Shown here: piece by piece, positions 1-64,000 of the stretch
How the letters are laid out: each line of letters opens with the position of its first letter
Numbering within the stretch: position 1 is the stretch's first letter
Assembly (NCBI GenBank): GCA_040754625.1
Contig: JBFMCF010000096.1
Coordinates: 1,651-65,650, forward strand
DNA from: a bacterium
GTDB taxonomy: Bacteria > JACRDZ01 > JAQUKH01
DNA: 64,000 nt
Direction of reading: 5' to 3'
The notes under the pieces: model-generated
What the model saw: only the letters and a program-made list of their open reading frames with translations
Database searches by the model: none
Told to the model about the DNA's origin: nothing
Program-made: the position numbers and the translations under genes

Positions 1-11
1 TGAAGCCCTGT

Positions 12-287
12 TTATACGGCTCCAGCTAATTTGAATTTATTAAAATCCTCAAACACCCAATCGTTTTTCAGGGTGCGGTAAATTATTGTGAGAAATTTTC
101 TCGCCGCAGCGATGATCGCTTTGCCACTGCCTTTTCTTGCTTTTATCTTAAAGTAAAATTTCCTCAAATATGGATTGTATTTTATCGCTATCAGATAAGA
201 AGCCAGTTTTTTGTCGTCCTTGAAATCATTCACATTACCAATGGTATTCAAAAGAATCGTTGCCGATATGTCTCCGATTCCTGTCAT
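12..287 (-). pseudogene. IS110-family transposase C-terminal fragment (Transposase_20-like); degenerate remnant
   Basis: The 91-aa ORF has GIGDISAT...NDFKDDKKLASY and NPYLRKFYFKIKARKGSGKAIIAAARKFL, which resemble the conserved C-terminal region of IS110 (DEDD) transposases. The middle section looks deleted and there is no N-terminal catalytic domain. Confidence 0.4.
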
Positions 288-319
288 CGATGTCAGATTC
301 TCCTTTCTATTTTGAACAA

Positions 320-583
320 TTAAGTGGTCGGGTTTGTCAAGACCAATTCTCTGCCACAGTTAAGATGGAAAACGTTTGTCATTAAAGGCCGGCCTTTTTG
401 GCCTTCAATGTTGCCCTGGGAATAAACCTGCCAAGGTGTCCTGTTATCAAGAGACTGATGAAACCTTTCCTTGTTGTAAAACTCGAAATATTCCGTTAAT
501 CCAAGTCTGGCTTCCGGGATCGTCCGATAGTCCCGCAGATACACATTTTCGTATTTAACCGTCCGCCAGAGCCGCTCAATCAC
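320..583 (-). pseudogene. IS3-family OrfB (rve integrase core) C-terminal fragment
   Basis: ERLWRTVKYENVYLRDYRTIPEARLGLTEYFEFYNKERFHQSLDNRTPWQVY matches the C-terminal end of IS3-type DDE transposases (ERFNRTLK...YN.ERPH.SL...TP). The upstream catalytic part is absent. Confidence 0.55.
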
Positions 584-848
584 CTCTTTTACTATTGACC
601 TTTTGAACCAAATCCAAAATATATTTTTGTATCATACCTCCCCCCAAGCAATTTGTCAAGAAAAATTTTAGACTTGTCAACCCAATTTAGAAATGTCCGG
701 TTTTTACTGTTTTTTGTTTTTCTCTTTTCTTTTCAAATTTTAGATAGATAATCATATTTGTGGAGAGTGTGGGTAACTGCGGAGCGGTTATCCAAGTGAT
801 GGGGATAACATCTTTTCGTTATCCCCAGAACGGCACTATCCACAAATA

Positions 849-2159
849 TCAAGCGGCTTTCTTTTCTTTCTCAAACATCGCATTTATTGTTCGCCGCCAT
901 GAATAATCAACCGGCATTTTAAGCTGCTGGACAATTTTCTTTTCAGGCTTTACCCGTTGTTTGACTTTTACCGCTTCTTTTTTTACAGGAAAAATCTCTT
1001 TGTATCTCAGTCTTTTCCCTTTACTTGTTATCGAAACTGAACCGTCCACGCGCTCATTTACCGTGACTTTTCTGGCAGGGATACAATCCAGTATCTGATA
1101 GAATTTTTTGTCGTGATTTACTGTGAAGTCATTCCTGACTGCTCTTTCTGTTTTTACGCAAAGAATATCGTCTAAATTGAAACCTTTGGGTATATTACGA
1201 TGTAAATCTGTCTCTTTTTCAGCTTCTACCGAGAATTTTTTGTTGAATTTAGGCATATATTTTCTTAAGAATTCGTTCGCTTCTTCCATTGAACTTATAT
1301 TTTCCAGTCGCATTTCTTTTATCAACCGATCCTGCAGGGTATTAAATAACCTTTCCACTCTTCCTTTTGCCTGCGGGCTGTTTGCGTGTATCACTTTTAT
1401 CTCGAGTCCCTTCAATGCCCGTTCATACTGGCTTAACAGCGCCTGTTTACCCGCCAATTCATCTTCTATGCTTAATTTCCCGGTCGATTTATACGTTGAA
1501 TGCCTGTCTAAATAAACGCTGCGGGGAATCCCGTACCGCTTTATATATCTTTTCATTAAGTCCATCGCTGGTATCGTTCCTTCGTATTCATAAAATCTGC
1601 AAAATATTTCTCCCTTTGCGTCGTCTATAAAGGCCATCAATACCATCTTTGGCCCTCTGCCTTCAAGCCAATCATGATGAGATCCATCCATCTGTATCAT
1701 CTCCCCAAAATATTCTTTCCGTTCCCTCCATTGCCTGTGTTTCCTGCCTTTTCGACGCCCTTTGTATTCTATACCTTCTTTTACAAACCATTTTCTAAGG
1801 GTTTCATCGCTTATTTTTATTTCATCTCTTTCACTTAGTTTTTCCATGCATAACGTCGGCCCAAAACCAACATATTTTTCTCTGCATTTATCAAGTATCT
1901 TTCCTCTCCATTCCCTCGAAAATTCCCTGTTTGACTCTCTGCCCCGTGATTTATGTATTAAACCTTTTTCCCCTTCTTCTTTTACCCTTTGCACTAATCT
2001 TCTTATCTGACGATCGCTTATTTCTATCTTTCCTGCCGCTTCTTTTTGGGTTAGATGTTTTTTCATTACCTCATGTATTATCTTGACCCGTTTTAACTCT
2101 TTTTGGCTCATTATGATATTGTCCTTTCCTGCCATCAATGTCCTCCTTCCTGGAGGCAT
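849..2159 (-). mobile_element. DDE transposase with N-terminal HTH and rve integrase core (IS481/ISNCY-like), apparently intact
   Basis: 436 aa. The N-terminal HTH is KKHLTQKEAAGKIEISDRQIRRLVQRVKEEG. The DDE core has QMDGSHHDW...YLDRHSTY...QAKGRVERLFNTLQDRL. Structured inverted repeats lie just downstream of the stop (756-847), and near-identical 15-20-bp direct motifs (aaaaattttagactt) lie at about 661 and about 2202. Confidence 0.7.
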
Positions 2160-2293
2160 TTTAGCACCTTCTTATTAGGACATTATCATATTGGTATTAC
2201 AGAAAAATTTTAGACTTTGCCAAACTCTTAGTTGTATCCATTTTTTTTGGGGGGGCCCTGACTCGTCAGTAATTTAACCGTCAATTGGAATGG

Positions 2294-3631
2294 CTAATTA
2301 TAAGTTTCTGAGTTTTTGGTAAGCTTACTATTTACAAGAAGTATAATGTATAATCCAAGTCCATTTAGAAACATGTATCTCGCCAAAAATACGCTAAAGA
2401 GATATGACGTTACTATAAAAACTATTGATGTAATGAATACAACAGACGCAAGCCGTGAGTTTTGTCGTGAAAGAAGTCTATAGAAAAATGCATGCACTAC
2501 CAGTCCAAAACAAAAGATAAATATAAAAGACCCAAGCCCTCCGAAATCATATATTAAGCCGCGAAAAATTGTAAAAATATTCGTTTCAAATACATTATCA
2601 AAGTGGCCCGTTTCCATATATATTCCGGGCGAGAAGACCCTGGTAATTCCAAACGTGTTAAAGATAGACGCAAATGTGTAATATCCAAACGAGTTGAAAT
2701 CGTCCAAAAAAGTAGAAACCGATTCCATCCCAACATAAAACGAAAAGAAATCTGAAAAAGCATATATTTCCCCGAGCGTGTATGAAGTTATCGCAAATCT
2801 TAACAGACCAATGGTTCTACTCAAATTACCGGAATCAAAATACCCCTCTCGAGAAATAAATGATATCAATACAAGCGGGAGTAATAAAAATATAATACCG
2901 ATACTTTTCGGCATATAGGAAATTTTAAACAAATTAGTCTTGCCAGCATATATTTTCATTAAAAGAATTGATGCCAAATATAATGAGCTGGCAACAAACA
3001 AAACAAGTTTTGATGATTGTGTAACCATGATGTACAAAGCCGGAGTCAATGAAAGAGCAAGAAAAACCATTTTCCATGAGCGTGTTTTTTGAGAATAAGA
3101 AACAAAACCACCAAGGACTGGTGCTATATAGGTAAAAAACACACTTAAAGTACCTATGATTCCATACTCTAAACCCTTAGTTCCACGCATCGCAGCGAAG
3201 CGACCACTCGTAGCGATGGGATCAAAAAATATTGATTTAAGGTCATACCCGTTCAGAACCATACTGTAAGTTGAAAACACAATCGATAACACAATAGAAA
3301 TATATAAACAGCAGCGAATAAATTTACTGTCCAGTTGAGGTTCACATACAGATTTTTTAGTTTCATTCGCCTTGAATGCGTTCGACCAATTGAATGGTAA
3401 TGCGCTCAGCGAAAATGCCAACGTGCAGAGAAATATATATAAAATAGAAAATGGATTAATAGGTACATTAAATAATATAACTAATGGGAAAAATGTATAT
3501 ACGAACCATGCAAGTGAAAATATAGCGGCAGGGATAATGTACGTACCAACAGCAAGCCTTATAACAAATGCCTGCACAAGCATCATTACGCTGAATACTA
3601 TAGCCAACAGTTTATACTCAAATCCATACAT
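2294..3631 (-). CDS. Polytopic membrane protein, putative oligosaccharide repeat-unit polymerase (Wzy-like)
   Basis: 445 aa, more than 10 predicted hydrophobic spans, no catalytic soluble domains. It is the last gene of the polysaccharide array. Confidence 0.4.
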   Translation of the reverse strand: MYGFEYKLLAIVFSVMMLVQAFVIRLAVGTYIIPAAIFSLAWFVYTFFPLVILFNVPINPFSILYIFLCTLAFSLSALPFNWSNAFKANETKKSVCEPQLDSKFIRCCLYISIVLSIVFSTYSMVLNGYDLKSIFFDPIATSGRFAAMRGTKGLEYGIIGTLSVFFTYIAPVLGGFVSYSQKTRSWKMVFLALSLTPALYIMVTQSSKLVLFVASSLYLASILLMKIYAGKTNLFKISYMPKSIGIIFLLLPLVLISFISREGYFDSGNLSRTIGLLRFAITSYTLGEIYAFSDFFSFYVGMESVSTFLDDFNSFGYYTFASIFNTFGITRVFSPGIYMETGHFDNVFETNIFTIFRGLIYDFGGLGSFIFIFCFGLVVHAFFYRLLSRQNSRLASVVFITSIVFIVTSYLFSVFLARYMFLNGLGLYIILLVNSKLTKNSETYN

Positions 3632-3663
3632 GTTGATTTACCTATCACTAACCGCGATTGTTA

Positions 3664-3797
3664 TATTTCCACAAATCCCGATTTTGCCTGTAACTGGACA
3701 AATAAACCAGGAGCCTTGAAAAATTATAGAACCTGTTTGGGCCAATCAAACGCAAAACGACCCGCATTACCGAGTATATAATTTTAAATTTATTTTC
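3664..3797. repeat. About 135-bp direct repeat, copy 1 (flanks the TA insertion)
   Basis: About 90% identical to 4553..4693 (tatttccacaaatcccgatt[t/c]tgcctgtaactgga[c/t]aaataaacca...cgcattaccgagtatataattttaaattt). Confidence 0.85.
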
Positions 3798-3851
3798 TCC
3801 CGTTTCGCAAGCTGGTTGTTATCCCCCAAATTTACAATCCTTATACTTAAT

Positions 3852-4142
3852 TTACGCCGCCTTAAAACTAATAACCACTTCTTTCCCTAAAGCATGCGCG
3901 ATTTTATGCAATAATTTCAACGAAGGCACCCTTGTATCCGTGCCTTTTTCTAATCTGGCAATTACCGGCTGGCTGGTCCTGGCTTTTTGGGCAAGTTCTT
4001 TTTGGGTTATACCCTCTTTCTGCCTGATTTTCATAACAGCTTTTGCGATTCTATTTTTTATCAATTCGTCTTCGTAATAAATTCTGAATTCTTCATCTTT
4101 TATTTTTTCTTTAATTACGTCATCCAATAAAAGCGTTTTCAT
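3852..4142 (-). CDS. HTH XRE-family antitoxin (HigA-like)
   Basis: 96 aa; GITQKELAQKARTSQPVIARLEKG is a helix-turn-helix. It overlaps the upstream toxin gene by 23 bp, a toxin-first order as in HigBA. Confidence 0.6.
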   Translation of the reverse strand: MKTLLLDDVIKEKIKDEEFRIYYEDELIKNRIAKAVMKIRQKEGITQKELAQKARTSQPVIARLEKGTDTRVPSLKLLHKIAHALGKEVVISFKAA

Positions 4143-4473
4143 TTTTTAATACCTCCATTAAGCGTTTTGCCGCTACTTTTATTTCTTTATCCGGCGCCTT
4201 TTGCGATTGTTTTTTGTAAGAATGCAGCAAAACCATTATATTCTTTTTAATTGTTACATAAAATATTCTATATCCTCCGCCAATACTTCTTATTTTTATT
4301 TCCCAAAGTTTACCATCTATTTGTCGGAATTGAACTCTCGGAGATTCAAGTCCCAATTCCTGTATATTTTCCAAACACCCTAATATTTTTGCCTGATCAG
4401 TTTTTTCTAAACTATTAATAAATTCTAAAACAGGAGATTTCCCATTTGCACTTAAGAAAAATTTTATTTTCAT
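4120..4473 (-). CDS. Type II toxin, RelE/ParE superfamily (HigB/Gp49-like mRNA interferase)
   Basis: 117 aa. Size, the LWEIKIRSIGGGYRIFYV motif and pairing with the downstream XRE antitoxin fit RelE/HigB-family toxins. Confidence 0.5.
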   Translation of the reverse strand: MKIKFFLSANGKSPVLEFINSLEKTDQAKILGCLENIQELGLESPRVQFRQIDGKLWEIKIRSIGGGYRIFYVTIKKNIMVLLHSYKKQSQKAPDKEIKVAAKRLMEVLKNENAFIG

Positions 4474-4548
4474 ATCTTCTATTTTTTCTATATATTATAC
4501 CCATTTGGATATATTTGCAACTCTTATTTTAAAACACATGCAAAATAT

Positions 4549-5778
4549 TTAGTATTTCCACAAATCCCGATTCTGCCTGTAACTGGATAAATAAACCAGA
4601 AGCCTCGAAAAATCATAGAACCTGTTGGGGCCGATCAAACGCAAAATTGTCCGCATTACCGAGTATATAATTTTAAATTTAAATTTATTTTCTGATATCT
4701 TGGAATAGCCGCTTGGTTTATACGCAGATGAATGGCCTTTCTTTTCAAACAGGAAATTCTTCCTCGCGAAGCTGCCGACAACGCCGTTTGAGTCGAACGG
4801 ATCGTGGCCGGGAGGCAGTTCTTTTAAAATACACGCGTAAGCGCGGCGAAGCGTCGGGGATATATATTCCCCGCCGGACATATAATCAAACCCGTATTTT
4901 ATCGATTCCGCTCCTGTTTTTTTCGCGGAAAGCTTTTCCCCGTAGGCAGTGCCCAATTCTAAAAGGTCCGGCCGTTTTACATTTTTTTCGTATAAGGACC
5001 TTTTATTCAAATATTCCGGATCCGCGCCGTCAAAATTACTGAAGTGAAAAAAAATGAGAGGATAAATTTTATTTACAAGATAACGGCCTTCACTATCCTT
5101 TGTTATAAACCTCTCATATGAATTCCACGCGGCAGTATTATAACCTAAATTAAATGAAATATATATATCCTTGAATAAACAAGGCGCGATAGTAACCCAC
5201 TTCTGGTCCGTGGACAACCCGAATTGGGACTCCATAAAACTGAACTGCAGGCACCTGTTAGACCACCACTTTAAAAAAGATACTCCTTCCAGGGAATTTT
5301 TTACCGCGTAAAAACCCAGGTTAAACGAACCAAATCTCATCATAGCCATATCGCTTTCTGAAAAATTGTCGGATTGAGGTGTTGTATAGTGAGGGGTTAA
5401 GACTACTGAATGACCGTCTAAATCACATAAAACAGGTTCAACTGAATCATATAAACATGTATCAGCATCTAAAAATATTACCTTTTTAAATCTTTCAAAT
5501 AATTTTAAGGTAAGATACGGCTTAAGGCTGGTACTCAATTCTATGATATCATATTTAAACGCCAGCTCATAAAAGTCCGGAATGCCGACATCTTCAATCC
5601 AGACTATATTGGCTTCAACAGCAGAAAGATCAATAGTTGCCTTCTTATCAATAAGATATATTATTAACTTTATATTATTAAATTTTAATACCGATTCAGC
5701 AAGCACAAGCGCTTTAGGCATATAAGCTAAATTACAAACTGTAAAAATCGCATATTCCTGTTTTTTATCCGGAATCAC
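4549..5778 (-). CDS. Putative glycosyltransferase (GT-A-like, DxD motif)
   Basis: 409 aa, soluble, with the acidic motif FLDADTCLYDS. It lies in the glycosyltransferase block of the locus. Confidence 0.35.
   Translation of the reverse strand: MIPDKKQEYAIFTVCNLAYMPKALVLAESVLKFNNIKLIIYLIDKKATIDLSAVEANIVWIEDVGIPDFYELAFKYDIIELSTSLKPYLTLKLFERFKKVIFLDADTCLYDSVEPVLCDLDGHSVVLTPHYTTPQSDNFSESDMAMMRFGSFNLGFYAVKNSLEGVSFLKWWSNRCLQFSFMESQFGLSTDQKWVTIAPCLFKDIYISFNLGYNTAAWNSYERFITKDSEGRYLVNKIYPLIFFHFSNFDGADPEYLNKRSLYEKNVKRPDLLELGTAYGEKLSAKKTGAESIKYGFDYMSGGEYISPTLRRAYACILKELPPGHDPFDSNGVVGSFARKNFLFEKKGHSSAYKPSGYSKISENKFKFKIIYSVMRTILRLIGPNRFYDFSRLLVYLSSYRQNRDLWKY
4553..4693. repeat. About 135-bp direct repeat, copy 2 (overlaps the 3' end of the glycosyltransferase gene 4549..5778)
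   Basis: Near-identical to 3664..3797; contains an extra aaattt duplication. Confidence 0.85.
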
Positions 5779-6608
5779 TTTAATATCCTTTTTTTGGGCC
5801 CAAAAACATTAATTACCCTGACCAAAATTTGCCAGTAAATATACCCCGCGAATGAACGAATAACCGCGTAAGAGAATAAGATGTTCCCGCTTTTAATTGA
5901 GGCAAACAGCAATCTTATGCTTGCAAACGTGGTATCAAAAATCCGGTTAAAAGAATACTCGCGTAACAGCCTTTCCTTTCCAAAGATGACATACTTAGCA
6001 TCAGGCTGTTCCGACTCATGGTCAAAACCCGGAGTTTTTGAACACTCGCCGATCCTTAAATTATTATTATTTGATCGAAGGCAAAATTCATAATCCACGC
6101 AATCAACAAAATATTTTTCATTATGCCAGTTTATTCTTTTTAGGTTTTCGAGAAAAAATAAACTCCCGCTGCTTCTTGCCAGCAAAACATCTTTAAACAT
6201 AAATCTGTTCCCGGTAACTAAATCCCCATTTTTTTGTGTACCAAACACAATCGCGCTGTAACCGGATATTAAATTGGTGTTGTTAATATAAAAATCTTCA
6301 ACAAAATCCAAAGTATTACAATCAAATACCGTGTCCTGATCAAAAAATATTAAAGCAGGATATGAATCATAATACGCCTGGGCGCAAACAGATGAAATTC
6401 CAAAACCTAAACCCGCGTTTTTCCCACAAGTAATATATTTGGGAGTATTCGCATTGAATTTCCGGCAAAATTGCCTTATCAATTCATCTTCCGGGCTGTT
6501 ATCAAAAATATATATTGAAAACCCTGATGTTATCGCGCTTTGTAATCTGAGCGTCAGGTCTATATTTGGTTTGTAAGTAACCATTCCTATCGCAATTTTT
6601 CTATTCAC
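5775..6608 (-). CDS. GT2-family glycosyltransferase (WbbL-like rhamnosyltransferase type)
   Basis: IAIGMVTYKPNIDLTLRL...IFDNSPED...FFDQDT is the typical GT2 N-terminal signature. 4-bp overlap with the downstream gene. Confidence 0.55.
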   Translation of the reverse strand: MNRKIAIGMVTYKPNIDLTLRLQSAITSGFSIYIFDNSPEDELIRQFCRKFNANTPKYITCGKNAGLGFGISSVCAQAYYDSYPALIFFDQDTVFDCNTLDFVEDFYINNTNLISGYSAIVFGTQKNGDLVTGNRFMFKDVLLARSSGSLFFLENLKRINWHNEKYFVDCVDYEFCLRSNNNNLRIGECSKTPGFDHESEQPDAKYVIFGKERLLREYSFNRIFDTTFASIRLLFASIKSGNILFSYAVIRSFAGYIYWQILVRVINVFGPKKRILK

Positions 6609-6624
6609 TCTTATTCCCTTTAAA

Positions 6625-7896
6625 TTACAGTGACGTATATTTTTTCGCGTACATAAGTAAAATCATCAAATCGGCACCGGCCCTTATAACCCAGATGACC
6701 GCGGCTCCCGGCAATCCAAAATACTTTAAAAACATAAATAAAAGGGGAAAATAAAATACAAATTCTCCTAAATGTAAAATTGTGGTCATCTTGGCATTTC
6801 CTGCCGCTTGAACCGCGGCATAGGGGATTTGAGCTATGCCATTAAAAAATAATCCAACCGACAGAATAGAGGCAATTTTCCAGGAGTGTTGAGAAAAATC
6901 CCTTCCTAACCAAAGTGTTAAACCCCAATATGACCCGACAGCAATACTCAGGCATATCGCAAACATAGTAAGAGATGTTATTTTCAGGCTCTTTTTATAT
7001 ACGTTCTCAGCTCCCCTTTGATCCGCGCTCATCATAGAAGAAAGCCTTGGAAACAAAGCCGCTGCCAACGCACCGGGAATAATCAGAATACGAATTAAAA
7101 AATCAGAAGGCACAGTGTAATACGCGATTAAACCGGCACCTATCACGGATGAAATAATAAACCTGTCTGCCACCACCATTAAAGGGCTTACAATATTAGA
7201 CAAAGTCATCCAGGCACCAAATGAAAGCAGGTTGGATATCTCTTTCTCACTGCACTTTACCTTAATCCAGTTTATAGGCAACTTTTTATGCACTAAACAT
7301 ATATGCGCGCCTAATATCATAAACCTGGCTGCGATTAAACTGAACACTATCATATTAAGCGATGGTCCAAAAGCCATAACGCTTAAGACAGGTAACCCGA
7401 AATTAGCAAGCCCGAATAACAACCGCAGCAGATTAACTGTTTTAAAGTCTTCGAATGCTTCCAATACGCCTTTTAGCCCTGTTGTGAGAGTAACCATCGG
7501 GATACCAAATGCCACGATCAACAGGGAGTCAACTGTGTTTTGCTGCAGCGCCGCGCTGACATTCAGCCACTTAAAACCAAGCGGATTTGCCGCAACTGCT
7601 AATAAAACACCCCCAAAAGCCCCAGTAACTAACGTAAACAGCATCCCTGTCTTAACTAAACCAGATAATTTCTCAATTTGTTCTAACGCGCGATTAGCCG
7701 CGACTTGTTGAGTAAGCGCGCGGCCAAGCCCGAAATCAAAGAGGCTAAAATATCCAATTAAAGTCCATACAAGCGTAAGAATGCCGAATGCCTCTACTCC
7801 AATTTTATTTAACAAATACGGGATAGTGACAACACCCAGCAGGAATGGAATACCAGCCCCTGATATATTCCACAGCGTATTACGTTTCAATGACAT
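6625..7896 (-). CDS. wzx: Wzx-type polysaccharide flippase (MOP superfamily)
   Basis: 423 aa, about 12 TM. The N-terminus LWNISGAGIPFLLGVVTIPYLLNKIGVEAFGILTLVWTLIGYFSLFDFGLGRALTQ is the classic Wzx/PST start. Confidence 0.7.
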   Translation of the reverse strand: MSLKRNTLWNISGAGIPFLLGVVTIPYLLNKIGVEAFGILTLVWTLIGYFSLFDFGLGRALTQQVAANRALEQIEKLSGLVKTGMLFTLVTGAFGGVLLAVAANPLGFKWLNVSAALQQNTVDSLLIVAFGIPMVTLTTGLKGVLEAFEDFKTVNLLRLLFGLANFGLPVLSVMAFGPSLNMIVFSLIAARFMILGAHICLVHKKLPINWIKVKCSEKEISNLLSFGAWMTLSNIVSPLMVVADRFIISSVIGAGLIAYYTVPSDFLIRILIIPGALAAALFPRLSSMMSADQRGAENVYKKSLKITSLTMFAICLSIAVGSYWGLTLWLGRDFSQHSWKIASILSVGLFFNGIAQIPYAAVQAAGNAKMTTILHLGEFVFYFPLLFMFLKYFGLPGAAVIWVIRAGADLMILLMYAKKYTSL

Positions 7897-8018
7897 TTAA
7901 ATGCTCTCAAAAGTGTGATAATGATTTACCTTAATAACGCGGAGATGTTAACATAAAAAGGCTATTTATGTCTATTTAAAAATTGAAGATTCTTCATAAA
8001 AAAAACATAATTAACTGA

Positions 8019-8119
8019 GCCATCGGGGATTTTTTTTATTTCCCGAAGGCTCACATTTGTTTTAGACCCTTCGTCGCTTTGCTCCTCAGGGTGAGTGGTC
8101 GAAACACACCGACCCCTCA
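8019..8119. repeat. MITE-like imperfect palindromic element, copy A (half element)
   Basis: About 85% identical over about 60 bp to the reverse complement of 39859..39920 (tgaggggtcgg.gtgtttcgaccactca.cctgagga..aa...gacgaagg.tctaaaa). It provides the last 11 codons and the stop of ORF 8086..9399. Confidence 0.6.
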
Positions 8120-9399
8120 TTTAATTCCTCTTGTTTTTTAACAATATTTTCAATAATAAATATTAAAGCGATATTAAACCATAAAAACATTGAAATTTTT
8201 TCGTTTTTATTATGGTTAGCAAAAAATATTGTAGTCTGTGAACAAAAAAAGTATCCAACCAAACTCAGCATTATGCCATCAAGTAAATTCTTTAGTTTAA
8301 TATCTTCTATTTTATTCCTCAACTCAAAACACTTTCTAAAAGAAATAACAATAATTATCAAAAAACTAACCAGGCCAATTATTCCGTTTTCCGGAGCGAT
8401 ATGCAAAAATATATTATGCGCGTGCCAGCCGCGCGGCCATTCTTCTTTCACCTCAACTCCTTTATACTTCTGAACAACAACATCATATGTGCCCGGTCCT
8501 GTTCCAAAAAATGGAAAATCTTTAATCATTTTTAAAGAGCTTCCCCATGTAGGGAGCCTGTCTCCAATACTGTCTTGTTTAAAATTTGCAATAGATATAA
8601 TTCTCGTTTTAATACTCGCGGGTAATATTAAATATAATAATACGACAGTCAATAAAATTAAAAGGAAAAATTTCCAATTTTTTAACACCCTGTTGTTAAG
8701 AATAATTAAAAATAAAAAAACGCCCGTAAAACCTATCCAGCTGCCGCGGGAATAACTAATTATTAAACCCATAATTAAAATAATTAATCCCAGTATAAAA
8801 AAAATCGAGGCGGCTGTTTTTTTACGGTAATTCATAAGAAAACTGATTAAAATAGGTATCAGGAGCACTGTCACGGCCCCAAATTCAGCACGGCCGCCAA
8901 AACTATAATAATTACGATTCCAGTAACTTAATTGCATTTTTATATGGTGATAAATACCACGGCTGACTGAATAAAGAACAGCTATTATTAAAATAAACAG
9001 TATTGCCTCCAGTTTGTTTTTATTATCAATATTATTTATTAATAAATAAGCCATGCCTATGTGAAGAAGAAAATCCCGAAAATATAAAAAACTGACCTTT
9101 GGCTGGGAAGAAAAAATTGAGGCGGATATAAATGTTATTAAATAAATTAAGACAGGAAAATCTAAATCGGTCTTTTGAAATTTAATTTCTTTATCAATAG
9201 CTTTTCTAATAAACCAGAATAATATTGCGGCAACTAAAATATTTTTCAAACTATGAAGGCTTATCATTTTACTGCCGACAGCAAAATCAAAGCCAATCCC
9301 GCCCATTACACTTATAAGCAATATGATTAAACTTAAAACCAAAATATCAAGAAATGTTTTAAAATTAATTGAAGGCATCATCATTAAAATACCCAACAA
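8086..9399 (-). CDS. O-antigen ligase/polymerase family membrane protein (Wzy_C domain), paralog A
   Basis: 437 aa polytopic. SRGSWIGF motif in a large periplasmic loop; G..PGT..D; WHAHNIFL. Close paralog of 14582..15853. Confidence 0.6.
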   Translation of the reverse strand: MLGILMMMPSINFKTFLDILVLSLIILLISVMGGIGFDFAVGSKMISLHSLKNILVAAILFWFIRKAIDKEIKFQKTDLDFPVLIYLITFISASIFSSQPKVSFLYFRDFLLHIGMAYLLINNIDNKNKLEAILFILIIAVLYSVSRGIYHHIKMQLSYWNRNYYSFGGRAEFGAVTVLLIPILISFLMNYRKKTAASIFFILGLIILIMGLIISYSRGSWIGFTGVFLFLIILNNRVLKNWKFFLLILLTVVLLYLILPASIKTRIISIANFKQDSIGDRLPTWGSSLKMIKDFPFFGTGPGTYDVVVQKYKGVEVKEEWPRGWHAHNIFLHIAPENGIIGLVSFLIIIVISFRKCFELRNKIEDIKLKNLLDGIMLSLVGYFFCSQTTIFFANHNKNEKISMFLWFNIALIFIIENIVKKQEELNEGSVCFDHSP

Positions 9400-9402
9400 A
9401 TT

Positions 9403-10182
9403 CTATCTACCCGGTTTTGTCTTTTCCCAATTTTCAGCCAAAAGAGCATAAGATATGCCGGCCATTAATGCCACAAAACACGAAAATACAATTATTGGTA
9501 CTTTTTTTGGAGAAACCGGATATTTTGATTTAACAGGGCCGTCAATTAATTTAAACTCTTTATTAACAACTAATTGTGTTTCCAATTGAAATTTTTGAAA
9601 TAACAAGTCTCTAATCTGCACCTTATCATCGGGATAAGCCAGGGGCGATACATTTTCCCTTTTAGCTAACGCGTTTTTATCCGCGCTAAGTTTGGTTTTT
9701 TCAATCAGGTTTTCAACTTGATAAATCTGATTTCTTATTAAATCAGTTTGTCTATTATAATTTGAATTCCCATATTCAATATAAACACTGACTATTTCCT
9801 TGCATAAAGAATATGCAATATCATTATCTTTTAACCTGACCTTTAACATAAATAAATTACTTTCTTTAATATTTTCTAATAAAATCATTTTTTTTATTTC
9901 ATGTTCTTGTGGAATTCTTAAGCCTATTTTTTCAAAAATCGGATTTAAAAAAAGTCCCGACCTTATTAGTGTTGACGCTTCCGGATAAGTTATAATCGGC
10001 ACATTTATATAACCATTTTGTATAGTTGCTTTTACCTCATAAGTTTTGGGAATAATAAATATTATAATACTCGCTAAAACCATTGCAACAAGAGCTGTAC
10101 TTAAAATAAAAGTTTTTCGTTTATTAATAATCTGAATAAAATCTATAAGGCCGATTTCTTCATTATATTTTGGATTTAACAT
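9403..10182 (-). CDS. Wzz-like chain-length determinant (polysaccharide co-polymerase, short form)
   Basis: 259 aa with an N-terminal TM (FILSTALVAMVLASIIIFIIP), a coiled-coil periplasmic segment and a C-terminal TM (VPIIVFSCFVALMAGISYALL). Confidence 0.5.
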   Translation of the reverse strand: MLNPKYNEEIGLIDFIQIINKRKTFILSTALVAMVLASIIIFIIPKTYEVKATIQNGYINVPIITYPEASTLIRSGLFLNPIFEKIGLRIPQEHEIKKMILLENIKESNLFMLKVRLKDNDIAYSLCKEIVSVYIEYGNSNYNRQTDLIRNQIYQVENLIEKTKLSADKNALAKRENVSPLAYPDDKVQIRDLLFQKFQLETQLVVNKEFKLIDGPVKSKYPVSPKKVPIIVFSCFVALMAGISYALLAENWEKTKPGR

Positions 10183-10259
10183 TTATTAATTACCTCCTTT
10201 TTCAAAAGTCACATCTTGCAAGTTTTAGATTTATACTTATAATAACCAATTTTTGTTTT

Positions 10260-11324
10260 TTATTTACTTATATAATATTCGTAAGTCTTTTTGATTCCAT
10301 CCGACAAGCTAATTTCCGGTTTCCACCCTAAAGATTTAATTTTTGAACTATCAAGAAGTTTTCTTGGAATACCGTCAGGTTTTGAAAAATCAAATTTTAT
10401 TTCTCCGACAAAACCCACTATATCTTTTATCAACTTTGCTATATCTTTTATTTTTATTTCCTCACCGCTCCCGGTGTTAATAAATTCACCTATATTTTTA
10501 TATTCATAATTTTCCATCAAAAATAAACATGCATCAGCCATATCATCCACATATAAAAATTCCCTATAAGGTTCACCGCTGCCCCAAAGAGTAACATATT
10601 CCGGAGTTATACCCAGTTTTTCCAGGCTTAAATCATCAACGGCATCTGAATTCAGCCTGAAGTTAAACCCTATAGGATAAGTTTCTATGTCTTTTTTTAC
10701 CTCGTTATACTTTTTTTGGCTCAAAAGTTTTGCGAGATGAAACTTTCTTATCAAAGCCGCCGGGAGATGAGCTGTTTCTAAATTATAATTATCTCCCCGG
10801 CCATAAAGATTTGTAGGCATACCGGAAATAAAATTTGTCCCATATTGCTCATTGTAATATTGGCATAATTTTATCGCGGCTATTTTTGCTATCGCATACG
10901 GTTCATTAGTCGGTTCCAAAATCCCTATAAGGAGATGCTCTTCTTTCATCGGTTGAGGCGCGTTTCTTGGATAAATACAAGATGAACCAAGATTAAGAAG
11001 TTTTCCCACACCGTATTTATAAGCGGAATTTATAACATTGGCACCTATTATAATATTATCATATATAAACTCCGCTTTATATGTGCTGTTTGCAAGAATT
11101 CCGCCGACTTTTGCTGCTGCCAGGAACACATACTCGGGTTTTTCTTTTTCAAAAAAATCTTCAACTTCAGCCTGCTTTCTCAAATCAAGTTCTTTGCTTG
11201 TTTTGACAACTACATTTGTATATCCTGAGGCTTGAACTTTTCTTAGTAAAGCAGACCCTACTAATCCTTTATGTCCTGCGATATAAATTTTTGAACTTTT
11301 GTCCATCTGTTTACTTTTTCCCAT
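10260..11324 (-). CDS. fcl: GDP-L-fucose synthase (GDP-4-keto-6-deoxy-D-mannose 3,5-epimerase/4-reductase)
   Basis: KIYIAGHKGLVGSALLRKV...FLAAAKVGGI..N..YPA.F...N......N...A......KLL.LGSSCIYP: full Fcl/WcaG signature. Confidence 0.8.
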   Translation of the reverse strand: MGKSKQMDKSSKIYIAGHKGLVGSALLRKVQASGYTNVVVKTSKELDLRKQAEVEDFFEKEKPEYVFLAAAKVGGILANSTYKAEFIYDNIIIGANVINSAYKYGVGKLLNLGSSCIYPRNAPQPMKEEHLLIGILEPTNEPYAIAKIAAIKLCQYYNEQYGTNFISGMPTNLYGRGDNYNLETAHLPAALIRKFHLAKLLSQKKYNEVKKDIETYPIGFNFRLNSDAVDDLSLEKLGITPEYVTLWGSGEPYREFLYVDDMADACLFLMENYEYKNIGEFINTGSGEEIKIKDIAKLIKDIVGFVGEIKFDFSKPDGIPRKLLDSSKIKSLGWKPEISLSDGIKKTYEYYISK

Positions 11325-11865
11325 TTTTTTGCCGTTTTCTTACAGTGTGCTTAAATTTCAACACAGCAAAATTCAATTCGATAGTTGTCTCATTCTCGTT
11401 AGACACCAAACTATCATCCAGAATTTCGGCAATAATCCCGCCGCTTTTTTGAAGCAAGTTCTGTTTTTGGCTCTCGTCATGTACGTTTGATATCGCTTTA
11501 ATATTTCGTGTAAGGTTTCTAATTTTCGCGAATGTCTCAATAATGGCTATTGTCGTTTGGGCAGCTTGCTGACTCTTTAATATCGTTGCCAGCATATACA
11601 AGCCTTTTTCAGAAAAAGCTTTGGGCAAAACTCTTATCTTTGAAAATTTTGCGGTGGAAAATTTCCACCGCAAACCTTCAAACTCCGTTCTATTAAGCTC
11701 AAGAATATAACCATCAGGAAATTTGCCGGGATTATTTTTGACTGCTTTGTTTATATCCCTTGTTTCAACTCTATAAAGTTCTGCTATATCAGTATCAAGA
11801 ATAACTTTTTGGTTTCTCAATTCAAGTATTTTGCTTTCAATTTTTTCAAACGCAACTATATCCAT
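11311..11865 (-). CDS. ORF6N (KilA-N-like) domain protein, phage/mobile-element-associated DNA-binding protein
   Basis: 184 aa. N-terminal ILELRNQKVILDTDIAELYRVETRDINKAVKNNPGKFPDGY resembles the ORF6N domain of phage antirepressors. It overlaps the fcl start by 14 nt. Confidence 0.45.
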   Translation of the reverse strand: MDIVAFEKIESKILELRNQKVILDTDIAELYRVETRDINKAVKNNPGKFPDGYILELNRTEFEGLRWKFSTAKFSKIRVLPKAFSEKGLYMLATILKSQQAAQTTIAIIETFAKIRNLTRNIKAISNVHDESQKQNLLQKSGGIIAEILDDSLVSNENETTIELNFAVLKFKHTVRKRQKNGKK

Positions 11866-11880
11866 TTAAACCTCCAAATA

Positions 11881-13071
11881 TTAATGGCCTTTTACCGCTG
11901 CGCAATAAATTTTTTCATAAAAGGCAAAATCATGATTTGTATATTCAAACCCTTTTTTCTTTGAAATTTCTATCCCTTCACCCGGCGCATCCAGCCCGAT
12001 TAATCTTAAATCATAATCAACCATTATTTTTATCAGTTCTTGAAAATTTACCCTCGCCTGCCATTTTAATTTCTTTTTTGCCTTTGTCACATCTGCTTTG
12101 AGATAATCCACTTCTGTAGGCCTGAAATAACGCGGGTCTATTTCAATTAAAACGTCTCCCTTTTTAATGCTGGAGGTTGGAGGCTGGAGGCTGGAGGTTA
12201 AGGAATGAATGATACCTTTTTCGTTTACACCTTTTCCTTCCCATGCGATTTCAATACCGGCGTATTTAAAAGCAGTCTCAACAAATTCACGGACTTTATA
12301 ACTTTCCCCCGTACCAACGACATAATCATCCGGTTCAGACTGCTGAAGCATAAGCCACATCATTTCTACATATTCAGGGGCAAATCCCCAGTCACGTTTG
12401 GCATCGAGATTTCCCAGATAAAGCTTATCCTGCTTTCCTGCCAATATATTTGCTAAAGCTCTTGTGATTTTTCTTGTTACAAAAGTTTCTCCGCGCCGCG
12501 GGCTTTCGTGATTAAAAAGAATACCGTTGCAGGCAAACATATTATATCCGTCACGGTAATTTTTAGCCATCCAGTAAGAATACAATTTTGCGCAGGCGTA
12601 AGGACTTCTTGGTTCAAAAGGGGTATTTTCAGACTGGGGCGGTTTTGCAGAACCAAATATCTCCGATGACGAGGCTTGATAGAATTTTGTTTGGACGCCG
12701 CTTCTTCTTACCGCTTCCAGCAATCTTACCGTCCCCAGAGCAGTAACATTACTGGTATATTCCGGAATATCAAAACTGACACGTACATGGCTTTGAGCAC
12801 CCAGATGGTATATTTCCTGAGGTTTAATACTATAAATTAAACTGTTTATCTGCTCGGCATCTGATAAATCCCCGTAATGCAGAAAAAGCTTTGCACCGGG
12901 GGAATGAATATCGACATAAATATGATCAATCCTGCCTGTATTAAAGGTACTGGCTCGGCGTATAATACCGTGTACTTCATATCCCCTGGACAAGAGAAAT
13001 TCGGCAAGATAAGAACCATCCTGGCCGGTTATTCCCGTAATTAACGCTTTTTTCGCATTTTTACGCGGCAT
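11881..13071 (-). CDS. gmd: GDP-mannose 4,6-dehydratase
   Basis: [28 protein letters not shown]...[28 protein letters not shown]: canonical Gmd. Carries an unusual loop insert encoded by a 7-bp x4 tandem repeat. Confidence 0.9.
12170..12197. repeat. Heptanucleotide tandem repeat (YTGGAGG x4) inside the gmd coding sequence
   Basis: ctggagg ttggagg ctggagg ctggagg; encodes SSLQPPTSS in a Gmd surface loop. Confidence 0.8.
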
Positions 13072-13145
13072 TTATTGAAATCTCCTTTTCTATTTTTAAA
13101 TTATTTATTATAACATTATTATTATTTTATACAAAATATTTTATG

Positions 13146-14585
13146 CTACCTTCCATATATATCATCAATTCTCTCGATATCATCTTCCCCTAAATATTCA
13201 CCGTTCTGGACCTCTATTATTTCTAAAGATGTTTCCCCTTGGTTTTCCAGCCGGTGAACGGCAGTTTTTGGAATATAGGCGGATTCGTTTTCACGGACAA
13301 TCAATTCTTTTTCTCCAATCGTAACTTTTGCAATTCCTTTTATAACCACCCAGTGTTCTGAACGATGTTTATGCCTCTGGAGGCTTAATTTAGCATTTTT
13401 ATTTACGATTATTCTCTTAATTTTATACCGGCCACCTTCCTCAAGCACAGTATAACTTCCCCAGGGCCTGTAAGTACAAGTATGTTCTACCGCTTCTTTG
13501 CGGTTATCTTTTTCTAATTTTCCAATAACATCCCTGACTTTCTGGGAACATCCCTTTTTTGCTATAAGCGTGGCATCAGCAGTATCAACCACAAGACAAT
13601 CTTCCAAACCTACCGTGGCTATTAATCTTTTGTCACCAATAATAAGACAATTTTTTGTGTCTGTAGTTAAAATATCACCTATCTTCGCGTTACCCGATTC
13701 ATCTTTTTCGAGTATTTCAAAAAAAGAATCCCATGACCCGATATCGTTCCAATATAAATCCATTGGAATGACCGCGACTTTGTCCGATTTTTCCATCACG
13801 GCGTAATCAATTGAAAGAGAAGGCATTCTACCAAATTCTTTCAGCATATCATCAAAATTTTTATCGAGAAATTCACCAATTTGAGGGGCATGTTTATTTA
13901 ATTCTTTAATAGCTGTCCCAATGGTAAAGGCAAACATTCCCGAGTTCCAGTAATAATCCCCGGAATCAACATATTTCTGCGCGGTCTCTCTATCCGGCTT
14001 CTCAACAAACTTTTCCACCTTTAAATAATTAATTTCTTCTGCTTTCTTCCTTCTGCCTTCTTCCTTCAGTCTTCTGACTTTAATATATCCATACCCCGTT
14101 TCAGGTTTCAAAGGTTTTATACCAAAAGTTGCCATATAGTTATCTTTAGCAACCTCTTCCGCATATTTCATATATTTTTTAAACATATCTTCATCTTCAT
14201 TTTTTATCATCTGGTCTGATGGCAAAACATAAATTAACTCATCCAGCCCGCAGCCAAGTTTTTCAATACAGTATTTCACACCTAATGCTATTGCAGGAGC
14301 GGTATTTTTACTCATAGGCTCAAGAATTATATGAGCAGGCGTATTCGCCTGCTCATCCTGAGTACAACGAAGGATCTCAGAAATATCGGATTTCACATGG
14401 AATTGATATTTATCGTTAGTTATAAAAATAATATCTTTTAATGATACCAAACCTGAAAGCCTTGCTATGGTCTGCTGCAAAAAAGATTTACCATTGTTTA
14501 TTTTTAAAAACTGTTTCGGGTAATTGCGCCTGCTCATCGGCCATAACCGCGTCCCTGAGCCGCCCGCCAAAATAAATGTTTTCAC
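13146..14585 (-). CDS. manC: Mannose-1-phosphate guanylyltransferase / mannose-6-phosphate isomerase (bifunctional, cupin C-terminus)
   Basis: LAGGSGTRLWPMSRRNYPKQFL at the N-terminus; C-terminal cupin HRLEN.GE....IEVQNGEYLGEDDIERIDDIYGR. Confidence 0.85.
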   Translation of the reverse strand: MKTFILAGGSGTRLWPMSRRNYPKQFLKINNGKSFLQQTIARLSGLVSLKDIIFITNDKYQFHVKSDISEILRCTQDEQANTPAHIILEPMSKNTAPAIALGVKYCIEKLGCGLDELIYVLPSDQMIKNEDEDMFKKYMKYAEEVAKDNYMATFGIKPLKPETGYGYIKVRRLKEEGRRKKAEEINYLKVEKFVEKPDRETAQKYVDSGDYYWNSGMFAFTIGTAIKELNKHAPQIGEFLDKNFDDMLKEFGRMPSLSIDYAVMEKSDKVAVIPMDLYWNDIGSWDSFFEILEKDESGNAKIGDILTTDTKNCLIIGDKRLIATVGLEDCLVVDTADATLIAKKGCSQKVRDVIGKLEKDNRKEAVEHTCTYRPWGSYTVLEEGGRYKIKRIIVNKNAKLSLQRHKHRSEHWVVIKGIAKVTIGEKELIVRENESAYIPKTAVHRLENQGETSLEIIEVQNGEYLGEDDIERIDDIYGR

Positions 14586-15853
14586 ACCGCCCTTCCTTTT
14601 TCATCTTGCTTTTTGGCAATATTTTCAATAATAAATATTAAAGCTATGTCAAACCATAAAAACATGGATATCTTTTCATTTTTGTTATGATTAGCGAAAA
14701 ATACTGTTGTTTGAGAGCAAACCAGATAGCCCCCTAAACTTGCCATGGTTCCATTTAACAGATTTTTAAGATGAATATCATTAATTTTTTCTTGTAATTC
14801 AAAATACTTTTTGAAGGAAATAAAAATAATCAACAAAAAACTGAATAATCCAATTAACCCATTCTCTGAAGTAACATGCAAAAAGATATTATGCGCGTGC
14901 CAGCCACGCGTCCAATCTTCTTTAGCATCATTCCCTTTATACTGCTGGGCAATAACATCATATGTCCCCGGGCCTATTCCCAAAAAAGGAAAATCTTTAA
15001 TCATAGCTAAAGAACTTTTCCATGCAGAAATTCTATCTCCTGTAGTATTTTTAAAATCAGCTATGGAAATCATTCTCTGCTTTAAACTGGAGGGTATGAT
15101 TAAAAATAAAAAAACAAGTGTTAGAAAAGTTAAAACAAAAAATCTCCAATTTTTTAATATATGCACATACATCAAAATAAAAAATAAAATAACAGCGATA
15201 AATCCTATCCAGCTCCCGCGTGAATAACTAACTACCATCCCTGTAATTAAAATAATTAATCCTGACACAAAAAAGATTGAAAATGTCAAATTCTTCCTAT
15301 AATTAAGAAGAAATCCAGCTAAAACCGGTATAGTAAGCACAGCAGCAGCTCCAAATTCAGCACGGCCACCAAAGCTATAATAATTTCCATCATCATAGCC
15401 AAGTCTTGAATTTACATGTTGAATAGTCCCTCTGGCTGATGTATAAATAACAGAAATTAAAAAAATAAACAATATTGCTTCCAGTTTATTTTTATTATCA
15501 ATATTATTTATTAATAAAAAAACCATACTTGTATAAAGAATAAAATCCCGAAAATATAAAAAACTGACTTTTGGCTGTGAAGAAAAAACCACAGCAATTA
15601 AAAATGTTATTAAATAAATTAAAACAGGCAAATTCAAGCTGGTTTTAATAAAGCTGCTTTCCTTATAAATGATTTTTTTAATAATCCAAAATAAAATTGT
15701 TGCTATTAAAACATTTTTTAAGCTGTGCAGGCTTACCATTCTATTACCAACAGCGAAGTCAAATCCAACACCGCCCATTATACTAACGAGTAATGGAATT
15801 AAACTTAAAATTAGAACATCAAGAAAGGTTTTAAAAGCAATTGGAGATATCAT
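14582..15853 (-). CDS. O-antigen ligase/polymerase family membrane protein (Wzy_C domain), paralog B
   Basis: 423 aa with the same motifs as paralog A (SRGSWIGF, WHAHNIFLH, ISMFLWF.IALIFIIENI). Internal DNA stretches are about 90% identical to 8086..9399. Confidence 0.6.
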   Translation of the reverse strand: MISPIAFKTFLDVLILSLIPLLVSIMGGVGFDFAVGNRMVSLHSLKNVLIATILFWIIKKIIYKESSFIKTSLNLPVLIYLITFLIAVVFSSQPKVSFLYFRDFILYTSMVFLLINNIDNKNKLEAILFIFLISVIYTSARGTIQHVNSRLGYDDGNYYSFGGRAEFGAAAVLTIPVLAGFLLNYRKNLTFSIFFVSGLIILITGMVVSYSRGSWIGFIAVILFFILMYVHILKNWRFFVLTFLTLVFLFLIIPSSLKQRMISIADFKNTTGDRISAWKSSLAMIKDFPFLGIGPGTYDVIAQQYKGNDAKEDWTRGWHAHNIFLHVTSENGLIGLFSFLLIIFISFKKYFELQEKINDIHLKNLLNGTMASLGGYLVCSQTTVFFANHNKNEKISMFLWFDIALIFIIENIAKKQDEKGRAV

Positions 15854-15883
15854 TATTTTACTATTTATGACTAAGCGGATTTA

Positions 15884-17722
15884 TTAGTCACCATTCGATG
15901 AAATTATATTTTGCATACTTTGAATAATACTGTTTTCATCCATTATATTCGCAAGTTTTTGCAGATTTTTAACCTGAGTGCGCAATTTTATAGTATCAAA
16001 CAACTCAGATTGACTGATATAAATTTTGTTATGTTTTGTAACTCTATCTTTTTCTTTATCTAAAAGAAGCTCTTCAGAAAGCTTCTCACCGGGCCTTAAC
16101 CCGATGAATTTAAAAGAAATATCTTTATCAAGAACTAAACCTGATAATGCAACCAGATTCTTTGCTATATCCACTAGCTTTATCTGTTCACCCATATCCA
16201 GGATAAAAAGTTCCCCGCCCTTGCCTATCGCCCCGGCCTGTAACACAAGAAGAGCCGCCTCTTTTACACTCATGAAATATCTTTCAGTGTCTTTATGAGT
16301 TATAGTTATCGGCCCGCCTGATTCTATCTGTTTTTTAAATAAAGGAACCACGCTCCCGTTCGAACCGATTACATTTCCAAAACGTACCGCCATAAATTTT
16401 GTCTTACTGTTTCTAGCCTTCGACTGTAAAATCATTTCCGCTATCCGCTTGCTCATTCCCATGACATTAATGGGATTTACCGCCTTGTCCGTTGAAATAG
16501 CAACAAATCTTTCAACTTTATAGTGACTAGCCGCATAGATAAGATTGCGGCTTCCGATTATATTATTTTTAACCGCGGCTGTTGGATTTTCTTCCATTAA
16601 CGGCACATGTTTATGAGCGGCGGCGTGAAAAACAATCTGGGGAGAATAGCGGGAAAAAGTTTGTTTTAATAAACCGATATCACTGATATCTCCTATAACC
16701 GTTTTTATTTTTATATGAGGATATTTTGTTTTAAATTCCACCAATAAAAAATAAACATCATTTTCATTATGGTCAAAAAGTATAATCTTTTTTGGCGAAA
16801 AATTTACTATCTGCCTGCAGAGTTCAGATCCTATCGACCCGCCGGCCCCGGTAACAAGAATTTTCTTATCAAAAATATAATTGCCTATTTCTGTTTCATC
16901 TATTTTAAACGTATCTCTTCCTAGAAGATCTTCCGGCCTTACTTCTCTCGGTTTTATTTCTAATTCCCCGCTTAAAAATTTTTGGAATTTAGGGATAATT
17001 TTAATTTTCACTTTTGATACAGGGCAATGAGAAATTATTTCCCTAATCACTTCACCTCTTGCTGAAGGAATTGCCAAAATTATCTCATCAATATCATAAT
17101 CTTCTGCCACTTTAGAAATATGCTCTTTCCCTCCTAAAATTTTTTTGCCATAAATAGTCCCGTGATGTTTTACTTTATCATCATCAACGAAACCAATAAT
17201 TTCTCCGCTGCCCGGATTATTGCGATATTCTTTTAACGCTAAAATTCCCGCTTCTCCCGCTCCTACGATAAGGATTTTTTTTTGTTTTTTTGAGTTATCT
17301 GCCCGGTACCTTTCCCTGAACAAACGGACAAAAAAACGTATCCCCGCGACCATACCAGTACAAATGGCAAAATCAATAATAAAAACAGACCGGGGAAAAT
17401 CTTTCAGACCATAAATAAAAACTTCGCCTAAAATAAAAACAACAACCGCTAAAGCGTTTGCTTTAAGTATCTGCGCCAAATCACTCATACTGACATACCG
17501 CCAGAGGCCTTCAAATACTCCAAAATAATAGAAAATAAAAAATTTAATTATAATCAATAGCGGAAGAGTTTCCCAAAAAACACTTAAGTATGGTTCGGAC
17601 AGGCTAAAATCGAAACGTGTGTAAAAAGAAAAATAATAAGCCCATGTTATTAAAATCAGGTGGGTAATTATTATAAATAACCTGCGATATTTCAAAATAA
17701 ATTCTTTATATTTTGTTATCAT
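15884..17722 (-). CDS. Membrane-anchored UDP-GlcNAc 4,6-dehydratase (CapD/WbpM/PglF family)
   Basis: 612 aa. N-terminal TM segments followed by two Rossmann regions (ILIVGAGEAG; ILVTGAGGSIGSEL). Domain order is typical of CapD. Confidence 0.8.
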   Translation of the reverse strand: MITKYKEFILKYRRLFIIITHLILITWAYYFSFYTRFDFSLSEPYLSVFWETLPLLIIIKFFIFYYFGVFEGLWRYVSMSDLAQILKANALAVVVFILGEVFIYGLKDFPRSVFIIDFAICTGMVAGIRFFVRLFRERYRADNSKKQKKILIVGAGEAGILALKEYRNNPGSGEIIGFVDDDKVKHHGTIYGKKILGGKEHISKVAEDYDIDEIILAIPSARGEVIREIISHCPVSKVKIKIIPKFQKFLSGELEIKPREVRPEDLLGRDTFKIDETEIGNYIFDKKILVTGAGGSIGSELCRQIVNFSPKKIILFDHNENDVYFLLVEFKTKYPHIKIKTVIGDISDIGLLKQTFSRYSPQIVFHAAAHKHVPLMEENPTAAVKNNIIGSRNLIYAASHYKVERFVAISTDKAVNPINVMGMSKRIAEMILQSKARNSKTKFMAVRFGNVIGSNGSVVPLFKKQIESGGPITITHKDTERYFMSVKEAALLVLQAGAIGKGGELFILDMGEQIKLVDIAKNLVALSGLVLDKDISFKFIGLRPGEKLSEELLLDKEKDRVTKHNKIYISQSELFDTIKLRTQVKNLQKLANIMDENSIIQSMQNIISSNGD

Positions 17723-17802
17723 AATATTAATATTCCTGAATAATAAATTATTATATAATATTAATTTAAAATAGGCAATTGTTTAAATCGAATTATATTT
17801 TA

Positions 17803-18363
17803 TCAGTGTTTAATACCTTCTTTATTAACAACCTTTATAACAGTCATGAATAATATTTTCAGATCAAAAATAAAGGAATTGTTTTTAAGATAAAACTCAT
17901 CAAATTCCACTTTTACCGGTATCGGTAATTCATCTCTTCCATTTATCTGCGCCCAGCCTGTAATACCCGGTTTAAGTTTATGGATATTTTTTTCTGTTCT
18001 TAATCCAATGAGGTCATATTGATTAAATAACGCCGGGCGCGGGCCAACAAAGCTCATATCCCCTCTTATCACATTCAATAACTGCGGTAATTCATCAAGG
18101 CTTGTTTTTCTCAAAAATTTTCCGACTGAAGTTAAATAAATATCTGGATCTTTCAAAAGATGCGTCGCTACCGGAGGCGTATTTATTTTCATCGTCCGGA
18201 ATTTAGCCATTTTAAAAATATTATTGTTAACTCCAATTCTGTCGGACCAATATAAAACCGGGCCAATAGAAGTAAGTTTTATTATTATACTGATAAATAA
18301 CATTGGAACAAAAAATATTATTAAAAACAAACAGGCAAAAAAAATATCAAAAATGCGTTTCAT
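17803..18363 (-). CDS. Initiating phosphoglycosyltransferase, small bacterial sugar transferase (PglC/WbaP-C/Cap5M type)
   Basis: 186 aa with a single N-terminal TM, then GP.LY...R.G.....F...KFRTM......P.....D...[25 protein letters not shown]. Confidence 0.8.
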
Positions 18364-19276
18364 AATGTATATAATGGTCGATGGTTTCTTTTATACCTTC
18401 TTCAAGTGTAAACGGCGGTTTCCAACTAAGTAAATTCCTGATTTTACTGCTGTCTACAGTAAGAGATCCCACCAATTTTCCCACTTCTTCACCCTTTCCT
18501 GCAATTTTACACAGCGTCATCAAGATACCCGTGGATAAAGGAAACAAAAGAGGCCTCTTACCCAAGGCAAAAGCGATCATCTTTATTAAATCTGGAGTGG
18601 AAATATCCTGTCCATCACTTAACATAAAAATTTCTCCTGCCGCTAAAGGATGATTAACACAAGTAATAATTGCATCAAGTAAATTGCCAAGATAAATTAA
18701 ACTGCGCCGGTTAGTAACATTCTTAAATGGTAAAGGCACACCTGAGTTGACAAGTTTAATCAAATTTCTAAAATTAGCCTTTACTCCCGGACCATAAACC
18801 AAAGGTAGCCGTAAAATTACCACTTGAAGCCCAGTCTCAGCAGCTATGCAAACTAATGAATTTTCGGCTTCCTGCTTACTGGCACCATAAGGATCTTTCC
18901 CATTTGCTTTAATTGAGCTGATAAAAATGAACCGTTTTATCCCGCTTTTTACCGCCTGCTCTGCCAATCGTTTGGTACCCATAGCATTAATTCGATGATA
19001 TACATAATCAGGGTCACTTTCTTGTTCACGCATTACATGAGCCCGTCCAGCCAAATGGACAACAAAATCAACATCACAAAGGGCATTACTCCAATCAGTT
19101 AACTCGCTTATGTCCCCGACTTGAATATATTCATCAGCCTCAGAAACATTATGCGCATTATTACGTACAGCACCTCTAACAAAACAGCCCTTTTCTTTTA
19201 AAAAAGTGCATAGACTGCAGCCGATAAATCCATTCGCACCTGTAACAAGTATTTTTCTTTTTTTATTTATCTCCAT
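18347..19276 (-). CDS. NAD-dependent epimerase/dehydratase family protein (Cap5N-like)
   Basis: ILVTGANGFIGCSL Rossmann motif; 309 aa. It follows the CapD-like and CapM-like genes as in staphylococcal cap loci. Confidence 0.55.
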   Translation of the reverse strand: MEINKKRKILVTGANGFIGCSLCTFLKEKGCFVRGAVRNNAHNVSEADEYIQVGDISELTDWSNALCDVDFVVHLAGRAHVMREQESDPDYVYHRINAMGTKRLAEQAVKSGIKRFIFISSIKANGKDPYGASKQEAENSLVCIAAETGLQVVILRLPLVYGPGVKANFRNLIKLVNSGVPLPFKNVTNRRSLIYLGNLLDAIITCVNHPLAAGEIFMLSDGQDISTPDLIKMIAFALGKRPLLFPLSTGILMTLCKIAGKGEEVGKLVGSLTVDSSKIRNLLSWKPPFTLEEGIKETIDHYIHYETHF

Positions 19277-19297
19277 ATATCTTGACTAAACATATAG

Positions 19298-20563
19298 CTA
19301 TTTAGATGCATTTTTAATCAGTTTAGAAATAACCGAATTATATTTTTCTGCACTGGCTTGTTTTGAATAATGCTCAAGAACAAATAACCTGCCCTTTATC
19401 CCTTCATCTTCAAGTAAATATTTTTCATTGAAAGCTTTTAACACCGCATCACAAAAAGCCTCATGGTTTTCAGGAAGAACCATCCTGCCACAGCCTGAAG
19501 TTTTTATTAATTGCTCCATTTCAGAATCTTTATAAGCAGAAATAATAACAGTCTTTGCGCTGGCAAAGCTTGTATATATTTTTGATGGGAACCCGTCTCT
19601 TATTCCTACCTGAGTCATTGGGATCATGATTATGTCGACACTGGCGTTAATCAAAGGCATTATATGATTGGATTGATATGGAATTAAAACAATATTGCCA
19701 AGATTTAATTCTTTAATTCTATCTCCCAGCCAGTTACGACAGATTCCATCTCCAACAATAACGAATTTTATCGGATAATCAGACAAATGCTCCGCTGCAA
19801 AAACAACAGATTCCCAATCCTGCATAAGTCCAATATTGCCGGCATATAAAACAATAAAATATCCCACTAAACCATTTGCTTCGAGAAACGTATTGTTTTT
19901 CTGAAGGGGACGATAGAATTCACAGTCAACCCCATTGGGGATAAATGATATTTTTTCAGGAAATATTCCGCGAGTGGATATAATTTTCTTAAATTGTTCA
20001 GTAATAGTCACAATGTGCGTGTTCCAGCGATACACCAGCTTTTCTAAATATTTCATCAAATTAATAAGGACTTTCCATTTGATTAAACCCCGGCTGATTA
20101 CAATATCCGGATATAATTCTTGTACTACATATACTGACGCCGCTTTCCATCGTAATGCAAGAAAATACCCGATAATACCAATGGTTAAAGGCGGAGAGTT
20201 TGAAATAACTATATCCTGCTTCTCTAATAAAAATAAATTCACGAGCAATGAAAAAAAATGAAACTTTACGTAATCCACCGCCCTCAGCCACAATCTATTG
20301 CCTTTTATAGGAATCTTTATATGCCAAACAGGAATTCCGTCACACTGGCCGTAATATAAAAATCCCAGCCATTTTTTTTTAAGCGTGTAAGACTTTAGTG
20401 TTTTCTTATCAATATTGTAGTGAGGTGTCGTGGTTAGGATAGTGACGTTATGCCCAAAACGTTTGAGTTCAAGCGCAAGGTCAGTCACTATATAAGCAGT
20501 CGAAACTCTATCAGGAAAAAAAACTAAGGAATGCAAAAGAATGCGGCTCATTTTTCCTGCCAA
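19298..20563 (-). CDS. GT4 glycosyltransferase (WbuB/Cap5L-like, L-fucosamine-type transferase)
   Basis: 421 aa. GT-B fold with N-terminal FFPDRVSTAYIVTDLALELKRFGHNVTILT; positioned immediately downstream of the fnlC/fnlB homologs. Confidence 0.6.
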   Translation of the reverse strand: MAGKMSRILLHSLVFFPDRVSTAYIVTDLALELKRFGHNVTILTTTPHYNIDKKTLKSYTLKKKWLGFLYYGQCDGIPVWHIKIPIKGNRLWLRAVDYVKFHFFSLLVNLFLLEKQDIVISNSPPLTIGIIGYFLALRWKAASVYVVQELYPDIVISRGLIKWKVLINLMKYLEKLVYRWNTHIVTITEQFKKIISTRGIFPEKISFIPNGVDCEFYRPLQKNNTFLEANGLVGYFIVLYAGNIGLMQDWESVVFAAEHLSDYPIKFVIVGDGICRNWLGDRIKELNLGNIVLIPYQSNHIMPLINASVDIIMIPMTQVGIRDGFPSKIYTSFASAKTVIISAYKDSEMEQLIKTSGCGRMVLPENHEAFCDAVLKAFNEKYLLEDEGIKGRLFVLEHYSKQASAEKYNSVISKLIKNASK

Positions 20564-21669
20564 ACAACCCGACGGACAAAATCGGTATAACTTAAAATAA
20601 TTCTCATGACTTTCTCAGATACATTATCCACGGTGTAATCGTTAACTAGTTTTAACGATCTTTCTTCTCCTCTCTTCTGGTCATTCAAAACAGTTAACGC
20701 TTCAATTATTCGTTCCCAATTATACCCGACCATCATTACCGAGGCTTCCTCCATACCTTCAGGACGTTCATGGGACTGCCTTAAGTTTAAAGCCGGAAAA
20801 TTAAGAATTGATGATTCCTCGGTAATAGTCCCGCTATCAGAAAAGACGGCTTTGGCATTTATTTGCAATTTTACATAATCAAGAAAACCAAAAGGCTTCA
20901 TTATCTCTACCAACGGATTTAAATCAACCTTATCCCCTTCCATCCTCATTTTAGTTCTTGGATGAGTAGAAAAAATAATCCTTTTGCCATACTTTTTGGC
21001 CAAATTATTAAGCAAAATAACTAATTTACTAAATTGTTCCGGACAATCAATATTCTCTTCCCTATGAGAACTAAAAACAAAATAATCTAAACGGGTTAAT
21101 TTCATCCTTTTTAAAACATCGGATGACTCAATTTGAGGAAGATAATAATTCAGCACCTCAAACATCGGGCTTCCGGTTTTAATAATTCTATCTGCAGGCA
21201 ATCCTTCCCTAAGCAAGTTTTCTCTGGAAATCGAGGAATAGGGAAGATTAATGTCACTAATATGGTCAATTATCTTTCGGTTAATCTCTTCCGGTACGCG
21301 CTGGTCAAAACAACGGTTTCCCGCTTCCATGTGGAAGATAGGTATTTTTTGCTTTTTTGCCGCAATGGCAGATAGACAACTATTAGTATCGCCCAAAACC
21401 AGCAAGGCATCGGGATTGGTTTTTCTCAATACTTCATCCGAACCGGAAATAACTAAGCTGATAGTTTCAGCAGCAGTTTTACCCGCAGCCTCGAGAAAAA
21501 AATCAGGCTTACGTATGTTTAATTCTTTAAAGAAAATTTGATTGAGTTCATAATCATAATTCTGTCCCGTGTGAATAATTATGTGCTGAGTGAATTTATC
21601 CAACACAGCCATAACTCTGGACAACCTGATAATTTCGGGTCTTGTACCGATAATTGTAGCTATTTTCAT
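20548..21669 (-). CDS. UDP-N-acetylglucosamine 2-epimerase (non-hydrolysing; FnlC/Cap5G type)
   Basis: MKIATIIGTRPEIIRLSRV...IHTGQNYDYELNQIFF...LVLGDTNS: classic 2-epimerase motifs. Confidence 0.85.
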   Translation of the reverse strand: MKIATIIGTRPEIIRLSRVMAVLDKFTQHIIIHTGQNYDYELNQIFFKELNIRKPDFFLEAAGKTAAETISLVISGSDEVLRKTNPDALLVLGDTNSCLSAIAAKKQKIPIFHMEAGNRCFDQRVPEEINRKIIDHISDINLPYSSISRENLLREGLPADRIIKTGSPMFEVLNYYLPQIESSDVLKRMKLTRLDYFVFSSHREENIDCPEQFSKLVILLNNLAKKYGKRIIFSTHPRTKMRMEGDKVDLNPLVEIMKPFGFLDYVKLQINAKAVFSDSGTITEESSILNFPALNLRQSHERPEGMEEASVMMVGYNWERIIEALTVLNDQKRGEERSLKLVNDYTVDNVSEKVMRIILSYTDFVRRVVWQEK

Positions 21670-22823
21670 TAATATCCTTTCTTTTCCATTTTGTCCAAAA
21701 TTACATTCATTGGATATGTATCCGTATTACCGGGGTCGAGAATCTGGTTGGACCAAAACAATGTAACTAAATTTCCTGAGCCGGTATTTTTTATCGAATG
21801 GGCGTATCCGGGCGGAATATCAATAACCCGCAGGTCAGAACCACTAACTTTATATTCAATTATATCAGAACAAAATATATTGCGGAAGGCGATCACTGCC
21901 TCTCCCTCAACCACAAAAAACTTTTCTGTTTTAGTATTATGATAGTGGTTTCCACGAATGACTCCGGGCAAAGTATTTGAAACAAAAATTTGGCCAAACC
22001 CGCCGGCCTTTAAAAACTCGCCTAAATATCCCCGGTTATCTGATTTTTTCTCCAACGTATATGATAAGTTGCCCGAATCAAGATATGAAAGATATGTAGC
22101 ATAAAGTTTTCTTATAAACTCATCGGCAAAATCAGGAGATAAAAGATTTGAACGGAAACTTTTAAAATCCATCAGCGTTTGAGCTAATTTTCCAAGAGTT
22201 ATCGTATAATCAGGGAAAACTTCTTTATAAAAAAACCCACTTGTATGGAATGACTCGATTTCGTTTGTAAAATCTTTTACTACATCATCAATATAAACCA
22301 ATGTTAACTTAGCATCCATATCGGAGATCGACAATGGCAGATTATGAGCAATATTATAACAGAAAGTTGCCACAACAGAATTATAATTTGGTTTACACCA
22401 TTTACCAAAAACATTTTTTAGCCGGTAAACAGTCACTTTTGCATTTGTTTTTTCAGAATACTCCTTTAATAATGTTTCTGCATCTTTTTTACTTTGTCCA
22501 TAAGGATTTGTTAAATTCGCTTGTATTGAAGAAGAGAAAATAACAGGTATTTTCCGTTTATTTTTATAGAGTAATTCACACAGCTTTCTGGTAAAATCCA
22601 CATTACCGGTTTGAAACTCGCCTTCTTCCTTAGGCCGGTTTATACCGGCTAAATGAACTACTATATCCGCATCTTTCAAACAAGCTTCAAGTTCAGAATA
22701 ATTATTCCCTATGTCGAACTGAATAACATTATATTGTAATCTCTGAAGCAAAAAAGACACCAGATTCTTTCCAATAAAACCCTTTGCCCCAGTAATTAAA
22801 ACAGTTGATTTTTCATTAACCAT
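21669..22823 (-). CDS. CapF/FnlB-like bifunctional SDR reductase with C-terminal cupin (UDP-2-acetamido-2,6-dideoxy-L-talose dehydrogenase type)
   Basis: N-terminal LITGAKGFIGKNL Rossmann domain plus a C-terminal cupin region (GVIRGNHYHNTKTEKFFVVEGEAVI). The two-domain architecture is characteristic of Cap5F/FnlB. Confidence 0.7.
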   Translation of the reverse strand: MVNEKSTVLITGAKGFIGKNLVSFLLQRLQYNVIQFDIGNNYSELEACLKDADIVVHLAGINRPKEEGEFQTGNVDFTRKLCELLYKNKRKIPVIFSSSIQANLTNPYGQSKKDAETLLKEYSEKTNAKVTVYRLKNVFGKWCKPNYNSVVATFCYNIAHNLPLSISDMDAKLTLVYIDDVVKDFTNEIESFHTSGFFYKEVFPDYTITLGKLAQTLMDFKSFRSNLLSPDFADEFIRKLYATYLSYLDSGNLSYTLEKKSDNRGYLGEFLKAGGFGQIFVSNTLPGVIRGNHYHNTKTEKFFVVEGEAVIAFRNIFCSDIIEYKVSGSDLRVIDIPPGYAHSIKNTGSGNLVTLFWSNQILDPGNTDTYPMNVILDKMEKKGY

Positions 22824-22890
22824 TTTTGTATTCTTTTTACTCCTCTGCGGTATAATCCACTTTCATTAACATTTCTATCATCTCCAGCTC

Positions 22891-23688
22891 TTACAAAATA
22901 TGTGTATTATCAGAGTTATAATTGGCACGTATAAGATTATCTTTTTCTGCCCTGTTAGGATAATTAATAAGAACTGCTTTGTATACACCTTTGAATACAA
23001 ATAAACTACCGGCAGCCGCACCTATGATCCTGTGTTTATTAATTAGCTTGCCTATATCATTAAGCGATCTTGCGCCCCCAAGAACTGTTAACGGTATATT
23101 AACCGCCTCCCGGACTTTCTCAACTAAATCAAGATCATAGCCTTTCATAAGGCCGTCATTATCTATAGAATTTATCACTATCTCGCCTGCTCCAAGCCTT
23201 TCCATTTGCAGTGCCAATTCTGACGGGCATTTTCCGGTAGCCTTATGCCCATTGTGTGTCCAAATCTCATACTTACCATCTGCAAAATGTTTTTTTACAT
23301 CTAATACAACCACCACGCTCTGATTACCAACACATTCAGCCGCCTCAGTTACAAGACCAGGGTTTTCTATTGCGGCAGAACTTATTGCTACTTTTTCTAC
23401 ACCTGATTGAATAATTCTTTGTATCTGCCCAATAGTCTTTACACCGCCTCCATAGCAAAGAGGCATTCGACATTCCGCCGCTAAATGTTCAATCATATTA
23501 TAATCGGGTTCTCTTTTTTCAAGAGTCGCACTAATATCTAATACTATAAGTTCGTCCACTTCCTTCTCGTTGAAAATCTTTACAGCATTTATAGGGTCTC
23601 CTACATACTTCGGACTTTTAAAATTGACAGTCTTAACAAGGCCTTTGTCTTTAACCAATAAGCATGGAATAATCCGTGGATATAACAT
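22891..23688 (-). CDS. HisF-like cyclase subunit of imidazole-glycerol-phosphate-synthase-type amidotransferase (WbuZ-like)
   Basis: RIIPCLLVKDKGLVKTVNF......GDPINAVKIFNEKEVDELIVLDI: (beta/alpha)8 HisF family. It sits in an LPS/O-antigen context next to a HisH-like gene. Confidence 0.75.
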   Translation of the reverse strand: MLYPRIIPCLLVKDKGLVKTVNFKSPKYVGDPINAVKIFNEKEVDELIVLDISATLEKREPDYNMIEHLAAECRMPLCYGGGVKTIGQIQRIIQSGVEKVAISSAAIENPGLVTEAAECVGNQSVVVVLDVKKHFADGKYEIWTHNGHKATGKCPSELALQMERLGAGEIVINSIDNDGLMKGYDLDLVEKVREAVNIPLTVLGGARSLNDIGKLINKHRIIGAAAGSLFVFKGVYKAVLINYPNRAEKDNLIRANYNSDNTHIL

Positions 23689-23690
23689 CT

Positions 23691-24305
23691 TTACAGCTTT
23701 CCAAAATTTTCAAGGAGCCTAATACCCCATTGATGACTTTTTTCCGGATGAAATTGAACACCAAAAACATTTCCGGAATTCACTGCACAGGCAAATTCTC
23801 CGCCATAATCAGTTACAGCAATAACATTCCCGCTTTCACGGCTTTGAAAATAATATGAATGTAAAAAATAAAAGCGCGCGTTAATATCAAGACCCTGCAG
23901 CAAACCATTCATTTTTAATGGTTTGATATTGTTCCAGCCCATGTGAGGCACACACATTGAATATCCTGAAGAAGAAGGATTGAACCTTTTTATCTCCCCA
24001 TCTATCCACCCAAGACCAGGCAGGTTTCCCTCCTCGCTGGAACGTGCAAGTATCTGCATCCCAACACATATACCCAAAACTGGTATATGACGACTAAGCA
24101 CAATCTCATCAAGGAACTGCCGCATACCTGATTTTTGAAGCATCTGCATCGCATAATCAAAAGAGCCAACGCCCGGTAATATCACCTTACTGGCATTTTC
24201 TAAATCTTCGGGTTGCTTAACAATTTTAGCCGGTATATTTAATTTTTTATAGACATTAGCAAACGCTCTCACATTTCCCAATCCGTAATCAATTATTGAT
24301 ATCAT
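23691..24305 (-). CDS. HisH-like glutamine amidotransferase subunit (WbuY-like)
   Basis: IIDYGLGNVRAFANVYKKL...ILPGVGSF...PVLGICVGMQIL...HMGWN: class-I GATase triad motifs. Confidence 0.8.
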   Translation of the reverse strand: MISIIDYGLGNVRAFANVYKKLNIPAKIVKQPEDLENASKVILPGVGSFDYAMQMLQKSGMRQFLDEIVLSRHIPVLGICVGMQILARSSEEGNLPGLGWIDGEIKRFNPSSSGYSMCVPHMGWNNIKPLKMNGLLQGLDINARFYFLHSYYFQSRESGNVIAVTDYGGEFACAVNSGNVFGVQFHPEKSHQWGIRLLENFGKL

Positions 24306-25447
24306 CGGATTATTACCTTTTGTATCCTAAACATTCGCAAAATATTTGTTGCAAAACTGATTAAAGGCATGCTGGATTTGTAATCCCGGTAAGTCTTATT
24401 CTTACCGTTCATTATCTCCCGCAGTTCAGGCACAGTCAGACCCAGCTTTGTAGCTACATACTCGAAGTCCTGGATCATTGTCTGCTCATCATATGCTTTT
24501 TGTGCAATACGTTCAAGCGCTGCTTCGCGTGTCATTTGTTTGGTTAAAATTAAACTGGAAAAATGCGCTCGGCGCTTATCATATCCAAACTTTGTTGGAA
24601 GCCAATATCCTTCATAAAATCTTGTAAAACGCGATTCGTAATGCTTATGAGCGTATTTTTGCCAGCCAAATTTGTCCATCAACTCTTGCATGGCCTCTTC
24701 TTTAATATAAGAAACATAATTTAGCAGTTTTACTACCCTGACACCTTTAATATACCGGTAGTATAACTTATATTTAAAAATATCAGCTAATGGAAATGTT
24801 TTTAAAGGGCGGTGACCAAAACGGCGGTGAATATCTCTTATCTGACGTAAATCGGAAGCATGGTAATGCCATTCAAGCGGTTCGCGAACACATTCAGTAG
24901 AATAGTTCGCGCCTGTTAATACGTATCTGAAACCGTTCTTTGCCGCAAAATTATAAAGCGCGGCAAAAAATGCATGATCCTGCGGCGTGTCAATATGAGG
25001 AACCTGCGCTTTAAAAAAAGCTAACTGCAAATCCTTCATCTCAAGCCAATCAACAACCTCCGTATGTAAGTCAAGATTGAGTCCGTCGATCAACCTTTCA
25101 ATATTATTTACGCTTTCCTGCGAGTTCCAGCCGGCGTCGACATGAAACAACAACGGTCTTAAGCCAAATCTTTTTTTTGCAAGATATGCACAATATGAAC
25201 TGTCAACACCGCCGCTTATGCCGATAAGACAATCGTGGCCGCGCCCTTTTCCATCCTTCTTGATCCTCTCAACGAGAGGAGCAAGCATCTTTTCACCATT
25301 CTCATTTGGGTGCCAATTCGGCAAAATATTTTTATGGTAATTACGGCAATAGTCGCACCAGCCCCGCTCATCAAAAGTAATATTGGGGTCGGTAGTGTCC
25401 ATTATGCAGTTTGAGCATATTTGATACTTTGTTTTACTCATATTCAC
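24302..25447 (-). CDS. N-acetyl-sugar amidotransferase (WbuX/PP-loop ATP pyrophosphatase family)
   Basis: CSNCIMDTTDPNITFDERGWCDYC zinc ribbon plus the PP-loop GISGGVDSSY. Forms a wbuXYZ-like trio with the two downstream genes. Confidence 0.75.
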   Translation of the reverse strand: MNMSKTKYQICSNCIMDTTDPNITFDERGWCDYCRNYHKNILPNWHPNENGEKMLAPLVERIKKDGKGRGHDCLIGISGGVDSSYCAYLAKKRFGLRPLLFHVDAGWNSQESVNNIERLIDGLNLDLHTEVVDWLEMKDLQLAFFKAQVPHIDTPQDHAFFAALYNFAAKNGFRYVLTGANYSTECVREPLEWHYHASDLRQIRDIHRRFGHRPLKTFPLADIFKYKLYYRYIKGVRVVKLLNYVSYIKEEAMQELMDKFGWQKYAHKHYESRFTRFYEGYWLPTKFGYDKRRAHFSSLILTKQMTREAALERIAQKAYDEQTMIQDFEYVATKLGLTVPELREIMNGKNKTYRDYKSSMPLISFATNILRMFRIQKVIIR

Positions 25448-25509
25448 AGCTCCTCATATTAAAAAAACCTGGCCAGAAAAATGGTTATTCAAAAATATTT
25501 TCAACGCAA

Positions 25510-26685
25510 CTATTTCCCCTTAAAAAGCTGGCGATTCCCCTCCAATATAGTAGGATCTAATAAGCGCTCAATAATTTTAGCCTTAACAACAGCCCGTTTC
25601 TTTAAACGTTCATTATAGCTCAATAAGGCAAAATTCTCAATTGTTTTTACAAAAGAATCCATCTGAGTTAAATCTATATCCCAGCCTAATCCATCGGCCT
25701 GTAAATTACGCCAGGAAGTTTTGTTACTAATCAGTACCGGTGTCCCTGCTGTTAAAGATTCAATAATGACATGTCCGTAATTCTCTCCGGCTGTCGGAAG
25801 TAAAAAAAGATCGTACTGGCTAAAAACATGTCCAACTTCACCGGGGTTTACACTTCCGAAATAATTTACCTTCACGTTATCGGGCATCCTATTCATTAAT
25901 TCCTGGCATTCTTTCCAATAAACCGTATCTTCTGCAGGCCCATAGATATCAAAAATCACCTTTGTTTTAACTTTACTTAAAACATTTAAAGCATAATCTA
26001 ATCTCTTTTCCCGCGCAATTCGGGATAAAAATACAACTTTTAAATTTTCAAAATCAGATGATGGTTGCAAAGTTACTTCAGGATATTTATCAGAAATAAC
26101 TTTGTTTGGCAAATCACGCGCTATGCGGATTGTATCAGGTTTCACCTTCATAATCTTAATGATATCCTTTACTTCAAATTCACTAGATGCCTGCCATATA
26201 ACCTTATTATAAAATCCGAACAACCTGGCCATCTGAATATAAATGAACTTTTTTGGATATTTCAAACCTAATGACCCCCAGGCAAACTCTCCACGCGGTG
26301 CAACAATTATATGTTTAAATTTTGCAAAACCAAACTTGCGGATTAATAACACCTTTACGGTAAGAGGATCAAAAAAGCTATTTAGGTAAACTACATCATG
26401 TGGGGTATTTTTCAGCAAATTCAATATATCTTTTACAGTGCTCGTCTGCGGTTGCAAATAAAAAACCACTGCATTGCCAACCTTATTCCATTGATTAGGC
26501 TTTATGCAGGCGTAAGGAATATCTTCCCCCAAATCCCTGTCTCGCGTAACTATACGAAAGTCGAAATCATCACATAAATAATCAACAGTGTTGGCGATTG
26601 TGCGCAAGATACCTCCTGCTTTATAGCCGGGAAGATAATTGCCAATAAAAGTAAGAATAATTGGTTTATCATTAAAACTCTTCAT
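25510..26685 (-). CDS. GT4 glycosyltransferase
   Basis: 391 aa. GT-B fold with the C-terminal retaining-GT motif region (FLLPTAGENYGHVIIESLTAGTPVLIS). Confidence 0.65.
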   Translation of the reverse strand: MKSFNDKPIILTFIGNYLPGYKAGGILRTIANTVDYLCDDFDFRIVTRDRDLGEDIPYACIKPNQWNKVGNAVVFYLQPQTSTVKDILNLLKNTPHDVVYLNSFFDPLTVKVLLIRKFGFAKFKHIIVAPRGEFAWGSLGLKYPKKFIYIQMARLFGFYNKVIWQASSEFEVKDIIKIMKVKPDTIRIARDLPNKVISDKYPEVTLQPSSDFENLKVVFLSRIAREKRLDYALNVLSKVKTKVIFDIYGPAEDTVYWKECQELMNRMPDNVKVNYFGSVNPGEVGHVFSQYDLFLLPTAGENYGHVIIESLTAGTPVLISNKTSWRNLQADGLGWDIDLTQMDSFVKTIENFALLSYNERLKKRAVVKAKIIERLLDPTILEGNRQLFKGK

Positions 26686-26747
26686 TATTTTTCATTATTC
26701 CAAAACACTCATCTTATTTCAATGAGCAAAACTATCAATACTGTTCT

Positions 26748-28211
26748 TCAAATTCTTGCCAGCTTTTCCCGCAGATAGTTAAATCCCGACCAATGTGTAA
26801 CCCTTAAGAATAAAAAATTAAGAGTTATGCCGGACCGAACTTTGACCATAAAAGTTTGCATCAAAATCCACCAAAGCGGTTTATAACCTTTATAAACCTG
26901 ATAATTAAACCATGTATATGCTTTTTGAATTTGACGTTTAGAAAAATGAGGGAAATCAATCACAGGCTGTCTCCGTTCCAGCCGATAATCAATAGGTGGT
27001 TTTAGATAACCTTCCCGAATACACATGTTATATAATTCTGTGCCCGGATATGGGAAAAAAATCCCCGAATAATGAAAATCCGGCTGGCATTGACGATTTA
27101 CTAAAACTGTTTCCATATAATCATTGTAAGCCTCGCCGGGAAGGCCTATTATATTAAACACAAAGATTTTAAGCCCAGCTTTACGCGCCATAGCAGTAAC
27201 ATCCAAAAAATCCTTGTTTGAATAGTCCCGCTTGAGTATTTCCTTGCGAACCCGTTCACTTCCTGACTCAAGACCAATATTAATTTTATAAAAATGCGCT
27301 TTTTTGAGCGCAAATAATATGTCTTCATCTTTTGATTGCGGGGAAATTCGGAAATTACAGCCATACGAAATAAAATTATCAATTGTTGCGTTAAACCTTT
27401 CAAGCTGTTTACAAAATTCAAAAAGCCAAGCTTTATTCAAAGCTATAGATTCTACCTCGAAATATATTCTTGATTGTGTCGGATATGTTGTATGAAGAAA
27501 AGCAATTTCTTTGATAATATTTTCAGGAGAACGAAATCTCACATATTTTCCAGCAGCAACTTTTTTAAGAGCGTGGTTGCAACAATATGTACAACCGTGG
27601 GGACAGCCCCGCCCCAGCAATACAGCTAATTCAGCCCCCGACTGTTCTTTCATCCATGGTATCCATATTGCCCTATCCGGAAATGGCAAACTATCAATAT
27701 CTTGAAAAAAAGGACGGGTAGAATTCCTTTCAATATTTCCGTCCGAAGATTTTATCCATAGATTTTGAATCCCGTGGGGGACAGTACCCGCTTCTATCTG
27801 GCGGCATAATTCTAACATTGAATATTCTCCTTCCCCTATGCAAACAGCGTCAAAATGGCCGTTTATTACCTCGGAAGGATTCAAAGTAGCATGTACTCCA
27901 CCGATAATAAGATATTTATCAGGCCATTGACTTTTTATAAAACTTGCTATTTTTTCAATGAAAGGATACTGACTCGTTACGGCAGTAAAACAAATAACAT
28001 GAGGAAAAAACTTCTCTACAAACTTGTTTAACAGCTTTATGTTCTTTTCCCATGGATTACTGCTTCCTAATACTACAAGTTGAGTTTCGTAACCATTAAT
28101 TTTTAATACAGAAGAAATGTAAGAAATTCCAAACGATATGTCTGACCAGGACTGCAAAGGCCTTGAGATTGATTGAGCATCCTCTAACGAATAAATAAAC
28201 GCAATTTTCAT
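26748..28211 (-). CDS. Cobalamin(B12)-binding-domain radical SAM enzyme
   Basis: N-terminal B12-binding-like Rossmann region, then GRGCPHGCTYCCN (CxxxCxxC) and a radical-SAM TIM-barrel region; 487 aa. Confidence 0.7.
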   Translation of the reverse strand: MKIAFIYSLEDAQSISRPLQSWSDISFGISYISSVLKINGYETQLVVLGSSNPWEKNIKLLNKFVEKFFPHVICFTAVTSQYPFIEKIASFIKSQWPDKYLIIGGVHATLNPSEVINGHFDAVCIGEGEYSMLELCRQIEAGTVPHGIQNLWIKSSDGNIERNSTRPFFQDIDSLPFPDRAIWIPWMKEQSGAELAVLLGRGCPHGCTYCCNHALKKVAAGKYVRFRSPENIIKEIAFLHTTYPTQSRIYFEVESIALNKAWLFEFCKQLERFNATIDNFISYGCNFRISPQSKDEDILFALKKAHFYKINIGLESGSERVRKEILKRDYSNKDFLDVTAMARKAGLKIFVFNIIGLPGEAYNDYMETVLVNRQCQPDFHYSGIFFPYPGTELYNMCIREGYLKPPIDYRLERRQPVIDFPHFSKRQIQKAYTWFNYQVYKGYKPLWWILMQTFMVKVRSGITLNFLFLRVTHWSGFNYLREKLARI

Positions 28212-28270
28212 TGATAATTCCTTAAATTTACAATCAATTAATATAGTTTTGAGAACAGAAAATATTTTCT

Positions 28271-29050
28271 CTATTTCGCAATTGTTCCTGTATTCCTGTT
28301 TAAATAAACCACATTATCATGCCTGTCCTGTAAATAGAAACCGTGAATATCAATTAACTCTTTTAACATATCATCCACAGATACCGGAACTCCGGCATAC
28401 GTTGTATTATGTAATTCAAAAAAAATATGCTGGCAGTCACGCAACGCTTCTCTGTCTTGACGAATAATATAGACTTCTTCACCTTCTATATCCGCTATGA
28501 GCACAAAATCATTAATATGATAAGCGGATTTCAATTCAAATAAAGTAACCGCTTTAACCATAATAGAATTATGTTGCGGATTTCCACAAGTTAATCTTCC
28601 TGTCGTTGATAAATGGCCTGGTGTAAAAAAGACATTATTATTACTTTTTTTATTATAATTAATGGCCATATTGAGGCATTCTACATTATGATATAGACGG
28701 TTAAGATTTAAGTTTACAGGTATATGCCTACTCAATGCAGGGTGCGCTTCCACACAAATTAAACAGGCATTTTTATAGAGACGTTTTCTGATGAGTGAAG
28801 AAACAACTCCAATAGAACTGCCTAACTCAATAACATCGAACGACTCAGGCAAATACTTTTGAATAAAACGAATCTCTGCACTTTCATATATTTTCCAAAA
28901 AAGTTCAGCCTTAGTTGCTGGAGAAATCTCAGGAATTGAAGTATTAAATACCATACCCCTGAAAGGAATTTTATCATTATAGAAATAAGACAAAATTTTT
29001 CCTATCAGGGAGATAGTTAACATCCTGGCAATAAATATTTTTATTTTCAT
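28271..29050 (-). CDS. FkbM-family SAM-dependent methyltransferase
   Basis: VIELGSSIGVVSSLI...CVEAHPA matches the FkbM methyltransferase domain. Confidence 0.55.
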   Translation of the reverse strand: MKIKIFIARMLTISLIGKILSYFYNDKIPFRGMVFNTSIPEISPATKAELFWKIYESAEIRFIQKYLPESFDVIELGSSIGVVSSLIRKRLYKNACLICVEAHPALSRHIPVNLNLNRLYHNVECLNMAINYNKKSNNNVFFTPGHLSTTGRLTCGNPQHNSIMVKAVTLFELKSAYHINDFVLIADIEGEEVYIIRQDREALRDCQHIFFELHNTTYAGVPVSVDDMLKELIDIHGFYLQDRHDNVVYLNRNTGTIAK

Positions 29051-29067
29051 TATTTACATAATTTAGT

Positions 29068-30135
29068 TTAACTGCTTCTAATTTCCGATATAATTTGATG
29101 AAATTTTTCAGCCCAATGGGTATGCACGTAAAATGAACTTAACCGTTTGCTCTCGTTATAAACCTCATTTAATTTCCAACCAGGTAAGGAAGCAGCTTCT
29201 TTTAGTTTTTCTGATAACTCGTTAACCGATTTTGCTTTAAAAATAAATCCGTTCTTTTTATTTAAAAATTCATAGCGGTTTCCTACCCGATCGCTAAGAA
29301 TCAAACCACATCCTGTCAGAGCAGCCTCCGAGACAACCAATGGCCAGTGATCTTCTATACTGGGCAGCACTAAAAATCTCGACCGCTTTAAAGCATCGGC
29401 TATTTGAAGAGACTGCATAAATGGATGAACTATTACACCCGGACAACTTTCCAGAAGGTTTTTATATTCACCAGCACCATACACGAGGATTTTCCAATCA
29501 GGAAAATCCTGATGGAATATCTTGAATGCTTTTGCCAGGGTAGAAACCCCTTTTCGGGCAATAAACTGCCCGATAAAAATAAACTGCTTAGGCCTCTGAG
29601 TTAGAATAGGCCCAGGAGTAAAGCAATTAGAATCTGACCCATAAAGGCCCGTATATATCTGTGAAGAAGGCATGCCAAAAAAACGCATAAGGTGAACCGC
29701 TGATTCGCCGGGCACCCAAACTGCTGAAAACCATTTTTTATAAAAAAAACGAAATTTAACTGCTCCCATCCATTGCCGTATGTTGTTTTTCCAGCAATTA
29801 TCTATAAGACATATAACTTTTCCACCATTATCTCTGACTTCTCTCCCTAACTTATTAAATGAAGGAATAAACCAGCCTGCTTGAAAAAAAATATCCGGAA
29901 TAGATAAATCAATGTCATGCCATGAGTTCACATTTGATTTATCTATCCAGTAAATTTTTTGGCCGAGAAGTTCCTCCGAATCCTTGGTAGACATTTGCGG
30001 CATTGTTCCGATAACTATTACAGGATGCCCCAATCTCTTAATACCTTCCCGGATAAGACGGGCACCATAAGCAGGAATACCCGACCATGAAATAGCAATA
30101 TTAATTTTAGTTCCAGAAGTTTTTACAACATTCAC
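29068..30135 (-). CDS. GT4 glycosyltransferase
   Basis: FIFIGQFIARKGVSTLAKAF...ILVYGAGEY...LVLPSIEDHWPLVVSEAALTGCGLILSD: GT-B/GT4 C-terminal domain. Confidence 0.65.
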   Translation of the reverse strand: MNVVKTSGTKINIAISWSGIPAYGARLIREGIKRLGHPVIVIGTMPQMSTKDSEELLGQKIYWIDKSNVNSWHDIDLSIPDIFFQAGWFIPSFNKLGREVRDNGGKVICLIDNCWKNNIRQWMGAVKFRFFYKKWFSAVWVPGESAVHLMRFFGMPSSQIYTGLYGSDSNCFTPGPILTQRPKQFIFIGQFIARKGVSTLAKAFKIFHQDFPDWKILVYGAGEYKNLLESCPGVIVHPFMQSLQIADALKRSRFLVLPSIEDHWPLVVSEAALTGCGLILSDRVGNRYEFLNKKNGFIFKAKSVNELSEKLKEAASLPGWKLNEVYNESKRLSSFYVHTHWAEKFHQIISEIRSS

Positions 30136-31280
30136 AATATGTCATCCTGCAGCCAATTAATTAATCTATCAGCCTGGTAACTCCAAGTCTTTTTTTTCAA
30201 CAAAAAGTCCTTTATCTTCATAGAATTTTGGCCTATTCTATTATCAGGCCAATGCAACACATTTTCAATCGTTTTTGCTAAACAATCTTCGGTTTCTTCT
30301 TTCAATACTTCAAGCACATCACGATACTCAGGACTAAGTCCAGATGTCCATGTGCTAATAACCGGTTTCCCGTAACTCAAGTATTCTAAAATCTTTGAAG
30401 GGAAATTCATATTATTGCCGGGAACACGTGAAGGCCTCGGATTTACCAGAACAGATGCCTGCCTGCACATTTTCTGAAGCTGTGACTCAGGAACAAGGCC
30501 GAAAAAACGTATGCGGGAATCTTGCTTGAGAGCGGCCTTCAAATCTGAACTGCTTCCATGTCCACAAATCCAGAGCTCAATGTTAGTATCGCGAATCTGT
30601 TCAAAAGCCTTTAGTAAAAAACTGACCCCTCCCCAAACACTCATCATCCCTGTATATAGAACAATTTTTTTATTCTCCGATCCCTTGTTAGACTGTGTTT
30701 CCGGGTTAAATCGCAAGAGGCTGATTCCCCCATCTAAATGCAATTTTTTCGGAAAAGGACAATTTTGAAAAGCGTGATAGGACAAAAATACATGGCCTTT
30801 CGCCATATCAGCACCAGAAGGATACCGGGCCCAATTAGGACCAGGATCATATTGATCAGCGCATATATCTATCCATGGAACATGGTAATTTTTCTGCGCA
30901 TAAAGTCCAGCAGTTATACTCTCAGGGTTCGGGTTATAGGAAAATACTGCCAAAGGGTTTCCTCGCTTCTCACAGATTTCACAAATAGCCTTAATATATA
31001 CCCGGCGTAAACTGGCAACTCTCAATAATGGAATGTTCCAATAATGAACAAAGCGGCTATCAAAACCCGGATCAAGGTCACCAAAACTGCCTGGATTATA
31101 TTTCCCTCTCGGCCATATGGGTTCGGGTAAATGCGATATCAGAACAATGGAAAATCCCTGCTCACTTAAAGCCTTGATCAATCCTGCCTGCCAGCGGTTA
31201 GCGGCAGGACTGGTAGCAGGGTGTTTTACTAAAGAATCTTCACTAAAAATTCCACCCAACCATAACAACCACTTTGCCAA
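30132..31280 (-). CDS. GT4 glycosyltransferase
   Basis: IVLYTGMMSVWGGVSFLLKAFEQI...ELWICGHG...VLVNPRPS...NFPSKILEYLSYGKPVIST. Confidence 0.65.
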   Translation of the reverse strand: MAKWLLWLGGIFSEDSLVKHPATSPAANRWQAGLIKALSEQGFSIVLISHLPEPIWPRGKYNPGSFGDLDPGFDSRFVHYWNIPLLRVASLRRVYIKAICEICEKRGNPLAVFSYNPNPESITAGLYAQKNYHVPWIDICADQYDPGPNWARYPSGADMAKGHVFLSYHAFQNCPFPKKLHLDGGISLLRFNPETQSNKGSENKKIVLYTGMMSVWGGVSFLLKAFEQIRDTNIELWICGHGSSSDLKAALKQDSRIRFFGLVPESQLQKMCRQASVLVNPRPSRVPGNNMNFPSKILEYLSYGKPVISTWTSGLSPEYRDVLEVLKEETEDCLAKTIENVLHWPDNRIGQNSMKIKDFLLKKKTWSYQADRLINWLQDDIL

Positions 31281-31292
31281 TTAGACCTCCAT

Positions 31293-32762
31293 TTATCGTT
31301 TTAGTCCAGGTACTAAAGATTGACTTCGTTGAAAAGGCCGCAACTGCCTATTTTCAGATAAAGGGCTATCTTGCAGAAACAAACAATGACACAGCCCGGC
31401 CAAACTCCAAATCCAAAATCCCACAGTTTGGTCTGCCGGAAAATCACCCGTTGTCATTCCTACAATACCAACACCCAAAATACCCGCAGCCAAACTCTTA
31501 AGAACCGGATCGGTAGATTTCGTCAATACCAAAAGATTATTCTTCAAAGCAAGGAATAAAATAACAAGCATGATTGTCCCAGCGAATAATCCATCAAGCC
31601 GTAAAATTTCAAGAGCGGTGTTATGAGCGCCCACTACCCACTCATCGGGAAGACCAGGAGTTTCCAAAAGCAACGGCTTACCGGAAGGAATAACGAAATA
31701 AGGCCCTGAAATAATCTGTTTTAATGCTGCATGCCAGAAAGGTAACCGGTCAGACAGTAATTTGGCTTTAAACCTTTCCGCAAAGGTACCATAATAAGAA
31801 CCATGTGAAAGTGAAGGTTTATAGTCAGGATGATATCCCAGTAAACTGATACCAGCAGAAAAGAACAGAATCCCTAAAATTGCTATACCTCCAATAAATT
31901 TCGCAATACGATTACGAAAAATTGAGTTTGGTCTTTTTATTATAGAACCATAAGAAGTGTTGATAAGCGGCTTCTGTTTTTTTTCACCTAAATAAGATAA
32001 AAGGACAGATAGCGAAATAATTCCTATAGTAGTTATAGAACCTTTTATCGCATATTCTACTAATAAAAAAAACACCAATATCCCTAACAGACGATATTTA
32101 AGCGGCCGATTGTAAATCAAATAGATCGAAAAAGCCCCGCTCAAACCCATGAAAAGGAAACCGTGATGTGACCAATAAACTCCCAAGCACATCAATGAAA
32201 ACATAATAATAACAAATGGCAGAAGAATGGGAATTAAAATGTCATTTTTCTCCCTTGGCCAATGTTTGGCCAGAATATAGCCATAGAAATAACTTCCTGT
32301 AATCATTAAAAAACGTAGGCCGCGCGTCCAGTTAGGATTTCTCGTCTGGTAGGCTAAATAAAACCCGATCAAAACAGGCAAAAAAGCTGTTAACCAAAGT
32401 GATAAAAGAATTTTTGGAAATTGTGATTTAAAGGTTCTAGGTCGAACAAGTTTCTCCAGAAAAACCCGTAAACTAATAAAACCACAAGCCACTGTTTCGA
32501 CATTTATAGGTAATCCTGCCACAATAACATATTCTCTAAACTCATCAGGTATTGACCCATCATTGATATTATAAAAATAATAACGCGTTAAATACAGTAA
32601 AAACAGCCCCAAAATACCATCCGGCCTACCACGCATTATAAGCCAAAAAGATAGGCAAATGCCCAGAAAGGTTGACAGTGTAACACTAATAAAAGACAAC
32701 AAAAAACAAGAGAAACAAACAACAGTAATAGGAATAAACAAACTTGTTTTTAAATAATTCAT
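31293..32762 (-). CDS. Polytopic membrane protein, O-antigen ligase/polymerase-like (third Wzy_C-like candidate)
   Basis: 489 aa, more than 10 TM, with a large loop containing WHAALKQIISGPYFVIPSGKP. Not a paralog of the 8086/14582 pair. Confidence 0.4.
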   Translation of the reverse strand: MNYLKTSLFIPITVVCFSCFLLSFISVTLSTFLGICLSFWLIMRGRPDGILGLFLLYLTRYYFYNINDGSIPDEFREYVIVAGLPINVETVACGFISLRVFLEKLVRPRTFKSQFPKILLSLWLTAFLPVLIGFYLAYQTRNPNWTRGLRFLMITGSYFYGYILAKHWPREKNDILIPILLPFVIIMFSLMCLGVYWSHHGFLFMGLSGAFSIYLIYNRPLKYRLLGILVFFLLVEYAIKGSITTIGIISLSVLLSYLGEKKQKPLINTSYGSIIKRPNSIFRNRIAKFIGGIAILGILFFSAGISLLGYHPDYKPSLSHGSYYGTFAERFKAKLLSDRLPFWHAALKQIISGPYFVIPSGKPLLLETPGLPDEWVVGAHNTALEILRLDGLFAGTIMLVILFLALKNNLLVLTKSTDPVLKSLAAGILGVGIVGMTTGDFPADQTVGFWIWSLAGLCHCLFLQDSPLSENRQLRPFQRSQSLVPGLKR

Positions 32763-32780
32763 TACAAAATGTTAATCCTT

Positions 32781-34013
32781 TCAGCCAAGAATTGAATCAT
32801 AAATTCCGGTTATTTTGGCCATTTGCCGCTTAATATTAAAATCTATCCGCGCCTTATTAAAAGCATTTTCACCCAGTTCTCTCATTTTATCCGAATCTAA
32901 TAAAAGTTCCTCCAATGCCCCAGCTAAAGCATCCGGAGAATTGGGTTTAACTAAAAGACCAGTACGCCCATGTTCAATCAGCTCATTAATCCCACCCAAA
33001 TCCGACCCGATAGAAGGTTTCCCCATGGCTGCGGCCTCAATAACTGGCCGGGCAAAATGAGGCTGAGTAGCAGGGAAAACGATTATATGGCTTGCGGCAA
33101 TAAAAGGCGTAATATCTTCCTGAAAGGGCAAAAATTTCAAGTGGGATTGTATGCCCAACTCATGGACTTGTTTCTCCACTTTCTGCGCTAACACACCCGA
33201 TCCAAACAACGATAAAATTTTTCTTACCATCAACGAAACTAATCTCCCGGACGACAAAAGATTCGAACCGGCCAAAATACAGACAAAATTCGGAACTGAA
33301 TCGCGAACCAAACTTAGCGCGTTTAGAAGCACCTGTATCCCATTGATTTCTGAAACCCCTCCCAAAAATAATATTATTTTAGTATTTTCAGGTATCCCCA
33401 TTTTTATCTTTATGCCGTTAGGAGAAACATCCGGATTAAATTTTTTTAGATCAATAAAGTTGGCTATAACACATCCCCGCGATTTGCCTATCCAGTTTTC
33501 CCAATCATAGTGAGAAATAAATATCACCTCGTTACCGTATTTTTTAAGCAAAAACCTCATAAAATTTGTTCTCAGGCCAAAATATCCTTTCACCGAAGCT
33601 TCACGGACATGCCAAACAAAAGGAATACGACCTTTTGCCAAAGCCATGGCTGAAGGAACCAAAACAACAGAATTAAGATGAACTAAATCAGGTTTTACTT
33701 TTGCAACTAAATCCAAAGTAAGACGCATAGATTGTTTCCAATGGATAAAACTTTGTACCAAAGAAAGGCATCCTAAAGGAGAACTCAAACAGGCCCAAGA
33801 AGCAGTGGTATGCTCAAAAGTATAAATTCCAGGAGCAACTACTACTGTAAACCCTGCCTTTTCATAAAAATTAATTACTTCCATACAAGGACGGATAAGA
33901 GCAACGACGGGCTCAAATCGCGAAAGGTCGAGACCCTGTAATGTATAGAGCAGACTCATACACGAACCGCCCAAGCCGCCCGCATGTTGAATATAAAGAA
34001 TCTTTCTTTTCAT
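32781..34013 (-). CDS. GT4 glycosyltransferase
   Basis: ILYIQHAGGLGGSCMSLL...IILFLGGVSEINGIQ...VFPATQPHFARPVIEAAAMGKPSIGSDLGG. Confidence 0.65.
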   Translation of the reverse strand: MKRKILYIQHAGGLGGSCMSLLYTLQGLDLSRFEPVVALIRPCMEVINFYEKAGFTVVVAPGIYTFEHTTASWACLSSPLGCLSLVQSFIHWKQSMRLTLDLVAKVKPDLVHLNSVVLVPSAMALAKGRIPFVWHVREASVKGYFGLRTNFMRFLLKKYGNEVIFISHYDWENWIGKSRGCVIANFIDLKKFNPDVSPNGIKIKMGIPENTKIILFLGGVSEINGIQVLLNALSLVRDSVPNFVCILAGSNLLSSGRLVSLMVRKILSLFGSGVLAQKVEKQVHELGIQSHLKFLPFQEDITPFIAASHIIVFPATQPHFARPVIEAAAMGKPSIGSDLGGINELIEHGRTGLLVKPNSPDALAGALEELLLDSDKMRELGENAFNKARIDFNIKRQMAKITGIYDSILG

Positions 34014-34014
34014 T

Positions 34015-35886
34015 TTAATTCAATTTTATCCGTTTTTTCTCAAGCCATGAAAGCAAAATTCCCCATGCCCAAAGCGATCTTGGAGGTCTGTCTTTACGAA
34101 GCATGCTGTATAGGCTTCGAAGATAAACCGGACGAAATATTTTTTTTGCAGATTCGCTATTTAAAAGTTCTTCAAAACATGGTTTCAAATCGCCTTTCAT
34201 CCAGCTGATAAAAGGTAATTCAAATCCCATCTTAGGACGATCTCGTAATTTTTCTGGTAAAAATTCCGCTACAGCATTAATAAAAATTTTTTTTGTTTCT
34301 ATATCACTTAACTTGTGTGCCGCAGGCAGCGCATAAGCAAATTCAACCAGAGGATGATCCAGAAGCATTGGTCGAACCTCGAGACCGTGCGCCATACTCA
34401 TAACATCCCCATCCCGAAGCAAAGTGCTTAGTAAATAACCTTTCATCTCAGCATAACTGGTTTGTTGAACTTCATCCGCATCAGCCATTAACAATTTCTC
34501 TTGACCTTCTACAAGACGTTTACGAAAAGATTTGCACCATTCAGGTTGTACAGCATCTTCAAACTCAAAATTCTCCAGAATGCGCCGCAGCATTGTCAAA
34601 CGTTCGACTGAGCTTGCTAATTTGAAAAGCAAACGCAATGTAATAAAGTTCGGTCTCAGTTTATGTGTTTTTTCCAGAAGATTATATATAATCGGATTAG
34701 GATTGGATATCAATTTTTTATCTTCTGCAAGCCAGCGAAAATGTGTATACCCTGCAAAAAGCTCGTCTCCTCCAAGGCCGGATACGCAAACTTTAACATA
34801 ATACCGGGATGCATGAGAAATTATCCATGTGTTGGTCCCGTCGATACTTGGCTGATCAATAGCTGTTACTATTTTCTCAAATATTTTCGATGCATCATTT
34901 GAAGTTATTACTATTTCCTCATGTTCGCTTTTTAAATAATCAGCCGCTATACGGGCATATTTCCGTTCGTCAATGGCACTATGCGTATTCTCAAAACCTA
35001 CTGAAAAGGTCTTTATTTTTCTCCCGCTTACAGCACTCATTAATCCAACAACTGCAGTCGAATCGATTCCGCCGCTCAAAAACGCTCCTACCGGCACATC
35101 TGACACTAAATTATAGCGAGCGGCATCCTGAAGAAATATCTTCAATCTCTCGGATGCTTCATGGAAACAAACATTACGTAGTTCCTTTCTAAGTTCAGCA
35201 GTTTCTTCATGAAGGTCCCAATATTTAACAAACCGTTTCTTATTTTTACAAACCTCCATCCAATGTCCGGCTGGAATTGCCTTAATTCCTTTAATTATTG
35301 TCTTCGGCTGGAATACCGCTCCCACAGCTAAATAATCCAGCAAAGCATCCGGATCAATCTCCCGGTTTATCCATCCATTTTCCAAAAGGCCGCGCAATTC
35401 AGACGCAAAAAAAAGTTGGGAAGCATTTTCATAATATAGTAACGGTTTGATTCCCAATCTGTCCCGGACAAGTATCAGCTCAGGACAACCTGGAGAAGGA
35501 TATCTATCAACCAATGCAAAAGCAAACATGCCCCGCAGACGTTTAAAAGAATCCCTACCCCACTTTAAATATGCCGCAAGAATAACCTCTGTATCCGAGT
35601 TGGAATAGAACCGGCACCCAAGGGCTTCCAACTCAGACCTTAATTCTTTGAAATTATATATCTCTCCGTTAAAAGCAATCCATAATCGCCCGTTAGCGTA
35701 AGACATAGGCTGATGGCCTTCGGGTGATAAATCAATAATTGAGAGCCTGCAATGACCAAGTGTAACAGGAATCTCCTGATTGTTCCATATTCCACTTCCA
35801 TCCGGTCCGCGATGGGATTGGACATTTATCATCCTTCCAACTGTTGCTTCATCTGAAACTCCATATATACCGGCAATTCCACACAC
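34015..35886 (-). CDS. Asparagine-synthase-family glutamine amidotransferase (AsnB/WbpS-like), copy 1; probable GTG start
   Basis: The catalytic N-terminus CGIAGIY follows a GTG at 35886. This GTG is preceded by GAGGTG at a 7-nt spacing; the ORF-track start at 35901 is a TTG. PP-loop SGGIDST; 623 aa from the GTG start. Confidence 0.75.
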   Translation of the reverse strand: MCGIAGIYGVSDEATVGRMINVQSHRGPDGSGIWNNQEIPVTLGHCRLSIIDLSPEGHQPMSYANGRLWIAFNGEIYNFKELRSELEALGCRFYSNSDTEVILAAYLKWGRDSFKRLRGMFAFALVDRYPSPGCPELILVRDRLGIKPLLYYENASQLFFASELRGLLENGWINREIDPDALLDYLAVGAVFQPKTIIKGIKAIPAGHWMEVCKNKKRFVKYWDLHEETAELRKELRNVCFHEASERLKIFLQDAARYNLVSDVPVGAFLSGGIDSTAVVGLMSAVSGRKIKTFSVGFENTHSAIDERKYARIAADYLKSEHEEIVITSNDASKIFEKIVTAIDQPSIDGTNTWIISHASRYYVKVCVSGLGGDELFAGYTHFRWLAEDKKLISNPNPIIYNLLEKTHKLRPNFITLRLLFKLASSVERLTMLRRILENFEFEDAVQPEWCKSFRKRLVEGQEKLLMADADEVQQTSYAEMKGYLLSTLLRDGDVMSMAHGLEVRPMLLDHPLVEFAYALPAAHKLSDIETKKIFINAVAEFLPEKLRDRPKMGFELPFISWMKGDLKPCFEELLNSESAKKIFRPVYLRSLYSMLRKDRPPRSLWAWGILLSWLEKKRIKLN

Positions 35887-35947
35887 AATTATACACCTCA
35901 AATAATATTAAACGAACCTATTGCCACACAAAAAGATATGAGCGAAT

Positions 35948-36619
35948 TCACTGTTTACATGCAACAACGTGAACAGAGCTATCATTGAGTCGATACAATT
36001 TGCTCGGTGTTTCATTTTTATCAAGGATATTAAATCCAACATCCCGTAACTTTTTTGTCATCGAATATGAATCGTACATCAAGCGGTGTTGCAACCCAAA
36101 ACCTCCGAAAAATTCTAGCAATCGATACTTGAGAGAACCTCTTGATTCATTGCTAAGTAAAGTTGCCCTAATAAAATCGTCAGCGGCTCGAGATTCTGCA
36201 TCCCTATTTTTAAGTAGATACCGCTCTGCCTGCTCTTTGAGATCTGGGACGATGACGTGCAGCGTAGCCCCTGTCTTCATCACGCGATAAAAATCTCTAA
36301 TAATTCTCTCCATCTCAATAGGAAATACATGCTCCAAAAAATGCGAACATAGAATGTGGTCTACAGAATTATCAGGAAAAAATAAAGTAGTTCTGCAATC
36401 ATGCTTAATTAACAACACCTTTTTCATTGCTTCACAATACTGTTCGATAATCTCAGAATATTTTCGCGGCACAATTCTCTTGATTAACTTAAAATATTTT
36501 AATAAATACAGAAATATAGTGTTATCAAGATTGACAAACTCCTCCAGTACATAGGTTGATGATGCAATATTTAACCAGATTTCACCCTTCAAGTTTCTAT
36601 AATAGTCAACATTTCTCAC
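35948..36619 (-). CDS. Class I SAM-dependent methyltransferase
   Basis: HILCSHFLEHVFPIEMERIIRDFYRVMKTGATLHVIVPD is typical of Methyltransf_11-like domains. Confidence 0.5.
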   Translation of the reverse strand: MRNVDYYRNLKGEIWLNIASSTYVLEEFVNLDNTIFLYLLKYFKLIKRIVPRKYSEIIEQYCEAMKKVLLIKHDCRTTLFFPDNSVDHILCSHFLEHVFPIEMERIIRDFYRVMKTGATLHVIVPDLKEQAERYLLKNRDAESRAADDFIRATLLSNESRGSLKYRLLEFFGGFGLQHRLMYDSYSMTKKLRDVGFNILDKNETPSKLYRLNDSSVHVVACKQ

Positions 36620-36648
36620 TTCTTATTTACCTCCTATCACCTACATTT

Positions 36649-37806
36649 TCATAAAATCCTTTCAATAAATTCCCATAACCGCTTTGAGGATTCTCCATCC
36701 TTATAACGGTGATGAAGGTTTCTCATCCATGCGCGCTTCTCTCTATAGTAATCTTTTTCAGAAAGACAATATAAAATTTCCTTTTGCAGTGTATCTTGAT
36801 TAAATACCTTTGGCCCAGGAGCCCAATTTTCAAACGATTCTATAAGAAATCCTCTTGCAGCACTATACGAATCAACATCAACAGGCGCGAATATTATTGG
36901 TTTATCAAATAATAAATAGTCATAAAAAACAGAAGAATAATCTGTTATTAACATGTCAGACGCATTCAATAGCTCATATAAATCAAGGCTGTTCGCAACA
37001 AGATCCGAGTCTTTAAGTATAAGCATATTTTTTAAAGGATAATCACGAAAATAACTAATAATTAAAGCTTCTTCATGCGGGTGCGGTTTAAAAATTATTT
37101 TACATTTGTTTCCCTCTAAAAATTTATCAAAGCCCTCCGGGGAAAATTTTACAAAACCAAATGGATTATTATAGTTTTTATTCCCCTGATTTTTACCGTA
37201 ATAGTCTCTAAAAGTCGGCAGAAAAAAAACAAGTTTATCATCCTTTATTTTCTCACCGAATATTTTCTTTACATTGGACATTCCTTCTGAAACAAAAAGA
37301 AAGTCGTTCCTTGGTGCCCCCGTAATTATATACTTGTTTGAATTGGTAGGCATACATGCGTTTAAAAAAGTATTGCATGTTTCTGAATAAGACATTATAT
37401 AATCAACTTTAAGCCAGTCTTTTTGAGTTTTAAATACGCTGTCAGGTTTATTATCCAGCATAACTCCATTTTTTTTAACAAATACTCCGTGCCACAGTTG
37501 TAAATGTATATGTCTTTTGCTCGGCTTGTACGAGGCATGAGTAGTAACTATCAATTGCGCAGAGGATATTAATCTATACTTTTTAATAAAATGCGTAAAA
37601 CCTTTCCCGTCTAAAGCGGAATCCTGATATAGAATTATTTCATACTTCTTTTTCGTATCCTCACCGGCTAATTTCCATAATGCATAACTATTTGAACCCG
37701 ACCATGATTCCTGCATAAAAAGAATTCTATTCTTCTTACATTTTGTAATAACCGTAATAATATCACGGCCTATTTTTCTAATTATTTTTTTAAATAAATT
37801 ATTCAT
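36649..37806 (-). CDS. CDP-glycerol glycerophosphotransferase family protein (TagB/TagF-like)
   Basis: LQLWHGV...FLPTFRDY...KPHP motifs of the TagF family; directly downstream of tagD. Confidence 0.6.
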   Translation of the reverse strand: MNNLFKKIIRKIGRDIITVITKCKKNRILFMQESWSGSNSYALWKLAGEDTKKKYEIILYQDSALDGKGFTHFIKKYRLISSAQLIVTTHASYKPSKRHIHLQLWHGVFVKKNGVMLDNKPDSVFKTQKDWLKVDYIMSYSETCNTFLNACMPTNSNKYIITGAPRNDFLFVSEGMSNVKKIFGEKIKDDKLVFFLPTFRDYYGKNQGNKNYNNPFGFVKFSPEGFDKFLEGNKCKIIFKPHPHEEALIISYFRDYPLKNMLILKDSDLVANSLDLYELLNASDMLITDYSSVFYDYLLFDKPIIFAPVDVDSYSAARGFLIESFENWAPGPKVFNQDTLQKEILYCLSEKDYYREKRAWMRNLHHRYKDGESSKRLWEFIERIL

Positions 37807-38219
37807 CCTTTTCTCAAATTAATTAAAACCTCATTTATTAAGGTCGATGATGTTCCTTTTGTATAAGGGAAATAAACGATCTTTACTCCAACATCTTTAA
37901 ACCCAGCCTCCATTTTTTCCCATTTATTTTCTTTGTACCAATCATCTCCTACAAACATTATGTCAAACTTCAGTTTCTCCCAGGCCTCAAATTTATTCAT
38001 TGTCTCCTGTGGAATTACAGCATCTACATATCGAATACTGCGTATAATCTCCATGCGCTCTGTAAATGGGATAACTGCCTTTTTGGCCTTGTAGGATACC
38101 AACTCGTCAGTAGTAACTCCAACAATAAGTTTATCGCACATGGATTTTGCGTTTCGCAACAGGTTTAAATGCCCAATGTGGAACAGGTCGTAAACACCAG
38201 TCGTGTAACCAATAATCAT
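37803..38219 (-). CDS. tagD: Glycerol-3-phosphate cytidylyltransferase
   Basis: IIGYTTGVYDLFHIGHLNLLRNAK...VGVTTDE...R.EI...RYVD: HxGH cytidylyltransferase signature; 138 aa. Confidence 0.85.
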   Translation of the reverse strand: MIIGYTTGVYDLFHIGHLNLLRNAKSMCDKLIVGVTTDELVSYKAKKAVIPFTERMEIIRSIRYVDAVIPQETMNKFEAWEKLKFDIMFVGDDWYKENKWEKMEAGFKDVGVKIVYFPYTKGTSSTLINEVLINLRKG

Positions 38220-39790
38220 AGATTTACTCCTTTCAATTCGGTAAAGTTAATATCAGCACCAAATAGTTCCGACAAATTAAATTCAAGCCATTGGTCCACT
38301 GGAGTCGCGGCTTTCGGCAAACCAAATGAAATATTGTCTAGCGGAACGGGGAAACCAACCTTTTTGCGTCGAATAATCGGCTCTGGAATTAAATCCCGAA
38401 AGATGCGCTTTAACGGGCTTTTAATCTCACCGTCCTTCATACGATAACTAAACGCTACACCTGCCATACGTTCAATTAACGGATGACAATCCACAAAAGG
38501 AACACGCGCCTCCACTGAACATAGCATTGTCGAATTATCGAGCCGGCGCAGCAAACCGTGGAGATGCGCCACTTGAAAAAAATGTGCAACAATATCCAGC
38601 GGATTCTTTCGATGCATAAACGGACACAATGCATCTTCCACAATCTCCAGATCATTATGTGAACCATAGGCGTATAATTGGGTAAACTTCGCAACATCCC
38701 ATGTCTTCGCTTCAGACGCCCACCGAAAAATCCTGTCATACCCGAAAAAAAGTTCATCCGCACCTTCTCCGCTTAGAATAACAGTATTTTCTTTTTTGAC
38801 TTCGCTGGTCATTTTATATAGAAGAATTTCATTGGGCACTGACAATGGTTCACGCCGCTTTTTAATCATCCAGCGTCCCAGTGTGACAAATTCCTCGGAT
38901 GTAATTAACACCTCGTGGTGCTCACTATTAATATGTTTAGAAGCCAACCGAGCCCATTTAAATTCATTATTTTCAGTAAATCCAACTGTCCATGTATGCG
39001 GTTTTTGAGCCAATGCTGCTATAATAGTGCTATCCAAACCGCCGCTAAGATAAGAACCAACAGGCACATCTGAAATAAGTCTCTGTTGAACAGACTCAAT
39101 AATCAGCTGCCTTAGTTCATCATCTGTCGGCGGATCCTGATAAGTTTCGGGAAACTGCCAATAACGGTGTATATGCCCTGATAGCATATAACACCCTGCA
39201 GGAAACATCTCAACTCCCTCATATGCGGTCCTTCCATTAAAAAACGTTCGCAGTTTCAGATATTGACGCAGTCCAATCGGATCGGCTTTACTGCAACCAG
39301 TCAATTTTAATATGGGCGCTATCTCCGATGACAATACTAATTCCCCGTTTCTTCGATATATATAAAGCGGCTTTACACCAAGTCTATCCCGCGCCACAAA
39401 TATATCCTGTGTTATTGTATCCAGAATTATAAAGGCAAACATTCCATTAAGCCATTGCAAAAATTTTGGGCCATATTTAGCATATAATTCAACAATAACT
39501 TCCGTGTCGCTTGTGGTTTTCAAAGGAGTTATATTATGCTCACGGGCTAACTCCCTGTAATTATATATTTCACCATTAAAAATTATAACATGGCGTTCAT
39601 CACGGGAATAAAAAGGTTGATTACTACGATCTTCCATGTCCAAAATCTTCAGCCTCTTATGGCCTATTTGAATATTCGTAATTTTTACATAACCCATTGC
39701 ATCAGGGCCGCGATGATGAAGCAGTTCCAATGCAGATAAAAACTCCTTCTTGGAGTATTTATTATCGGAAGTTAATAAGATTCCACACAT
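38216..39790 (-). CDS. Asparagine-synthase-family glutamine amidotransferase, copy 2; start reassigned to the internal ATG
   Basis: MCGILL begins at 39790 with AGAGGT 6 nt upstream; the ORF-track start at 39811 has no RBS. HHRGPD, PP-loop LSGGLDST. Confidence 0.75.
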   Translation of the reverse strand: MCGILLTSDNKYSKKEFLSALELLHHRGPDAMGYVKITNIQIGHKRLKILDMEDRSNQPFYSRDERHVIIFNGEIYNYRELAREHNITPLKTTSDTEVIVELYAKYGPKFLQWLNGMFAFIILDTITQDIFVARDRLGVKPLYIYRRNGELVLSSEIAPILKLTGCSKADPIGLRQYLKLRTFFNGRTAYEGVEMFPAGCYMLSGHIHRYWQFPETYQDPPTDDELRQLIIESVQQRLISDVPVGSYLSGGLDSTIIAALAQKPHTWTVGFTENNEFKWARLASKHINSEHHEVLITSEEFVTLGRWMIKKRREPLSVPNEILLYKMTSEVKKENTVILSGEGADELFFGYDRIFRWASEAKTWDVAKFTQLYAYGSHNDLEIVEDALCPFMHRKNPLDIVAHFFQVAHLHGLLRRLDNSTMLCSVEARVPFVDCHPLIERMAGVAFSYRMKDGEIKSPLKRIFRDLIPEPIIRRKKVGFPVPLDNISFGLPKAATPVDQWLEFNLSELFGADINFTELKGVNL

Positions 39791-39858
39791 TATAACCTCT
39801 ATTTTCCTCATTTAGAAATAAAAACCATCCACAATGCTTATTTATCCATTTATTTATT

Positions 39859-39966
39859 TGAGGGGTCGGGGTGTTTCGACCACTCATCCTGAGGAACGAA
39901 GTGACGAAGGATCTAAAAATATACAAGAGCCCCTTCGCTTTGCTCAGGGTGAACAGTCGGGAAAAC
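39859..39966. repeat. MITE-like imperfect palindromic element, copy B (full element, inverted relative to copy A)
   Basis: The left arm matches the reverse complement of 8042..8119. The right arm (cccttcgctttgctcagggtgaacagtcggg) is an imperfect inverted copy of the left arm. Lies in the 180-bp intergenic gap. Confidence 0.6.
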
Positions 39967-39991
39967 TCCCCGCCTGCTCATTTACTTATCT

Positions 39992-40945
39992 TTATTTAAT
40001 AAACTCCCAATCATCATCTGGAGCACAAACAACTCTTCCCCACTTATTTTTTGGATCCGCCCACACCTCAAAGACATATCCCGCATCAATACAAGGCACA
40101 TTAAGCGGCTCCATTTGTACCATAATATTGGCCTTTCCAATCCCTGCGCCAACCAATGCCAAATCTACATTCCCAATGAAAGGGCCCATATCCACGGAAT
40201 CATATAATGACCTTTTCAAAGAAATCGAACACCACTGAACTTCTAACACTCCTTCCCGCTTCAAACCTTCTATTATTTTCTGCTTTTTTTCTCCTGTTTG
40301 TCCGTTCACAACCAGAACCCTGCGGTTTTTTAACAATTCACCGCGCCGTGGACCAGTGAGCAAAGCGTAAACAAAATAAAATGGGTAATAGTTATTATTA
40401 TTTATGATTATTTTTTTCCCCTTTAGCCACCGTTCAAGCGCTGGGAAATACCGTTCTTGAAATGGAACATTCGTGTAATTCAGATGAAGTGCTAATATTC
40501 CGTTTTCACTTATTTTACGTATCATTTGAGGATAATCCACACGTGCTTTGCGCCACTCATCAGCAGAATATTCTCCCGAATGATAATGTCCTTCAGTAAA
40601 CGGTCCAAGCCCGCCATTCAGAAGAATCCGGTGTTTAAACCGGCTAAGTTCCTGTTTTAATTTTTGAACAAACGGCAATCTTATATCGAAAGGTTGTTCC
40701 CCCAGTAAAAAAAGAAACTCGCCATCACTCATCCTGCAAACGGGCAGGAATTGGCGGCCGCACGCATTAACCAACTTATCTATAAACTCATTATACCACT
40801 CTTCGCAGCCACGTTTTTTTAACGCAAGTGTCTTACTGCTGCCCGGGACACAACTTCTTTCAAAACCGGGAATAACAAATTCGATACTCTCAGGAAACAT
40901 CTGCATTTGGTATTCCTTTGGCAATTTCACTGGTATCTGTTCCAT
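39992..40945 (-). CDS. Hypothetical protein, possibly GT-D (DUF1792)-like glycosyltransferase
   Basis: 317 aa, soluble. CRMSDGEFLFLLGE resembles the R.GDGE motif that I recall for GT-D domains; there is no other recognisable signature. Confidence 0.25.
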   Translation of the reverse strand: MEQIPVKLPKEYQMQMFPESIEFVIPGFERSCVPGSSKTLALKKRGCEEWYNEFIDKLVNACGRQFLPVCRMSDGEFLFLLGEQPFDIRLPFVQKLKQELSRFKHRILLNGGLGPFTEGHYHSGEYSADEWRKARVDYPQMIRKISENGILALHLNYTNVPFQERYFPALERWLKGKKIIINNNNYYPFYFVYALLTGPRRGELLKNRRVLVVNGQTGEKKQKIIEGLKREGVLEVQWCSISLKRSLYDSVDMGPFIGNVDLALVGAGIGKANIMVQMEPLNVPCIDAGYVFEVWADPKNKWGRVVCAPDDDWEFIK

Positions 40946-40989
40946 TTTTCTTGCTAATATCCTCCTGATATAATTATTTTAAAAATCAG

Positions 40990-41979
40990 CTATGTAGAAT
41001 AAAACACCAGATGAGATCCAAGATTTTCGAACCGGATGGGGACAAGAAGCAAGTCTTTTAATTTTTCTTTAACATTATCCTGCCTTTCAGGAGGAACAAA
41101 TAAAAGAATAAAACCTCCGCCTCCGGCTCCGCATAATTTTCCACCTATGGCCCCGGCATTAATTGCCGTTGTGTAAATATCATTTATATTCCCATTAGAA
41201 ATAAGTTTCGTGAGATTTCTTTTTAACATCCATGACTCGTTGAGCAATTTTCCAAATTCGTGGAACCGTTCAACAGGCCCACTAAGAATATTAATGGCCT
41301 CGTCCACCATTTCTTTCATCAAATTAAGTTCATTAATCTTCTGGGGGGTCTTTTCAATTTGCTCTTTAGCTAACTCGCTTGAATATCTCGGATACCCCGT
41401 GAAATAAAATAAAAGACAATGTTGAAGATATTCCAGTTTTTCTTCATTGACGGGAATGGTCTGGACAAAAATGTCATCTTTTTTGCACCCGAACTCAATT
41501 CGATTGAAGCCGCCAAAAGCAGCTGCAATCTGGTCCTGTGACCCTACCGGCTCGCCTATTAAATTTTGTTCAACATGGATAGCATCAAAAGCAAGCCTTC
41601 TTTTTGTAACTGCCTCTCCTTTCAATGCGTATAATGCATTCAGCAAACCTACGGTAAATGATGAACTTGACCCAATGCCGGACATGGCGGGAATATCACC
41701 GGTGTGCACAATTTCAACACCTCGTTCTATCCCCATATGTTTCAGGCATTCCCGAACAGAAGGATGAATAATTTCATCAATAGTTTGTGTTTCTTCTTTA
41801 TTCGTATATCTTATACGAAACTTATGATCAAAAAACGGGGGTAAATAACGGCACGTTATATAGCAATATTTATTGATGGTTGTACTTAAAACAACACCGC
41901 CATGTTTTCTGAAAAAAACAGGGTAATCTGTACCGCCGCCGAAGAAAGATATTCGAAACGGCGTTCTTGTTATTATCAT
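40990..41979 (-). CDS. GHMP-family sugar kinase (HddA/WcbL-like heptose-7-phosphate kinase type)
   Basis: MIITRTPFRISFFGGGTDYP N-terminus and the GHMP motif PAMSGIGSSSSF. Confidence 0.7.
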   Translation of the reverse strand: MIITRTPFRISFFGGGTDYPVFFRKHGGVVLSTTINKYCYITCRYLPPFFDHKFRIRYTNKEETQTIDEIIHPSVRECLKHMGIERGVEIVHTGDIPAMSGIGSSSSFTVGLLNALYALKGEAVTKRRLAFDAIHVEQNLIGEPVGSQDQIAAAFGGFNRIEFGCKKDDIFVQTIPVNEEKLEYLQHCLLFYFTGYPRYSSELAKEQIEKTPQKINELNLMKEMVDEAINILSGPVERFHEFGKLLNESWMLKRNLTKLISNGNINDIYTTAINAGAIGGKLCGAGGGGFILLFVPPERQDNVKEKLKDLLLVPIRFENLGSHLVFYST

Positions 41980-42003
41980 AATAAGTCAACTCCTTAACAA
42001 ATA

Positions 42004-42960
42004 TTATTCCATAATTTTTGTAATTGTTTCTATTATACTTTCTTCGTCAAGATTATTTATTTTATGCAGATATTCCCTGTCACCCACTTCAAACACATAA
42101 CCATCTCCAAAACCAAACGCATTCAATTCAGATGAAAATTTATTTCTTCTCAAAATATTCGATATTAATGAATCTAAACCGCCTTTATCAATAAATCCCT
42201 CTTCCATGGTAAAAATATATTTATATTTACTCATCACTTCGGAAAGCCTCTTTTCATCAAATGTCTTTAATAGAAAAAAATCAATATGGCCGGCATTAAT
42301 ATTTTTTTCCTTTAATATATTGACAACTTTGAGCGCTTTATGAGTCATATACCCTGTTGATATAATACAAACATCTTTCCCATTCTTTAATTCGTAAAAA
42401 CCTTTTTCTATAACTATCTCTTTTTCATTATTATATATGGAAGGTTGAGCCTTGCCGTCCAGCCGTATATATTTAGGTTTATTGGTATTAAGCGAAAATT
42501 CAACAAATTTTTCCGCCATAATGTGGTCACTCGGTGAAAACACAACAATATTAGGCAGAACCCTGATTATCGGTATATCTTCAAAACAATGATGAGTAGG
42601 GCCTGTCACATCATAACTTAATCCGGCGCCGACACTAATCATATTTACATTTAAATTTCTTATCTGAGACATCAGGGATAAATTTATTCTTATTTGCTCA
42701 TAACATCTCATGGACAAAAATGGCGCAATCGCATAGGCATAAACTATATAACCCTCTAATGCCAAACCGGTTGAAACATTTATAAGATTTTGTTCCGCGA
42801 TTCCCACATTAATGAATCTCTCTTTAAAATCTTTCCTTAATTTGTCCAAAACAGGAGAACCAAAATCAGCCGACACAAAAAATATTTTATCATTGTTGAA
42901 CATTCTTTCATATATTTTTTCTATCAAAGCATCACGCATTGTTTTTGGGTTATTATTCAT
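42004..42960 (-). CDS. Transketolase, C-terminal subunit (split transketolase)
   Basis: 318 aa with pyrimidine-binding and C-terminal transketolase domains (FINVGIAEQNLI...FEVGDREY). Confidence 0.8.
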   Translation of the reverse strand: MNNNPKTMRDALIEKIYERMFNNDKIFFVSADFGSPVLDKLRKDFKERFINVGIAEQNLINVSTGLALEGYIVYAYAIAPFLSMRCYEQIRINLSLMSQIRNLNVNMISVGAGLSYDVTGPTHHCFEDIPIIRVLPNIVVFSPSDHIMAEKFVEFSLNTNKPKYIRLDGKAQPSIYNNEKEIVIEKGFYELKNGKDVCIISTGYMTHKALKVVNILKEKNINAGHIDFFLLKTFDEKRLSEVMSKYKYIFTMEEGFIDKGGLDSLISNILRRNKFSSELNAFGFGDGYVFEVGDREYLHKINNLDEESIIETITKIME

Positions 42961-43772
42961 TATTTCTCCCGAAGCAATTTATCGATTTCCTCCGCTTTTA
43001 ACGCCTTTATATGGCATAAGGAATCTGTTTCCAATCTCGGAACACTCTTGCCTTTTATTGTATTTGCGATCAACACTTTAGGTTTATTGATTTCATCTTT
43101 TTTAAAAGATAGTAAACTATCATATAATTCTTTAATATTATGTCCGTCCACAATCTTTGTTTTCCAATTAAAAATCTCGAATTTTTTGTCCAATGGTTCT
43201 AAATTCAAAATTTTCGCACAATAATCAAGCATACATATTTTGTTGTTATCAATAATTAATATCAGATTATCTAGATTATGATGGGCTGCAAACATAACGG
43301 CCTCCCAAACAGAACCTTCATATAATTCGCCATCTCCGGATAAAACAACAACTTTTTCTTTCTTACCTTTCTTTTTTAGCGCCAAAGACATACCGCATGC
43401 CACCCCTAAACCATATCCTAAACTGCCATTAGCCGTTTCATAACCGGGTATTGAACAGTCCGGAATATCCCCTAAAATTGATCCTGGTTTACCTACCATT
43501 CTCAGATATTTTGAATCAAAATATCCGAGATCTGCAAGAATCGGATAAAACGAAACTGACCCATGCGCTTTACTGATAATAAATCTATCCCTGTTTTCAG
43601 AGTGAATGTCTTTCGGATCAAATTCTAATATTTCTCCGTAATACAATACTGTAAGAATTTCCACACAAGACAAGGCCGACGCCAATCTAATTCCGGGCGC
43701 TATTTTGTGAATCTTTAAAGTTTCTTTCCAAACCCAATCCGACTTTTCTCTTAAAAAATCAAAATTTACCAT
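42960..43772 (-). CDS. Transketolase, N-terminal ThDP-binding subunit (split transketolase)
   Basis: 270 aa. ThDP motif region GSLGYGLGVACGMSLA...VVLSGDGELYEGSVWEA (GDG...E). Confidence 0.8.
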   Translation of the reverse strand: MVNFDFLREKSDWVWKETLKIHKIAPGIRLASALSCVEILTVLYYGEILEFDPKDIHSENRDRFIISKAHGSVSFYPILADLGYFDSKYLRMVGKPGSILGDIPDCSIPGYETANGSLGYGLGVACGMSLALKKKGKKEKVVVLSGDGELYEGSVWEAVMFAAHHNLDNLILIIDNNKICMLDYCAKILNLEPLDKKFEIFNWKTKIVDGHNIKELYDSLLSFKKDEINKPKVLIANTIKGKSVPRLETDSLCHIKALKAEEIDKLLREK

Positions 43773-43789
43773 ATTTTTATATTAATTTA

Positions 43790-44764
43790 TTATTTATAAT
43801 ATTTCTTATACCATTCCATAGTCTTTTTAATTCCGGTCTTAACATCAGTTTTTATTTTAAAACCTAACAGCTTCGCTGCTTTTTCTGCATTAATAAGACG
43901 TATTGGAATCATTGACGGTTTGCTGGAATCATAGGTTACAACGGCATTTTTAAACCCTTCGACCTCAAGGCACATATTGATAATCTCTTTTACGCTGTAG
44001 CCTTTTCCATAGGCGATATTTACAGGCTCATAAGTTTCAATCTTTTCTGCCGATAAAATAAGCGCCTCTATAAAATCATCAATATATATTAAATCCCTGA
44101 CATCATCACCATTCCCCCATACGTTAATCGGATTCTGTCTTTCAATAATTTTTCTTATTGTCGCGGCCATCATATGGGAAGTGGCAAAATCAAAATCATC
44201 ATACGGCCCATAAATGTTTGACGGCCGCACCACTACCGTCGGCATAGGATTTTTTAATTTTGTTGAATACATTCTGCATAAAATCTCAGTATATCTTTTC
44301 ATCCACGCGACACCAAAATAGATATCATACGGATCCCCGTTAAACATTTCTTCTTCTTTCACATATCTATCATCAGACGGTGGATAAGCGGCATTGCTGC
44401 TCAGCCATATAAACTTTTTTACTTTCGCAAAATACGCAGCCTCAAGCATTTGAGAATTCATTATTATATTCGGAGTCACATGCACAAGCGGGGTTGATGC
44501 TATTACTGCTGCGCCGGAAGTATTCGCCGCACATAAAAAAACATAATCCATACCATCAACAACTTTTTTGCAATCATCCATATTCAGTAAATTACATTTA
44601 ACATACTCAATTCTTTTATCAATAATAACAGCATCTTTTCTGTACAACGTAGCCCTGACATTAGCACCTAAGGTTAATAATCTATTAATTAAATTTGCAC
44701 CAACAAAACCAGTTCCGCCTGCAACCAGTACTTCAGCATTTCTAAACATTTTCACTCCCTTCAT
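43790..44764 (-). CDS. NAD(P)-dependent epimerase/reductase (GDP-sugar reductase-like SDR)
   Basis: VLVAGGTGFVGANLINRLL Rossmann motif; 324 aa extended SDR. Confidence 0.6.
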   Translation of the reverse strand: MKGVKMFRNAEVLVAGGTGFVGANLINRLLTLGANVRATLYRKDAVIIDKRIEYVKCNLLNMDDCKKVVDGMDYVFLCAANTSGAAVIASTPLVHVTPNIIMNSQMLEAAYFAKVKKFIWLSSNAAYPPSDDRYVKEEEMFNGDPYDIYFGVAWMKRYTEILCRMYSTKLKNPMPTVVVRPSNIYGPYDDFDFATSHMMAATIRKIIERQNPINVWGNGDDVRDLIYIDDFIEALILSAEKIETYEPVNIAYGKGYSVKEIINMCLEVEGFKNAVVTYDSSKPSMIPIRLINAEKAAKLLGFKIKTDVKTGIKKTMEWYKKYYK

Positions 44765-45257
44765 CTCGCCTTGAAACCATAGGATTTTTTACTGGCCACC
44801 ATATATTTATTTTTGGATCATTCCATAATATAGTAAACTGCCCCGCCCTGTTGTAATTTGTAGACTGTTTATAATGAAACATGGCCTGTTCACTTAAAAC
44901 AAGATGCCCATTCCCGAATTTCGGAGGGACCAAAACCTGTAATCTGTTAGTTTCCGATAGAACAAAAGATTCCCATTTACCAAACTGAGGAGAACTCTTG
45001 TCCCAATTAATAACTACAAGATAAAATTTTCCATATAGACAAGAAACTAATTTATATGTATCATTATCTCCATGAATACCTCTAAGAACATGTTTTGAGG
45101 ATACTGAAATATCATCTTGCATAAAATTGACATTAATACCTGCTTTCCGATAAAGACCATCGTTATAAATTTCTATATAACTTCCCCTGAAATCTTCAAA
45201 AATAGTAGGCGGCTTTATAAGTAAAACCCCTTCAAGTTTTGTTTTGCTGACTTCCAT
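44742..45257 (-). CDS. dTDP-4-dehydrorhamnose 3,5-epimerase-like cupin (RmlC superfamily NDP-sugar epimerase)
   Basis: LEGVLLIKPPTIFEDFRGSYIE...RGIHGD......KLV.C..G: RmlC fold motifs; 171 aa. Confidence 0.7.
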   Translation of the reverse strand: MEVSKTKLEGVLLIKPPTIFEDFRGSYIEIYNDGLYRKAGINVNFMQDDISVSSKHVLRGIHGDNDTYKLVSCLYGKFYLVVINWDKSSPQFGKWESFVLSETNRLQVLVPPKFGNGHLVLSEQAMFHYKQSTNYNRAGQFTILWNDPKINIWWPVKNPMVSRRDEGSENV

Positions 45258-45259
45258 AA

Positions 45260-46246
45260 TTACTCCTTAAAATAATTTTTTTTATTCAAATATTCATTCT
45301 GATTTTTTAAAAACCAGTTCCATGTTTCTTTTAATCCATCCAGTAAAGAGGTTGTTGGGTTATAATCAATTAGCTCTGCTGCCAGAGAAATATCCATAAC
45401 CCGTTTGGGGAATCCCGAAGATTTTGTTGTATCAAACTTATAATTAAAGTCAATAAAGCTATTTAATGTTTCTACCAGTTCTTTAATAGTAACGCCTTTG
45501 CCACTGCCTAAATTAACAAAACCGGATTTTGTCCCGTGATAGAGCGCGAGAATAACACCTTCAGCCACATCTCTGCTATACGCAAAATCTCTTACCGCGG
45601 TTCCATCACCCCAAATTGTTACCGGATTTTCTTTATTATAAATTCTATACATCAAACTCGGTATTACCATTGCATTATCCGGATCAAAATTATCGCCCGG
45701 GCCGTATACGTTACAAGGCCTGACAATGGCAAAATTTTCCAGGCCGTATTGAATTTTATAAGCCTGGACCTGAAGTTCGGCCATTCTTTTCGCCCATCCT
45801 GGAAACATATCCATCGGCGGGCCTTCAAGATTTTCGTTTTCTTTAAATATTTCCGCGCTGGAGTAAGCGCCTATAGAACTTGTATAAACAACCTTTTGAA
45901 CTTTATTGATTCTGCTTGCCTCCAAAACATTAGTATTAAACATCAAAAGAGGAACAAAAAAACTTGCGGGTTTTGATTTTGTAACTTCGACAGAACCTTT
46001 TATTCCAGCCATATGGAAAACAAAATCCATATCTTTTGTCACTTCTTTGCAGAATTCAAAATTCGTAAGGTCTCCGAAAATATGTTCTGCTTTATCATTT
46101 ACATTAACCTTATCCAAGGAAACTATCTTTACGTACACCCCAGTATCGCACAAAAGATTAACAACCTGTCTTCCAATAAGGCCTGTTCCCCCTGTTATCA
46201 AAACACTTTTCCTTATAAAACTTTTCAATATATTGTCCCTTATCAT
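45260..46246 (-). CDS. NAD-dependent epimerase/dehydratase family protein
   Basis: VLITGGTGLIGRQVV Rossmann motif; YTSS...Y...K catalytic-like residues; 328 aa. Confidence 0.6.
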   Translation of the reverse strand: MIRDNILKSFIRKSVLITGGTGLIGRQVVNLLCDTGVYVKIVSLDKVNVNDKAEHIFGDLTNFEFCKEVTKDMDFVFHMAGIKGSVEVTKSKPASFFVPLLMFNTNVLEASRINKVQKVVYTSSIGAYSSAEIFKENENLEGPPMDMFPGWAKRMAELQVQAYKIQYGLENFAIVRPCNVYGPGDNFDPDNAMVIPSLMYRIYNKENPVTIWGDGTAVRDFAYSRDVAEGVILALYHGTKSGFVNLGSGKGVTIKELVETLNSFIDFNYKFDTTKSSGFPKRVMDISLAAELIDYNPTTSLLDGLKETWNWFLKNQNEYLNKKNYFKE

Positions 46247-46310
46247 TTAAATCTCCCATTAAAACATTTACTTTCTGCATGATCAACTGGAATTATGGAA
46301 CCAACAAAAC

Positions 46311-46886
46311 TTATATTTTTATGATTTTTCTGTTTATCAGATATTTAGCAATAATCGCAATCTGAAAGCCGATATAAATTTCACCTTCTGCAATCTTTTC
46401 AAGAATATCATTAAATGTAAAGCATTCAACGCTTACAATTTCATTGTCATGAACTCCCCTTGAGTCAAACTCCTGCCGTGTAAGGTGGATTTGGAAAATA
46501 TATGGAAGAACAGGACTACGCAACATGTGTATAAGCGGGGGCAGCATCTGGAATCTATTAAGATCAGAGATAAGAATTCCAGTTTCTTCAGCCAGTTCTC
46601 TGCCCGCTGTTTCAACAGGCAATTCGTTATCTTTCAAACCTCCCGCAGGGACCTCAAGAGTTCTATCGGCAACAACAGGCCTGTCAACCCTCACCATAAC
46701 TATCGAATTATTGTCCACGATTGGCAAAATAAGTACCTGCGGCATGTTGTATTCTACAGTAAAGTAACCTTTTCTATTGCGCACCGCAAACCATGGATTT
46801 TCATGTACTGTTTCCACCGGTATCAGTGAAAAACACTGAGCTTCCACCAGTCTTGGATCATTTAATAAATATTTTCTTCCGTCCAT
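46311..46886 (-). CDS. Nudix hydrolase (NDP-sugar / ADP-ribose pyrophosphatase type)
   Basis: Nudix box GGLKDNELPVETAGRELAEETGI. Confidence 0.7.
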   Translation of the reverse strand: MDGRKYLLNDPRLVEAQCFSLIPVETVHENPWFAVRNRKGYFTVEYNMPQVLILPIVDNNSIVMVRVDRPVVADRTLEVPAGGLKDNELPVETAGRELAEETGILISDLNRFQMLPPLIHMLRSPVLPYIFQIHLTRQEFDSRGVHDNEIVSVECFTFNDILEKIAEGEIYIGFQIAIIAKYLINRKIIKI

Positions 46887-46892
46887 CTTTTT

Positions 46893-47906
46893 CTATCTTG
46901 TCAGAAAAACTCTGCCTAATTTAAGCCTTTCCCTCCAATAATCAAGCAAATCCTGCATAGTTTTTTCGAAAGGTATTCTTGGTTTCCAGCCTGTGTGCCT
47001 TTCAAACTTGCTTGTATCCGGCACCTGAAGATCGGCATCTAAAGGACGAAACCTTGAAGCCTCAGTCTCAACTCTAATTATATTTTTATGAGTCGAAATC
47101 GAAATTAAATACTTAAGCATTTCTCCAACTGTACATGAAAAAGTCCCGCCAATATTATAGTACTCACCGGGTAACGGATTAACAGTGACCAGCATATAAT
47201 ATGCCCGAACAGCATCTCTGACATCCGACCATGTACGTAAAGAATCTAAATTACCGGTCTTTACTACGGGTGCAATCAACCCTTTCTCAATCATCGCAAT
47301 TTGTTTTGCAAAAGTGGATTCGGCAAATATATCTCCTCTGCGTGGCCCGGTGTGCGTAAACATCCTGGTTACAACAATTCTCTGGCCATAAGCTTCTGCA
47401 TGAAATCTGGCTATAAGATCAGTTCCTGTTTTGGATATCGCATAGGGAGATGCCGGATGAAATGAACATTCTTCATTAATCGGCAATTTATCTTTTTTTA
47501 CGCGTCCAAAAACTTCAGAAGATGAGCATACATGGATAACGGGGTCGATTCCTTTGCATTTTCTTAATGCTTCCAGCAATCTTTCAGCGCCTAGAATGTT
47601 TGTATCAAGTGTTTGTATGGGAGATGTAAAACTTGTACTCGGGTAACTCTGGGCGGCTAAATGAAAAACAAAATCCGGCCTGCTTTCTTCAACAACATTT
47701 TGCAGTGATATATAATCACATAAATCGCCATACATAAAACATAAACGGTCTTTTTTATTAGCTCTATTGAGAAGGTGTTCCACATTATCCATAGAACTGC
47801 GCCATCGGCACATCCCATAAATATCCCAATCTGTATTTTCAAGTAAAAAATCCGCCAAATGGGAACCAACCATACCGGTAATACCTGTAATCAACGCTTT
47901 TTTCAT
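46893..47906 (-). CDS. NDP-sugar 4,6-dehydratase/reductase of the Gmd/Rmd extended-SDR family (DmhA-like)
   Basis: [21 protein letters not shown]...FHLAAQS; 337 aa. Confidence 0.55.
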   Translation of the reverse strand: MKKALITGITGMVGSHLADFLLENTDWDIYGMCRWRSSMDNVEHLLNRANKKDRLCFMYGDLCDYISLQNVVEESRPDFVFHLAAQSYPSTSFTSPIQTLDTNILGAERLLEALRKCKGIDPVIHVCSSSEVFGRVKKDKLPINEECSFHPASPYAISKTGTDLIARFHAEAYGQRIVVTRMFTHTGPRRGDIFAESTFAKQIAMIEKGLIAPVVKTGNLDSLRTWSDVRDAVRAYYMLVTVNPLPGEYYNIGGTFSCTVGEMLKYLISISTHKNIIRVETEASRFRPLDADLQVPDTSKFERHTGWKPRIPFEKTMQDLLDYWRERLKLGRVFLTR

Positions 47907-48658
47907 TGTTCATTACTCCCAAATTTTTCAGCCTTAGTAAACCTTTTTACCTTTTTAAAAAAATTTTCTGCTTCCTTATACGAATCCGGTGTGCCTATAT
48001 CGATGAATTCTGCATCCTGCGGAAATGCAAACAATCCGTTACCAATCATTTTTGGGAAGAAATCTTTTTCAAATGAAATATTTTTCTTTTCCTGCATTGA
48101 TGCTATTAATTCACGGTTTATACAATATATTCCGCTATTGATCCACCCACTTCCTTTATTTGCTTTTTTCTCATCAAATGAAGTAATCATGTAACTTGAA
48201 TCAAAATTAACACAGCCGTACCTGCTCACATCCGGCACCTGAACTAACAAAAGCGTACATGATGCTTTTATTGCAGTATGCCATTCTAATAAAGTTTGCG
48301 GATTAATGTTGCAGTACGAATCCCCGTTAAAAATCATAATAGCGTCAGATTTTACCATACCCGCCGCGTTTCTCACTGCGCCTGCCGTACCTAAAGGCTC
48401 ATTTTCTTCTGAATAACGCAGGTAAAGTGTCTTGTATCTATCACCTAAAAGGTTTTTGACTTGCCCACTCATAAATCCCGTACATAAAATCACATCTTCA
48501 CCGCCGGCATTTGAAATCTGATCCAGAATAAATGTGATAAACGGGTTTCCCATGATATCGGCAAGAGCCTTTTGACGGTCAGATACTATTGGCCGCAGCC
48601 TTTTACCGAAGCCTCCACAGAGAATTAATGTGCTAATTTCAGAAAAAATATTTTTCAA
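47903..48658 (-). CDS. Sugar-1-phosphate nucleotidyltransferase (HddC/WcbM-like)
   Basis: ILCGGFGKRLRPIVSDRQKAL matches the G.G.R signature of NTP-transferases; 251 aa. Confidence 0.65.
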   Translation of the reverse strand: MKNIFSEISTLILCGGFGKRLRPIVSDRQKALADIMGNPFITFILDQISNAGGEDVILCTGFMSGQVKNLLGDRYKTLYLRYSEENEPLGTAGAVRNAAGMVKSDAIMIFNGDSYCNINPQTLLEWHTAIKASCTLLLVQVPDVSRYGCVNFDSSYMITSFDEKKANKGSGWINSGIYCINRELIASMQEKKNISFEKDFFPKMIGNGLFAFPQDAEFIDIGTPDSYKEAENFFKKVKRFTKAEKFGSNEQ

Positions 48659-48691
48659 GATTATAGACAGAAATTAAATAGCCGTGATATC

Positions 48692-49873
48692 TTAAACATC
48701 AAGCCATGCAGTATCCGAACAATCACGTATTTCTTTCGCATACGCATCCCACTCTGCCCTCCGTATCACATATTGTTCCAATTCTTCAGCCCCCAGCCCC
48801 CAATCATTGCCATTATAAACTATCTGGCGTTTCCCGTCTTTCATTTCATCTATTGCTTCCCAATATTCTTTATAACATCCTGAGCTGATTTCAGGTTTTT
48901 TATCCTTATTCTTTTCTTTTAATGTTTTTGGAGTAAGCTTACTCTTTAACTCCCCAAGCTTTAAAGCCCCGATGAAAAACATTAAACAGCTGGCAAGCTT
49001 ATCCGAAAAACAATAGAAAAGTATTTTATCGCACAATCCGGGAATCGTACTTCTCCACCGGGAATCGTGGTCAATATGATAAATACAGCATTCATCAGGA
49101 AGCATTTCTTCTTTAATCCCCTTTAAATAAGCCATATTGCAAAGCAAAATTTCCACCCCCAGACCCAAATTATCCCTTTCAGGAAAACCCCTCAAAGAAT
49201 GCCATGATTCCCTCGACATTAATAATAAATCTGCTCCATTAAGATGCAAATTGGGGAAATCCCGATTACCGGCATTGATATCAAGATTCCTACTTCTTAA
49301 GTGTTGTTTTTTTTTCCTCACTACTGGAATGCTAATGTTGCGAGTGTGAATCCAGATAACATTTTTCCTGCAGAATTCCAATAAATCAGCCGACGATACT
49401 TCCAATATATTTCTGTTTACATCCTGCCTGTCCGTCCTGTATATCTTATCAGCCTCAAGAATTTCTTTGGCAACAAACTCTATTAATTCATCGGAAAATA
49501 AAATATCAATGGATGTCATCAGAACAAACTTTCCCCGTGCCCTTTTAAGTCCCGCGTTTTGTGCCACACTGAAATTGTAAGGTGTTTTATCCGAATCCTT
49601 GAAGCGTGTGTGAATTGACGATGGAACAACCAAATACCTGATTGTGCAATATTTTGTCTCTTCAGGCCAGCATAATACATCTTTTAAAAGAGGTTTATGA
49701 GAAGGAGGATTATAATCCGTTAATATTACTTCCGATTTAAGTTTATATTTTTCAAGCTGGCCTATGACGGAACTAAGTGTTGTCTGTGTCCGTTTAAACA
49801 TATTGCCACCGTGATCATCATTTCTTGAGCTGGTAACAATGCTTAAATATGGAGACTCGTGAACATCATTCAT
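48692..49873 (-). CDS. GT2-like (GT-A fold) glycosyltransferase
   Basis: LSIVTSSRNDDHGGN...NFSVAQNAGLKRARGKFVLMTSIDILFSDE follows the GT2 pattern (IPTYN..., NxG..A.G......D.D). Confidence 0.4.
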   Translation of the reverse strand: MNDVHESPYLSIVTSSRNDDHGGNMFKRTQTTLSSVIGQLEKYKLKSEVILTDYNPPSHKPLLKDVLCWPEETKYCTIRYLVVPSSIHTRFKDSDKTPYNFSVAQNAGLKRARGKFVLMTSIDILFSDELIEFVAKEILEADKIYRTDRQDVNRNILEVSSADLLEFCRKNVIWIHTRNISIPVVRKKKQHLRSRNLDINAGNRDFPNLHLNGADLLLMSRESWHSLRGFPERDNLGLGVEILLCNMAYLKGIKEEMLPDECCIYHIDHDSRWRSTIPGLCDKILFYCFSDKLASCLMFFIGALKLGELKSKLTPKTLKEKNKDKKPEISSGCYKEYWEAIDEMKDGKRQIVYNGNDWGLGAEELEQYVIRRAEWDAYAKEIRDCSDTAWLDV

Positions 49874-50075
49874 ATCTATTACACATACTCCTTTATATCG
49901 CCATTCCTGCCCCTCCCTCGAGTGCCAGCAGAATTTTTACGCTCTAACAATTTGCCGAATCCCCTTCAAAACAGTTTTAACATTGTCAGGTACGGCGCTA
50001 CCTGCCTCATCAAATTATTCAAGACCAGATAATTTGTAAATCCTGGATTCGTATTTATGCTTTCCATTAACTCAT

Positions 50076-50648
50076 TTATCCTTTTATCGCTTCAACGTTA
50101 AGGGCAACAAATTTACCTTTAAACCATTCACTGTCAGGCAAAATTTTATTTTTTTTATCTCTGTAGGGCATGTAATTTAAACTCCAGTCACGCACTTGCG
50201 CGTGTTCTGTCTTATTACGGTCATACCGCCGCACATTTACAAACCCAACAGACAATAAATCTTTCTTAAGTGTTTTAAAATCCCAGCACCAATAATGATA
50301 ATTACCGGGATTATCCTGCCCTCCATATAATGCGCAGTACATTGTTTCCAAATCCTTTGTTTTCATATAGTATTCACATAGAGACTCAAAATCAGGCACA
50401 CTAAGCCTCAATATTCCGCCCTTTTTTAATAAATCATACCATCTTTTCAACGCCGGCATATATTCCCACCTGCCCAAATGTTCAAGCACATTACTGCCAT
50501 AAATTAAATCAACTGAGTTTTCTTCAAATTTTCTTAAATGCCTGACATTATCCACAGCATCAACATTGGGCAAATAATTTGAATCAATATTGATAAAACC
50601 ATCGATGCGAACATTGCCACAACCCAAATGCAATTTCAATTTATCCAT
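50076..50648 (-). CDS. Class I SAM-dependent methyltransferase
   Basis: LHLGCGNVRIDGFINID...VDLIYGSNVLEHL...KKGGILRLSVPD. Confidence 0.55.
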   Translation of the reverse strand: MDKLKLHLGCGNVRIDGFINIDSNYLPNVDAVDNVRHLRKFEENSVDLIYGSNVLEHLGRWEYMPALKRWYDLLKKGGILRLSVPDFESLCEYYMKTKDLETMYCALYGGQDNPGNYHYWCWDFKTLKKDLLSVGFVNVRRYDRNKTEHAQVRDWSLNYMPYRDKKNKILPDSEWFKGKFVALNVEAIKG

Positions 50649-50705
50649 TGTTTTCCCCTGGCTTTCTCTGTTCTAAGCAGGCAACATAGCCTAAAACAGG
50701 TTTTT

Positions 50706-51710
50706 TTATATGAAATTTACTTGATATTTCTTACTGTGTGTGCCGTCAAGAATGATATTTCCTATAATGGTATTAAGCCATTCTTTAGAGCAAAATTTGC
50801 ATTTTTTTGGATTTATGGAAGCTACTAAATCTTTATGTTTTTGAGAACCCCACAAATCATATAATTCCCGCCAATTGTTTCTAGTATAATCGTCCGTAAG
50901 AATATAGCCGGTTCTTACATCGCAACATAAATAAAATTTGTGATTCGCCCCGAAAGTTGCATAAAGTGGAGTCCCCCGGCACACTTCAAATTCATATTGA
51001 ATTGCAGAGTTCTTAGGCAAGGCATCTTTCAAAATATATTTGCATCCCAATGTCTTTGCCAATTGAGGAAGCATTTCGGCATCAGCGTAATTATCTTTTT
51101 GTCTGCATTGAGTTGTCTTTTTCTTGTCTCTGATTCCCATAGTTGGCGAAAGCTCTTTTCTCCCCAGATGAATTTCCTCACACCATCTGATGAATTTGAG
51201 GGAAATTTCCAGGTCCGGAACACTATCACGGATACGTTTGACGTTATTGATAATTCGATGGAAGTTTTTCTCCGAAGATCCTTTCAATTGGCTCCAGGTC
51301 CTTGCAGTGGCTGCATCTAAACTTATACCCAACCAGCTAAGTAAATGCAGATTTTTAACTTTATCAAGCAAAACCCCATTAGTAATCAATCCCATATGGA
51401 TACCGTTTTCATATCCGCTCTGAAAAAGATAATGTATGTCCGGATTCAACGTTGGCTCGCTATCTCCTGCTATCCTCCAGGATTTTATGCCCCATTTTTT
51501 ACAGAACGGTCCCATTTTTTTTATAGTTTCTATAGACATAAATGTTGATTCTTTCGTTTCCTGGCTTGCTCGCTGAGCGCACCATTCGCAATTCAAGTTA
51601 CATGCACCATTTACAGGATCCACATCCGCCATTATGGGTGGCAAAAATTCTCCGTCCAAAATACCTTTAACTCTATCATAGTATCGTAACAATTTTATTT
51701 TCGAATCCAT
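50706..51710 (-). CDS. Radical SAM enzyme with C-terminal Cys-rich (SPASM/twitch-like) region
   Basis: GACNLNCEWC (CxxxCxxC) near the N-terminus. Additional Cys clusters are present (YLCCD, KKCKFC). 334 aa. Confidence 0.65.
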   Translation of the reverse strand: MDSKIKLLRYYDRVKGILDGEFLPPIMADVDPVNGACNLNCEWCAQRASQETKESTFMSIETIKKMGPFCKKWGIKSWRIAGDSEPTLNPDIHYLFQSGYENGIHMGLITNGVLLDKVKNLHLLSWLGISLDAATARTWSQLKGSSEKNFHRIINNVKRIRDSVPDLEISLKFIRWCEEIHLGRKELSPTMGIRDKKKTTQCRQKDNYADAEMLPQLAKTLGCKYILKDALPKNSAIQYEFEVCRGTPLYATFGANHKFYLCCDVRTGYILTDDYTRNNWRELYDLWGSQKHKDLVASINPKKCKFCSKEWLNTIIGNIILDGTHSKKYQVNFI

Positions 51711-51751
51711 TTTCTAACTTTCCTCATAACTCACGGCCACATTTTTGGTGT

Positions 51752-52504
51752 TCAACGCGCGCCAGATACAGGAATAATCGAACCTGATACATAAGAAGCC
51801 TCATCGGATAACAACCAGGCTATTGTCCTCGCAACTTCTACCGGCTTACCCATACGGCCCGTCGGCAATGAATGTTTTAGCATTTCTCGCCTTTCTTTAG
51901 CAATACCTTTATGTACATCCGTGTCAATTACACCCGGGCTCACAGCGTTTACTCTGATGTTAAAAGGAGCTAATTCTTTCGCGAATCCTTTCGTGACAAT
52001 ATTTATCGCTGCCTTTGAAGCGGCGTAATGTGTAAGTTTGTTTCCACCGAATATAGCTGCTTCAGAAGAAACATTTACAATACCGCCTCTGCCAATTTTT
52101 TTCATGCGTTTTACTGCCTCTCTAATACAGATAAAAACACCAAATACGTTTAATGAAAAAACTGACGTAAGTGTATCCAAGGTTATTTCTTCACAAACTG
52201 AAAAACCTCCGATATCTCCTGCATTATTTACAAGTGCTGTAACAACCCCATAATTCCTATCTATATACTTAAATAGATTAAGAATATCTTTTTCCTTCCT
52301 AATGTCAGCTTGTATTTGAACTGCTCTGCCACCAGTTTTCAAAATTTCATCTACAACATTCTGGGCTAATTCTATATCTTTGAAATAGTTCACGCATACA
52401 AAATATCCCTTTTCCCCTAACAATTGTGCAGTCGCAGCACCAATACCTTTACTCGCACCTGTCACAAGAGCTATTTCATTGTTCATAGCATGGCCTTTAA
52501 GCAA
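51752..52504 (-). CDS. Short-chain dehydrogenase/reductase (FabG-like classical SDR)
   Basis: ALVTGASKGIGAATA...NNAG...S....Y..SKAA: classical SDR motifs. Confidence 0.75.
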   Translation of the reverse strand: MLKGHAMNNEIALVTGASKGIGAATAQLLGEKGYFVCVNYFKDIELAQNVVDEILKTGGRAVQIQADIRKEKDILNLFKYIDRNYGVVTALVNNAGDIGGFSVCEEITLDTLTSVFSLNVFGVFICIREAVKRMKKIGRGGIVNVSSEAAIFGGNKLTHYAASKAAINIVTKGFAKELAPFNIRVNAVSPGVIDTDVHKGIAKERREMLKHSLPTGRMGKPVEVARTIAWLLSDEASYVSGSIIPVSGAR

Positions 52505-52521
52505 TTCTAATGATAGAAAGC

Positions 52522-53631
52522 TTATTTATCAATAATTTTAGAAACAATTTTATACCACTTTTGATATTCAACAAAAAATTGCTTTATCATTTCTTTTTCA
52601 ACAGCACCACGTATTTTCATTTTTCCCAAATCTTGTTGGCAATTTTTAATTAATTCGCCAAGTGCTTCAAAATAAGTATTTTTTGTCAACTCAGCGTTCC
52701 GAAGCAATAAAACAAAGTCATCAGCCGCACGATTATTTATTAATTCTATGTCCAAATCATCCCATAAATCATGCATATTTCTTATTTGCCTTACTAAGGG
52801 TTGGCCAAAAGTTATAACATGACCAAAATGTCCGGCAAGTTTGTTAATTAAATATGCTGTCCATATATCTCCGTTCCTCAAAGTTGATAGTGGCCTATAA
52901 TATAAAGGTATTAATTCACGACATAAGGATGTGTTTTGATAATTAAACGGAGACCATGTTCCCGGGTAAAGACCAAACTGTTGATCAAAATCAGATTTCA
53001 TACCAGTGGCACGTATAGGCCAAAATAATCGTGAAATAGCATCTATATCGGGATCTTCGAGCACTAATCCCTGATTTGCAACCACTTTGACTTTTTTTGA
53101 ACTGTATGTTTTTTTACTTGCCTCAGGATTTCTTTGTTTCCATGGAAAACCTCTAGGATAAAAAGGAATATTATGTTCCTCTTCCAACGCACTATGGACA
53201 TTAAACCATCCCGAACTATTCTTAATCAACTTCAGATTGGCTTCTGTGCCGGTCACAGAATGAAATCCCACGAAATCATGTTCAGTTGTATAATTATCGT
53301 CATCAACTGCAATCAGCCTGTCACATCCTCTCATATAACTAAGCATACCGCCTAACATAATTCGATCGGGTGTATTGTATGGAAAAAGTTCCAGCAGGTC
53401 TTTATGTTTGAATAAAGCTTTTTTCTGACCTTCAATGCTTAAATATTCAATATCAAATTTGAATTTATCAGCTATTTTTTTGCAATATTCTTCAGTTTCA
53501 GCTGGTGTTTTAACATCGCCAATAACAAGAATTGAGACATCTAATCTATTATAATTTATTAAATTTTGACAAATTCCTTTTATAAATTCTGGAACATTTA
53601 TAGTAGTAATAGTTATCGCTGTCTTGCCCAT
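52522..53631 (-). CDS. GT75 / reversibly-glycosylated-polypeptide-like protein (UDP-L-arabinopyranose mutase family homolog)
   Basis: Blocks are collinear with the plant RGP proteins as I recall them: ITITTINVPEF vs LDIVIPTIRNLDF; LIAVDDDNY vs IFTIDDDCF; NQGLVLEDPDIDAISRL vs SHGLWLNIPDYDAPTQL; NGDIWTAYLINKLAGHFG vs YDDMWAGWCVKVICDHLG. A strong RBS (AAGGAG) precedes the start. Confidence 0.5.
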   Translation of the reverse strand: MGKTAITITTINVPEFIKGICQNLINYNRLDVSILVIGDVKTPAETEEYCKKIADKFKFDIEYLSIEGQKKALFKHKDLLELFPYNTPDRIMLGGMLSYMRGCDRLIAVDDDNYTTEHDFVGFHSVTGTEANLKLIKNSSGWFNVHSALEEEHNIPFYPRGFPWKQRNPEASKKTYSSKKVKVVANQGLVLEDPDIDAISRLFWPIRATGMKSDFDQQFGLYPGTWSPFNYQNTSLCRELIPLYYRPLSTLRNGDIWTAYLINKLAGHFGHVITFGQPLVRQIRNMHDLWDDLDIELINNRAADDFVLLLRNAELTKNTYFEALGELIKNCQQDLGKMKIRGAVEKEMIKQFFVEYQKWYKIVSKIIDK

Positions 53632-53919
53632 CTAAAAAATCTCCTTTTCAGTTTATTAATTATAAATTTATTTTACAATAACCAACTATGCAAATATTTT
53701 AATATTCTCCCCTCCTCCCATAATACATCTTCATAATTAACTTTCAACTGATTCGTTATAGCCAGTGCAATATAACAATTCTTTCATTCCTTGTCAACAG
53801 GAATTTTAAATGAAAGTATCCTCATTTTTAAAATAATGATTAGAATGGATAATATAATTTTTTTAATAAATCAGGAACCTTGTGAATATTTTATCGTTGA
53901 ATAATGATTAGCTTTTAAG

Positions 53920-55437
53920 TCAAGTTGGCAGTATACGCAGTTTCTGGATAACTCCCTTAATTTCACACCTGAAATTCATTGAAACCAAGTAAATAAGACA
54001 ACTATATAAAAAACAAAATACCGCCACCAGAGCGAAAAATCGAAACCAGTTTTCCGGGTAACACCATGAGAATCCCAAAGTTAAAGAAACCATAACGGCC
54101 AAAGCCAAAAAACCTTCATACATGATATTCTTACGATCTTGAACAGACAATTTAAGCAACCTGGAAAAAGTTCGGGAATAATACCAAGCTGAAACTGCAA
54201 GTATTGCGACTGATGGGGCAAGTACTGTGCCAAGCAAACCAAAATATTTAGTTCCAAAAATCACTAAAGGGATAAATACCAGTGACTGCACCAGACCTGC
54301 TAAACTGTTTCCTTTAATATTGCCAAGAGCCATACAAATGTTCCCAAAACAGTTTGCAGTAAAAGTAAAAATAAGTGACACACAAATTATCAGATTGATG
54401 GTTTTACCGGCAAACAGATACGGGCCAACCCAAAGCCTTACAAAATCATCGTTTAAGGCAATAAGGCCTCCAACAGTTAAACAAAGTATCCAAAGCAGCA
54501 TGTGTATTAAACGAATCAGGACTTTTCGCGCTTTGTCAATTTCACCCGAACCAGTCAAGTGAGAAATAGCAGGCATAAAAGCTACACTCGGCTGGTTGAC
54601 AAATTCCTTGCTATAATCAGGAGCTTTACGGGTCAGGGATAAAATTGTAACCGTCTCCGGACCCAGAAACCGGGAAACAACAAACAAATCCACGTTATTA
54701 GCAAGTATACCAGATACGCGTCCCAGAAATGTATACGATAAAAGTTTTGTTAAAGCAGAAATGTTATTAAACGAAAATTTAAATCCTATTTTTTCATCCG
54801 TCAATCTCCAAATAAGGTATGTGCCTTGTCCCAATGTATAGAATACTCCACCAAAGATCGAAGCAATAGCTATGGCAAGCAAGCCAAAACCTTTATAAAG
54901 CAAAACGGCAGTCAGAACAGTCATAAGTGCAGTGACAATAAAATTTGTAAGTCCAAATCCCAGACTGCTTTGAAAACCCTGGTTAATGGCAGAAATTGAA
55001 AAAGAGAAAACTGTTAGAGAAGTTCCAATCACCGCGATAGAAAATGCCTGTACTATTAACGATTTATCTATACCGGGAGGCAGGCTAAGAAACAACGGTA
55101 AATAGGGAGCAATGATAAAACCAATAGCAATTATGGAAATCGAAATAACGCCAGCAATAAACAACCCGCCTCCTAAAAGTTCGCGTATGGTTTGATAATC
55201 CCGTTTTCCATAAGCGGAACCTATTCGTTGCTGTAATACAACAGTCAGCCCAGGATCAAAAAACGAAAACCATATAAGAACATTCCCGCTGGCAAGCCAT
55301 GCTCCATAAACATCAGTTGGAATAAATTTGAGATAAAGAGGAACCATGATAACGCCCGAAACAATTGCCAATAGAATCGATCCGTATCGGATAAAAAGGT
55401 TCCATGTGGTAGTTTTTTTTCGGCTTCTAATATACAT
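53920..55437 (-). CDS. Second Wzx/polysaccharide-biosynthesis (MOP-family) flippase
   Basis: 505 aa, about 14 TM. N-terminus LFIRYGSILLAIVSGVIMVPLYLKFIPTDVYGAWLASGNVL is typical of PST/Wzx exporters. Confidence 0.6.
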   Translation of the reverse strand: MYIRSRKKTTTWNLFIRYGSILLAIVSGVIMVPLYLKFIPTDVYGAWLASGNVLIWFSFFDPGLTVVLQQRIGSAYGKRDYQTIRELLGGGLFIAGVISISIIAIGFIIAPYLPLFLSLPPGIDKSLIVQAFSIAVIGTSLTVFSFSISAINQGFQSSLGFGLTNFIVTALMTVLTAVLLYKGFGLLAIAIASIFGGVFYTLGQGTYLIWRLTDEKIGFKFSFNNISALTKLLSYTFLGRVSGILANNVDLFVVSRFLGPETVTILSLTRKAPDYSKEFVNQPSVAFMPAISHLTGSGEIDKARKVLIRLIHMLLWILCLTVGGLIALNDDFVRLWVGPYLFAGKTINLIICVSLIFTFTANCFGNICMALGNIKGNSLAGLVQSLVFIPLVIFGTKYFGLLGTVLAPSVAILAVSAWYYSRTFSRLLKLSVQDRKNIMYEGFLALAVMVSLTLGFSWCYPENWFRFFALVAVFCFLYSCLIYLVSMNFRCEIKGVIQKLRILPT

Positions 55438-55582
55438 ATAGTAATAATAAATGAGACGGCATTGTTATATTATTTTATTATTGATACTTACGAAATCCCC
55501 TGGTGCTTTTGTTTTTTTATAGTGCTTCGCCCTCTCAGTTACATTTCTGTAAACAGTAACCAACGATGGGCAATTTAAATTC

Positions 55583-56152
55583 TTAAATTTTTTCAACATC
55601 TGATGCATCTATTTTTAAAGACGCACCATGCATAAGCACGTCCACTGAAATTATTAGTATATGCTGTCCGGACCTTTTTGAAAGAACACCTTCGACTCCT
55701 GAAAGAGGGCCTTTTTTTATCCTCACTCTCTGTCCTTCTTTCAAATAAGGATACGGATCGAGGGGTTCCCGGCTTTCAACAATTCTTCTTAGAAAAATAA
55801 TTTGTTCCTCCGGTACAGGCTCCGGTTCACCATGTTTTATCCCAAGAAATTTCACTACACCCGTTGTCTTCAAAACATTTAACACATTTTGGGGATTTTT
55901 AAGCATATTAACAAAAAGATATCCCGGGAAGAGCGGAAACTTTACCAGTTTTTTTCTATCCTTCCATCTGTTTAGTTTCTCCACAACAGGGAGAAATGTG
56001 TTTATCCCGGTTTCTGTTAACCTCTCCAATACCTTAAACTCATGCCGGGACCTCACATGAATAACATACCAAAAAGCTTTATTAGAAAATTCGAATGGAG
56101 ATTTTCCACTAACAGAATAAAACTTTGAAACCACTCTATCCGATGGATTCAT
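55583..56152 (-). CDS. NusG-family transcription antiterminator paralog (RfaH/UpxY/LoaP-like); start trimmed to the internal Met
   Basis: NGN domain (WYVIHVRSRHEFKV...FPGYLFV) plus a C-terminal KOW (EGQRVRIKKGPLSGVEGVL). The ORF-track N-terminal 39 aa overlap kpsF and look non-coding. Confidence 0.6.
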   Translation of the reverse strand: MNPSDRVVSKFYSVSGKSPFEFSNKAFWYVIHVRSRHEFKVLERLTETGINTFLPVVEKLNRWKDRKKLVKFPLFPGYLFVNMLKNPQNVLNVLKTTGVVKFLGIKHGEPEPVPEEQIIFLRRIVESREPLDPYPYLKEGQRVRIKKGPLSGVEGVLSKRSGQHILIISVDVLMHGASLKIDASDVEKI

Positions 56153-56243
56153 AAAATTGGATAACTTTATTAGTTTTAAAAAATTTTCCGAAGATATATT
56201 AATTTCTTCGATTATAAATGTTAAGAGGTCAAGAATTTTTAAA

Positions 56244-57209
56244 TTATAAACCAATGCTGATAAGATCATGCATTCTGACCATACCTACAACAATTTTTTT
56301 CTTATTTATAACAGGCAAAATTGTTATTGGTTTTTCCCTTTTTTCCATCATTTCCAAAGCTGTAAAAGCTTTCTCATTTTCATAAATAAAAATTGGTTTT
56401 TTATTCATAATATCGTTGATTTTCAATTTAAAAATATCTTTCCCTTTTTCTAGAATTCTTCTTATGTCATAATCCGTTACAAGCCCAATTAATCTACTTT
56501 TTTTATCAATTACTGAAACGGCCCCTGCTTTTTTTTCTGTAATAACCATTAACATTTTGTGAATATTGTCGTATTCGTTAACAACCGGATTCTCCATACC
56601 GCATAACATAATATCCGAAACTAAAAGGTTAAGCCTTTTCCCCAAACGTCCGCCTGGATGAAAAAATGCGAATTCTTCAACCTTGAAATTTCTAAGCTTC
56701 ATTAGTACGACCGCAAATGCGTCCCCAATAACAATTGACACGGTAACGCTTGATGTAGGGGCAAGATTAAAAGGGCATGCTTCTTTAATATCTCCGATAT
56801 TTATTACAATGTCCGAAGTTCTTGCTAAAGGCGAGTTTTTATTGGAAGTTATTGATATAATTTTTACTTTGATTTTTTTAAGGAAAGGAAGCAGGGTGTT
56901 TAATTCGGAACTTTCACCGCTTTTCCCGATAGCAATCACGACATCAGACGAATTTACAATTCCAAGGTCCCCGTGCATAGCTTCCGAGGGATGCATAAAA
57001 ATAGCAGGTGTACCTGTGCTCGCCATTGTGGAAGCAATCTTTTTCGCGGCTATACCTGATTTCCCAATACCTGTTATTATTACCTTTCCCCTGCAATTTA
57101 AAATGGCATTAATCGCTTTTTCAAATTCCCTGCTTACTTCTTTTTTAATATCGGATAGCGCGTTTATTTCAATATCTATGACTTTTTTTATTTCGGCTTG
57201 AATATTCAC
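56244..57209 (-). CDS. kdsD: Arabinose-5-phosphate isomerase (KpsF/KdsD; SIS + tandem CBS)
   Basis: SIS domain GKVIITGIGKSGIAAKKIASTMASTGTPA plus two C-terminal CBS domains; 321 aa. Confidence 0.75.
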   Translation of the reverse strand: MNIQAEIKKVIDIEINALSDIKKEVSREFEKAINAILNCRGKVIITGIGKSGIAAKKIASTMASTGTPAIFMHPSEAMHGDLGIVNSSDVVIAIGKSGESSELNTLLPFLKKIKVKIISITSNKNSPLARTSDIVINIGDIKEACPFNLAPTSSVTVSIVIGDAFAVVLMKLRNFKVEEFAFFHPGGRLGKRLNLLVSDIMLCGMENPVVNEYDNIHKMLMVITEKKAGAVSVIDKKSRLIGLVTDYDIRRILEKGKDIFKLKINDIMNKKPIFIYENEKAFTALEMMEKREKPITILPVINKKKIVVGMVRMHDLISIGL

Positions 57210-57213
57210 AATT

Positions 57214-57738
57214 CTAAATTTTTTGTTTTATTTTGATGACAAAATCACAAAATTCTCTTACAGCGCCCTTCCCTCCGCGGGCTTTTGTAATATGCAGTGA
57301 TATTTTTTTAACTTCAGGATACGCGTCAGCCACACAAACAGGCAAACCAACAATCTGCAGACATTCGAGGTCATTTATATCATTTCCCACGTAAGCTGTT
57401 TTTTCCAAATCAATTCCTATTTTTTTCACTTCCCTTCTAAGAACTATGGCCTTGTGGTCTATTCCCTGTATACAAGGTATTCCTAGTTTTTTACAGCGGA
57501 CCGAAACAACGGGATTGACTTCCTTGGAAATGACAAGCATTTTAAGGCCGATATCTCTCAACATATTCAGCCCTAAACCGTCACTCCTGGAACATAAAAC
57601 ACCTTCTGAACCATCCTGCATAACTAAAACCCTGTTGTCAGTAAATACCCCATCAAAATCAAACACAATTAATTTTATCCCCGCAGCTATTTTCTCAATG
57701 TCTAACATGGATAGCGGTTTAAAATATTTTTTATTCAT
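57214..57738 (-). CDS. kdsC: HAD-IIIA phosphatase, Kdo-8-phosphate phosphatase type
   Basis: IVFDFDGVFTDNRV...NMLRDIGLKMLVISKEVNPVVSVRCKKLGI...YVGNDINDL...GLPVCVADA. Confidence 0.7.
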   Translation of the reverse strand: MNKKYFKPLSMLDIEKIAAGIKLIVFDFDGVFTDNRVLVMQDGSEGVLCSRSDGLGLNMLRDIGLKMLVISKEVNPVVSVRCKKLGIPCIQGIDHKAIVLRREVKKIGIDLEKTAYVGNDINDLECLQIVGLPVCVADAYPEVKKISLHITKARGGKGAVREFCDFVIKIKQKI

Positions 57739-58433
57739 TACTGTTTTTTTTCATTAAGATTTTTTAATCTATTTACTAAGTCATTCTTTTTAATATATTC
57801 AAAAATAAATACAAAAAAAACAGCAAAAACAAGACTGGATATTCCTGTTAAAATAGATTTCTTAATTAATCCTCTTGGCATTCTTGTTTCAGGTGGAACC
57901 GCGCGGTCAATCACCTGGACCAGGGAAATATTTGTGCTTAATTGAAGTTCCCTATTAAAATTATCTAATTTATCCAGATACGAGTTAGCAATTTTTGCAG
58001 ACAATTCCGGATCCTGAGTTATAACATCTAAGGTTATAACACTTCCTTTACCTAACGAAATTGTTGTTATACCTCTAAGCTTTATTCTTGTATCTTCTAA
58101 AAGAGTTTCATTCCATGTTGTTTTCAATTGCAACTCATTAATAATTTTATCCGCCATTTCCCTGCTTTTCAAAATTGAAATTATCAAATCTTCAAGAACC
58201 AATTTGGGTTTTAATACTTCTCCTGCCATATTTTCAGATTTATATTCCTTCACATTTAACGGGAAGAAAGTAACAGAAGCCTTATATTTAAACGGCTGTT
58301 TTAATATATTTATTGCGTTTAAACATACCGATATTAATACTATACCAATAACAATATTTCTATATTTATATATGACCTTAAAATATTCAAATAAATCTAT
58401 TTCCTCTTCTCTGCTGAATTCTTCAACCGGCAT
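57738..58433 (-). CDS. Wzz-like chain-length determinant / polysaccharide co-polymerase (second copy)
   Basis: 231 aa with an N-terminal TM (IVIGIVLISVCLNAI), a periplasmic coiled-coil and a C-terminal TM (ILTGISSLVFAVFFVFIF). Adjacent to wza. Confidence 0.5.
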   Translation of the reverse strand: MPVEEFSREEEIDLFEYFKVIYKYRNIVIGIVLISVCLNAINILKQPFKYKASVTFFPLNVKEYKSENMAGEVLKPKLVLEDLIISILKSREMADKIINELQLKTTWNETLLEDTRIKLRGITTISLGKGSVITLDVITQDPELSAKIANSYLDKLDNFNRELQLSTNISLVQVIDRAVPPETRMPRGLIKKSILTGISSLVFAVFFVFIFEYIKKNDLVNRLKNLNEKKQ

Positions 58434-58534
58434 AAAAATCCTTTTTATAATTTATAATAATCAATTATCTCAATTAAATAATTATCTATGTCAGTCAATC
58501 TATTTTTTAAAATATCTTTTTTAAAAGAATATTT

Positions 58535-58975
58535 TTATCTGCCATTTAAAGCTTCTTTCCTAATCGCTACAATCATGCCTTTCTGCATTTTTTTAAGTAA
58601 AAATTGATAATCCAGATATTGGACTATTGTTTTGCTTTTGAACAAAGATAATTTATCCCTGTCCCGTTCAAAAACCACTCTCCCGTTTTTAATTATCTGA
58701 TAAGACAAAATTTCCCCTGTCTCCTGGAAAATCACCAAATCTATTTCTTTATTCAACAATTTCGCAATATCATTCTTGAACTTAAGTCTGGACATAAAAC
58801 TCTCTTGTTTGTTTTTGTACGGTTCAGTAAGGACAGCTATATCAACATCACTCTCTGGCCTCTGTTTATCTTCAGCGTAAGATACAAAAAGATAAAGAGC
58901 AATTATCTCTTCATTACCCTGGCCGTATTCTTTTAAGATTTTTTCCATATCATTAATCATATTGTTATCTTTCAA
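58535..58975 (-). CDS. Minimal nucleotidyltransferase (MNT / Pol-beta superfamily, antitoxin-like)
   Basis: LFVSYAEDKQRPESDVDIAVL: G.S...D.D NTase motif. 146 aa; no HepT/HEPN partner seen. Confidence 0.5.
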   Translation of the reverse strand: MKDNNMINDMEKILKEYGQGNEEIIALYLFVSYAEDKQRPESDVDIAVLTEPYKNKQESFMSRLKFKNDIAKLLNKEIDLVIFQETGEILSYQIIKNGRVVFERDRDKLSLFKSKTIVQYLDYQFLLKKMQKGMIVAIRKEALNGR

Positions 58976-58978
58976 ATT

Positions 58979-60589
58979 TTATTTTTTGTTTTCTAAATCT
59001 TCTTCCTTTTCCGGGACAATGATAATGTCCCCGCGGGAAATAATTTCATCACCTTTTAATTTCGTGAGGACCTTTCCGCTTGCTTTAACAATATAAATCC
59101 CATTTACGTGCGCCCTTTCCGTAAGCCCCCCAACTATATCCAGGTAATAATTTATATTATTGCCTTCTTTGAAAATCACGGTCTCAGGGTTATAAACCGC
59201 CCCGCTTATCATTACCCATTCAGGGACAGGCGGTATATATAAACTATCGCCTTTTTCAAGGATTATATCATCTTCTCCATTGCTTATTTTAGAAAAATCA
59301 ATAATTATCCTGCCCCTGGGGGATTGGGCCGCGAATAATTGCAATGCCTTTTTTCTTTTATCTATTCCTGCCTGCCGGATTTCTCTTTCTTCCTTTAATA
59401 TCAGGGCTTCCGCCAAGCTTGCTTCTTCTTCCTGGATACCTATCTCTCTTGCCCTGATTTCCTTGTTAATTATTTCTTTTTGCTTTTCTATTAACACCTG
59501 CCTTGTCAAAATAATCCCTTCAGGGTAAGCCCATTCCGTCACCCCCTCGAACCGTTTAATTAAACTGCTGAGTTTCTCGCCGTCTTTAATTATATAGCTT
59601 CCCGGGTTAACCGCCTCACCTGTAACAGTGACAGTTTTCATCATATCTTTCCCGAAAGGAGTAAAATTATATTCCGGTGTAATAAGAATTGTGTCCATAT
59701 ACTCAATCCTTATATCATCTTTCGTGTTTATTATTTTTTCGAAATCGTCTGTTATAATTTCTTTCACGGCAATAATATTTTTAGTTTCATTATTAAAACG
59801 CATAACCTGTATTTTTTTATTAGATTTACCGGGAATAACGCCTGATGCTGTATTTATTACTGCCGACAGATTCGAATCTTTATTTATTTCATATATTCCG
59901 GGCCGGACAACATCCCCCCGGACTGCGGCTAAATTTTCTATAAGAGGGACAAAAATCTTGTCACCGTGCTGAAGCGTAATATTTTTTGAATCATCGCCTT
60001 TTAAAACAAACTGGTAAAAATCAAAAATACCTATAACCTTATTTCCCCTTACCAATCTTATATTTTTTAAGCTCCCGTTTTCAGCAGGCCCGCCGGTAAT
60101 TATCAATCCATCTAAAATTCTGGCAAAAGGGCTTATGGAGAACATCCCGGGCTTTCGGACACTTCCCAAAACTGAAATACGTATATCCTGGACATTCCCC
60201 AAACTTAAATCGAACTGGACATTTACATATTTCTGGTTTAACGCATTTTTTATCTTTTCCTTTACCTCTTCAAGGACACTACCTACCACATAAACCGACC
60301 CGATGCGGGGAATAAGAATTTTTCCGTCATTATCGATTACAAGTGTGTATTTTTCTTCTATCTTTCCCCAGAGATTAATCACCAGTGTATCCCCGACACC
60401 TAATTTAAAATCCGGCTCCAGACGGTAAATTTCGCCTTTAAAAGGCGTAGAAAAAGCCTTGGCAAATTCTGCGTTCCCTACGCGCTCTAAATCTCTGTTA
60501 AACTGGTAAAAAAGATCATCGGCAAGAGATGTTTTAACAAAAAATACCGTTAAAATAATTAATATGATGTTTTTAAGTAATCCGCGCAT
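58979..60589 (-). CDS. wza: Polysaccharide export outer-membrane protein (Wza-like; Poly_export + SLBB domains)
   Basis: Signal peptide, then a Poly_export motif region (YRLEPDFKLGVGDTLVINLWG) and repeated SLBB-like beta-grasp segments; 536 aa. Confidence 0.75.
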   Translation of the reverse strand: MRGLLKNIILIILTVFFVKTSLADDLFYQFNRDLERVGNAEFAKAFSTPFKGEIYRLEPDFKLGVGDTLVINLWGKIEEKYTLVIDNDGKILIPRIGSVYVVGSVLEEVKEKIKNALNQKYVNVQFDLSLGNVQDIRISVLGSVRKPGMFSISPFARILDGLIITGGPAENGSLKNIRLVRGNKVIGIFDFYQFVLKGDDSKNITLQHGDKIFVPLIENLAAVRGDVVRPGIYEINKDSNLSAVINTASGVIPGKSNKKIQVMRFNNETKNIIAVKEIITDDFEKIINTKDDIRIEYMDTILITPEYNFTPFGKDMMKTVTVTGEAVNPGSYIIKDGEKLSSLIKRFEGVTEWAYPEGIILTRQVLIEKQKEIINKEIRAREIGIQEEEASLAEALILKEEREIRQAGIDKRKKALQLFAAQSPRGRIIIDFSKISNGEDDIILEKGDSLYIPPVPEWVMISGAVYNPETVIFKEGNNINYYLDIVGGLTERAHVNGIYIVKASGKVLTKLKGDEIISRGDIIIVPEKEEDLENKK

Positions 60590-60672
60590 ATTTTCTCCAG
60601 TAAAATGAAATTGATATTATCATATAAAATAAAATTGTGTCAACTGATAAAACTATTTTTTATTATTTATTA

Positions 60673-61560
60673 TTATTCTTTATCCGGCAAATTGTTAATT
60701 TCGTCTTTATGGGCAAGAATAAATGATTCGAATTCAGTGCTGTCCATTAGATTAGACAGGCTTTTTATTATATCAGCCTGGATACTTTTATCCTGTTTTA
60801 AAAGGTCAACCATAGGTTCTATCGCGCGTTTGTCTTTTATTTTGCCCAGGGATTCCAGTATTGCCAAACGGACACCGCCCTCCTCAATCTTGAGGGCTTC
60901 AACCAGCGGACCTACCGCGCGGGTATCTTTGATATTGCCAAGTGCAATTACTACGCCGCATTGAAGGAACATATCATCCCGGAAATTCAGAAACCCTAAA
61001 AGGGTTTCGACTGCACGCTGGTCACCTATCCTGCCCAAAACTTCGGCCGCTTTTAATTTAACACCGGTATCCTCTTCATTTTTAAGTGTGTTAATAAGCG
61101 GTTCAACCGCGGGCCCGCCCATTTTGGCAAGTACATTCATTACTTCGTTATGCAGCGAACTGAAAGTATTTTTAAGTTCCGAAATAAGTAAATCCACTGA
61201 TGTGTCGCCCATACAACTCAAGGTTTTTACGGCCCCTTCACGTAAATTTTCGCTGTCGTCTCCAAGCGCCTCAATAAGGATTATTACCGCAGGTTTACCT
61301 ATCTTACATAACGCTTCTGATACCTCTTCACGAATATTTTCATTGCTGTCCTGGAATGTTTCAATAAGGCTTTTCACAGCGCGTCCGTCTCTTAATTCGC
61401 CTAAATCCATTACGGCCTTTTTGCGGATATTACTGTCGCGATTTTTAAGTAAATCAATAGTTTCCTGCATTTTTTCCGGGGTTGTCTGTGATTGAGAATC
61501 CCCCAGACCGAACAAAAACCCGAAAAATAAAGTTAGAATGAATATTTTCTTTGACTTCAC
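60673..61560 (-). CDS. Secreted HEAT/PBS-lyase-repeat protein
   Basis: Signal peptide MKSKKIFILTLFFGFLFGLG followed by about 8 HEAT-like repeats (D...R..A...LG.....AV..L...L.D). Confidence 0.5.
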   Translation of the reverse strand: MKSKKIFILTLFFGFLFGLGDSQSQTTPEKMQETIDLLKNRDSNIRKKAVMDLGELRDGRAVKSLIETFQDSNENIREEVSEALCKIGKPAVIILIEALGDDSENLREGAVKTLSCMGDTSVDLLISELKNTFSSLHNEVMNVLAKMGGPAVEPLINTLKNEEDTGVKLKAAEVLGRIGDQRAVETLLGFLNFRDDMFLQCGVVIALGNIKDTRAVGPLVEALKIEEGGVRLAILESLGKIKDKRAIEPMVDLLKQDKSIQADIIKSLSNLMDSTEFESFILAHKDEINNLPDKE

Positions 61561-61637
61561 GATCTTTTCCTTAGAGCTCTTGATACAGTTTTAACACTAT
61601 ATGATACCAGATTTTTGAAAATTTGTGAAAATTTTTT

Positions 61638-63284
61638 TCAGGTTTCTTTGAAGATACTCAAAAGATGCGGGGCCAACTGTTTTTTGCGGGACAAAACGCC
61701 TTTTAATTCGGCAATATGCGGTTCCAGTAAAGGGTAACCCAAACGGCGGCAGAGATTAACATCTCCGTCAAAAACCAATAAGCTGTTCGATACCGAAATA
61801 TCCGTTACGAGAAGGGCGGAAAAATTATATTTGCGGCTGCGCCTTATTTTTACAAGTTCTTCAGTAAGCCGGTGTTTAATTTTGTCAAATTCGCTAAAAC
61901 CGACTAATTCTATCTGGCCCACTCCAAAAGTAATTTTCCCTGTTTTATACTCCTTAAAATCAGAAAGTATAATTTCCTCGGGGCTGCGGCCCGCAATATT
62001 CACCCCTGATGCCAATAGTTTCGCGCTATAGATTTCTAAATCCAGTTTCGCGGTATTATTGAGCCTTTCCATCATCTCTTTATCCAATGCGGTTGTCGTA
62101 GGAGATTTTAAATTAACAGTATCCGATATTATTCCCGAAATCAAAAGCCCTGCAGTTTTCGGATCTATTTCGATATTTTTTTCAAAATAAAGCCTGGATA
62201 TTAAAGTGCATGTGCTTCCCACCGGCTGGTTAATGAACAATATAGGATGCAGGGTTTCACGGTTGGCGAGCCTATGATGGTCTATAATCTCCATAATCTC
62301 GCACTGGTCTGCCCCGTCCACTGATTGCGAAATTTCATTATGGTCTATTAAAATGAGCTTTGGTTTGGAGAATTTCAAAAAATCAGCCATGGTAATTATC
62401 CCGGTAATTTTATGCTCCTCGTTAAGCACCGCCATGCCCCTGTTATAAGCCTTCAGGATTTTTAGCTGTGCCTCTTCCAATAACTCATCCGCGGTAAATG
62501 TGCCGTCGTAATTTTGCGCCACACGGTAAGCCGGTGTACTCAGCCTGACAAATCCAAGTGTTGTAGCGGTATCATATGGTGAAACTAGGAGGTTTACATT
62601 ATGCTCAACCGCCATACGGCGTATTTCTTCGGAAATGGACAGCCCGCCTGTAACCACGAGTGCCCTTACCCCGTTTTCAATAGCAATCTCCTGGATTTCC
62701 TCCCTATCCCCGGTTATCACAATACATTTTTTATGGTCAAGCCCGGACAAAACCTTGCCAAAAGAAAGTTCCTGCATCGCGCCCACAAGAAAAATTCCCT
62801 GGAAAACGTCATCAGAATGGTAAGCGTTCAGCAATTTTCCTCCGAGAGCGGCATGTATATACTTGACTGATGTAAAAATTTCACGTGAGTTTAACGGTGT
62901 CACCTCGCGAAAAAGCCCGTGGGCGATATCAAATAAGCTTACTATCCCGCAGTAACAATCCCTTTCATCAACCAACGGTATTAAACGGATATTATTTTTT
63001 TCCATCACAGCCAGTAATTCTTTTAATGATGCGTTCTTATTGCAAAAAATCACCTCTTTACTCATCGCATGTCCCACGTTGGGCGTGATGTCCGGAAGGA
63101 ATAAAGGCGCGGGAACACCAAAATATGATAATACAAATTCCGTTTGCAGGTTAAGGTTCCCCGCCCTCGCGGGAACCACATTATTTTCCCCCTGGGATTG
63201 TTTGAGTTTCGCGTATGCAATTGCCGCGCATATTGAATCTGTATCGGGGTTTTTATGGCCGATTATGAATATATTACTAATCAT
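61638..63284 (-). CDS. CBS-domain-containing family-II (DHH/DHHA2) inorganic pyrophosphatase-like phosphoesterase
   Basis: N-terminal DHH motif (IIGHKNPDTDSICAAIAYA), internal CBS pair and DRTGG-like region, C-terminal DHHA2 (LIDHNE...GADQCEIMEIIDHH). 548 aa. Confidence 0.65.
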   Translation of the reverse strand: MISNIFIIGHKNPDTDSICAAIAYAKLKQSQGENNVVPARAGNLNLQTEFVLSYFGVPAPLFLPDITPNVGHAMSKEVIFCNKNASLKELLAVMEKNNIRLIPLVDERDCYCGIVSLFDIAHGLFREVTPLNSREIFTSVKYIHAALGGKLLNAYHSDDVFQGIFLVGAMQELSFGKVLSGLDHKKCIVITGDREEIQEIAIENGVRALVVTGGLSISEEIRRMAVEHNVNLLVSPYDTATTLGFVRLSTPAYRVAQNYDGTFTADELLEEAQLKILKAYNRGMAVLNEEHKITGIITMADFLKFSKPKLILIDHNEISQSVDGADQCEIMEIIDHHRLANRETLHPILFINQPVGSTCTLISRLYFEKNIEIDPKTAGLLISGIISDTVNLKSPTTTALDKEMMERLNNTAKLDLEIYSAKLLASGVNIAGRSPEEIILSDFKEYKTGKITFGVGQIELVGFSEFDKIKHRLTEELVKIRRSRKYNFSALLVTDISVSNSLLVFDGDVNLCRRLGYPLLEPHIAELKGVLSRKKQLAPHLLSIFKET

Positions 63285-63599
63285 AACTATCTCTTTTTAT
63301 TTGTCTTTCTCTTTTGGGGTGGCCTTTTCTATTAATTTGTTCATGTCTTTCTCCCAGGAACTCCCTTTTTGTTCTTCGTTACCTTTTCTCGGCCGGCTGC
63401 AGCCTAAAAAACCAATAATAAGAAAAAGGCTTAACATATATGATAATAATCTCCTGAAACCGGATTTTTTCATTTTTGCTCCTTTTATTTATCCCGATAG
63501 AAGCCTTTAACTCCCTCTATTTTCCAAAGCGGGAAATAACTTTTAACGGAATTTATTACTTATAATACTACCAGATTGGATTTTTTGGCAATAGATATT

Positions 63600-63995
63600 T
63601 TAATCCGCTTTTTTTATGTTTGAAATAAAATGCACCACCCCGCCGGCCAAACTAAACATCATACCCACGCTGAAATATAAAAGAGAAATAAAAATGGCCT
63701 CTTCGGAGGGAACATTGACTTTGTTAAACAAATATACAAATATACCTTCACGGACCCCTATTCCGCTCAAAGATATGGGGATTACTGTCGCGAGAAACAC
63801 AATCGGCACAAAAATAAAAAAGTAAAAAACGCTTAAATCAAGACCTGCCGCCCTCGCGACAAAATAACAGCTTATTATTGATAAAATCTGCATCAACAAC
63901 GAATAGAATAATACCTTGAGAAGGACCTTCCGGTGTGTGATAAAAAAATGCATTGCCTCATAAAAAATTATAATATACTGTTTTATTTTATCCAA
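63600..63995 (-). CDS. Membrane protein, flippase-like / LPG-synthase-TM (UPF0104) domain, C-terminal part; the N-terminus probably continues beyond the window edge
   Basis: FVPIVFLATVIPISLSGIGVREGIFVYLF is characteristic of the UPF0104 flippase-like domain. The ORF reaches the window end. Confidence 0.3.
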   Translation of the reverse strand: MDKIKQYIIIFYEAMHFFITHRKVLLKVLFYSLLMQILSIISCYFVARAAGLDLSVFYFFIFVPIVFLATVIPISLSGIGVREGIFVYLFNKVNVPSEEAIFISLLYFSVGMMFSLAGGVVHFISNIKKAD

Positions 63996-64000
63996 TGCCT

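Follow-up and report, generated by a model that had tools for sequence, protein, structure and literature searches.

The only characterised bacterial GT75 enzymes come from two antibiotic pathways and use GDP-L-fucose and GDP-L-galactose: MtdL of the A201A pathway in Marinactinospora thermotolerans and Hyg20 of the hygromycin A pathway are GDP-L-galactose/GDP-L-fucose pyranose-furanose mutases (PMC9937993). In MtdL, the roles of the nucleophilic, autoglycosylated Arg159, of Asp195 and of the base Asp260 are known from mutagenesis, and ITC has shown that the exchanges T13P and S86D, which introduce the residues found in plant reversibly glycosylated polypeptides (RGPs), weaken or abolish GDP binding (PMC9937993). 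The plant RGPs, or UDP-L-arabinopyranose mutases (UAMs), belong to the same CAZy family and share its catalytic Arg/DxD logic (PMC9937993). A different family of mutases, FADH2-dependent and UGM-like, serves the capsules of Campylobacter jejuni, where HS41.17 acts on CDP-fucose and HS10.16/HS41.15 are predicted to act on GDP-6-deoxy-heptose (PMC10680097, PMC12369002). Among the radical SAM (rSAM) enzymes that work on nucleoside- or nucleotide-linked sugars are BlsE, a cytosylglucuronate decarboxylase, and DesII, the TDP-4-amino-4,6-dideoxyglucose deaminase.

The window, that is, the whole stretch of 64,000 nucleotides analysed here, encodes a cassette of four genes, all on the minus strand and in the order GT75-SDR-rSAM-MT. 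These code for a GT75-family mutase homolog of 369 aa (52522..53631), predicted to convert a GDP-6-deoxy-heptopyranose to the furanose, a classical FabG-like SDR oxidoreductase of 250 aa (51752..52504), an rSAM enzyme of 334 aa from an uncharacterised family (50706..51710) and a small class I SAM-dependent methyltransferase (MT) of 190 aa (50076..50648), with spacings of about 17-35, 41 and 57 bp, respectively. Cassette homologs with up to 89%, 85% and 85% identity are found in other metagenomes; since these homologs and the same gene order recur elsewhere, the ORFs are real genes and not chance. Upstream lies a 288-bp intergenic region (53632..53919, minus strand) with an AAGGAG ribosome-binding site (RBS) at 53641-53646, 9 nt ahead of the ATG of the 369-aa gene, and a promoter-like TTGACA-17-TATATT (53797->53769 on the minus strand, 11/12 positions plus TG), both of them consensus matches only; no Rfam family matched this region. 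It is bordered by the stop codon, at 53920, of a Wzx/MOP-type flippase gene (53920..55437, minus strand; Polysacc_synt_3 5e-10, MurJ 1e-5), and an UpxY/NusG-family antiterminator (55583..56269, minus strand; NF033644 UpxY 3.4e-37, 127.9 bits, cutoff 100) stands at the head of the region. The four ORFs, the gap and the strong RBS described in an earlier note on this DNA are thus all present. We favour, with moderate confidence, the reading that the cassette forms a GDP-6-deoxy-heptofuranose and then tailors it, inside a conserved GDP-6-deoxy-heptose pathway of a Wzx/Wzy-type surface-polysaccharide locus; as part of this explanation, and with the same confidence, the tight spacing, the one RBS and the one upstream promoter-like site would make the four genes a co-transcribed tailoring module.

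The 369-aa protein aligns with MtdL (7XPR/7YUA) with a phmmer E=2.6e-42 and 34% identity over 317 aa (residues 4-329). It has no Pfam or NCBIfam match, and PF03214 (RGP) is absent even at E<=10, an outcome that the earlier note, which had proposed a homolog of the plant RGPs, had itself named as speaking against its assignment. GT75 homology hence rests on MtdL instead: the family assignment survives and the direct match to the plant RGP model does not. Nor is the family rare in bacteria, contrary to what had been supposed: a threshold of E<=1e-3 gives 3179 representative clusters, and 536 are left at E<=1e-30. The DDD motif that had been pointed out is found at residues 110-112; D111 and D112 are invariant, D110 is conserved at a level of at least 90% (alignment A1), and all three Asp residues occur in ~95 of ~95 loci. 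R160, D195 and D255, the counterparts of MtdL Arg159, Asp195 and Asp260, are invariant as well, and Q232, R252, R284 and H287 are kept at the positions of the diphosphate/sugar ligands Gln229, Arg257, Arg289 and His292 of MtdL. Two positions differ. The Mn2+-coordinating His287 of MtdL is replaced by Gln282, a residue shared without exception by 40 clade members and by all 'Gln-type' loci, and the position of MtdL Asp87 is taken by Pro88, next to an Asp89 that varies across the wider family. Asp87 is essential in MtdL but is a Ser in active plant RGPs, and so is not universal in GT75 (PMC9937993). The His-to-Gln exchange and the loss of Asp87 co-vary throughout a large clade, and judged by its sequence the 369-aa protein is a member of this distinct GT75 'Gln-type' clade. 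The protein therefore resembles MtdL and Hyg20 in fold family, DDD motif, nucleophilic Arg, both catalytic Asp residues, the equivalents of Gln229 and Arg257, the loop-A Arg/His and the GDP-type equivalents of Thr13 and Ser86, and in both cases NDP-sugar epimerase/reductase genes adjoin. It differs from them in the two exchanges, in its setting in a polysaccharide locus rather than an antibiotic cluster, in its probable heptose rather than hexose substrate and in the coupled rSAM gene, which their loci do not contain.

The gene order recurs elsewhere, as part of a block of about ten genes in at least eight metagenomic loci: heptose dehydratase, GT75, (SDR), rSAM, MT, reductase, RmlC-like epimerase, reductase, HddA-like kinase and HddC-like guanylyltransferase. 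The combination noticed earlier therefore holds as an adjacency but not as a self-contained unit. Its conserved core is the GT75-rSAM pair, whose linkage was checked starting from either gene. In the window, the further block members follow downstream on the minus strand. The sugar-1-phosphate guanylyltransferase (47903..48658) is HddC/ManC-like (NCBIfam man1P_GTase 7e-49 and HddC 1.8e-43, both below cutoff, the latter with 149 bits against 300), and next to it lies the gene of a 337-aa 4,6-dehydratase of the GDP-heptose type (46893..47906). This protein matches the C. jejuni GDP-heptose 4,6-dehydratase 7US5 with E=6e-113 and 380 bits, compared with ~145 bits or less for true GMDs, so that an ortholog of the heptose-type enzyme appears to be present, with a predicted specificity. 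Two Fcl-like NDP-sugar reductases or epimerases, the first of which is a possible C4 reductase (45260..46246; GDP-L-fucose synthase model 4e-46, below cutoff; PDB GDP-fucose synthetases ~3e-31) and the second of which is encoded at 43790..44764, flank an RmlC-fold 3,5- or 3-epimerase (44742..45257; PF00908 1e-46) similar to the C. jejuni GDP-heptose epimerases 8DB5, 8DCO and 7M14 (~1e-35). For the GHMP kinase (40990..41979) the best model is HddA (NCBIfam 1e-40, 140 bits against a cutoff of 600), and such a kinase follows the reductase in seven loci. Neither GmhA nor GmhB turned up in the scanned ORFs; both could be encoded elsewhere in the genome.

Other genes of this stretch, also on the minus strand, recur as well. 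A NUDIX hydrolase gene (46311..46886; PF00293 3.7e-10) has counterparts after GT75 in five loci, and genes like the split transketolase (42004..43772; N half 42960-43772, C half 42004-42960) are found beside the GT75-rSAM pair in three. A 393-aa protein with faint GT-A/GT2 similarity (48692..49873; Glyco_transf_49 0.0046 and GT2 0.02, both below cutoff) has homologs near GT75 in four loci and might, speculatively, be a candidate glycosyltransferase for the product of the cassette. Distant Gln-type GT75 proteins in gut-associated MAGs adjoin a dehydratase 66-69% identical to that of the window, together with GHMP and HddC genes. Taken as gene context, the conserved neighbours of the GDP-heptose type point to GDP-heptose rather than UDP-arabinose as the substrate.

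A hexose substrate would bring the enzyme closer to its characterised relatives. The GT75 protein would then be a Hyg20/MtdL-like mutase acting on a GDP-6-deoxy-hexose such as GDP-L-fucose, supplied by the canonical ManC and GMD of the window or by the 337-aa dehydratase using GDP-mannose promiscuously, and the SDR would oxidise the C5-OH. Hyg26 oxidises the C5-OH in hygromycin A biosynthesis, and a classical SDR lies ~5.5 kb from GT75 in hygromycin-type Streptomyces loci. GDP-L-fucose and GDP-L-galactose are moreover used by the only bacterial GT75 enzymes characterised so far (PMC9937993), and the window does encode a true GMD (472 bits to 1DB3), ManC and Fcl-like reductases. However, this GMD is only 30% identical to the heptose-type dehydratase and is found at a distance of 35 kb. 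The genes that accompany GT75 from locus to locus are instead those of the heptose-type dehydratase, the HddA-like kinase and the HddC-like transferase. The Gln-type clade also lacks Asp87, which binds the fucose O4 in MtdL, and the 32-35% identity of the SDR to the Streptomyces SDRs is superfamily-generic. We regard a hexose mutase as unlikely.

It is also possible, although in our view unlikely, that the Gln-type GT75 protein is not a mutase but an arginine self-glycosylating protein or a GT-A (STELLO-like) enzyme transferring a modified sugar, with the rSAM enzyme, the SDR and the MT acting on a pyranose. The changes at the Mn site and at Asp87, invariant in the clade, would agree with this, as would the inactivity of AtRGP5, which lacks the same His and Arg257 (PMC9937993). 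Furthermore, a STELLO glycosyltransferase model is matched by 16 of the 40 clade members and PF03214 by only seven. On the other hand, the other residues proven essential in MtdL by mutagenesis (here R160, D195, Q232, R252, D255 and D110) are kept, including the Arg252 that distinguishes the protein from AtRGP5. Gln is able to ligate a divalent metal via its carbonyl oxygen. A natural fusion of GT75 to an SDR of the NDP-sugar reductase type (P0227) likewise suits an enzyme that converts NDP-sugars.

UDP-arabinofuranose formation by an RGP-like enzyme acting on UDP-L-arabinopyranose, as the earlier note had suggested, is very unlikely, because the base-selectivity residues are of the GDP type (T9 and T87, equivalent to Thr13 and Ser86 of MtdL, where RGPs carry Pro and Asp) and the conserved neighbours are GDP-heptose enzymes, including a guanylyltransferase. 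The shared CAZy family and the matches of some clade members to Pfam RGP would favour such an activity, but the 369-aa protein itself, unlike the plant enzymes, has no PF03214 match, its closest characterised relative is GDP-specific and its context is unrelated to UDP-arabinose.

The rSAM enzyme contains the CX3CX2C motif (C37-X3-C41-X2-C44), which is invariant, and matches PF04055 with 53.2 bits (cutoff 29.5). Its C-terminal part has five invariant Cys residues in the pattern C244...C262-C263...C304-X2-C307, and the predicted model has a beta-hairpin and helices. The five Cys residues suggest an auxiliary cluster, bound by one twitch-like set. The closest folds are BlsE and DesII, with an identity of only 14-19%; DesII has a single cluster, in contrast to the auxiliary one suggested in addition by the five Cys residues of this family. 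To the twitch enzymes BtrN, MoaA and SkfB, sequence similarity is limited to the rSAM core, and the cluster proposed here is putative. The SPASM label given previously does not apply: the 7-Cys motif CX9-15GX4C...CX2CX5CX3C...C is missing, there is no Cys beyond C307, and PF13186 matches neither this enzyme nor any close family member. Maturation of a peptide (RiPP) or protein, with no relation to sugar chemistry, is a barely credible role, as the 41-bp and 57-bp gaps contain no ORF, no small ORF is conserved near the rSAM gene across loci, the sole small ORF between genes (33 aa, 49966-50067) occupies a gap missing from homologous loci, where the MT abuts the next gene, and the rSAM gene is always found among sugar-nucleotide genes beside GT75.

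The SDR is a classical one, in line with its first description as FabG-like, by its profiles (PF13561 6e-54 as adh_short_C2, PF00106 7e-50; under every NCBIfam equivalog cutoff) and by the motifs TGxxxGxG, NNAG and YxxxK, present as VTGASKGIG, VNNAG and YAASK. The listed start codon is TTG, and the ATG 18 nt downstream at 52486 is likelier. Orthologs that are 47-77% identical adjoin GT75 in ten loci. The assignment of the MT also holds: it matches Methyltransf_11 with 27.8 bits (cutoff 21.2), its LHLGCG motif is invariant, and the best 50 Foldseek matches of its AF2 model (pLDDT 94.7) are all methyltransferases; SAM binding is predicted. A second natural fusion, GT75-MT (P0219), carries an MT domain that shares 36% identity with it (E=1e-40). 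Both fusion proteins match PF03214.

The homologies, conserved residues, gene linkage and natural fusions given above are observations. For the GDP-6-deoxy-heptofuranose pathway that we favour, the substrate, the order of the steps and the reactions of the rSAM enzyme, the SDR and the MT that we infer would be as follows. The HddA-like kinase and the HddC-like guanylyltransferase would produce GDP-heptose, which the heptose-type 4,6-dehydratase, the RmlC-like epimerase and the Fcl-like reductases would convert to GDP-6-deoxy-heptopyranose. Next, the GT75 enzyme would form the furanose in a flavin-independent, divalent-metal-dependent reaction by the mechanism proposed for MtdL. Arg160 would attack C1, with Asp255 serving as the base, and displace GDP; the ring would open and O4 would reclose on C1; and GDP, held in the meantime by the DDD-bound metal, Arg252, Arg284 and His287, would be added back. 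The twitch-type rSAM enzyme, the classical SDR and the small MT would then modify the GDP-furanose, most plausibly at exocyclic carbons C5-C7, a side chain that only the furanose form leaves free, and this tailoring would also draw an unfavourable pyranose/furanose equilibrium forward. The rSAM enzyme might, for instance, dehydrate, oxidise or epimerise the exocyclic carbinol and in this way render the ring contraction irreversible.

The net reaction, GDP-6-deoxy-heptopyranose to furanose downstream of a homologous dehydratase, epimerase and reductase, would be that predicted for the C. jejuni FADH2-dependent mutases HS10.16/HS41.15, which belong to a different family and use a flavin in place of a divalent metal and Arg. 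If this reading of the cassette is true, GT75 would be a non-homologous replacement of the C. jejuni enzyme. More tentatively, Gln-type GT75 proteins might be widespread, unrecognised flavin-independent GDP-(deoxy-)heptose mutases of environmental and gut bacteria, with Gln in place of the canonical His metal ligand and, as a conserved partner, a new twitch rSAM enzyme that performs unprecedented radical chemistry on a GDP-furanose. The product would then be a modified heptofuranose as yet undescribed in any glycan.

The four minus-strand genes at 50076-53631, proposed in the earlier note to be a sugar-modification cassette, encode a 369-aa protein (52522-53631), a 250-aa SDR (51752-52504), a 334-aa radical SAM (rSAM) enzyme (50706-51710) and a 190-aa methyltransferase (50076-50648), and their strand and coordinates match those proposed exactly. 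The SDR was listed with a TTG start, and an ATG at 52486 is likelier. The genes are spaced about 17-35, 41 and 57 bp apart, and the 288-bp gap that separates them from the upstream flippase (53632-53919) and the strong RBS (AAGGAG, 9 nt upstream of the GT75 ATG) are both confirmed. Within this gap, TTGACA-17-TATATT at 53797->53769 agrees with the promoter consensus at 11/12 positions, as a consensus match only, and Rfam gives zero matches to the gap or the rest of the 64-kb window. Judged by conservation, the cassette ORFs are genuine genes, because other metagenomes hold close homologs (82-89% identity). The SDR is of the classical, FabG-like kind, has every canonical motif and falls under all NCBIfam equivalog cutoffs. 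The methyltransferase clears the Methyltransf_11 gathering score, belongs to a family with an invariant LHLGCG motif and is modelled with a pLDDT of 94.7; the structural matches of the model are class I methyltransferases only. A 33-aa minus-strand ORF (49966-50067) lies in the roughly 200-bp gap between the methyltransferase gene and that of a 393-aa protein, and is probably not a gene, because homologous loci lack this gap.

The 369-aa protein finds nothing in Pfam or NCBIfam at E<=0.01, and its sole match at E<=10 is a sub-threshold one to STELLO. The earlier note had named the lack of a significant match to PF03214 as formal grounds for giving up its GT75/RGP assignment, and there is no such match. 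Seven of 40 family members do match PF03214. A reading of 'no homology' is overturned by a sequence search of solved structures, in which the protein matches MtdL of the A201A pathway (7XPR/7YUA), the structural prototype of CAZy family GT75, with E=2.6e-42 and 34% identity over 317 residues. In the alignment, functional residues of MtdL are kept as DDD 110-112, Arg160, Asp195, Gln232, Arg252, Asp255, Arg284 and His287, of which Arg160 aligns with the nucleophilic, autoglycosylated arginine and Asp255 with the proposed base. Nor is GT75 rare in bacteria, contrary to the earlier note: a profile search recovers 3179 representative clusters with a cutoff of E<=1e-3 and 536 when this is tightened to E<=1e-30.

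Two positions set the protein apart from MtdL. The Mn-coordinating His287 of MtdL is replaced by Gln282, as placed by the alignment, and the essential Asp87 by Pro88. An alignment of 40 sequences, the most distant at 42% identity, shows Gln282 to be invariant, and across about 95 loci GT75 proteins divide cleanly into a His-type, which includes MtdL (L059) and Hyg20 of hygromycin A (L066) and without exception keeps an Asp where MtdL has Asp87, and a Gln-type, in which Asp is never seen there. The remaining catalytic residues are invariant in both types.

GT75 membership and furanose formation are supported, whereas the UDP-arabinose substrate first suggested is not supported, since the base-selectivity residues are GDP-type and the neighbours fit a GDP-heptose pathway. 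Both selectivity positions are threonines (Thr9, Thr87), whereas plant RGPs have Pro and Asp there. The neighbouring 337-aa enzyme (46893-47906, minus strand) is a heptose-type 4,6-dehydratase that matches true GDP-mannose dehydratases at only about 1e-42. Genes on the minus strand at 11881-14585, about 35 kb from the cassette, encode a canonical ManC of the bifunctional type (479 aa) and a true GMD (396 aa; 472 bits to E. coli GMD). The latter shares just 30% identity with the 337-aa enzyme, and the region therefore holds two separate GDP-sugar 4,6-dehydratase systems. Further neighbours are an HddC/ManC-like guanylyltransferase, a GHMP kinase with HddA as its best model, two Fcl-like reductases and an RmlC-fold epimerase that is no less close to the Campylobacter jejuni GDP-heptose 3- and 3,5-epimerases than to any RmlC. 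Because the HddA, HddC and Fcl matches all lie under their curated equivalog cutoffs and neither GmhA nor GmhB was found among the ORFs scanned, we infer the heptose assignment from the strong dehydratase match. A minus-strand split transketolase (270 aa and 318 aa; 42004-43772) within the sugar-nucleotide block may supply heptose precursors or add a C2 unit, as transketolase or E1-like genes recur beside GT75-rSAM pairs (L001, L096, L161). A minus-strand NUDIX hydrolase (46311-46886) fits the same pathway and may hydrolyse or proofread a GDP-sugar. The 393-aa protein (48692-49873, minus strand) resembles GT-A proteins only faintly and has no relative of known structure, a search of solved structures with it and with the methyltransferase giving nothing useful; it is a candidate furanosyltransferase because its homologs adjoin GT75 in L030 and lie near it in L082, L084 and L096.

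The recurrence of these genes was followed by tblastn of the window proteins against 80 GTDB loci, seeded with the GT75 alignment, and 80 metagenome loci, seeded with the rSAM alignment. GT75-SDR-rSAM-MT (MT, methyltransferase) recurs in identical order in L001, L003, L081 and L083, in the same order interrupted by contig ends in L004 and L091, and as GT75-SDR followed by a contig end in L002. L082 and L084 have GT75-rSAM-MT without an SDR between, and L087 has the GT75, rSAM and MT genes rearranged. A larger block, running from the heptose dehydratase through GT75-(SDR)-rSAM-MT to reductase-RmlC-reductase-GHMP-HddC, is kept in L001, L081-L085, L087 and L091. The labels of the carrier MAGs include Acidobacteriota (L003), Planctomycetota (L002, L004), Omnitrophota (L005, partial) and a groundwater 'Acetobacterium', and this spread over several phyla suggests that the cassette is a mobile module. 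The last of these, L001 (JACQZP010000004.1), is the closest genome-derived locus (GT75 87% identical); its label, 'MAG: Acetobacterium woodii', looks doubtful, as Omnitrophota and other candidate phyla are the source of related loci.

In the reciprocal test, GT75 is adjacent in 17 of 35 rSAM-seeded loci, and where an rSAM of at least about 50% identity lacks it, the cause is a short contig (L086, L089, L090), a truncated edge match (L112) or, in L085, a locus that starts within the conserved block. More distant loci have the order rSAM-GT75-NUDIX (L013/L094/L161, L095, L096, L098), with NUDIX directly after GT75 and the SDR and MT no longer adjacent; in L161, however, the vicinity includes a classical SDR, methyltransferases and a transketolase-like pair. 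rSAM homologs at 45-49% identity have different neighbours. A 464-aa neighbour of a Synechococcus homolog was considered as a cryptic GT75 and rejected (hhalign probability 0.1%), so these rSAMs have other partners. The Rhizobiaceae MAGs L009 and L011 carry dehydratase-reductase-SDR-reductase-GT75-GHMP with the rSAM absent, with the same matches in L012. In animal-associated MAGs, mostly from gut and rumen, Gln-type GT75s adjoin HddC-like genes and a homolog of the 337-aa dehydratase (66-69% identity), and both such loci mapped in detail also have the GHMP kinase. From this pattern, the stable core is the Gln-type GT75 with GDP-heptose-type enzymes, and the rSAM is its clade-specific, tightly linked partner.

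The SPASM label once given to the rSAM is ruled out by its Cys pattern and the absence of PF13186, the spatial clustering of its five cysteines being read from the alignment only. A role in RiPP maturation was likewise rejected: when every ORF of 20 aa or longer in the vicinity of the rSAM was listed and the gaps compared across loci, no precursor peptide was conserved. A sugar-modifying role is supported. The profile search also yielded two natural fusions. P0219 joins a Gln-type GT75 to a C-terminal MT domain (36% identical over 188 residues to the MT of the cassette, E=1e-40), and in P0227 the partner fused to a Gln-type GT75 is an extended NDP-sugar SDR (Epimerase/GDP_Man_Dehyd). These fusions argue that GT75, the cassette MT family and NDP-sugar reductases would work consecutively on one nucleotide sugar.

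We hypothesize that 4,6-dehydration, epimerisation and reduction turn a GDP-heptose into a GDP-6-deoxy-heptopyranose, whose ring GT75 would contract via an Arg160-glycosyl intermediate, as proposed for MtdL, and that the furanose would then be tailored by the rSAM, SDR and MT. Hyg26, the SDR that oxidises C5'' of fucofuranose in hygromycin A, offers an analogy. As the C5 hydroxyl is free in the furanose form only and the pyranose is favoured at equilibrium (PMC12369002), a change at C5 or close to it would not only diversify the sugar but also draw the mutase reaction forward. In the papers examined (PMC10680097, PMC12369002), the furanose mutases characterised or predicted for C. jejuni capsules, including those proposed for the HS:10 and HS:41 GDP-6-deoxy-heptofuranoses, are all FADH2-dependent and UGM-like, so that a GT75 enzyme in this role would be a non-homologous replacement. 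In the literature examined, characterised furanose mutases of bacterial surface polysaccharides are flavoenzymes throughout; for the metal-dependent GT75 route, bacterial tests are confined to two antibiotic pathways of actinomycetes.

Throughout its 64 kb, the window has the appearance of a single polysaccharide-biosynthesis region read in one direction. Its substantial ORFs are all on the minus strand and GC skew is negative throughout; among the 38 ORFs in 1-44000 that reach 150 aa, the single plus-strand one overlaps another ORF. The region head (55583-60589) encodes an UpxY-family antiterminator, the Kdo precursor enzymes KpsF/KdsD and KdsC, a Wzz-like protein, a Wza-like exporter and a Pol-beta-type nucleotidyltransferase (58535-58975). 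The stretch 20548-24305 carries FnlB/FnlC-like genes with Polysacc_synt_C and UDP-GlcNAc 2-epimerase domains, as well as a HisH/HisF-like amidotransferase pair; these genes suggest that the region also makes a sugar of the UDP-L-FucNAc type and an amidino or amide modification. Other genes encode AsnB-like glutamine amidotransferases (628 aa, 34015-35901; 531 aa, 38216-39811), a TagF-like glycerophosphotransferase (36649-37806) and, among GT4 glycosyltransferases, a 487-aa B12-binding rSAM (26748-28211); two similar B12-rSAM genes flank the rSAM-GT75-NUDIX trio of L161. The 317-aa (39992-40945) and 489-aa (31293-32762) ORFs have no match in Pfam or NCBIfam.

The GT75 family and its chemistry are already known from MtdL and Hyg20; new are the Gln-for-His clade without Asp87, its setting among polysaccharide and heptose genes and its link with a novel rSAM family and a dedicated MT. 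In the literature searched, neither a GT75 heptose mutase nor an rSAM partner of such an enzyme came up, and the same holds for rSAMs that act on GDP-furanoses. To our knowledge, furanose sugars are absent from mammals, which makes furanose-making enzymes antimicrobial and vaccine targets. The loci compared here point to GT75 mutases as a common feature of polysaccharide loci, both in uncultivated phyla and in gut MAGs, where they appear to act on GDP-heptose-type sugars, with Gln consistently in place of His at the metal site and a genetic tie to an uncharacterised rSAM family. The locus offers a testable enzyme set toward GDP-heptofuranoses and their derivatives, the Gln/His split a natural experiment on GT75 metal ligation, and the rSAM a candidate for new radical sugar-nucleotide chemistry.

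Follow-up and report, generated by a model that had tools for sequence, protein, structure and literature searches.

How would a specialised NusG paralog reach the RNA polymerases that it is expected to modify when its own gene is embedded within a polysaccharide locus? Specialised NusG paralogs drive the expression of long operons for surface polysaccharides, toxins and antibiotics. An earlier note on the present DNA placed a NusG-family paralog at 55583-56269, between kdsD and wzx, in a very long co-directional polysaccharide array. The open reading frame (ORF), its NGN domain and both neighbours were all found in the window (the whole 64-kb stretch that was analysed), and the ORF map and Pfam counts bear out the array. 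This arrangement raises a series of questions. Is the protein truly a specialised paralog, or is it the housekeeping NusG? Where does its gene start, and with which genes is it transcribed? And where would the protein be loaded onto RNA polymerase?

The minus-strand ORF at 55583..56269 encodes an NGN+KOW protein of 228 aa. Its NGN domain matches the Pfam NusG family (PF02357) over residues 67-157 (E 4.6e-22, 78.8 bits against a cut-off of 22.2), and the protein passes NCBIfam NF033644, 'UpxY family transcription antiterminator', with 127.9 bits against a cut-off of 100, in an end-to-end alignment that covers model positions 1-162 of 164. It falls below the cut-offs of the housekeeping NusG model TIGR00922 (46.6 vs 135.7), of both RfaH models (TIGR01955, 85.8 vs 144.5; NF006534, 58.4 vs 124) and of the LoaP model NF033641 (73.7 vs 125). 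The NCBI record of the identical 228-aa protein reads 'MAG: UpxY family transcription antiterminator [bacterium]'. Pfam KOW gave no match at E<=1 for this ORF; the C-terminal KOW region is covered by the NCBIfam models for UpxY, RfaH and NusG, which reach the C-terminus (residues 67-223/228), and the family profile of the paralog spans both NGN and KOW of NusG and RfaH chains with solved structures, taking in the GxxVxIxxGPxxGxxG stretch in the KOW domain of NusG. An AF2 model (mean pLDDT 67) predicts, at low confidence, beta strands at 142-168, and was set aside as too weak a test for an RfaH-like alpha-helical C-terminal domain. The paralogs of related loci are ~26% identical to E. coli NusG. 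The neighbours here are kdsD and wzx, not the secE-nusG-rplK-rplA context, and no second NusG homologue was found within the 64-kb window or the related loci retrieved. Judged by these comparisons, the protein is a genuine specialised UpxY-family NusG, distinct from housekeeping NusG, as the earlier note had supposed.

The start of the gene needs a correction. The true start is most likely the ATG at 56152, which would give a minus-strand coding sequence of 189 aa at 55583..56152, because the closest homologues begin at the residue aligned to M40 of the long ORF and because L205, a relative 82% identical, has four stop codons in frame upstream of the Met equivalent to M40. Translation probably skips the first 39 codons of the long ORF, which share 26 nt with kdsD. 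With the start at 56152, kdsD and the paralog gene are separated by a 91-nt spacer (56153..56243, minus strand). Both the public annotation and the earlier note use the longer ORF, to 56269 (228 aa).

With which genes is the paralog transcribed? Upstream of it, on the same minus strand, lies a conserved module (56244..60589) whose genes are assigned by Pfam and NCBIfam to the Wza, Wzz, KdsC and KpsF/KdsD types, in agreement with the position after wza-wzz-kdsC-kdsD that had been claimed. In the direction of transcription these are a Wza-type exporter (Poly_export+SLBB; 58979-60589), a Polbeta nucleotidyltransferase (58535-58975), Wzz (57738-58433), a KdsC-like HAD phosphatase (57214-57738) and a KpsF/KdsD-type isomerase (56244-57209) with SIS and two CBS domains, which scores 289 bits with KpsF/GutQ TIGR00393 against a cut-off of 203.7. 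On the other side of the paralog, 145 nt separate it from a gene for a Wzx-like flippase (Polysacc_synt_3/MurJ/MatE-type by Pfam; 53920-55437, minus strand). This is the first gene of a downstream co-directional array (4549..55437, minus strand, from the ORF map and Pfam counts), which encodes nucleotide-sugar enzymes, glycosyltransferases, two Wzy_C proteins, a Bac_transf protein, a second Wzz and another flippase; the Pfam counts include 8 Epimerase/GDP_Man_Dehyd, 5 Glycos_transf_1 and 2 Wzy_C, as well as Bac_transf. Scans for intrinsic terminators across the whole array gave counts at chance level, with the sites inside ORFs, and the need for antitermination is therefore an assumption.

The earlier note had considered a second transcription unit starting near 56.2 kb. 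Could the paralog indeed be a unit of its own, with a promoter in the kdsD-paralog spacer and wza-kdsD forming a separate operon? The spacer is 91-112 nt long in the window and in the relatives L205 and L206, and in the window it holds a weak sigma70-like TTAACA-17-TAATAT (56224-56196, 9/12 match) and a small hairpin followed by a T-run. Promoter-like matches of such quality are, however, found at chance level (47 found vs 41 expected), and the fold of the spacer is not significant (z -0.54). The spacer can be aligned in part to L205 and is absent in L203, where the paralog ATG lies just 10 nt past the kdsD stop, a gap that favours co-transcription of the paralog with the wza-wzz-kdsC-kdsD module. 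A separate unit thus seems unlikely to us; it would concern the promoter only and would be compatible with an ops-like mechanism further downstream. The relatives L203, L205 and L206 have the module order of the window, without the nucleotidyltransferase, at 62-78% protein identity. Among the closest relatives wza-wzz-kdsC-kdsD-paralog-element is kept and is then followed by different, unrelated sugar genes. As module, paralog and element are kept while the sugar genes are switched, the paralog appears to close the export module, just before its own presumed loading site.

Where is this site? An ops-like recruitment element had been expected in a 5' leader somewhere upstream. Such an element does exist, but it sits after the paralog rather than upstream of it: the covariance model R1 matches 55502..55578 on the minus strand (49.6 bits, E 9.6e-15), starting 5 nt past the paralog stop codon, in the paralog-wzx spacer. 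This is the sole significant R1 copy in the 64 kb, the next best scoring 12.6 bits (E 0.14). R1 and a GYGNAGC scan gave nothing in the leader regions singled out by the earlier note (63285-63599, 56153-56243 and 53632-53919), the second of which is the kdsD-paralog spacer, where no conserved element was detected; k-mer enrichment upstream of paralog genes returned coding-sequence words only. The single intergenic sense-strand GYGNAGC of the window lies at 55530, within the element. The element is made up of a long hairpin followed by GAGAGGGCGAAGCACU. In the hairpin part (55527..55573, minus strand), a candidate nascent-RNA pause hairpin from its minimum free energy (MFE) and pair counts, the 5' arm UUGCCCAUCGUUGGUUAC pairs with the 3' arm GUAACUGAGAGGGCGA around a small apical hairpin; its MFE is -17.4 kcal/mol (z -2.7), and 4 of 200 shuffles fold equally well. 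The ops-like core GGCGAAGCACUA (55520..55531, minus strand) contains GCG-A-AGC at 55524-55530, its family consensus is GGCGGAGCAGUG, and a pause is proposed at U55521. The window core agrees with E. coli ops at only 5/12 positions and has A rather than G at +1; given this core and the modest energy of its hairpin, the window copy is a weaker version of the element. Rfam gave no relevant match at E<=10, JUMPstart included, in the window region 53000-64000 or in the canonical copy L024 10400-10750, and searches of the literature on this core sequence, and on NusG paired with polysaccharide leader motifs in the phyla concerned, returned nothing relevant.

Is the element found beyond this locus? 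Across 81 related genome loci R1 gave 51 matches at E<0.001, all of them on the strand of the paralog; about 40% of the related paralog loci have no R1 match inside the retrieved flanks. Among cultured relatives, Dissulfurispira thermophila has a copy at L001 9908-9996. From the metagenome came 61 matches (E<0.01) in 100 of 120 loci, a set chosen by the 17-mer core of the element. Downstream of paralog genes the 13-mer GAGAGGGCG(G/A)AGC is enriched together with its flanks, and AGGGCGGAGC is present in 32/80 loci. The stem was defined manually and its pairing assessed by pair counts and slid controls: about 76.5% of the cells in the family alignment are paired, compared with 40-49% in the slid controls, and covariation is 0.21 compared with 0.06-0.12. 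With the unedited MAFFT alignment as input, RNAalifold did not recover the long stem and returned a weak 5-pair hairpin only. For the canonical copies the folding energy is -28 to -31 kcal/mol (z -6.3 to -7.1). Many pairs in the stem are G-U, and the structure is therefore specific to the sense strand. The element lies 40-120 nt after the paralog stop or 11-117 nt (mostly 50-90) before the paralog start, in two phyla. Of 99 elements, 17 have a NusG paralog as the first ORF that follows, 14 an epimerase/dehydratase, 10 Polysacc_synt_2 and 8 UDP-glucose dehydrogenase, with Poly_export, NTP_transferase and similar ORFs after others; the element is usually followed by a gene for polysaccharide functions or by one for a NusG paralog. 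There is no paralog nearby in 64 of the 120 motif-selected metagenome loci, some of which may be chance 17-mer matches or trans targets. The base in the loop of the core is G or A, and its covariation with the NGN helix-1 residues at the RfaH ops-contact positions was uninformative: the A-loop occurs in one clade only (window, L203, L205), and E at RfaH position 23 is also found in G-loop lineages.

Could the element instead be a double-stranded DNA operator, with an internal promoter? In 34 of 78 related loci a 193-aa HTH_24/C2185-like_N protein is encoded adjoining the paralog, just upstream, and the invariant 13-mer could be the binding site of such a transcription factor. Yet the element is present in the window and in its nearest relatives, and no homologue of the HTH protein was found in the window. 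An operator would also sit poorly with significant matches that are confined to one strand, with G-U pairs that become A-C mismatches on the other strand, and with an invariant part that has no dyad symmetry. The spacing of the stem arms is variable (about 7 to 45 nt), unlike promoter geometry, and no promoter-like match lies between the 3' end of the paralog and the element. We regard an operator as highly improbable. The same spacing rules out a promoter reading in which the two conserved boxes are -35 and -10.

Is the element then a structured RNA with another job, for instance a hairpin for RNase processing or for stabilisation, or a riboregulator that responds to a ligand or a protein? 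The hairpin would in that case uncouple the mRNA of the module from the variable genes, and the closeness to paralog genes would reflect shared polysaccharide-locus junctions only. The strong sense-strand hairpin with its covariation and G-U pairs would be explained, as would the position of the element, which is always intergenic and ahead of polysaccharide genes, and the many copies with no paralog within reach. But the most conserved part is the 13-nt 3' sequence and not the stem, and this sequence matches the GCG-N-AGC signature of ops and opsX as well as the pause consensus. The tight positional link to paralog genes in both phyla and the lack of an Rfam family match also count against a different RNA function, which seems improbable to us.

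How could the paralog and the element work together? The reading we favour, with a probability of roughly two in three, is that the UpxY paralog is a processive antiterminator that loads at the adjoining element and then allows readthrough downstream. The paralog gene ends a conserved module for export and sugar precursors (wza-wzz-kdsC-kdsD-paralog), and RNA polymerase leaving it would first meet the long nascent-RNA hairpin. It would then reach GGCG(G/A)AGCAGU|G, which fits the elemental pause consensus, with G at -10/-11, U at -1 and usually G at +1 (A in the window copy). The exposed non-template DNA could fold into a small GCG-N-AGC hairpin, of the type read by RfaH and Bacteroides UpxY proteins, and the hairpin-stabilised pause would give the paralog time to displace NusG on the polymerase. 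The modified polymerase would resist termination and polarity over the variable biosynthetic genes presumed to be controlled by the element, from wzx onward, an array that we infer to reach up to about 50 kb. Pausing, binding of the paralog at the element, antitermination and the transcript boundaries are all predictions from sequence.

How does this arrangement compare with known systems? Bacteroides UpxY (Y_X) proteins act with opsX elements located in leaders (Saba et al. 2024, PMC11685472; Chatzidaki-Livanis et al. 2009/2010, cited in PMC7819879), and the similarities are that the present protein passes the NCBIfam UpxY cut-off, that the locus is a polysaccharide locus and that the paralog is encoded beside its presumed target. 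In Bacteroides opsX, NusA enhances a pause, the RNA forms a pause hairpin that reaches -12 to -9, and the non-template strand forms a hairpin with 5'-YGCGNAGCR (PMC11685472, Saba et al. 2024). The present element has an RNA hairpin ending ~9-12 nt before a proposed U|G pause and a GCG-N-AGC-R motif; its hairpin ends at about -9 and the first YGCGNAGCR position is G, not Y, with pausing and binding being predicted features. Unlike in Bacteroides, the homologues here belong to Nitrospirota/Thermodesulfovibrionia-type MAGs, another phylum. There, the leader opsX comes first and upxY follows, opening the capsule operon, whereas here the order is reversed, the paralog ending a conserved export module and the element coming after it. 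An adjacent upxZ is present there, but here the 145 nt between the paralog and flippase genes leave it no room; UpxZ had no match in the flippase and was not seen among the 25 commonest Pfam families of the 48 downstream ORFs. Finally, Bacteroides has locus-specific variants, whereas here one nearly invariant core is shared across lineages.

Like the present paralog, E. coli RfaH, which acts with ops/JUMPstart, is a specialised NusG paralog linked to long operons for polysaccharides and LPS. Aligned without gaps, the consensus of the 12-nt core, GGCGGAGCAGTG, agrees with ops GGCGGTAGCGTG at 8/12 positions, and the element is also found at sites that have no paralog gene beside them, suggesting targets in trans like those of the RfaH regulon. 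The systems differ in that the RfaH models stay below their cut-offs here, that rfaH is a stand-alone gene whereas the present paralog is embedded, that the core hairpin has a loop of 1 nt here and of 2 in ops, and that a large RNA hairpin lies upstream here; the AF2 model shows, at low confidence, no alpha-helical autoinhibited C-terminal domain. Bacillus LoaP is also encoded next to its target operon, and a leader hairpin is part of the cis element that it requires, but the LoaP model is not passed here, the targets of LoaP are polyketide operons in Firmicutes, and we know of no ops-like GCG-N-AGC core described for it. In the E. coli group 2 capsule (kps) loci a conserved export and Kdo-related module flanks a serotype-variable region, which is read through with a NusG paralog and ops. 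The present module is similar in having a KpsF-type isomerase, a Wza/KpsD-like exporter and a Wzz/KpsE-like protein; it differs in having the antiterminator gene at the junction, and the flippase and Wzy content points to a Wzx/Wzy-type pathway, not an ABC-transporter one.

What does the reversed order imply? An autoregulatory arrangement had been put forward, and it does not agree with the map: as the paralog lies upstream of the presumed loading site, its own synthesis should not depend on its own action. The layout is, to judge from the gene order, feed-forward and not autoregulation. To our knowledge, the only specialised NusG paralogs with a defined loading site are RfaH, LoaP (for which it is proposed) and, since 2024, Bacteroides UpxY. 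We tentatively propose that the hairpin with GAGAGGGCGGAGCAGU may represent a class of NusG-paralog loading site that spans phyla and is so far undescribed, with a paralog-first layout and possibly loading in cis. As proposed, this class would be nearly unchanged among UpxY-family paralogs of Nitrospirota/Thermodesulfovibrionia and Acidobacteriota, and would mark polysaccharide operons both linked and unlinked to the paralog. A newly made paralog could bind the very polymerase that transcribed its gene, at a pause a few nt further on; for NusG paralogs with embedded genes, cis loading of this type is an existing proposal (review PMC7819879). The element is thus a candidate loading site for a large uncharacterised UpxY-family group in environmental Nitrospirota and Acidobacteriota, and the logic of GCG-N-AGC plus a pause hairpin appears to extend beyond Bacteroidota. 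With the order of gene and site reversed, the regulatory logic would shift from positive feedback to feed-forward or cis loading, and the R1 covariance model can mark operon starts and paralog regulons in the polysaccharide loci of uncultured bacteria.

The earlier note placed a specialised NusG-type paralog in the middle of a polysaccharide array, between kdsD and wzx, and both the protein and its neighbours bear this out. The ORF at 55583-56269 on the minus strand (228 aa) carries a Pfam NusG NGN domain (E 4.6e-22), and of the NCBIfam models compared it passes only that of the UpxY family (127.9 bits, cut-off 100), failing to reach RfaH (85.8 vs 144.5), LoaP (73.7 vs 125) and housekeeping NusG (46.6 vs 135.7). 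NCBI already holds the identical protein, on a 93-kb MAG contig, as 'UpxY family transcription antiterminator'; the paralog is an ordinary, already annotated member of that family, confirmed and not new. The profile of the paralog family spans the NGN and KOW domains of solved NusG and RfaH chains with similar modest scores (~45-47 bits), no closer structure was found among solved chains, and an AF2 model predicts a beta-type C-terminal domain, unreliably (mean pLDDT 67). Nitrospirota/Thermodesulfovibrionales-type MAGs account for the overwhelming majority of the 829 homologues at E ≤ 1e-3, Dissulfurispira thermophila (70% identity) being one example; most homologues are ~172 aa long. But where does the gene start? 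The first residue of the two closest full-length homologues (189 aa) aligns with M40, and in the related locus L205 four in-frame stop codons lie upstream of the Met matching M40. We therefore place the gene at 55583-56152: the annotated start, which creates a 26-nt overlap with kdsD, is probably 39 codons too early and the conserved start the ATG at 56152, so that a 91-nt spacer would follow the upstream gene.

Gene-like ORFs of at least 120 aa all lie on the minus strand over the entire 64 kb, and Pfam and NCBIfam assignments agree with the described locus. Upstream of the paralog are a Wza-type exporter (Poly_export+SLBB, 58979-60589), a Polbeta-type nucleotidyltransferase (NTase; 58535-58975), Wzz (57738-58433), a KdsC/YrbI-like HAD phosphatase (57214-57738; 103.4 bits, slightly below the cut-off of 106.95) and a KpsF/GutQ/KdsD-type sugar-phosphate isomerase (56244-57209; TIGR00393, 289 vs 203.7). 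Downstream, a Wzx-like flippase (53920-55437) is followed by ~48 more ORFs rich in polysaccharide functions: eight nucleotide-sugar epimerase/dehydratases, five GT1 glycosyltransferases, two Wzy_C proteins, one Bac_transf initiating transferase, ManC, asparagine-synthase-like and radical-SAM enzymes, a second Wzz (9403-10182) and a second flippase (6625-7896). This duplicate Wzz/Wzy/flippase set, in which the second Wzz, Wzy_C and flippase lie near the distal end of the array (6625-10182), suggests more than one polysaccharide unit in the array, two arranged in tandem. The last large ORF (849-2159, minus strand) has transposase-like HTH_28/29/32 domains, and the ManC-like gene (13146-14585) contains, at 14331-14356(-), a GC-rich hairpin of 11 perfect base pairs, ATGAGCAGGCGAATACGCCTGCTCAT.

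A pattern scan of GTDB species representatives yielded 80 related loci, and exact-protein lookup the three nearest relatives, L203 (paralog 76% identical) and L205/L206 (82%). These keep the order Poly_export, Wzz, HAD, SIS+CBS, paralog at 62-78% protein identity to the window (in L203 only 10 nt separate the kdsD stop from the paralog ATG) and then differ entirely in the sugar genes 3' of the paralog (NeuB/CTP_transf_3 nonulosonate, radical-SAM and others). The paralog thus sits where a conserved export/precursor module gives way to variable biosynthetic genes. In the window, the NTase gene, of Polbeta/MNT type, separates wza from wzz; it lacks a HEPN partner and is followed by a 101-nt gap. 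Since wza and wzz are adjacent in L203 and L205, it has the look of an orphaned toxin-antitoxin remnant that was inserted into the conserved module. In D. thermophila, a pair of NTase and HepT-like genes comes directly 3' of the paralog. Within the pattern-scan set, KdsD lies upstream of the paralog in the window alone. In D. thermophila (L001) the paralog is the first polysaccharide-cluster gene, preceded by the gene for a 193-aa HTH_24/C2185-like_N protein. Such a gene is immediately upstream in 34 of ~78 related loci; in 12 its place is taken by a gene for a conserved 262-285-aa protein, separated from the paralog by a long gap, and in the remainder by miscellaneous genes. The HTH_24/C2185-like_N protein is conserved (192-209 aa), is encoded co-directionally with the paralog, often with almost no gap (L001 9316-9897; also L005, L009, L029), and paralogs of this family may have it as a partner regulator; in the window no homologue of it is encoded.

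An ops-like element had been expected in some upstream leader. The element exists, but its single copy in the window lies after the paralog, and k-mer counts upstream of the paralogs returned coding words only. In the 400 nt past the paralog stop two words are strikingly enriched, AGGGCGGAGC, present in 32 of the 80 loci, and GAGAGGGCGGAG, present in 25; the corresponding window motif, AUGUAACUGAGAGGGCGAAGCACU, sits 44 nt past the stop. In aligned copies two boxes, (G)CCUUCUUGGUUA on the 5' side and UAACYGAGAGGGC on the 3' side, enclose an apical hairpin that varies; the second box is complementary to the first, with several G-U pairs. Behind it come an invariant tail, GGAGCAGUG, and then an A-rich stretch. 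The stem was specified by hand and then tested against controls: 76.6% of its cells are paired vs 40-49% with partners slid by 1-3 columns, its covariation score is 0.21 vs 0.07-0.12, and none of 500 column shuffles matched the observed pairing or covariation. Repeating the test on 54 copies aligned by the model gave the same result. True compensatory variety is seen in the apical pairs (GC 8, UA 8, CG 5 at one pair, for example); the basal pairs are conserved, many of them as G-U, where the opposite strand would give A-C mismatches. Reading the two arms as a -35/-10 promoter is ruled out by their distance, which varies from ~7 to 45 nt.

R1, a covariance model of the element, matches the window once, at 55502-55578(-) (49.6 bits, E~1e-14); the runner-up scores 12.6 bits (E 0.14). 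Over 1.1 Mb of related loci it gives 51 matches at E<1e-3, every one on the paralog's strand, and it places the element 3' of the paralog in L203-L206. Copies taken singly fold as predicted: four canonical ones reach -28 to -31 kcal/mol (z -6.3 to -7.1); the window copy (-17.4 kcal/mol, z -2.7) is by its sequence degenerate relative to the consensus, and that of L205 is likewise weak (-12.2 kcal/mol, z -2.4). Rfam holds no family matching the window region or one canonical copy, and text searches of the literature found no description of the element. R1 has no match in the fetched flanks of 32 related loci (e.g. L030, L040, L047, L057, L062, L078). Their paralogs are more distant (≤62% identity), often with the 262-285-aa gene upstream at a gap of 300-690 nt, and about 10 have the downstream word GTCCTTTTTACATCA in common; such loci may represent a distinct subfamily that uses a different cis element or a terminator. 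Upstream of the paralog locus in L070 (268-3730), several GGCAGCGGAGGGTGGAGCGGTTGCGG copies ~156 nt apart look like a repetitive, probably coding array unrelated to the element.

The consensus core, GGCGGAGCAGUG, is identical to E. coli ops, GGCGGTAGCGTG, at 8 of 12 positions without gaps and retains the elemental-pause G at -10/-11, U at -1 and G at +1. In Bacteroides, as Saba et al. (PMC11685472) showed, opsX sites are where UpxY proteins load; these sites combine a NusA-enhanced pause with a nascent-RNA pause hairpin that reaches -12 to -9 and a non-template-DNA hairpin, 5'-YGCGNAGCR, with GCG..AGC stems as in ops. Compared with this published consensus, the element carries GCG-G-AGC-A (GCG-A-AGC-A in the window and its three nearest relatives), and the 3' arm of its RNA hairpin ends at ~-9. 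The order differs: Bacteroides upxY follows opsX, whereas the window paralog precedes its element.

In metagenomes the 17-mer RACYGAGAGGGCGGAGC was found in at least 120 loci, and R1 run on 100 of them gave 61 matches at E<0.01. Among the matches listed, a NusG paralog is near the 17-mer in 35 loci, starting directly after the element (the Bacteroides-like order) in 22 and ending directly before it, as in the window, in eight; 64 have no paralog within reach, of which some may be chance matches and others trans targets. Additional copies deep inside paralog-bearing loci (L005, L008, L024 at +6.7 kb, L027) likewise suggest that there is more than one target per genome. Downstream of 99 R1-positive elements, the first ORF encodes either a NusG paralog (17) or a polysaccharide function, including epimerase/dehydratase (14), Polysacc_synt_2 (10), UDP-glucose dehydrogenase (8), PGM/PMM (4), and NTP_transferase, Poly_export and ABC-2 (3 each). 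Paralogs that follow the element are 36-50% identical to that of the window; with one as query, the named homologue sources are mostly Acidobacteriota (Candidatus Sulfotelmatobacter, Acidoferrales), UpxY-labelled. All element-linked paralogs have in common, with few variants, a [KR]-[SP]-R-H-E motif that aligns with K10-Q13 of RfaH (sequence verified against PDB 2OUG).

How could the paralog and its element work together? The element begins within 5 nt of the paralog stop. No promoter-like match occurs between the two or in the 3' part of the paralog gene; a TTGACA-16-GATAAT match (11/12) at 60643-60616(-), in the 83-nt gap before wza, is a candidate promoter of the wza-to-paralog module. The 288-nt gap between the flippase and the next gene (53632-53919) has no R1 or Rfam match and holds the best sigma70-like match of this part of the window (53797-53769(-), TTGACA-17-TATATT with extended TG), a possible internal promoter. 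We infer that transcription of the paralog, which most likely starts at a promoter 5' of the conserved module, would carry the polymerase on through the element, where the hairpin and GGCG(G/A)AGCAGU|G would pause it and display the GCG-N-AGC hairpin on the non-template strand. The paralog NGN domain would bind there, displacing NusG, and the modified complex would transcribe the variable genes without premature termination. Terminator-like sites occur in the array at chance frequency, so the termination to be overcome (Rho-dependent polarity?) is assumed. With the paralog placed ahead of its presumed site, expression of its gene would not require paralog activity, and the tight gene-then-pause layout would be suited to loading in cis. 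New relative to the literature and databases searched are a conserved ops-like hairpin element right after the paralog, its spread over at least two non-Bacteroidota phyla, and the reversed paralog-then-site order at the conserved/variable junction of the locus.
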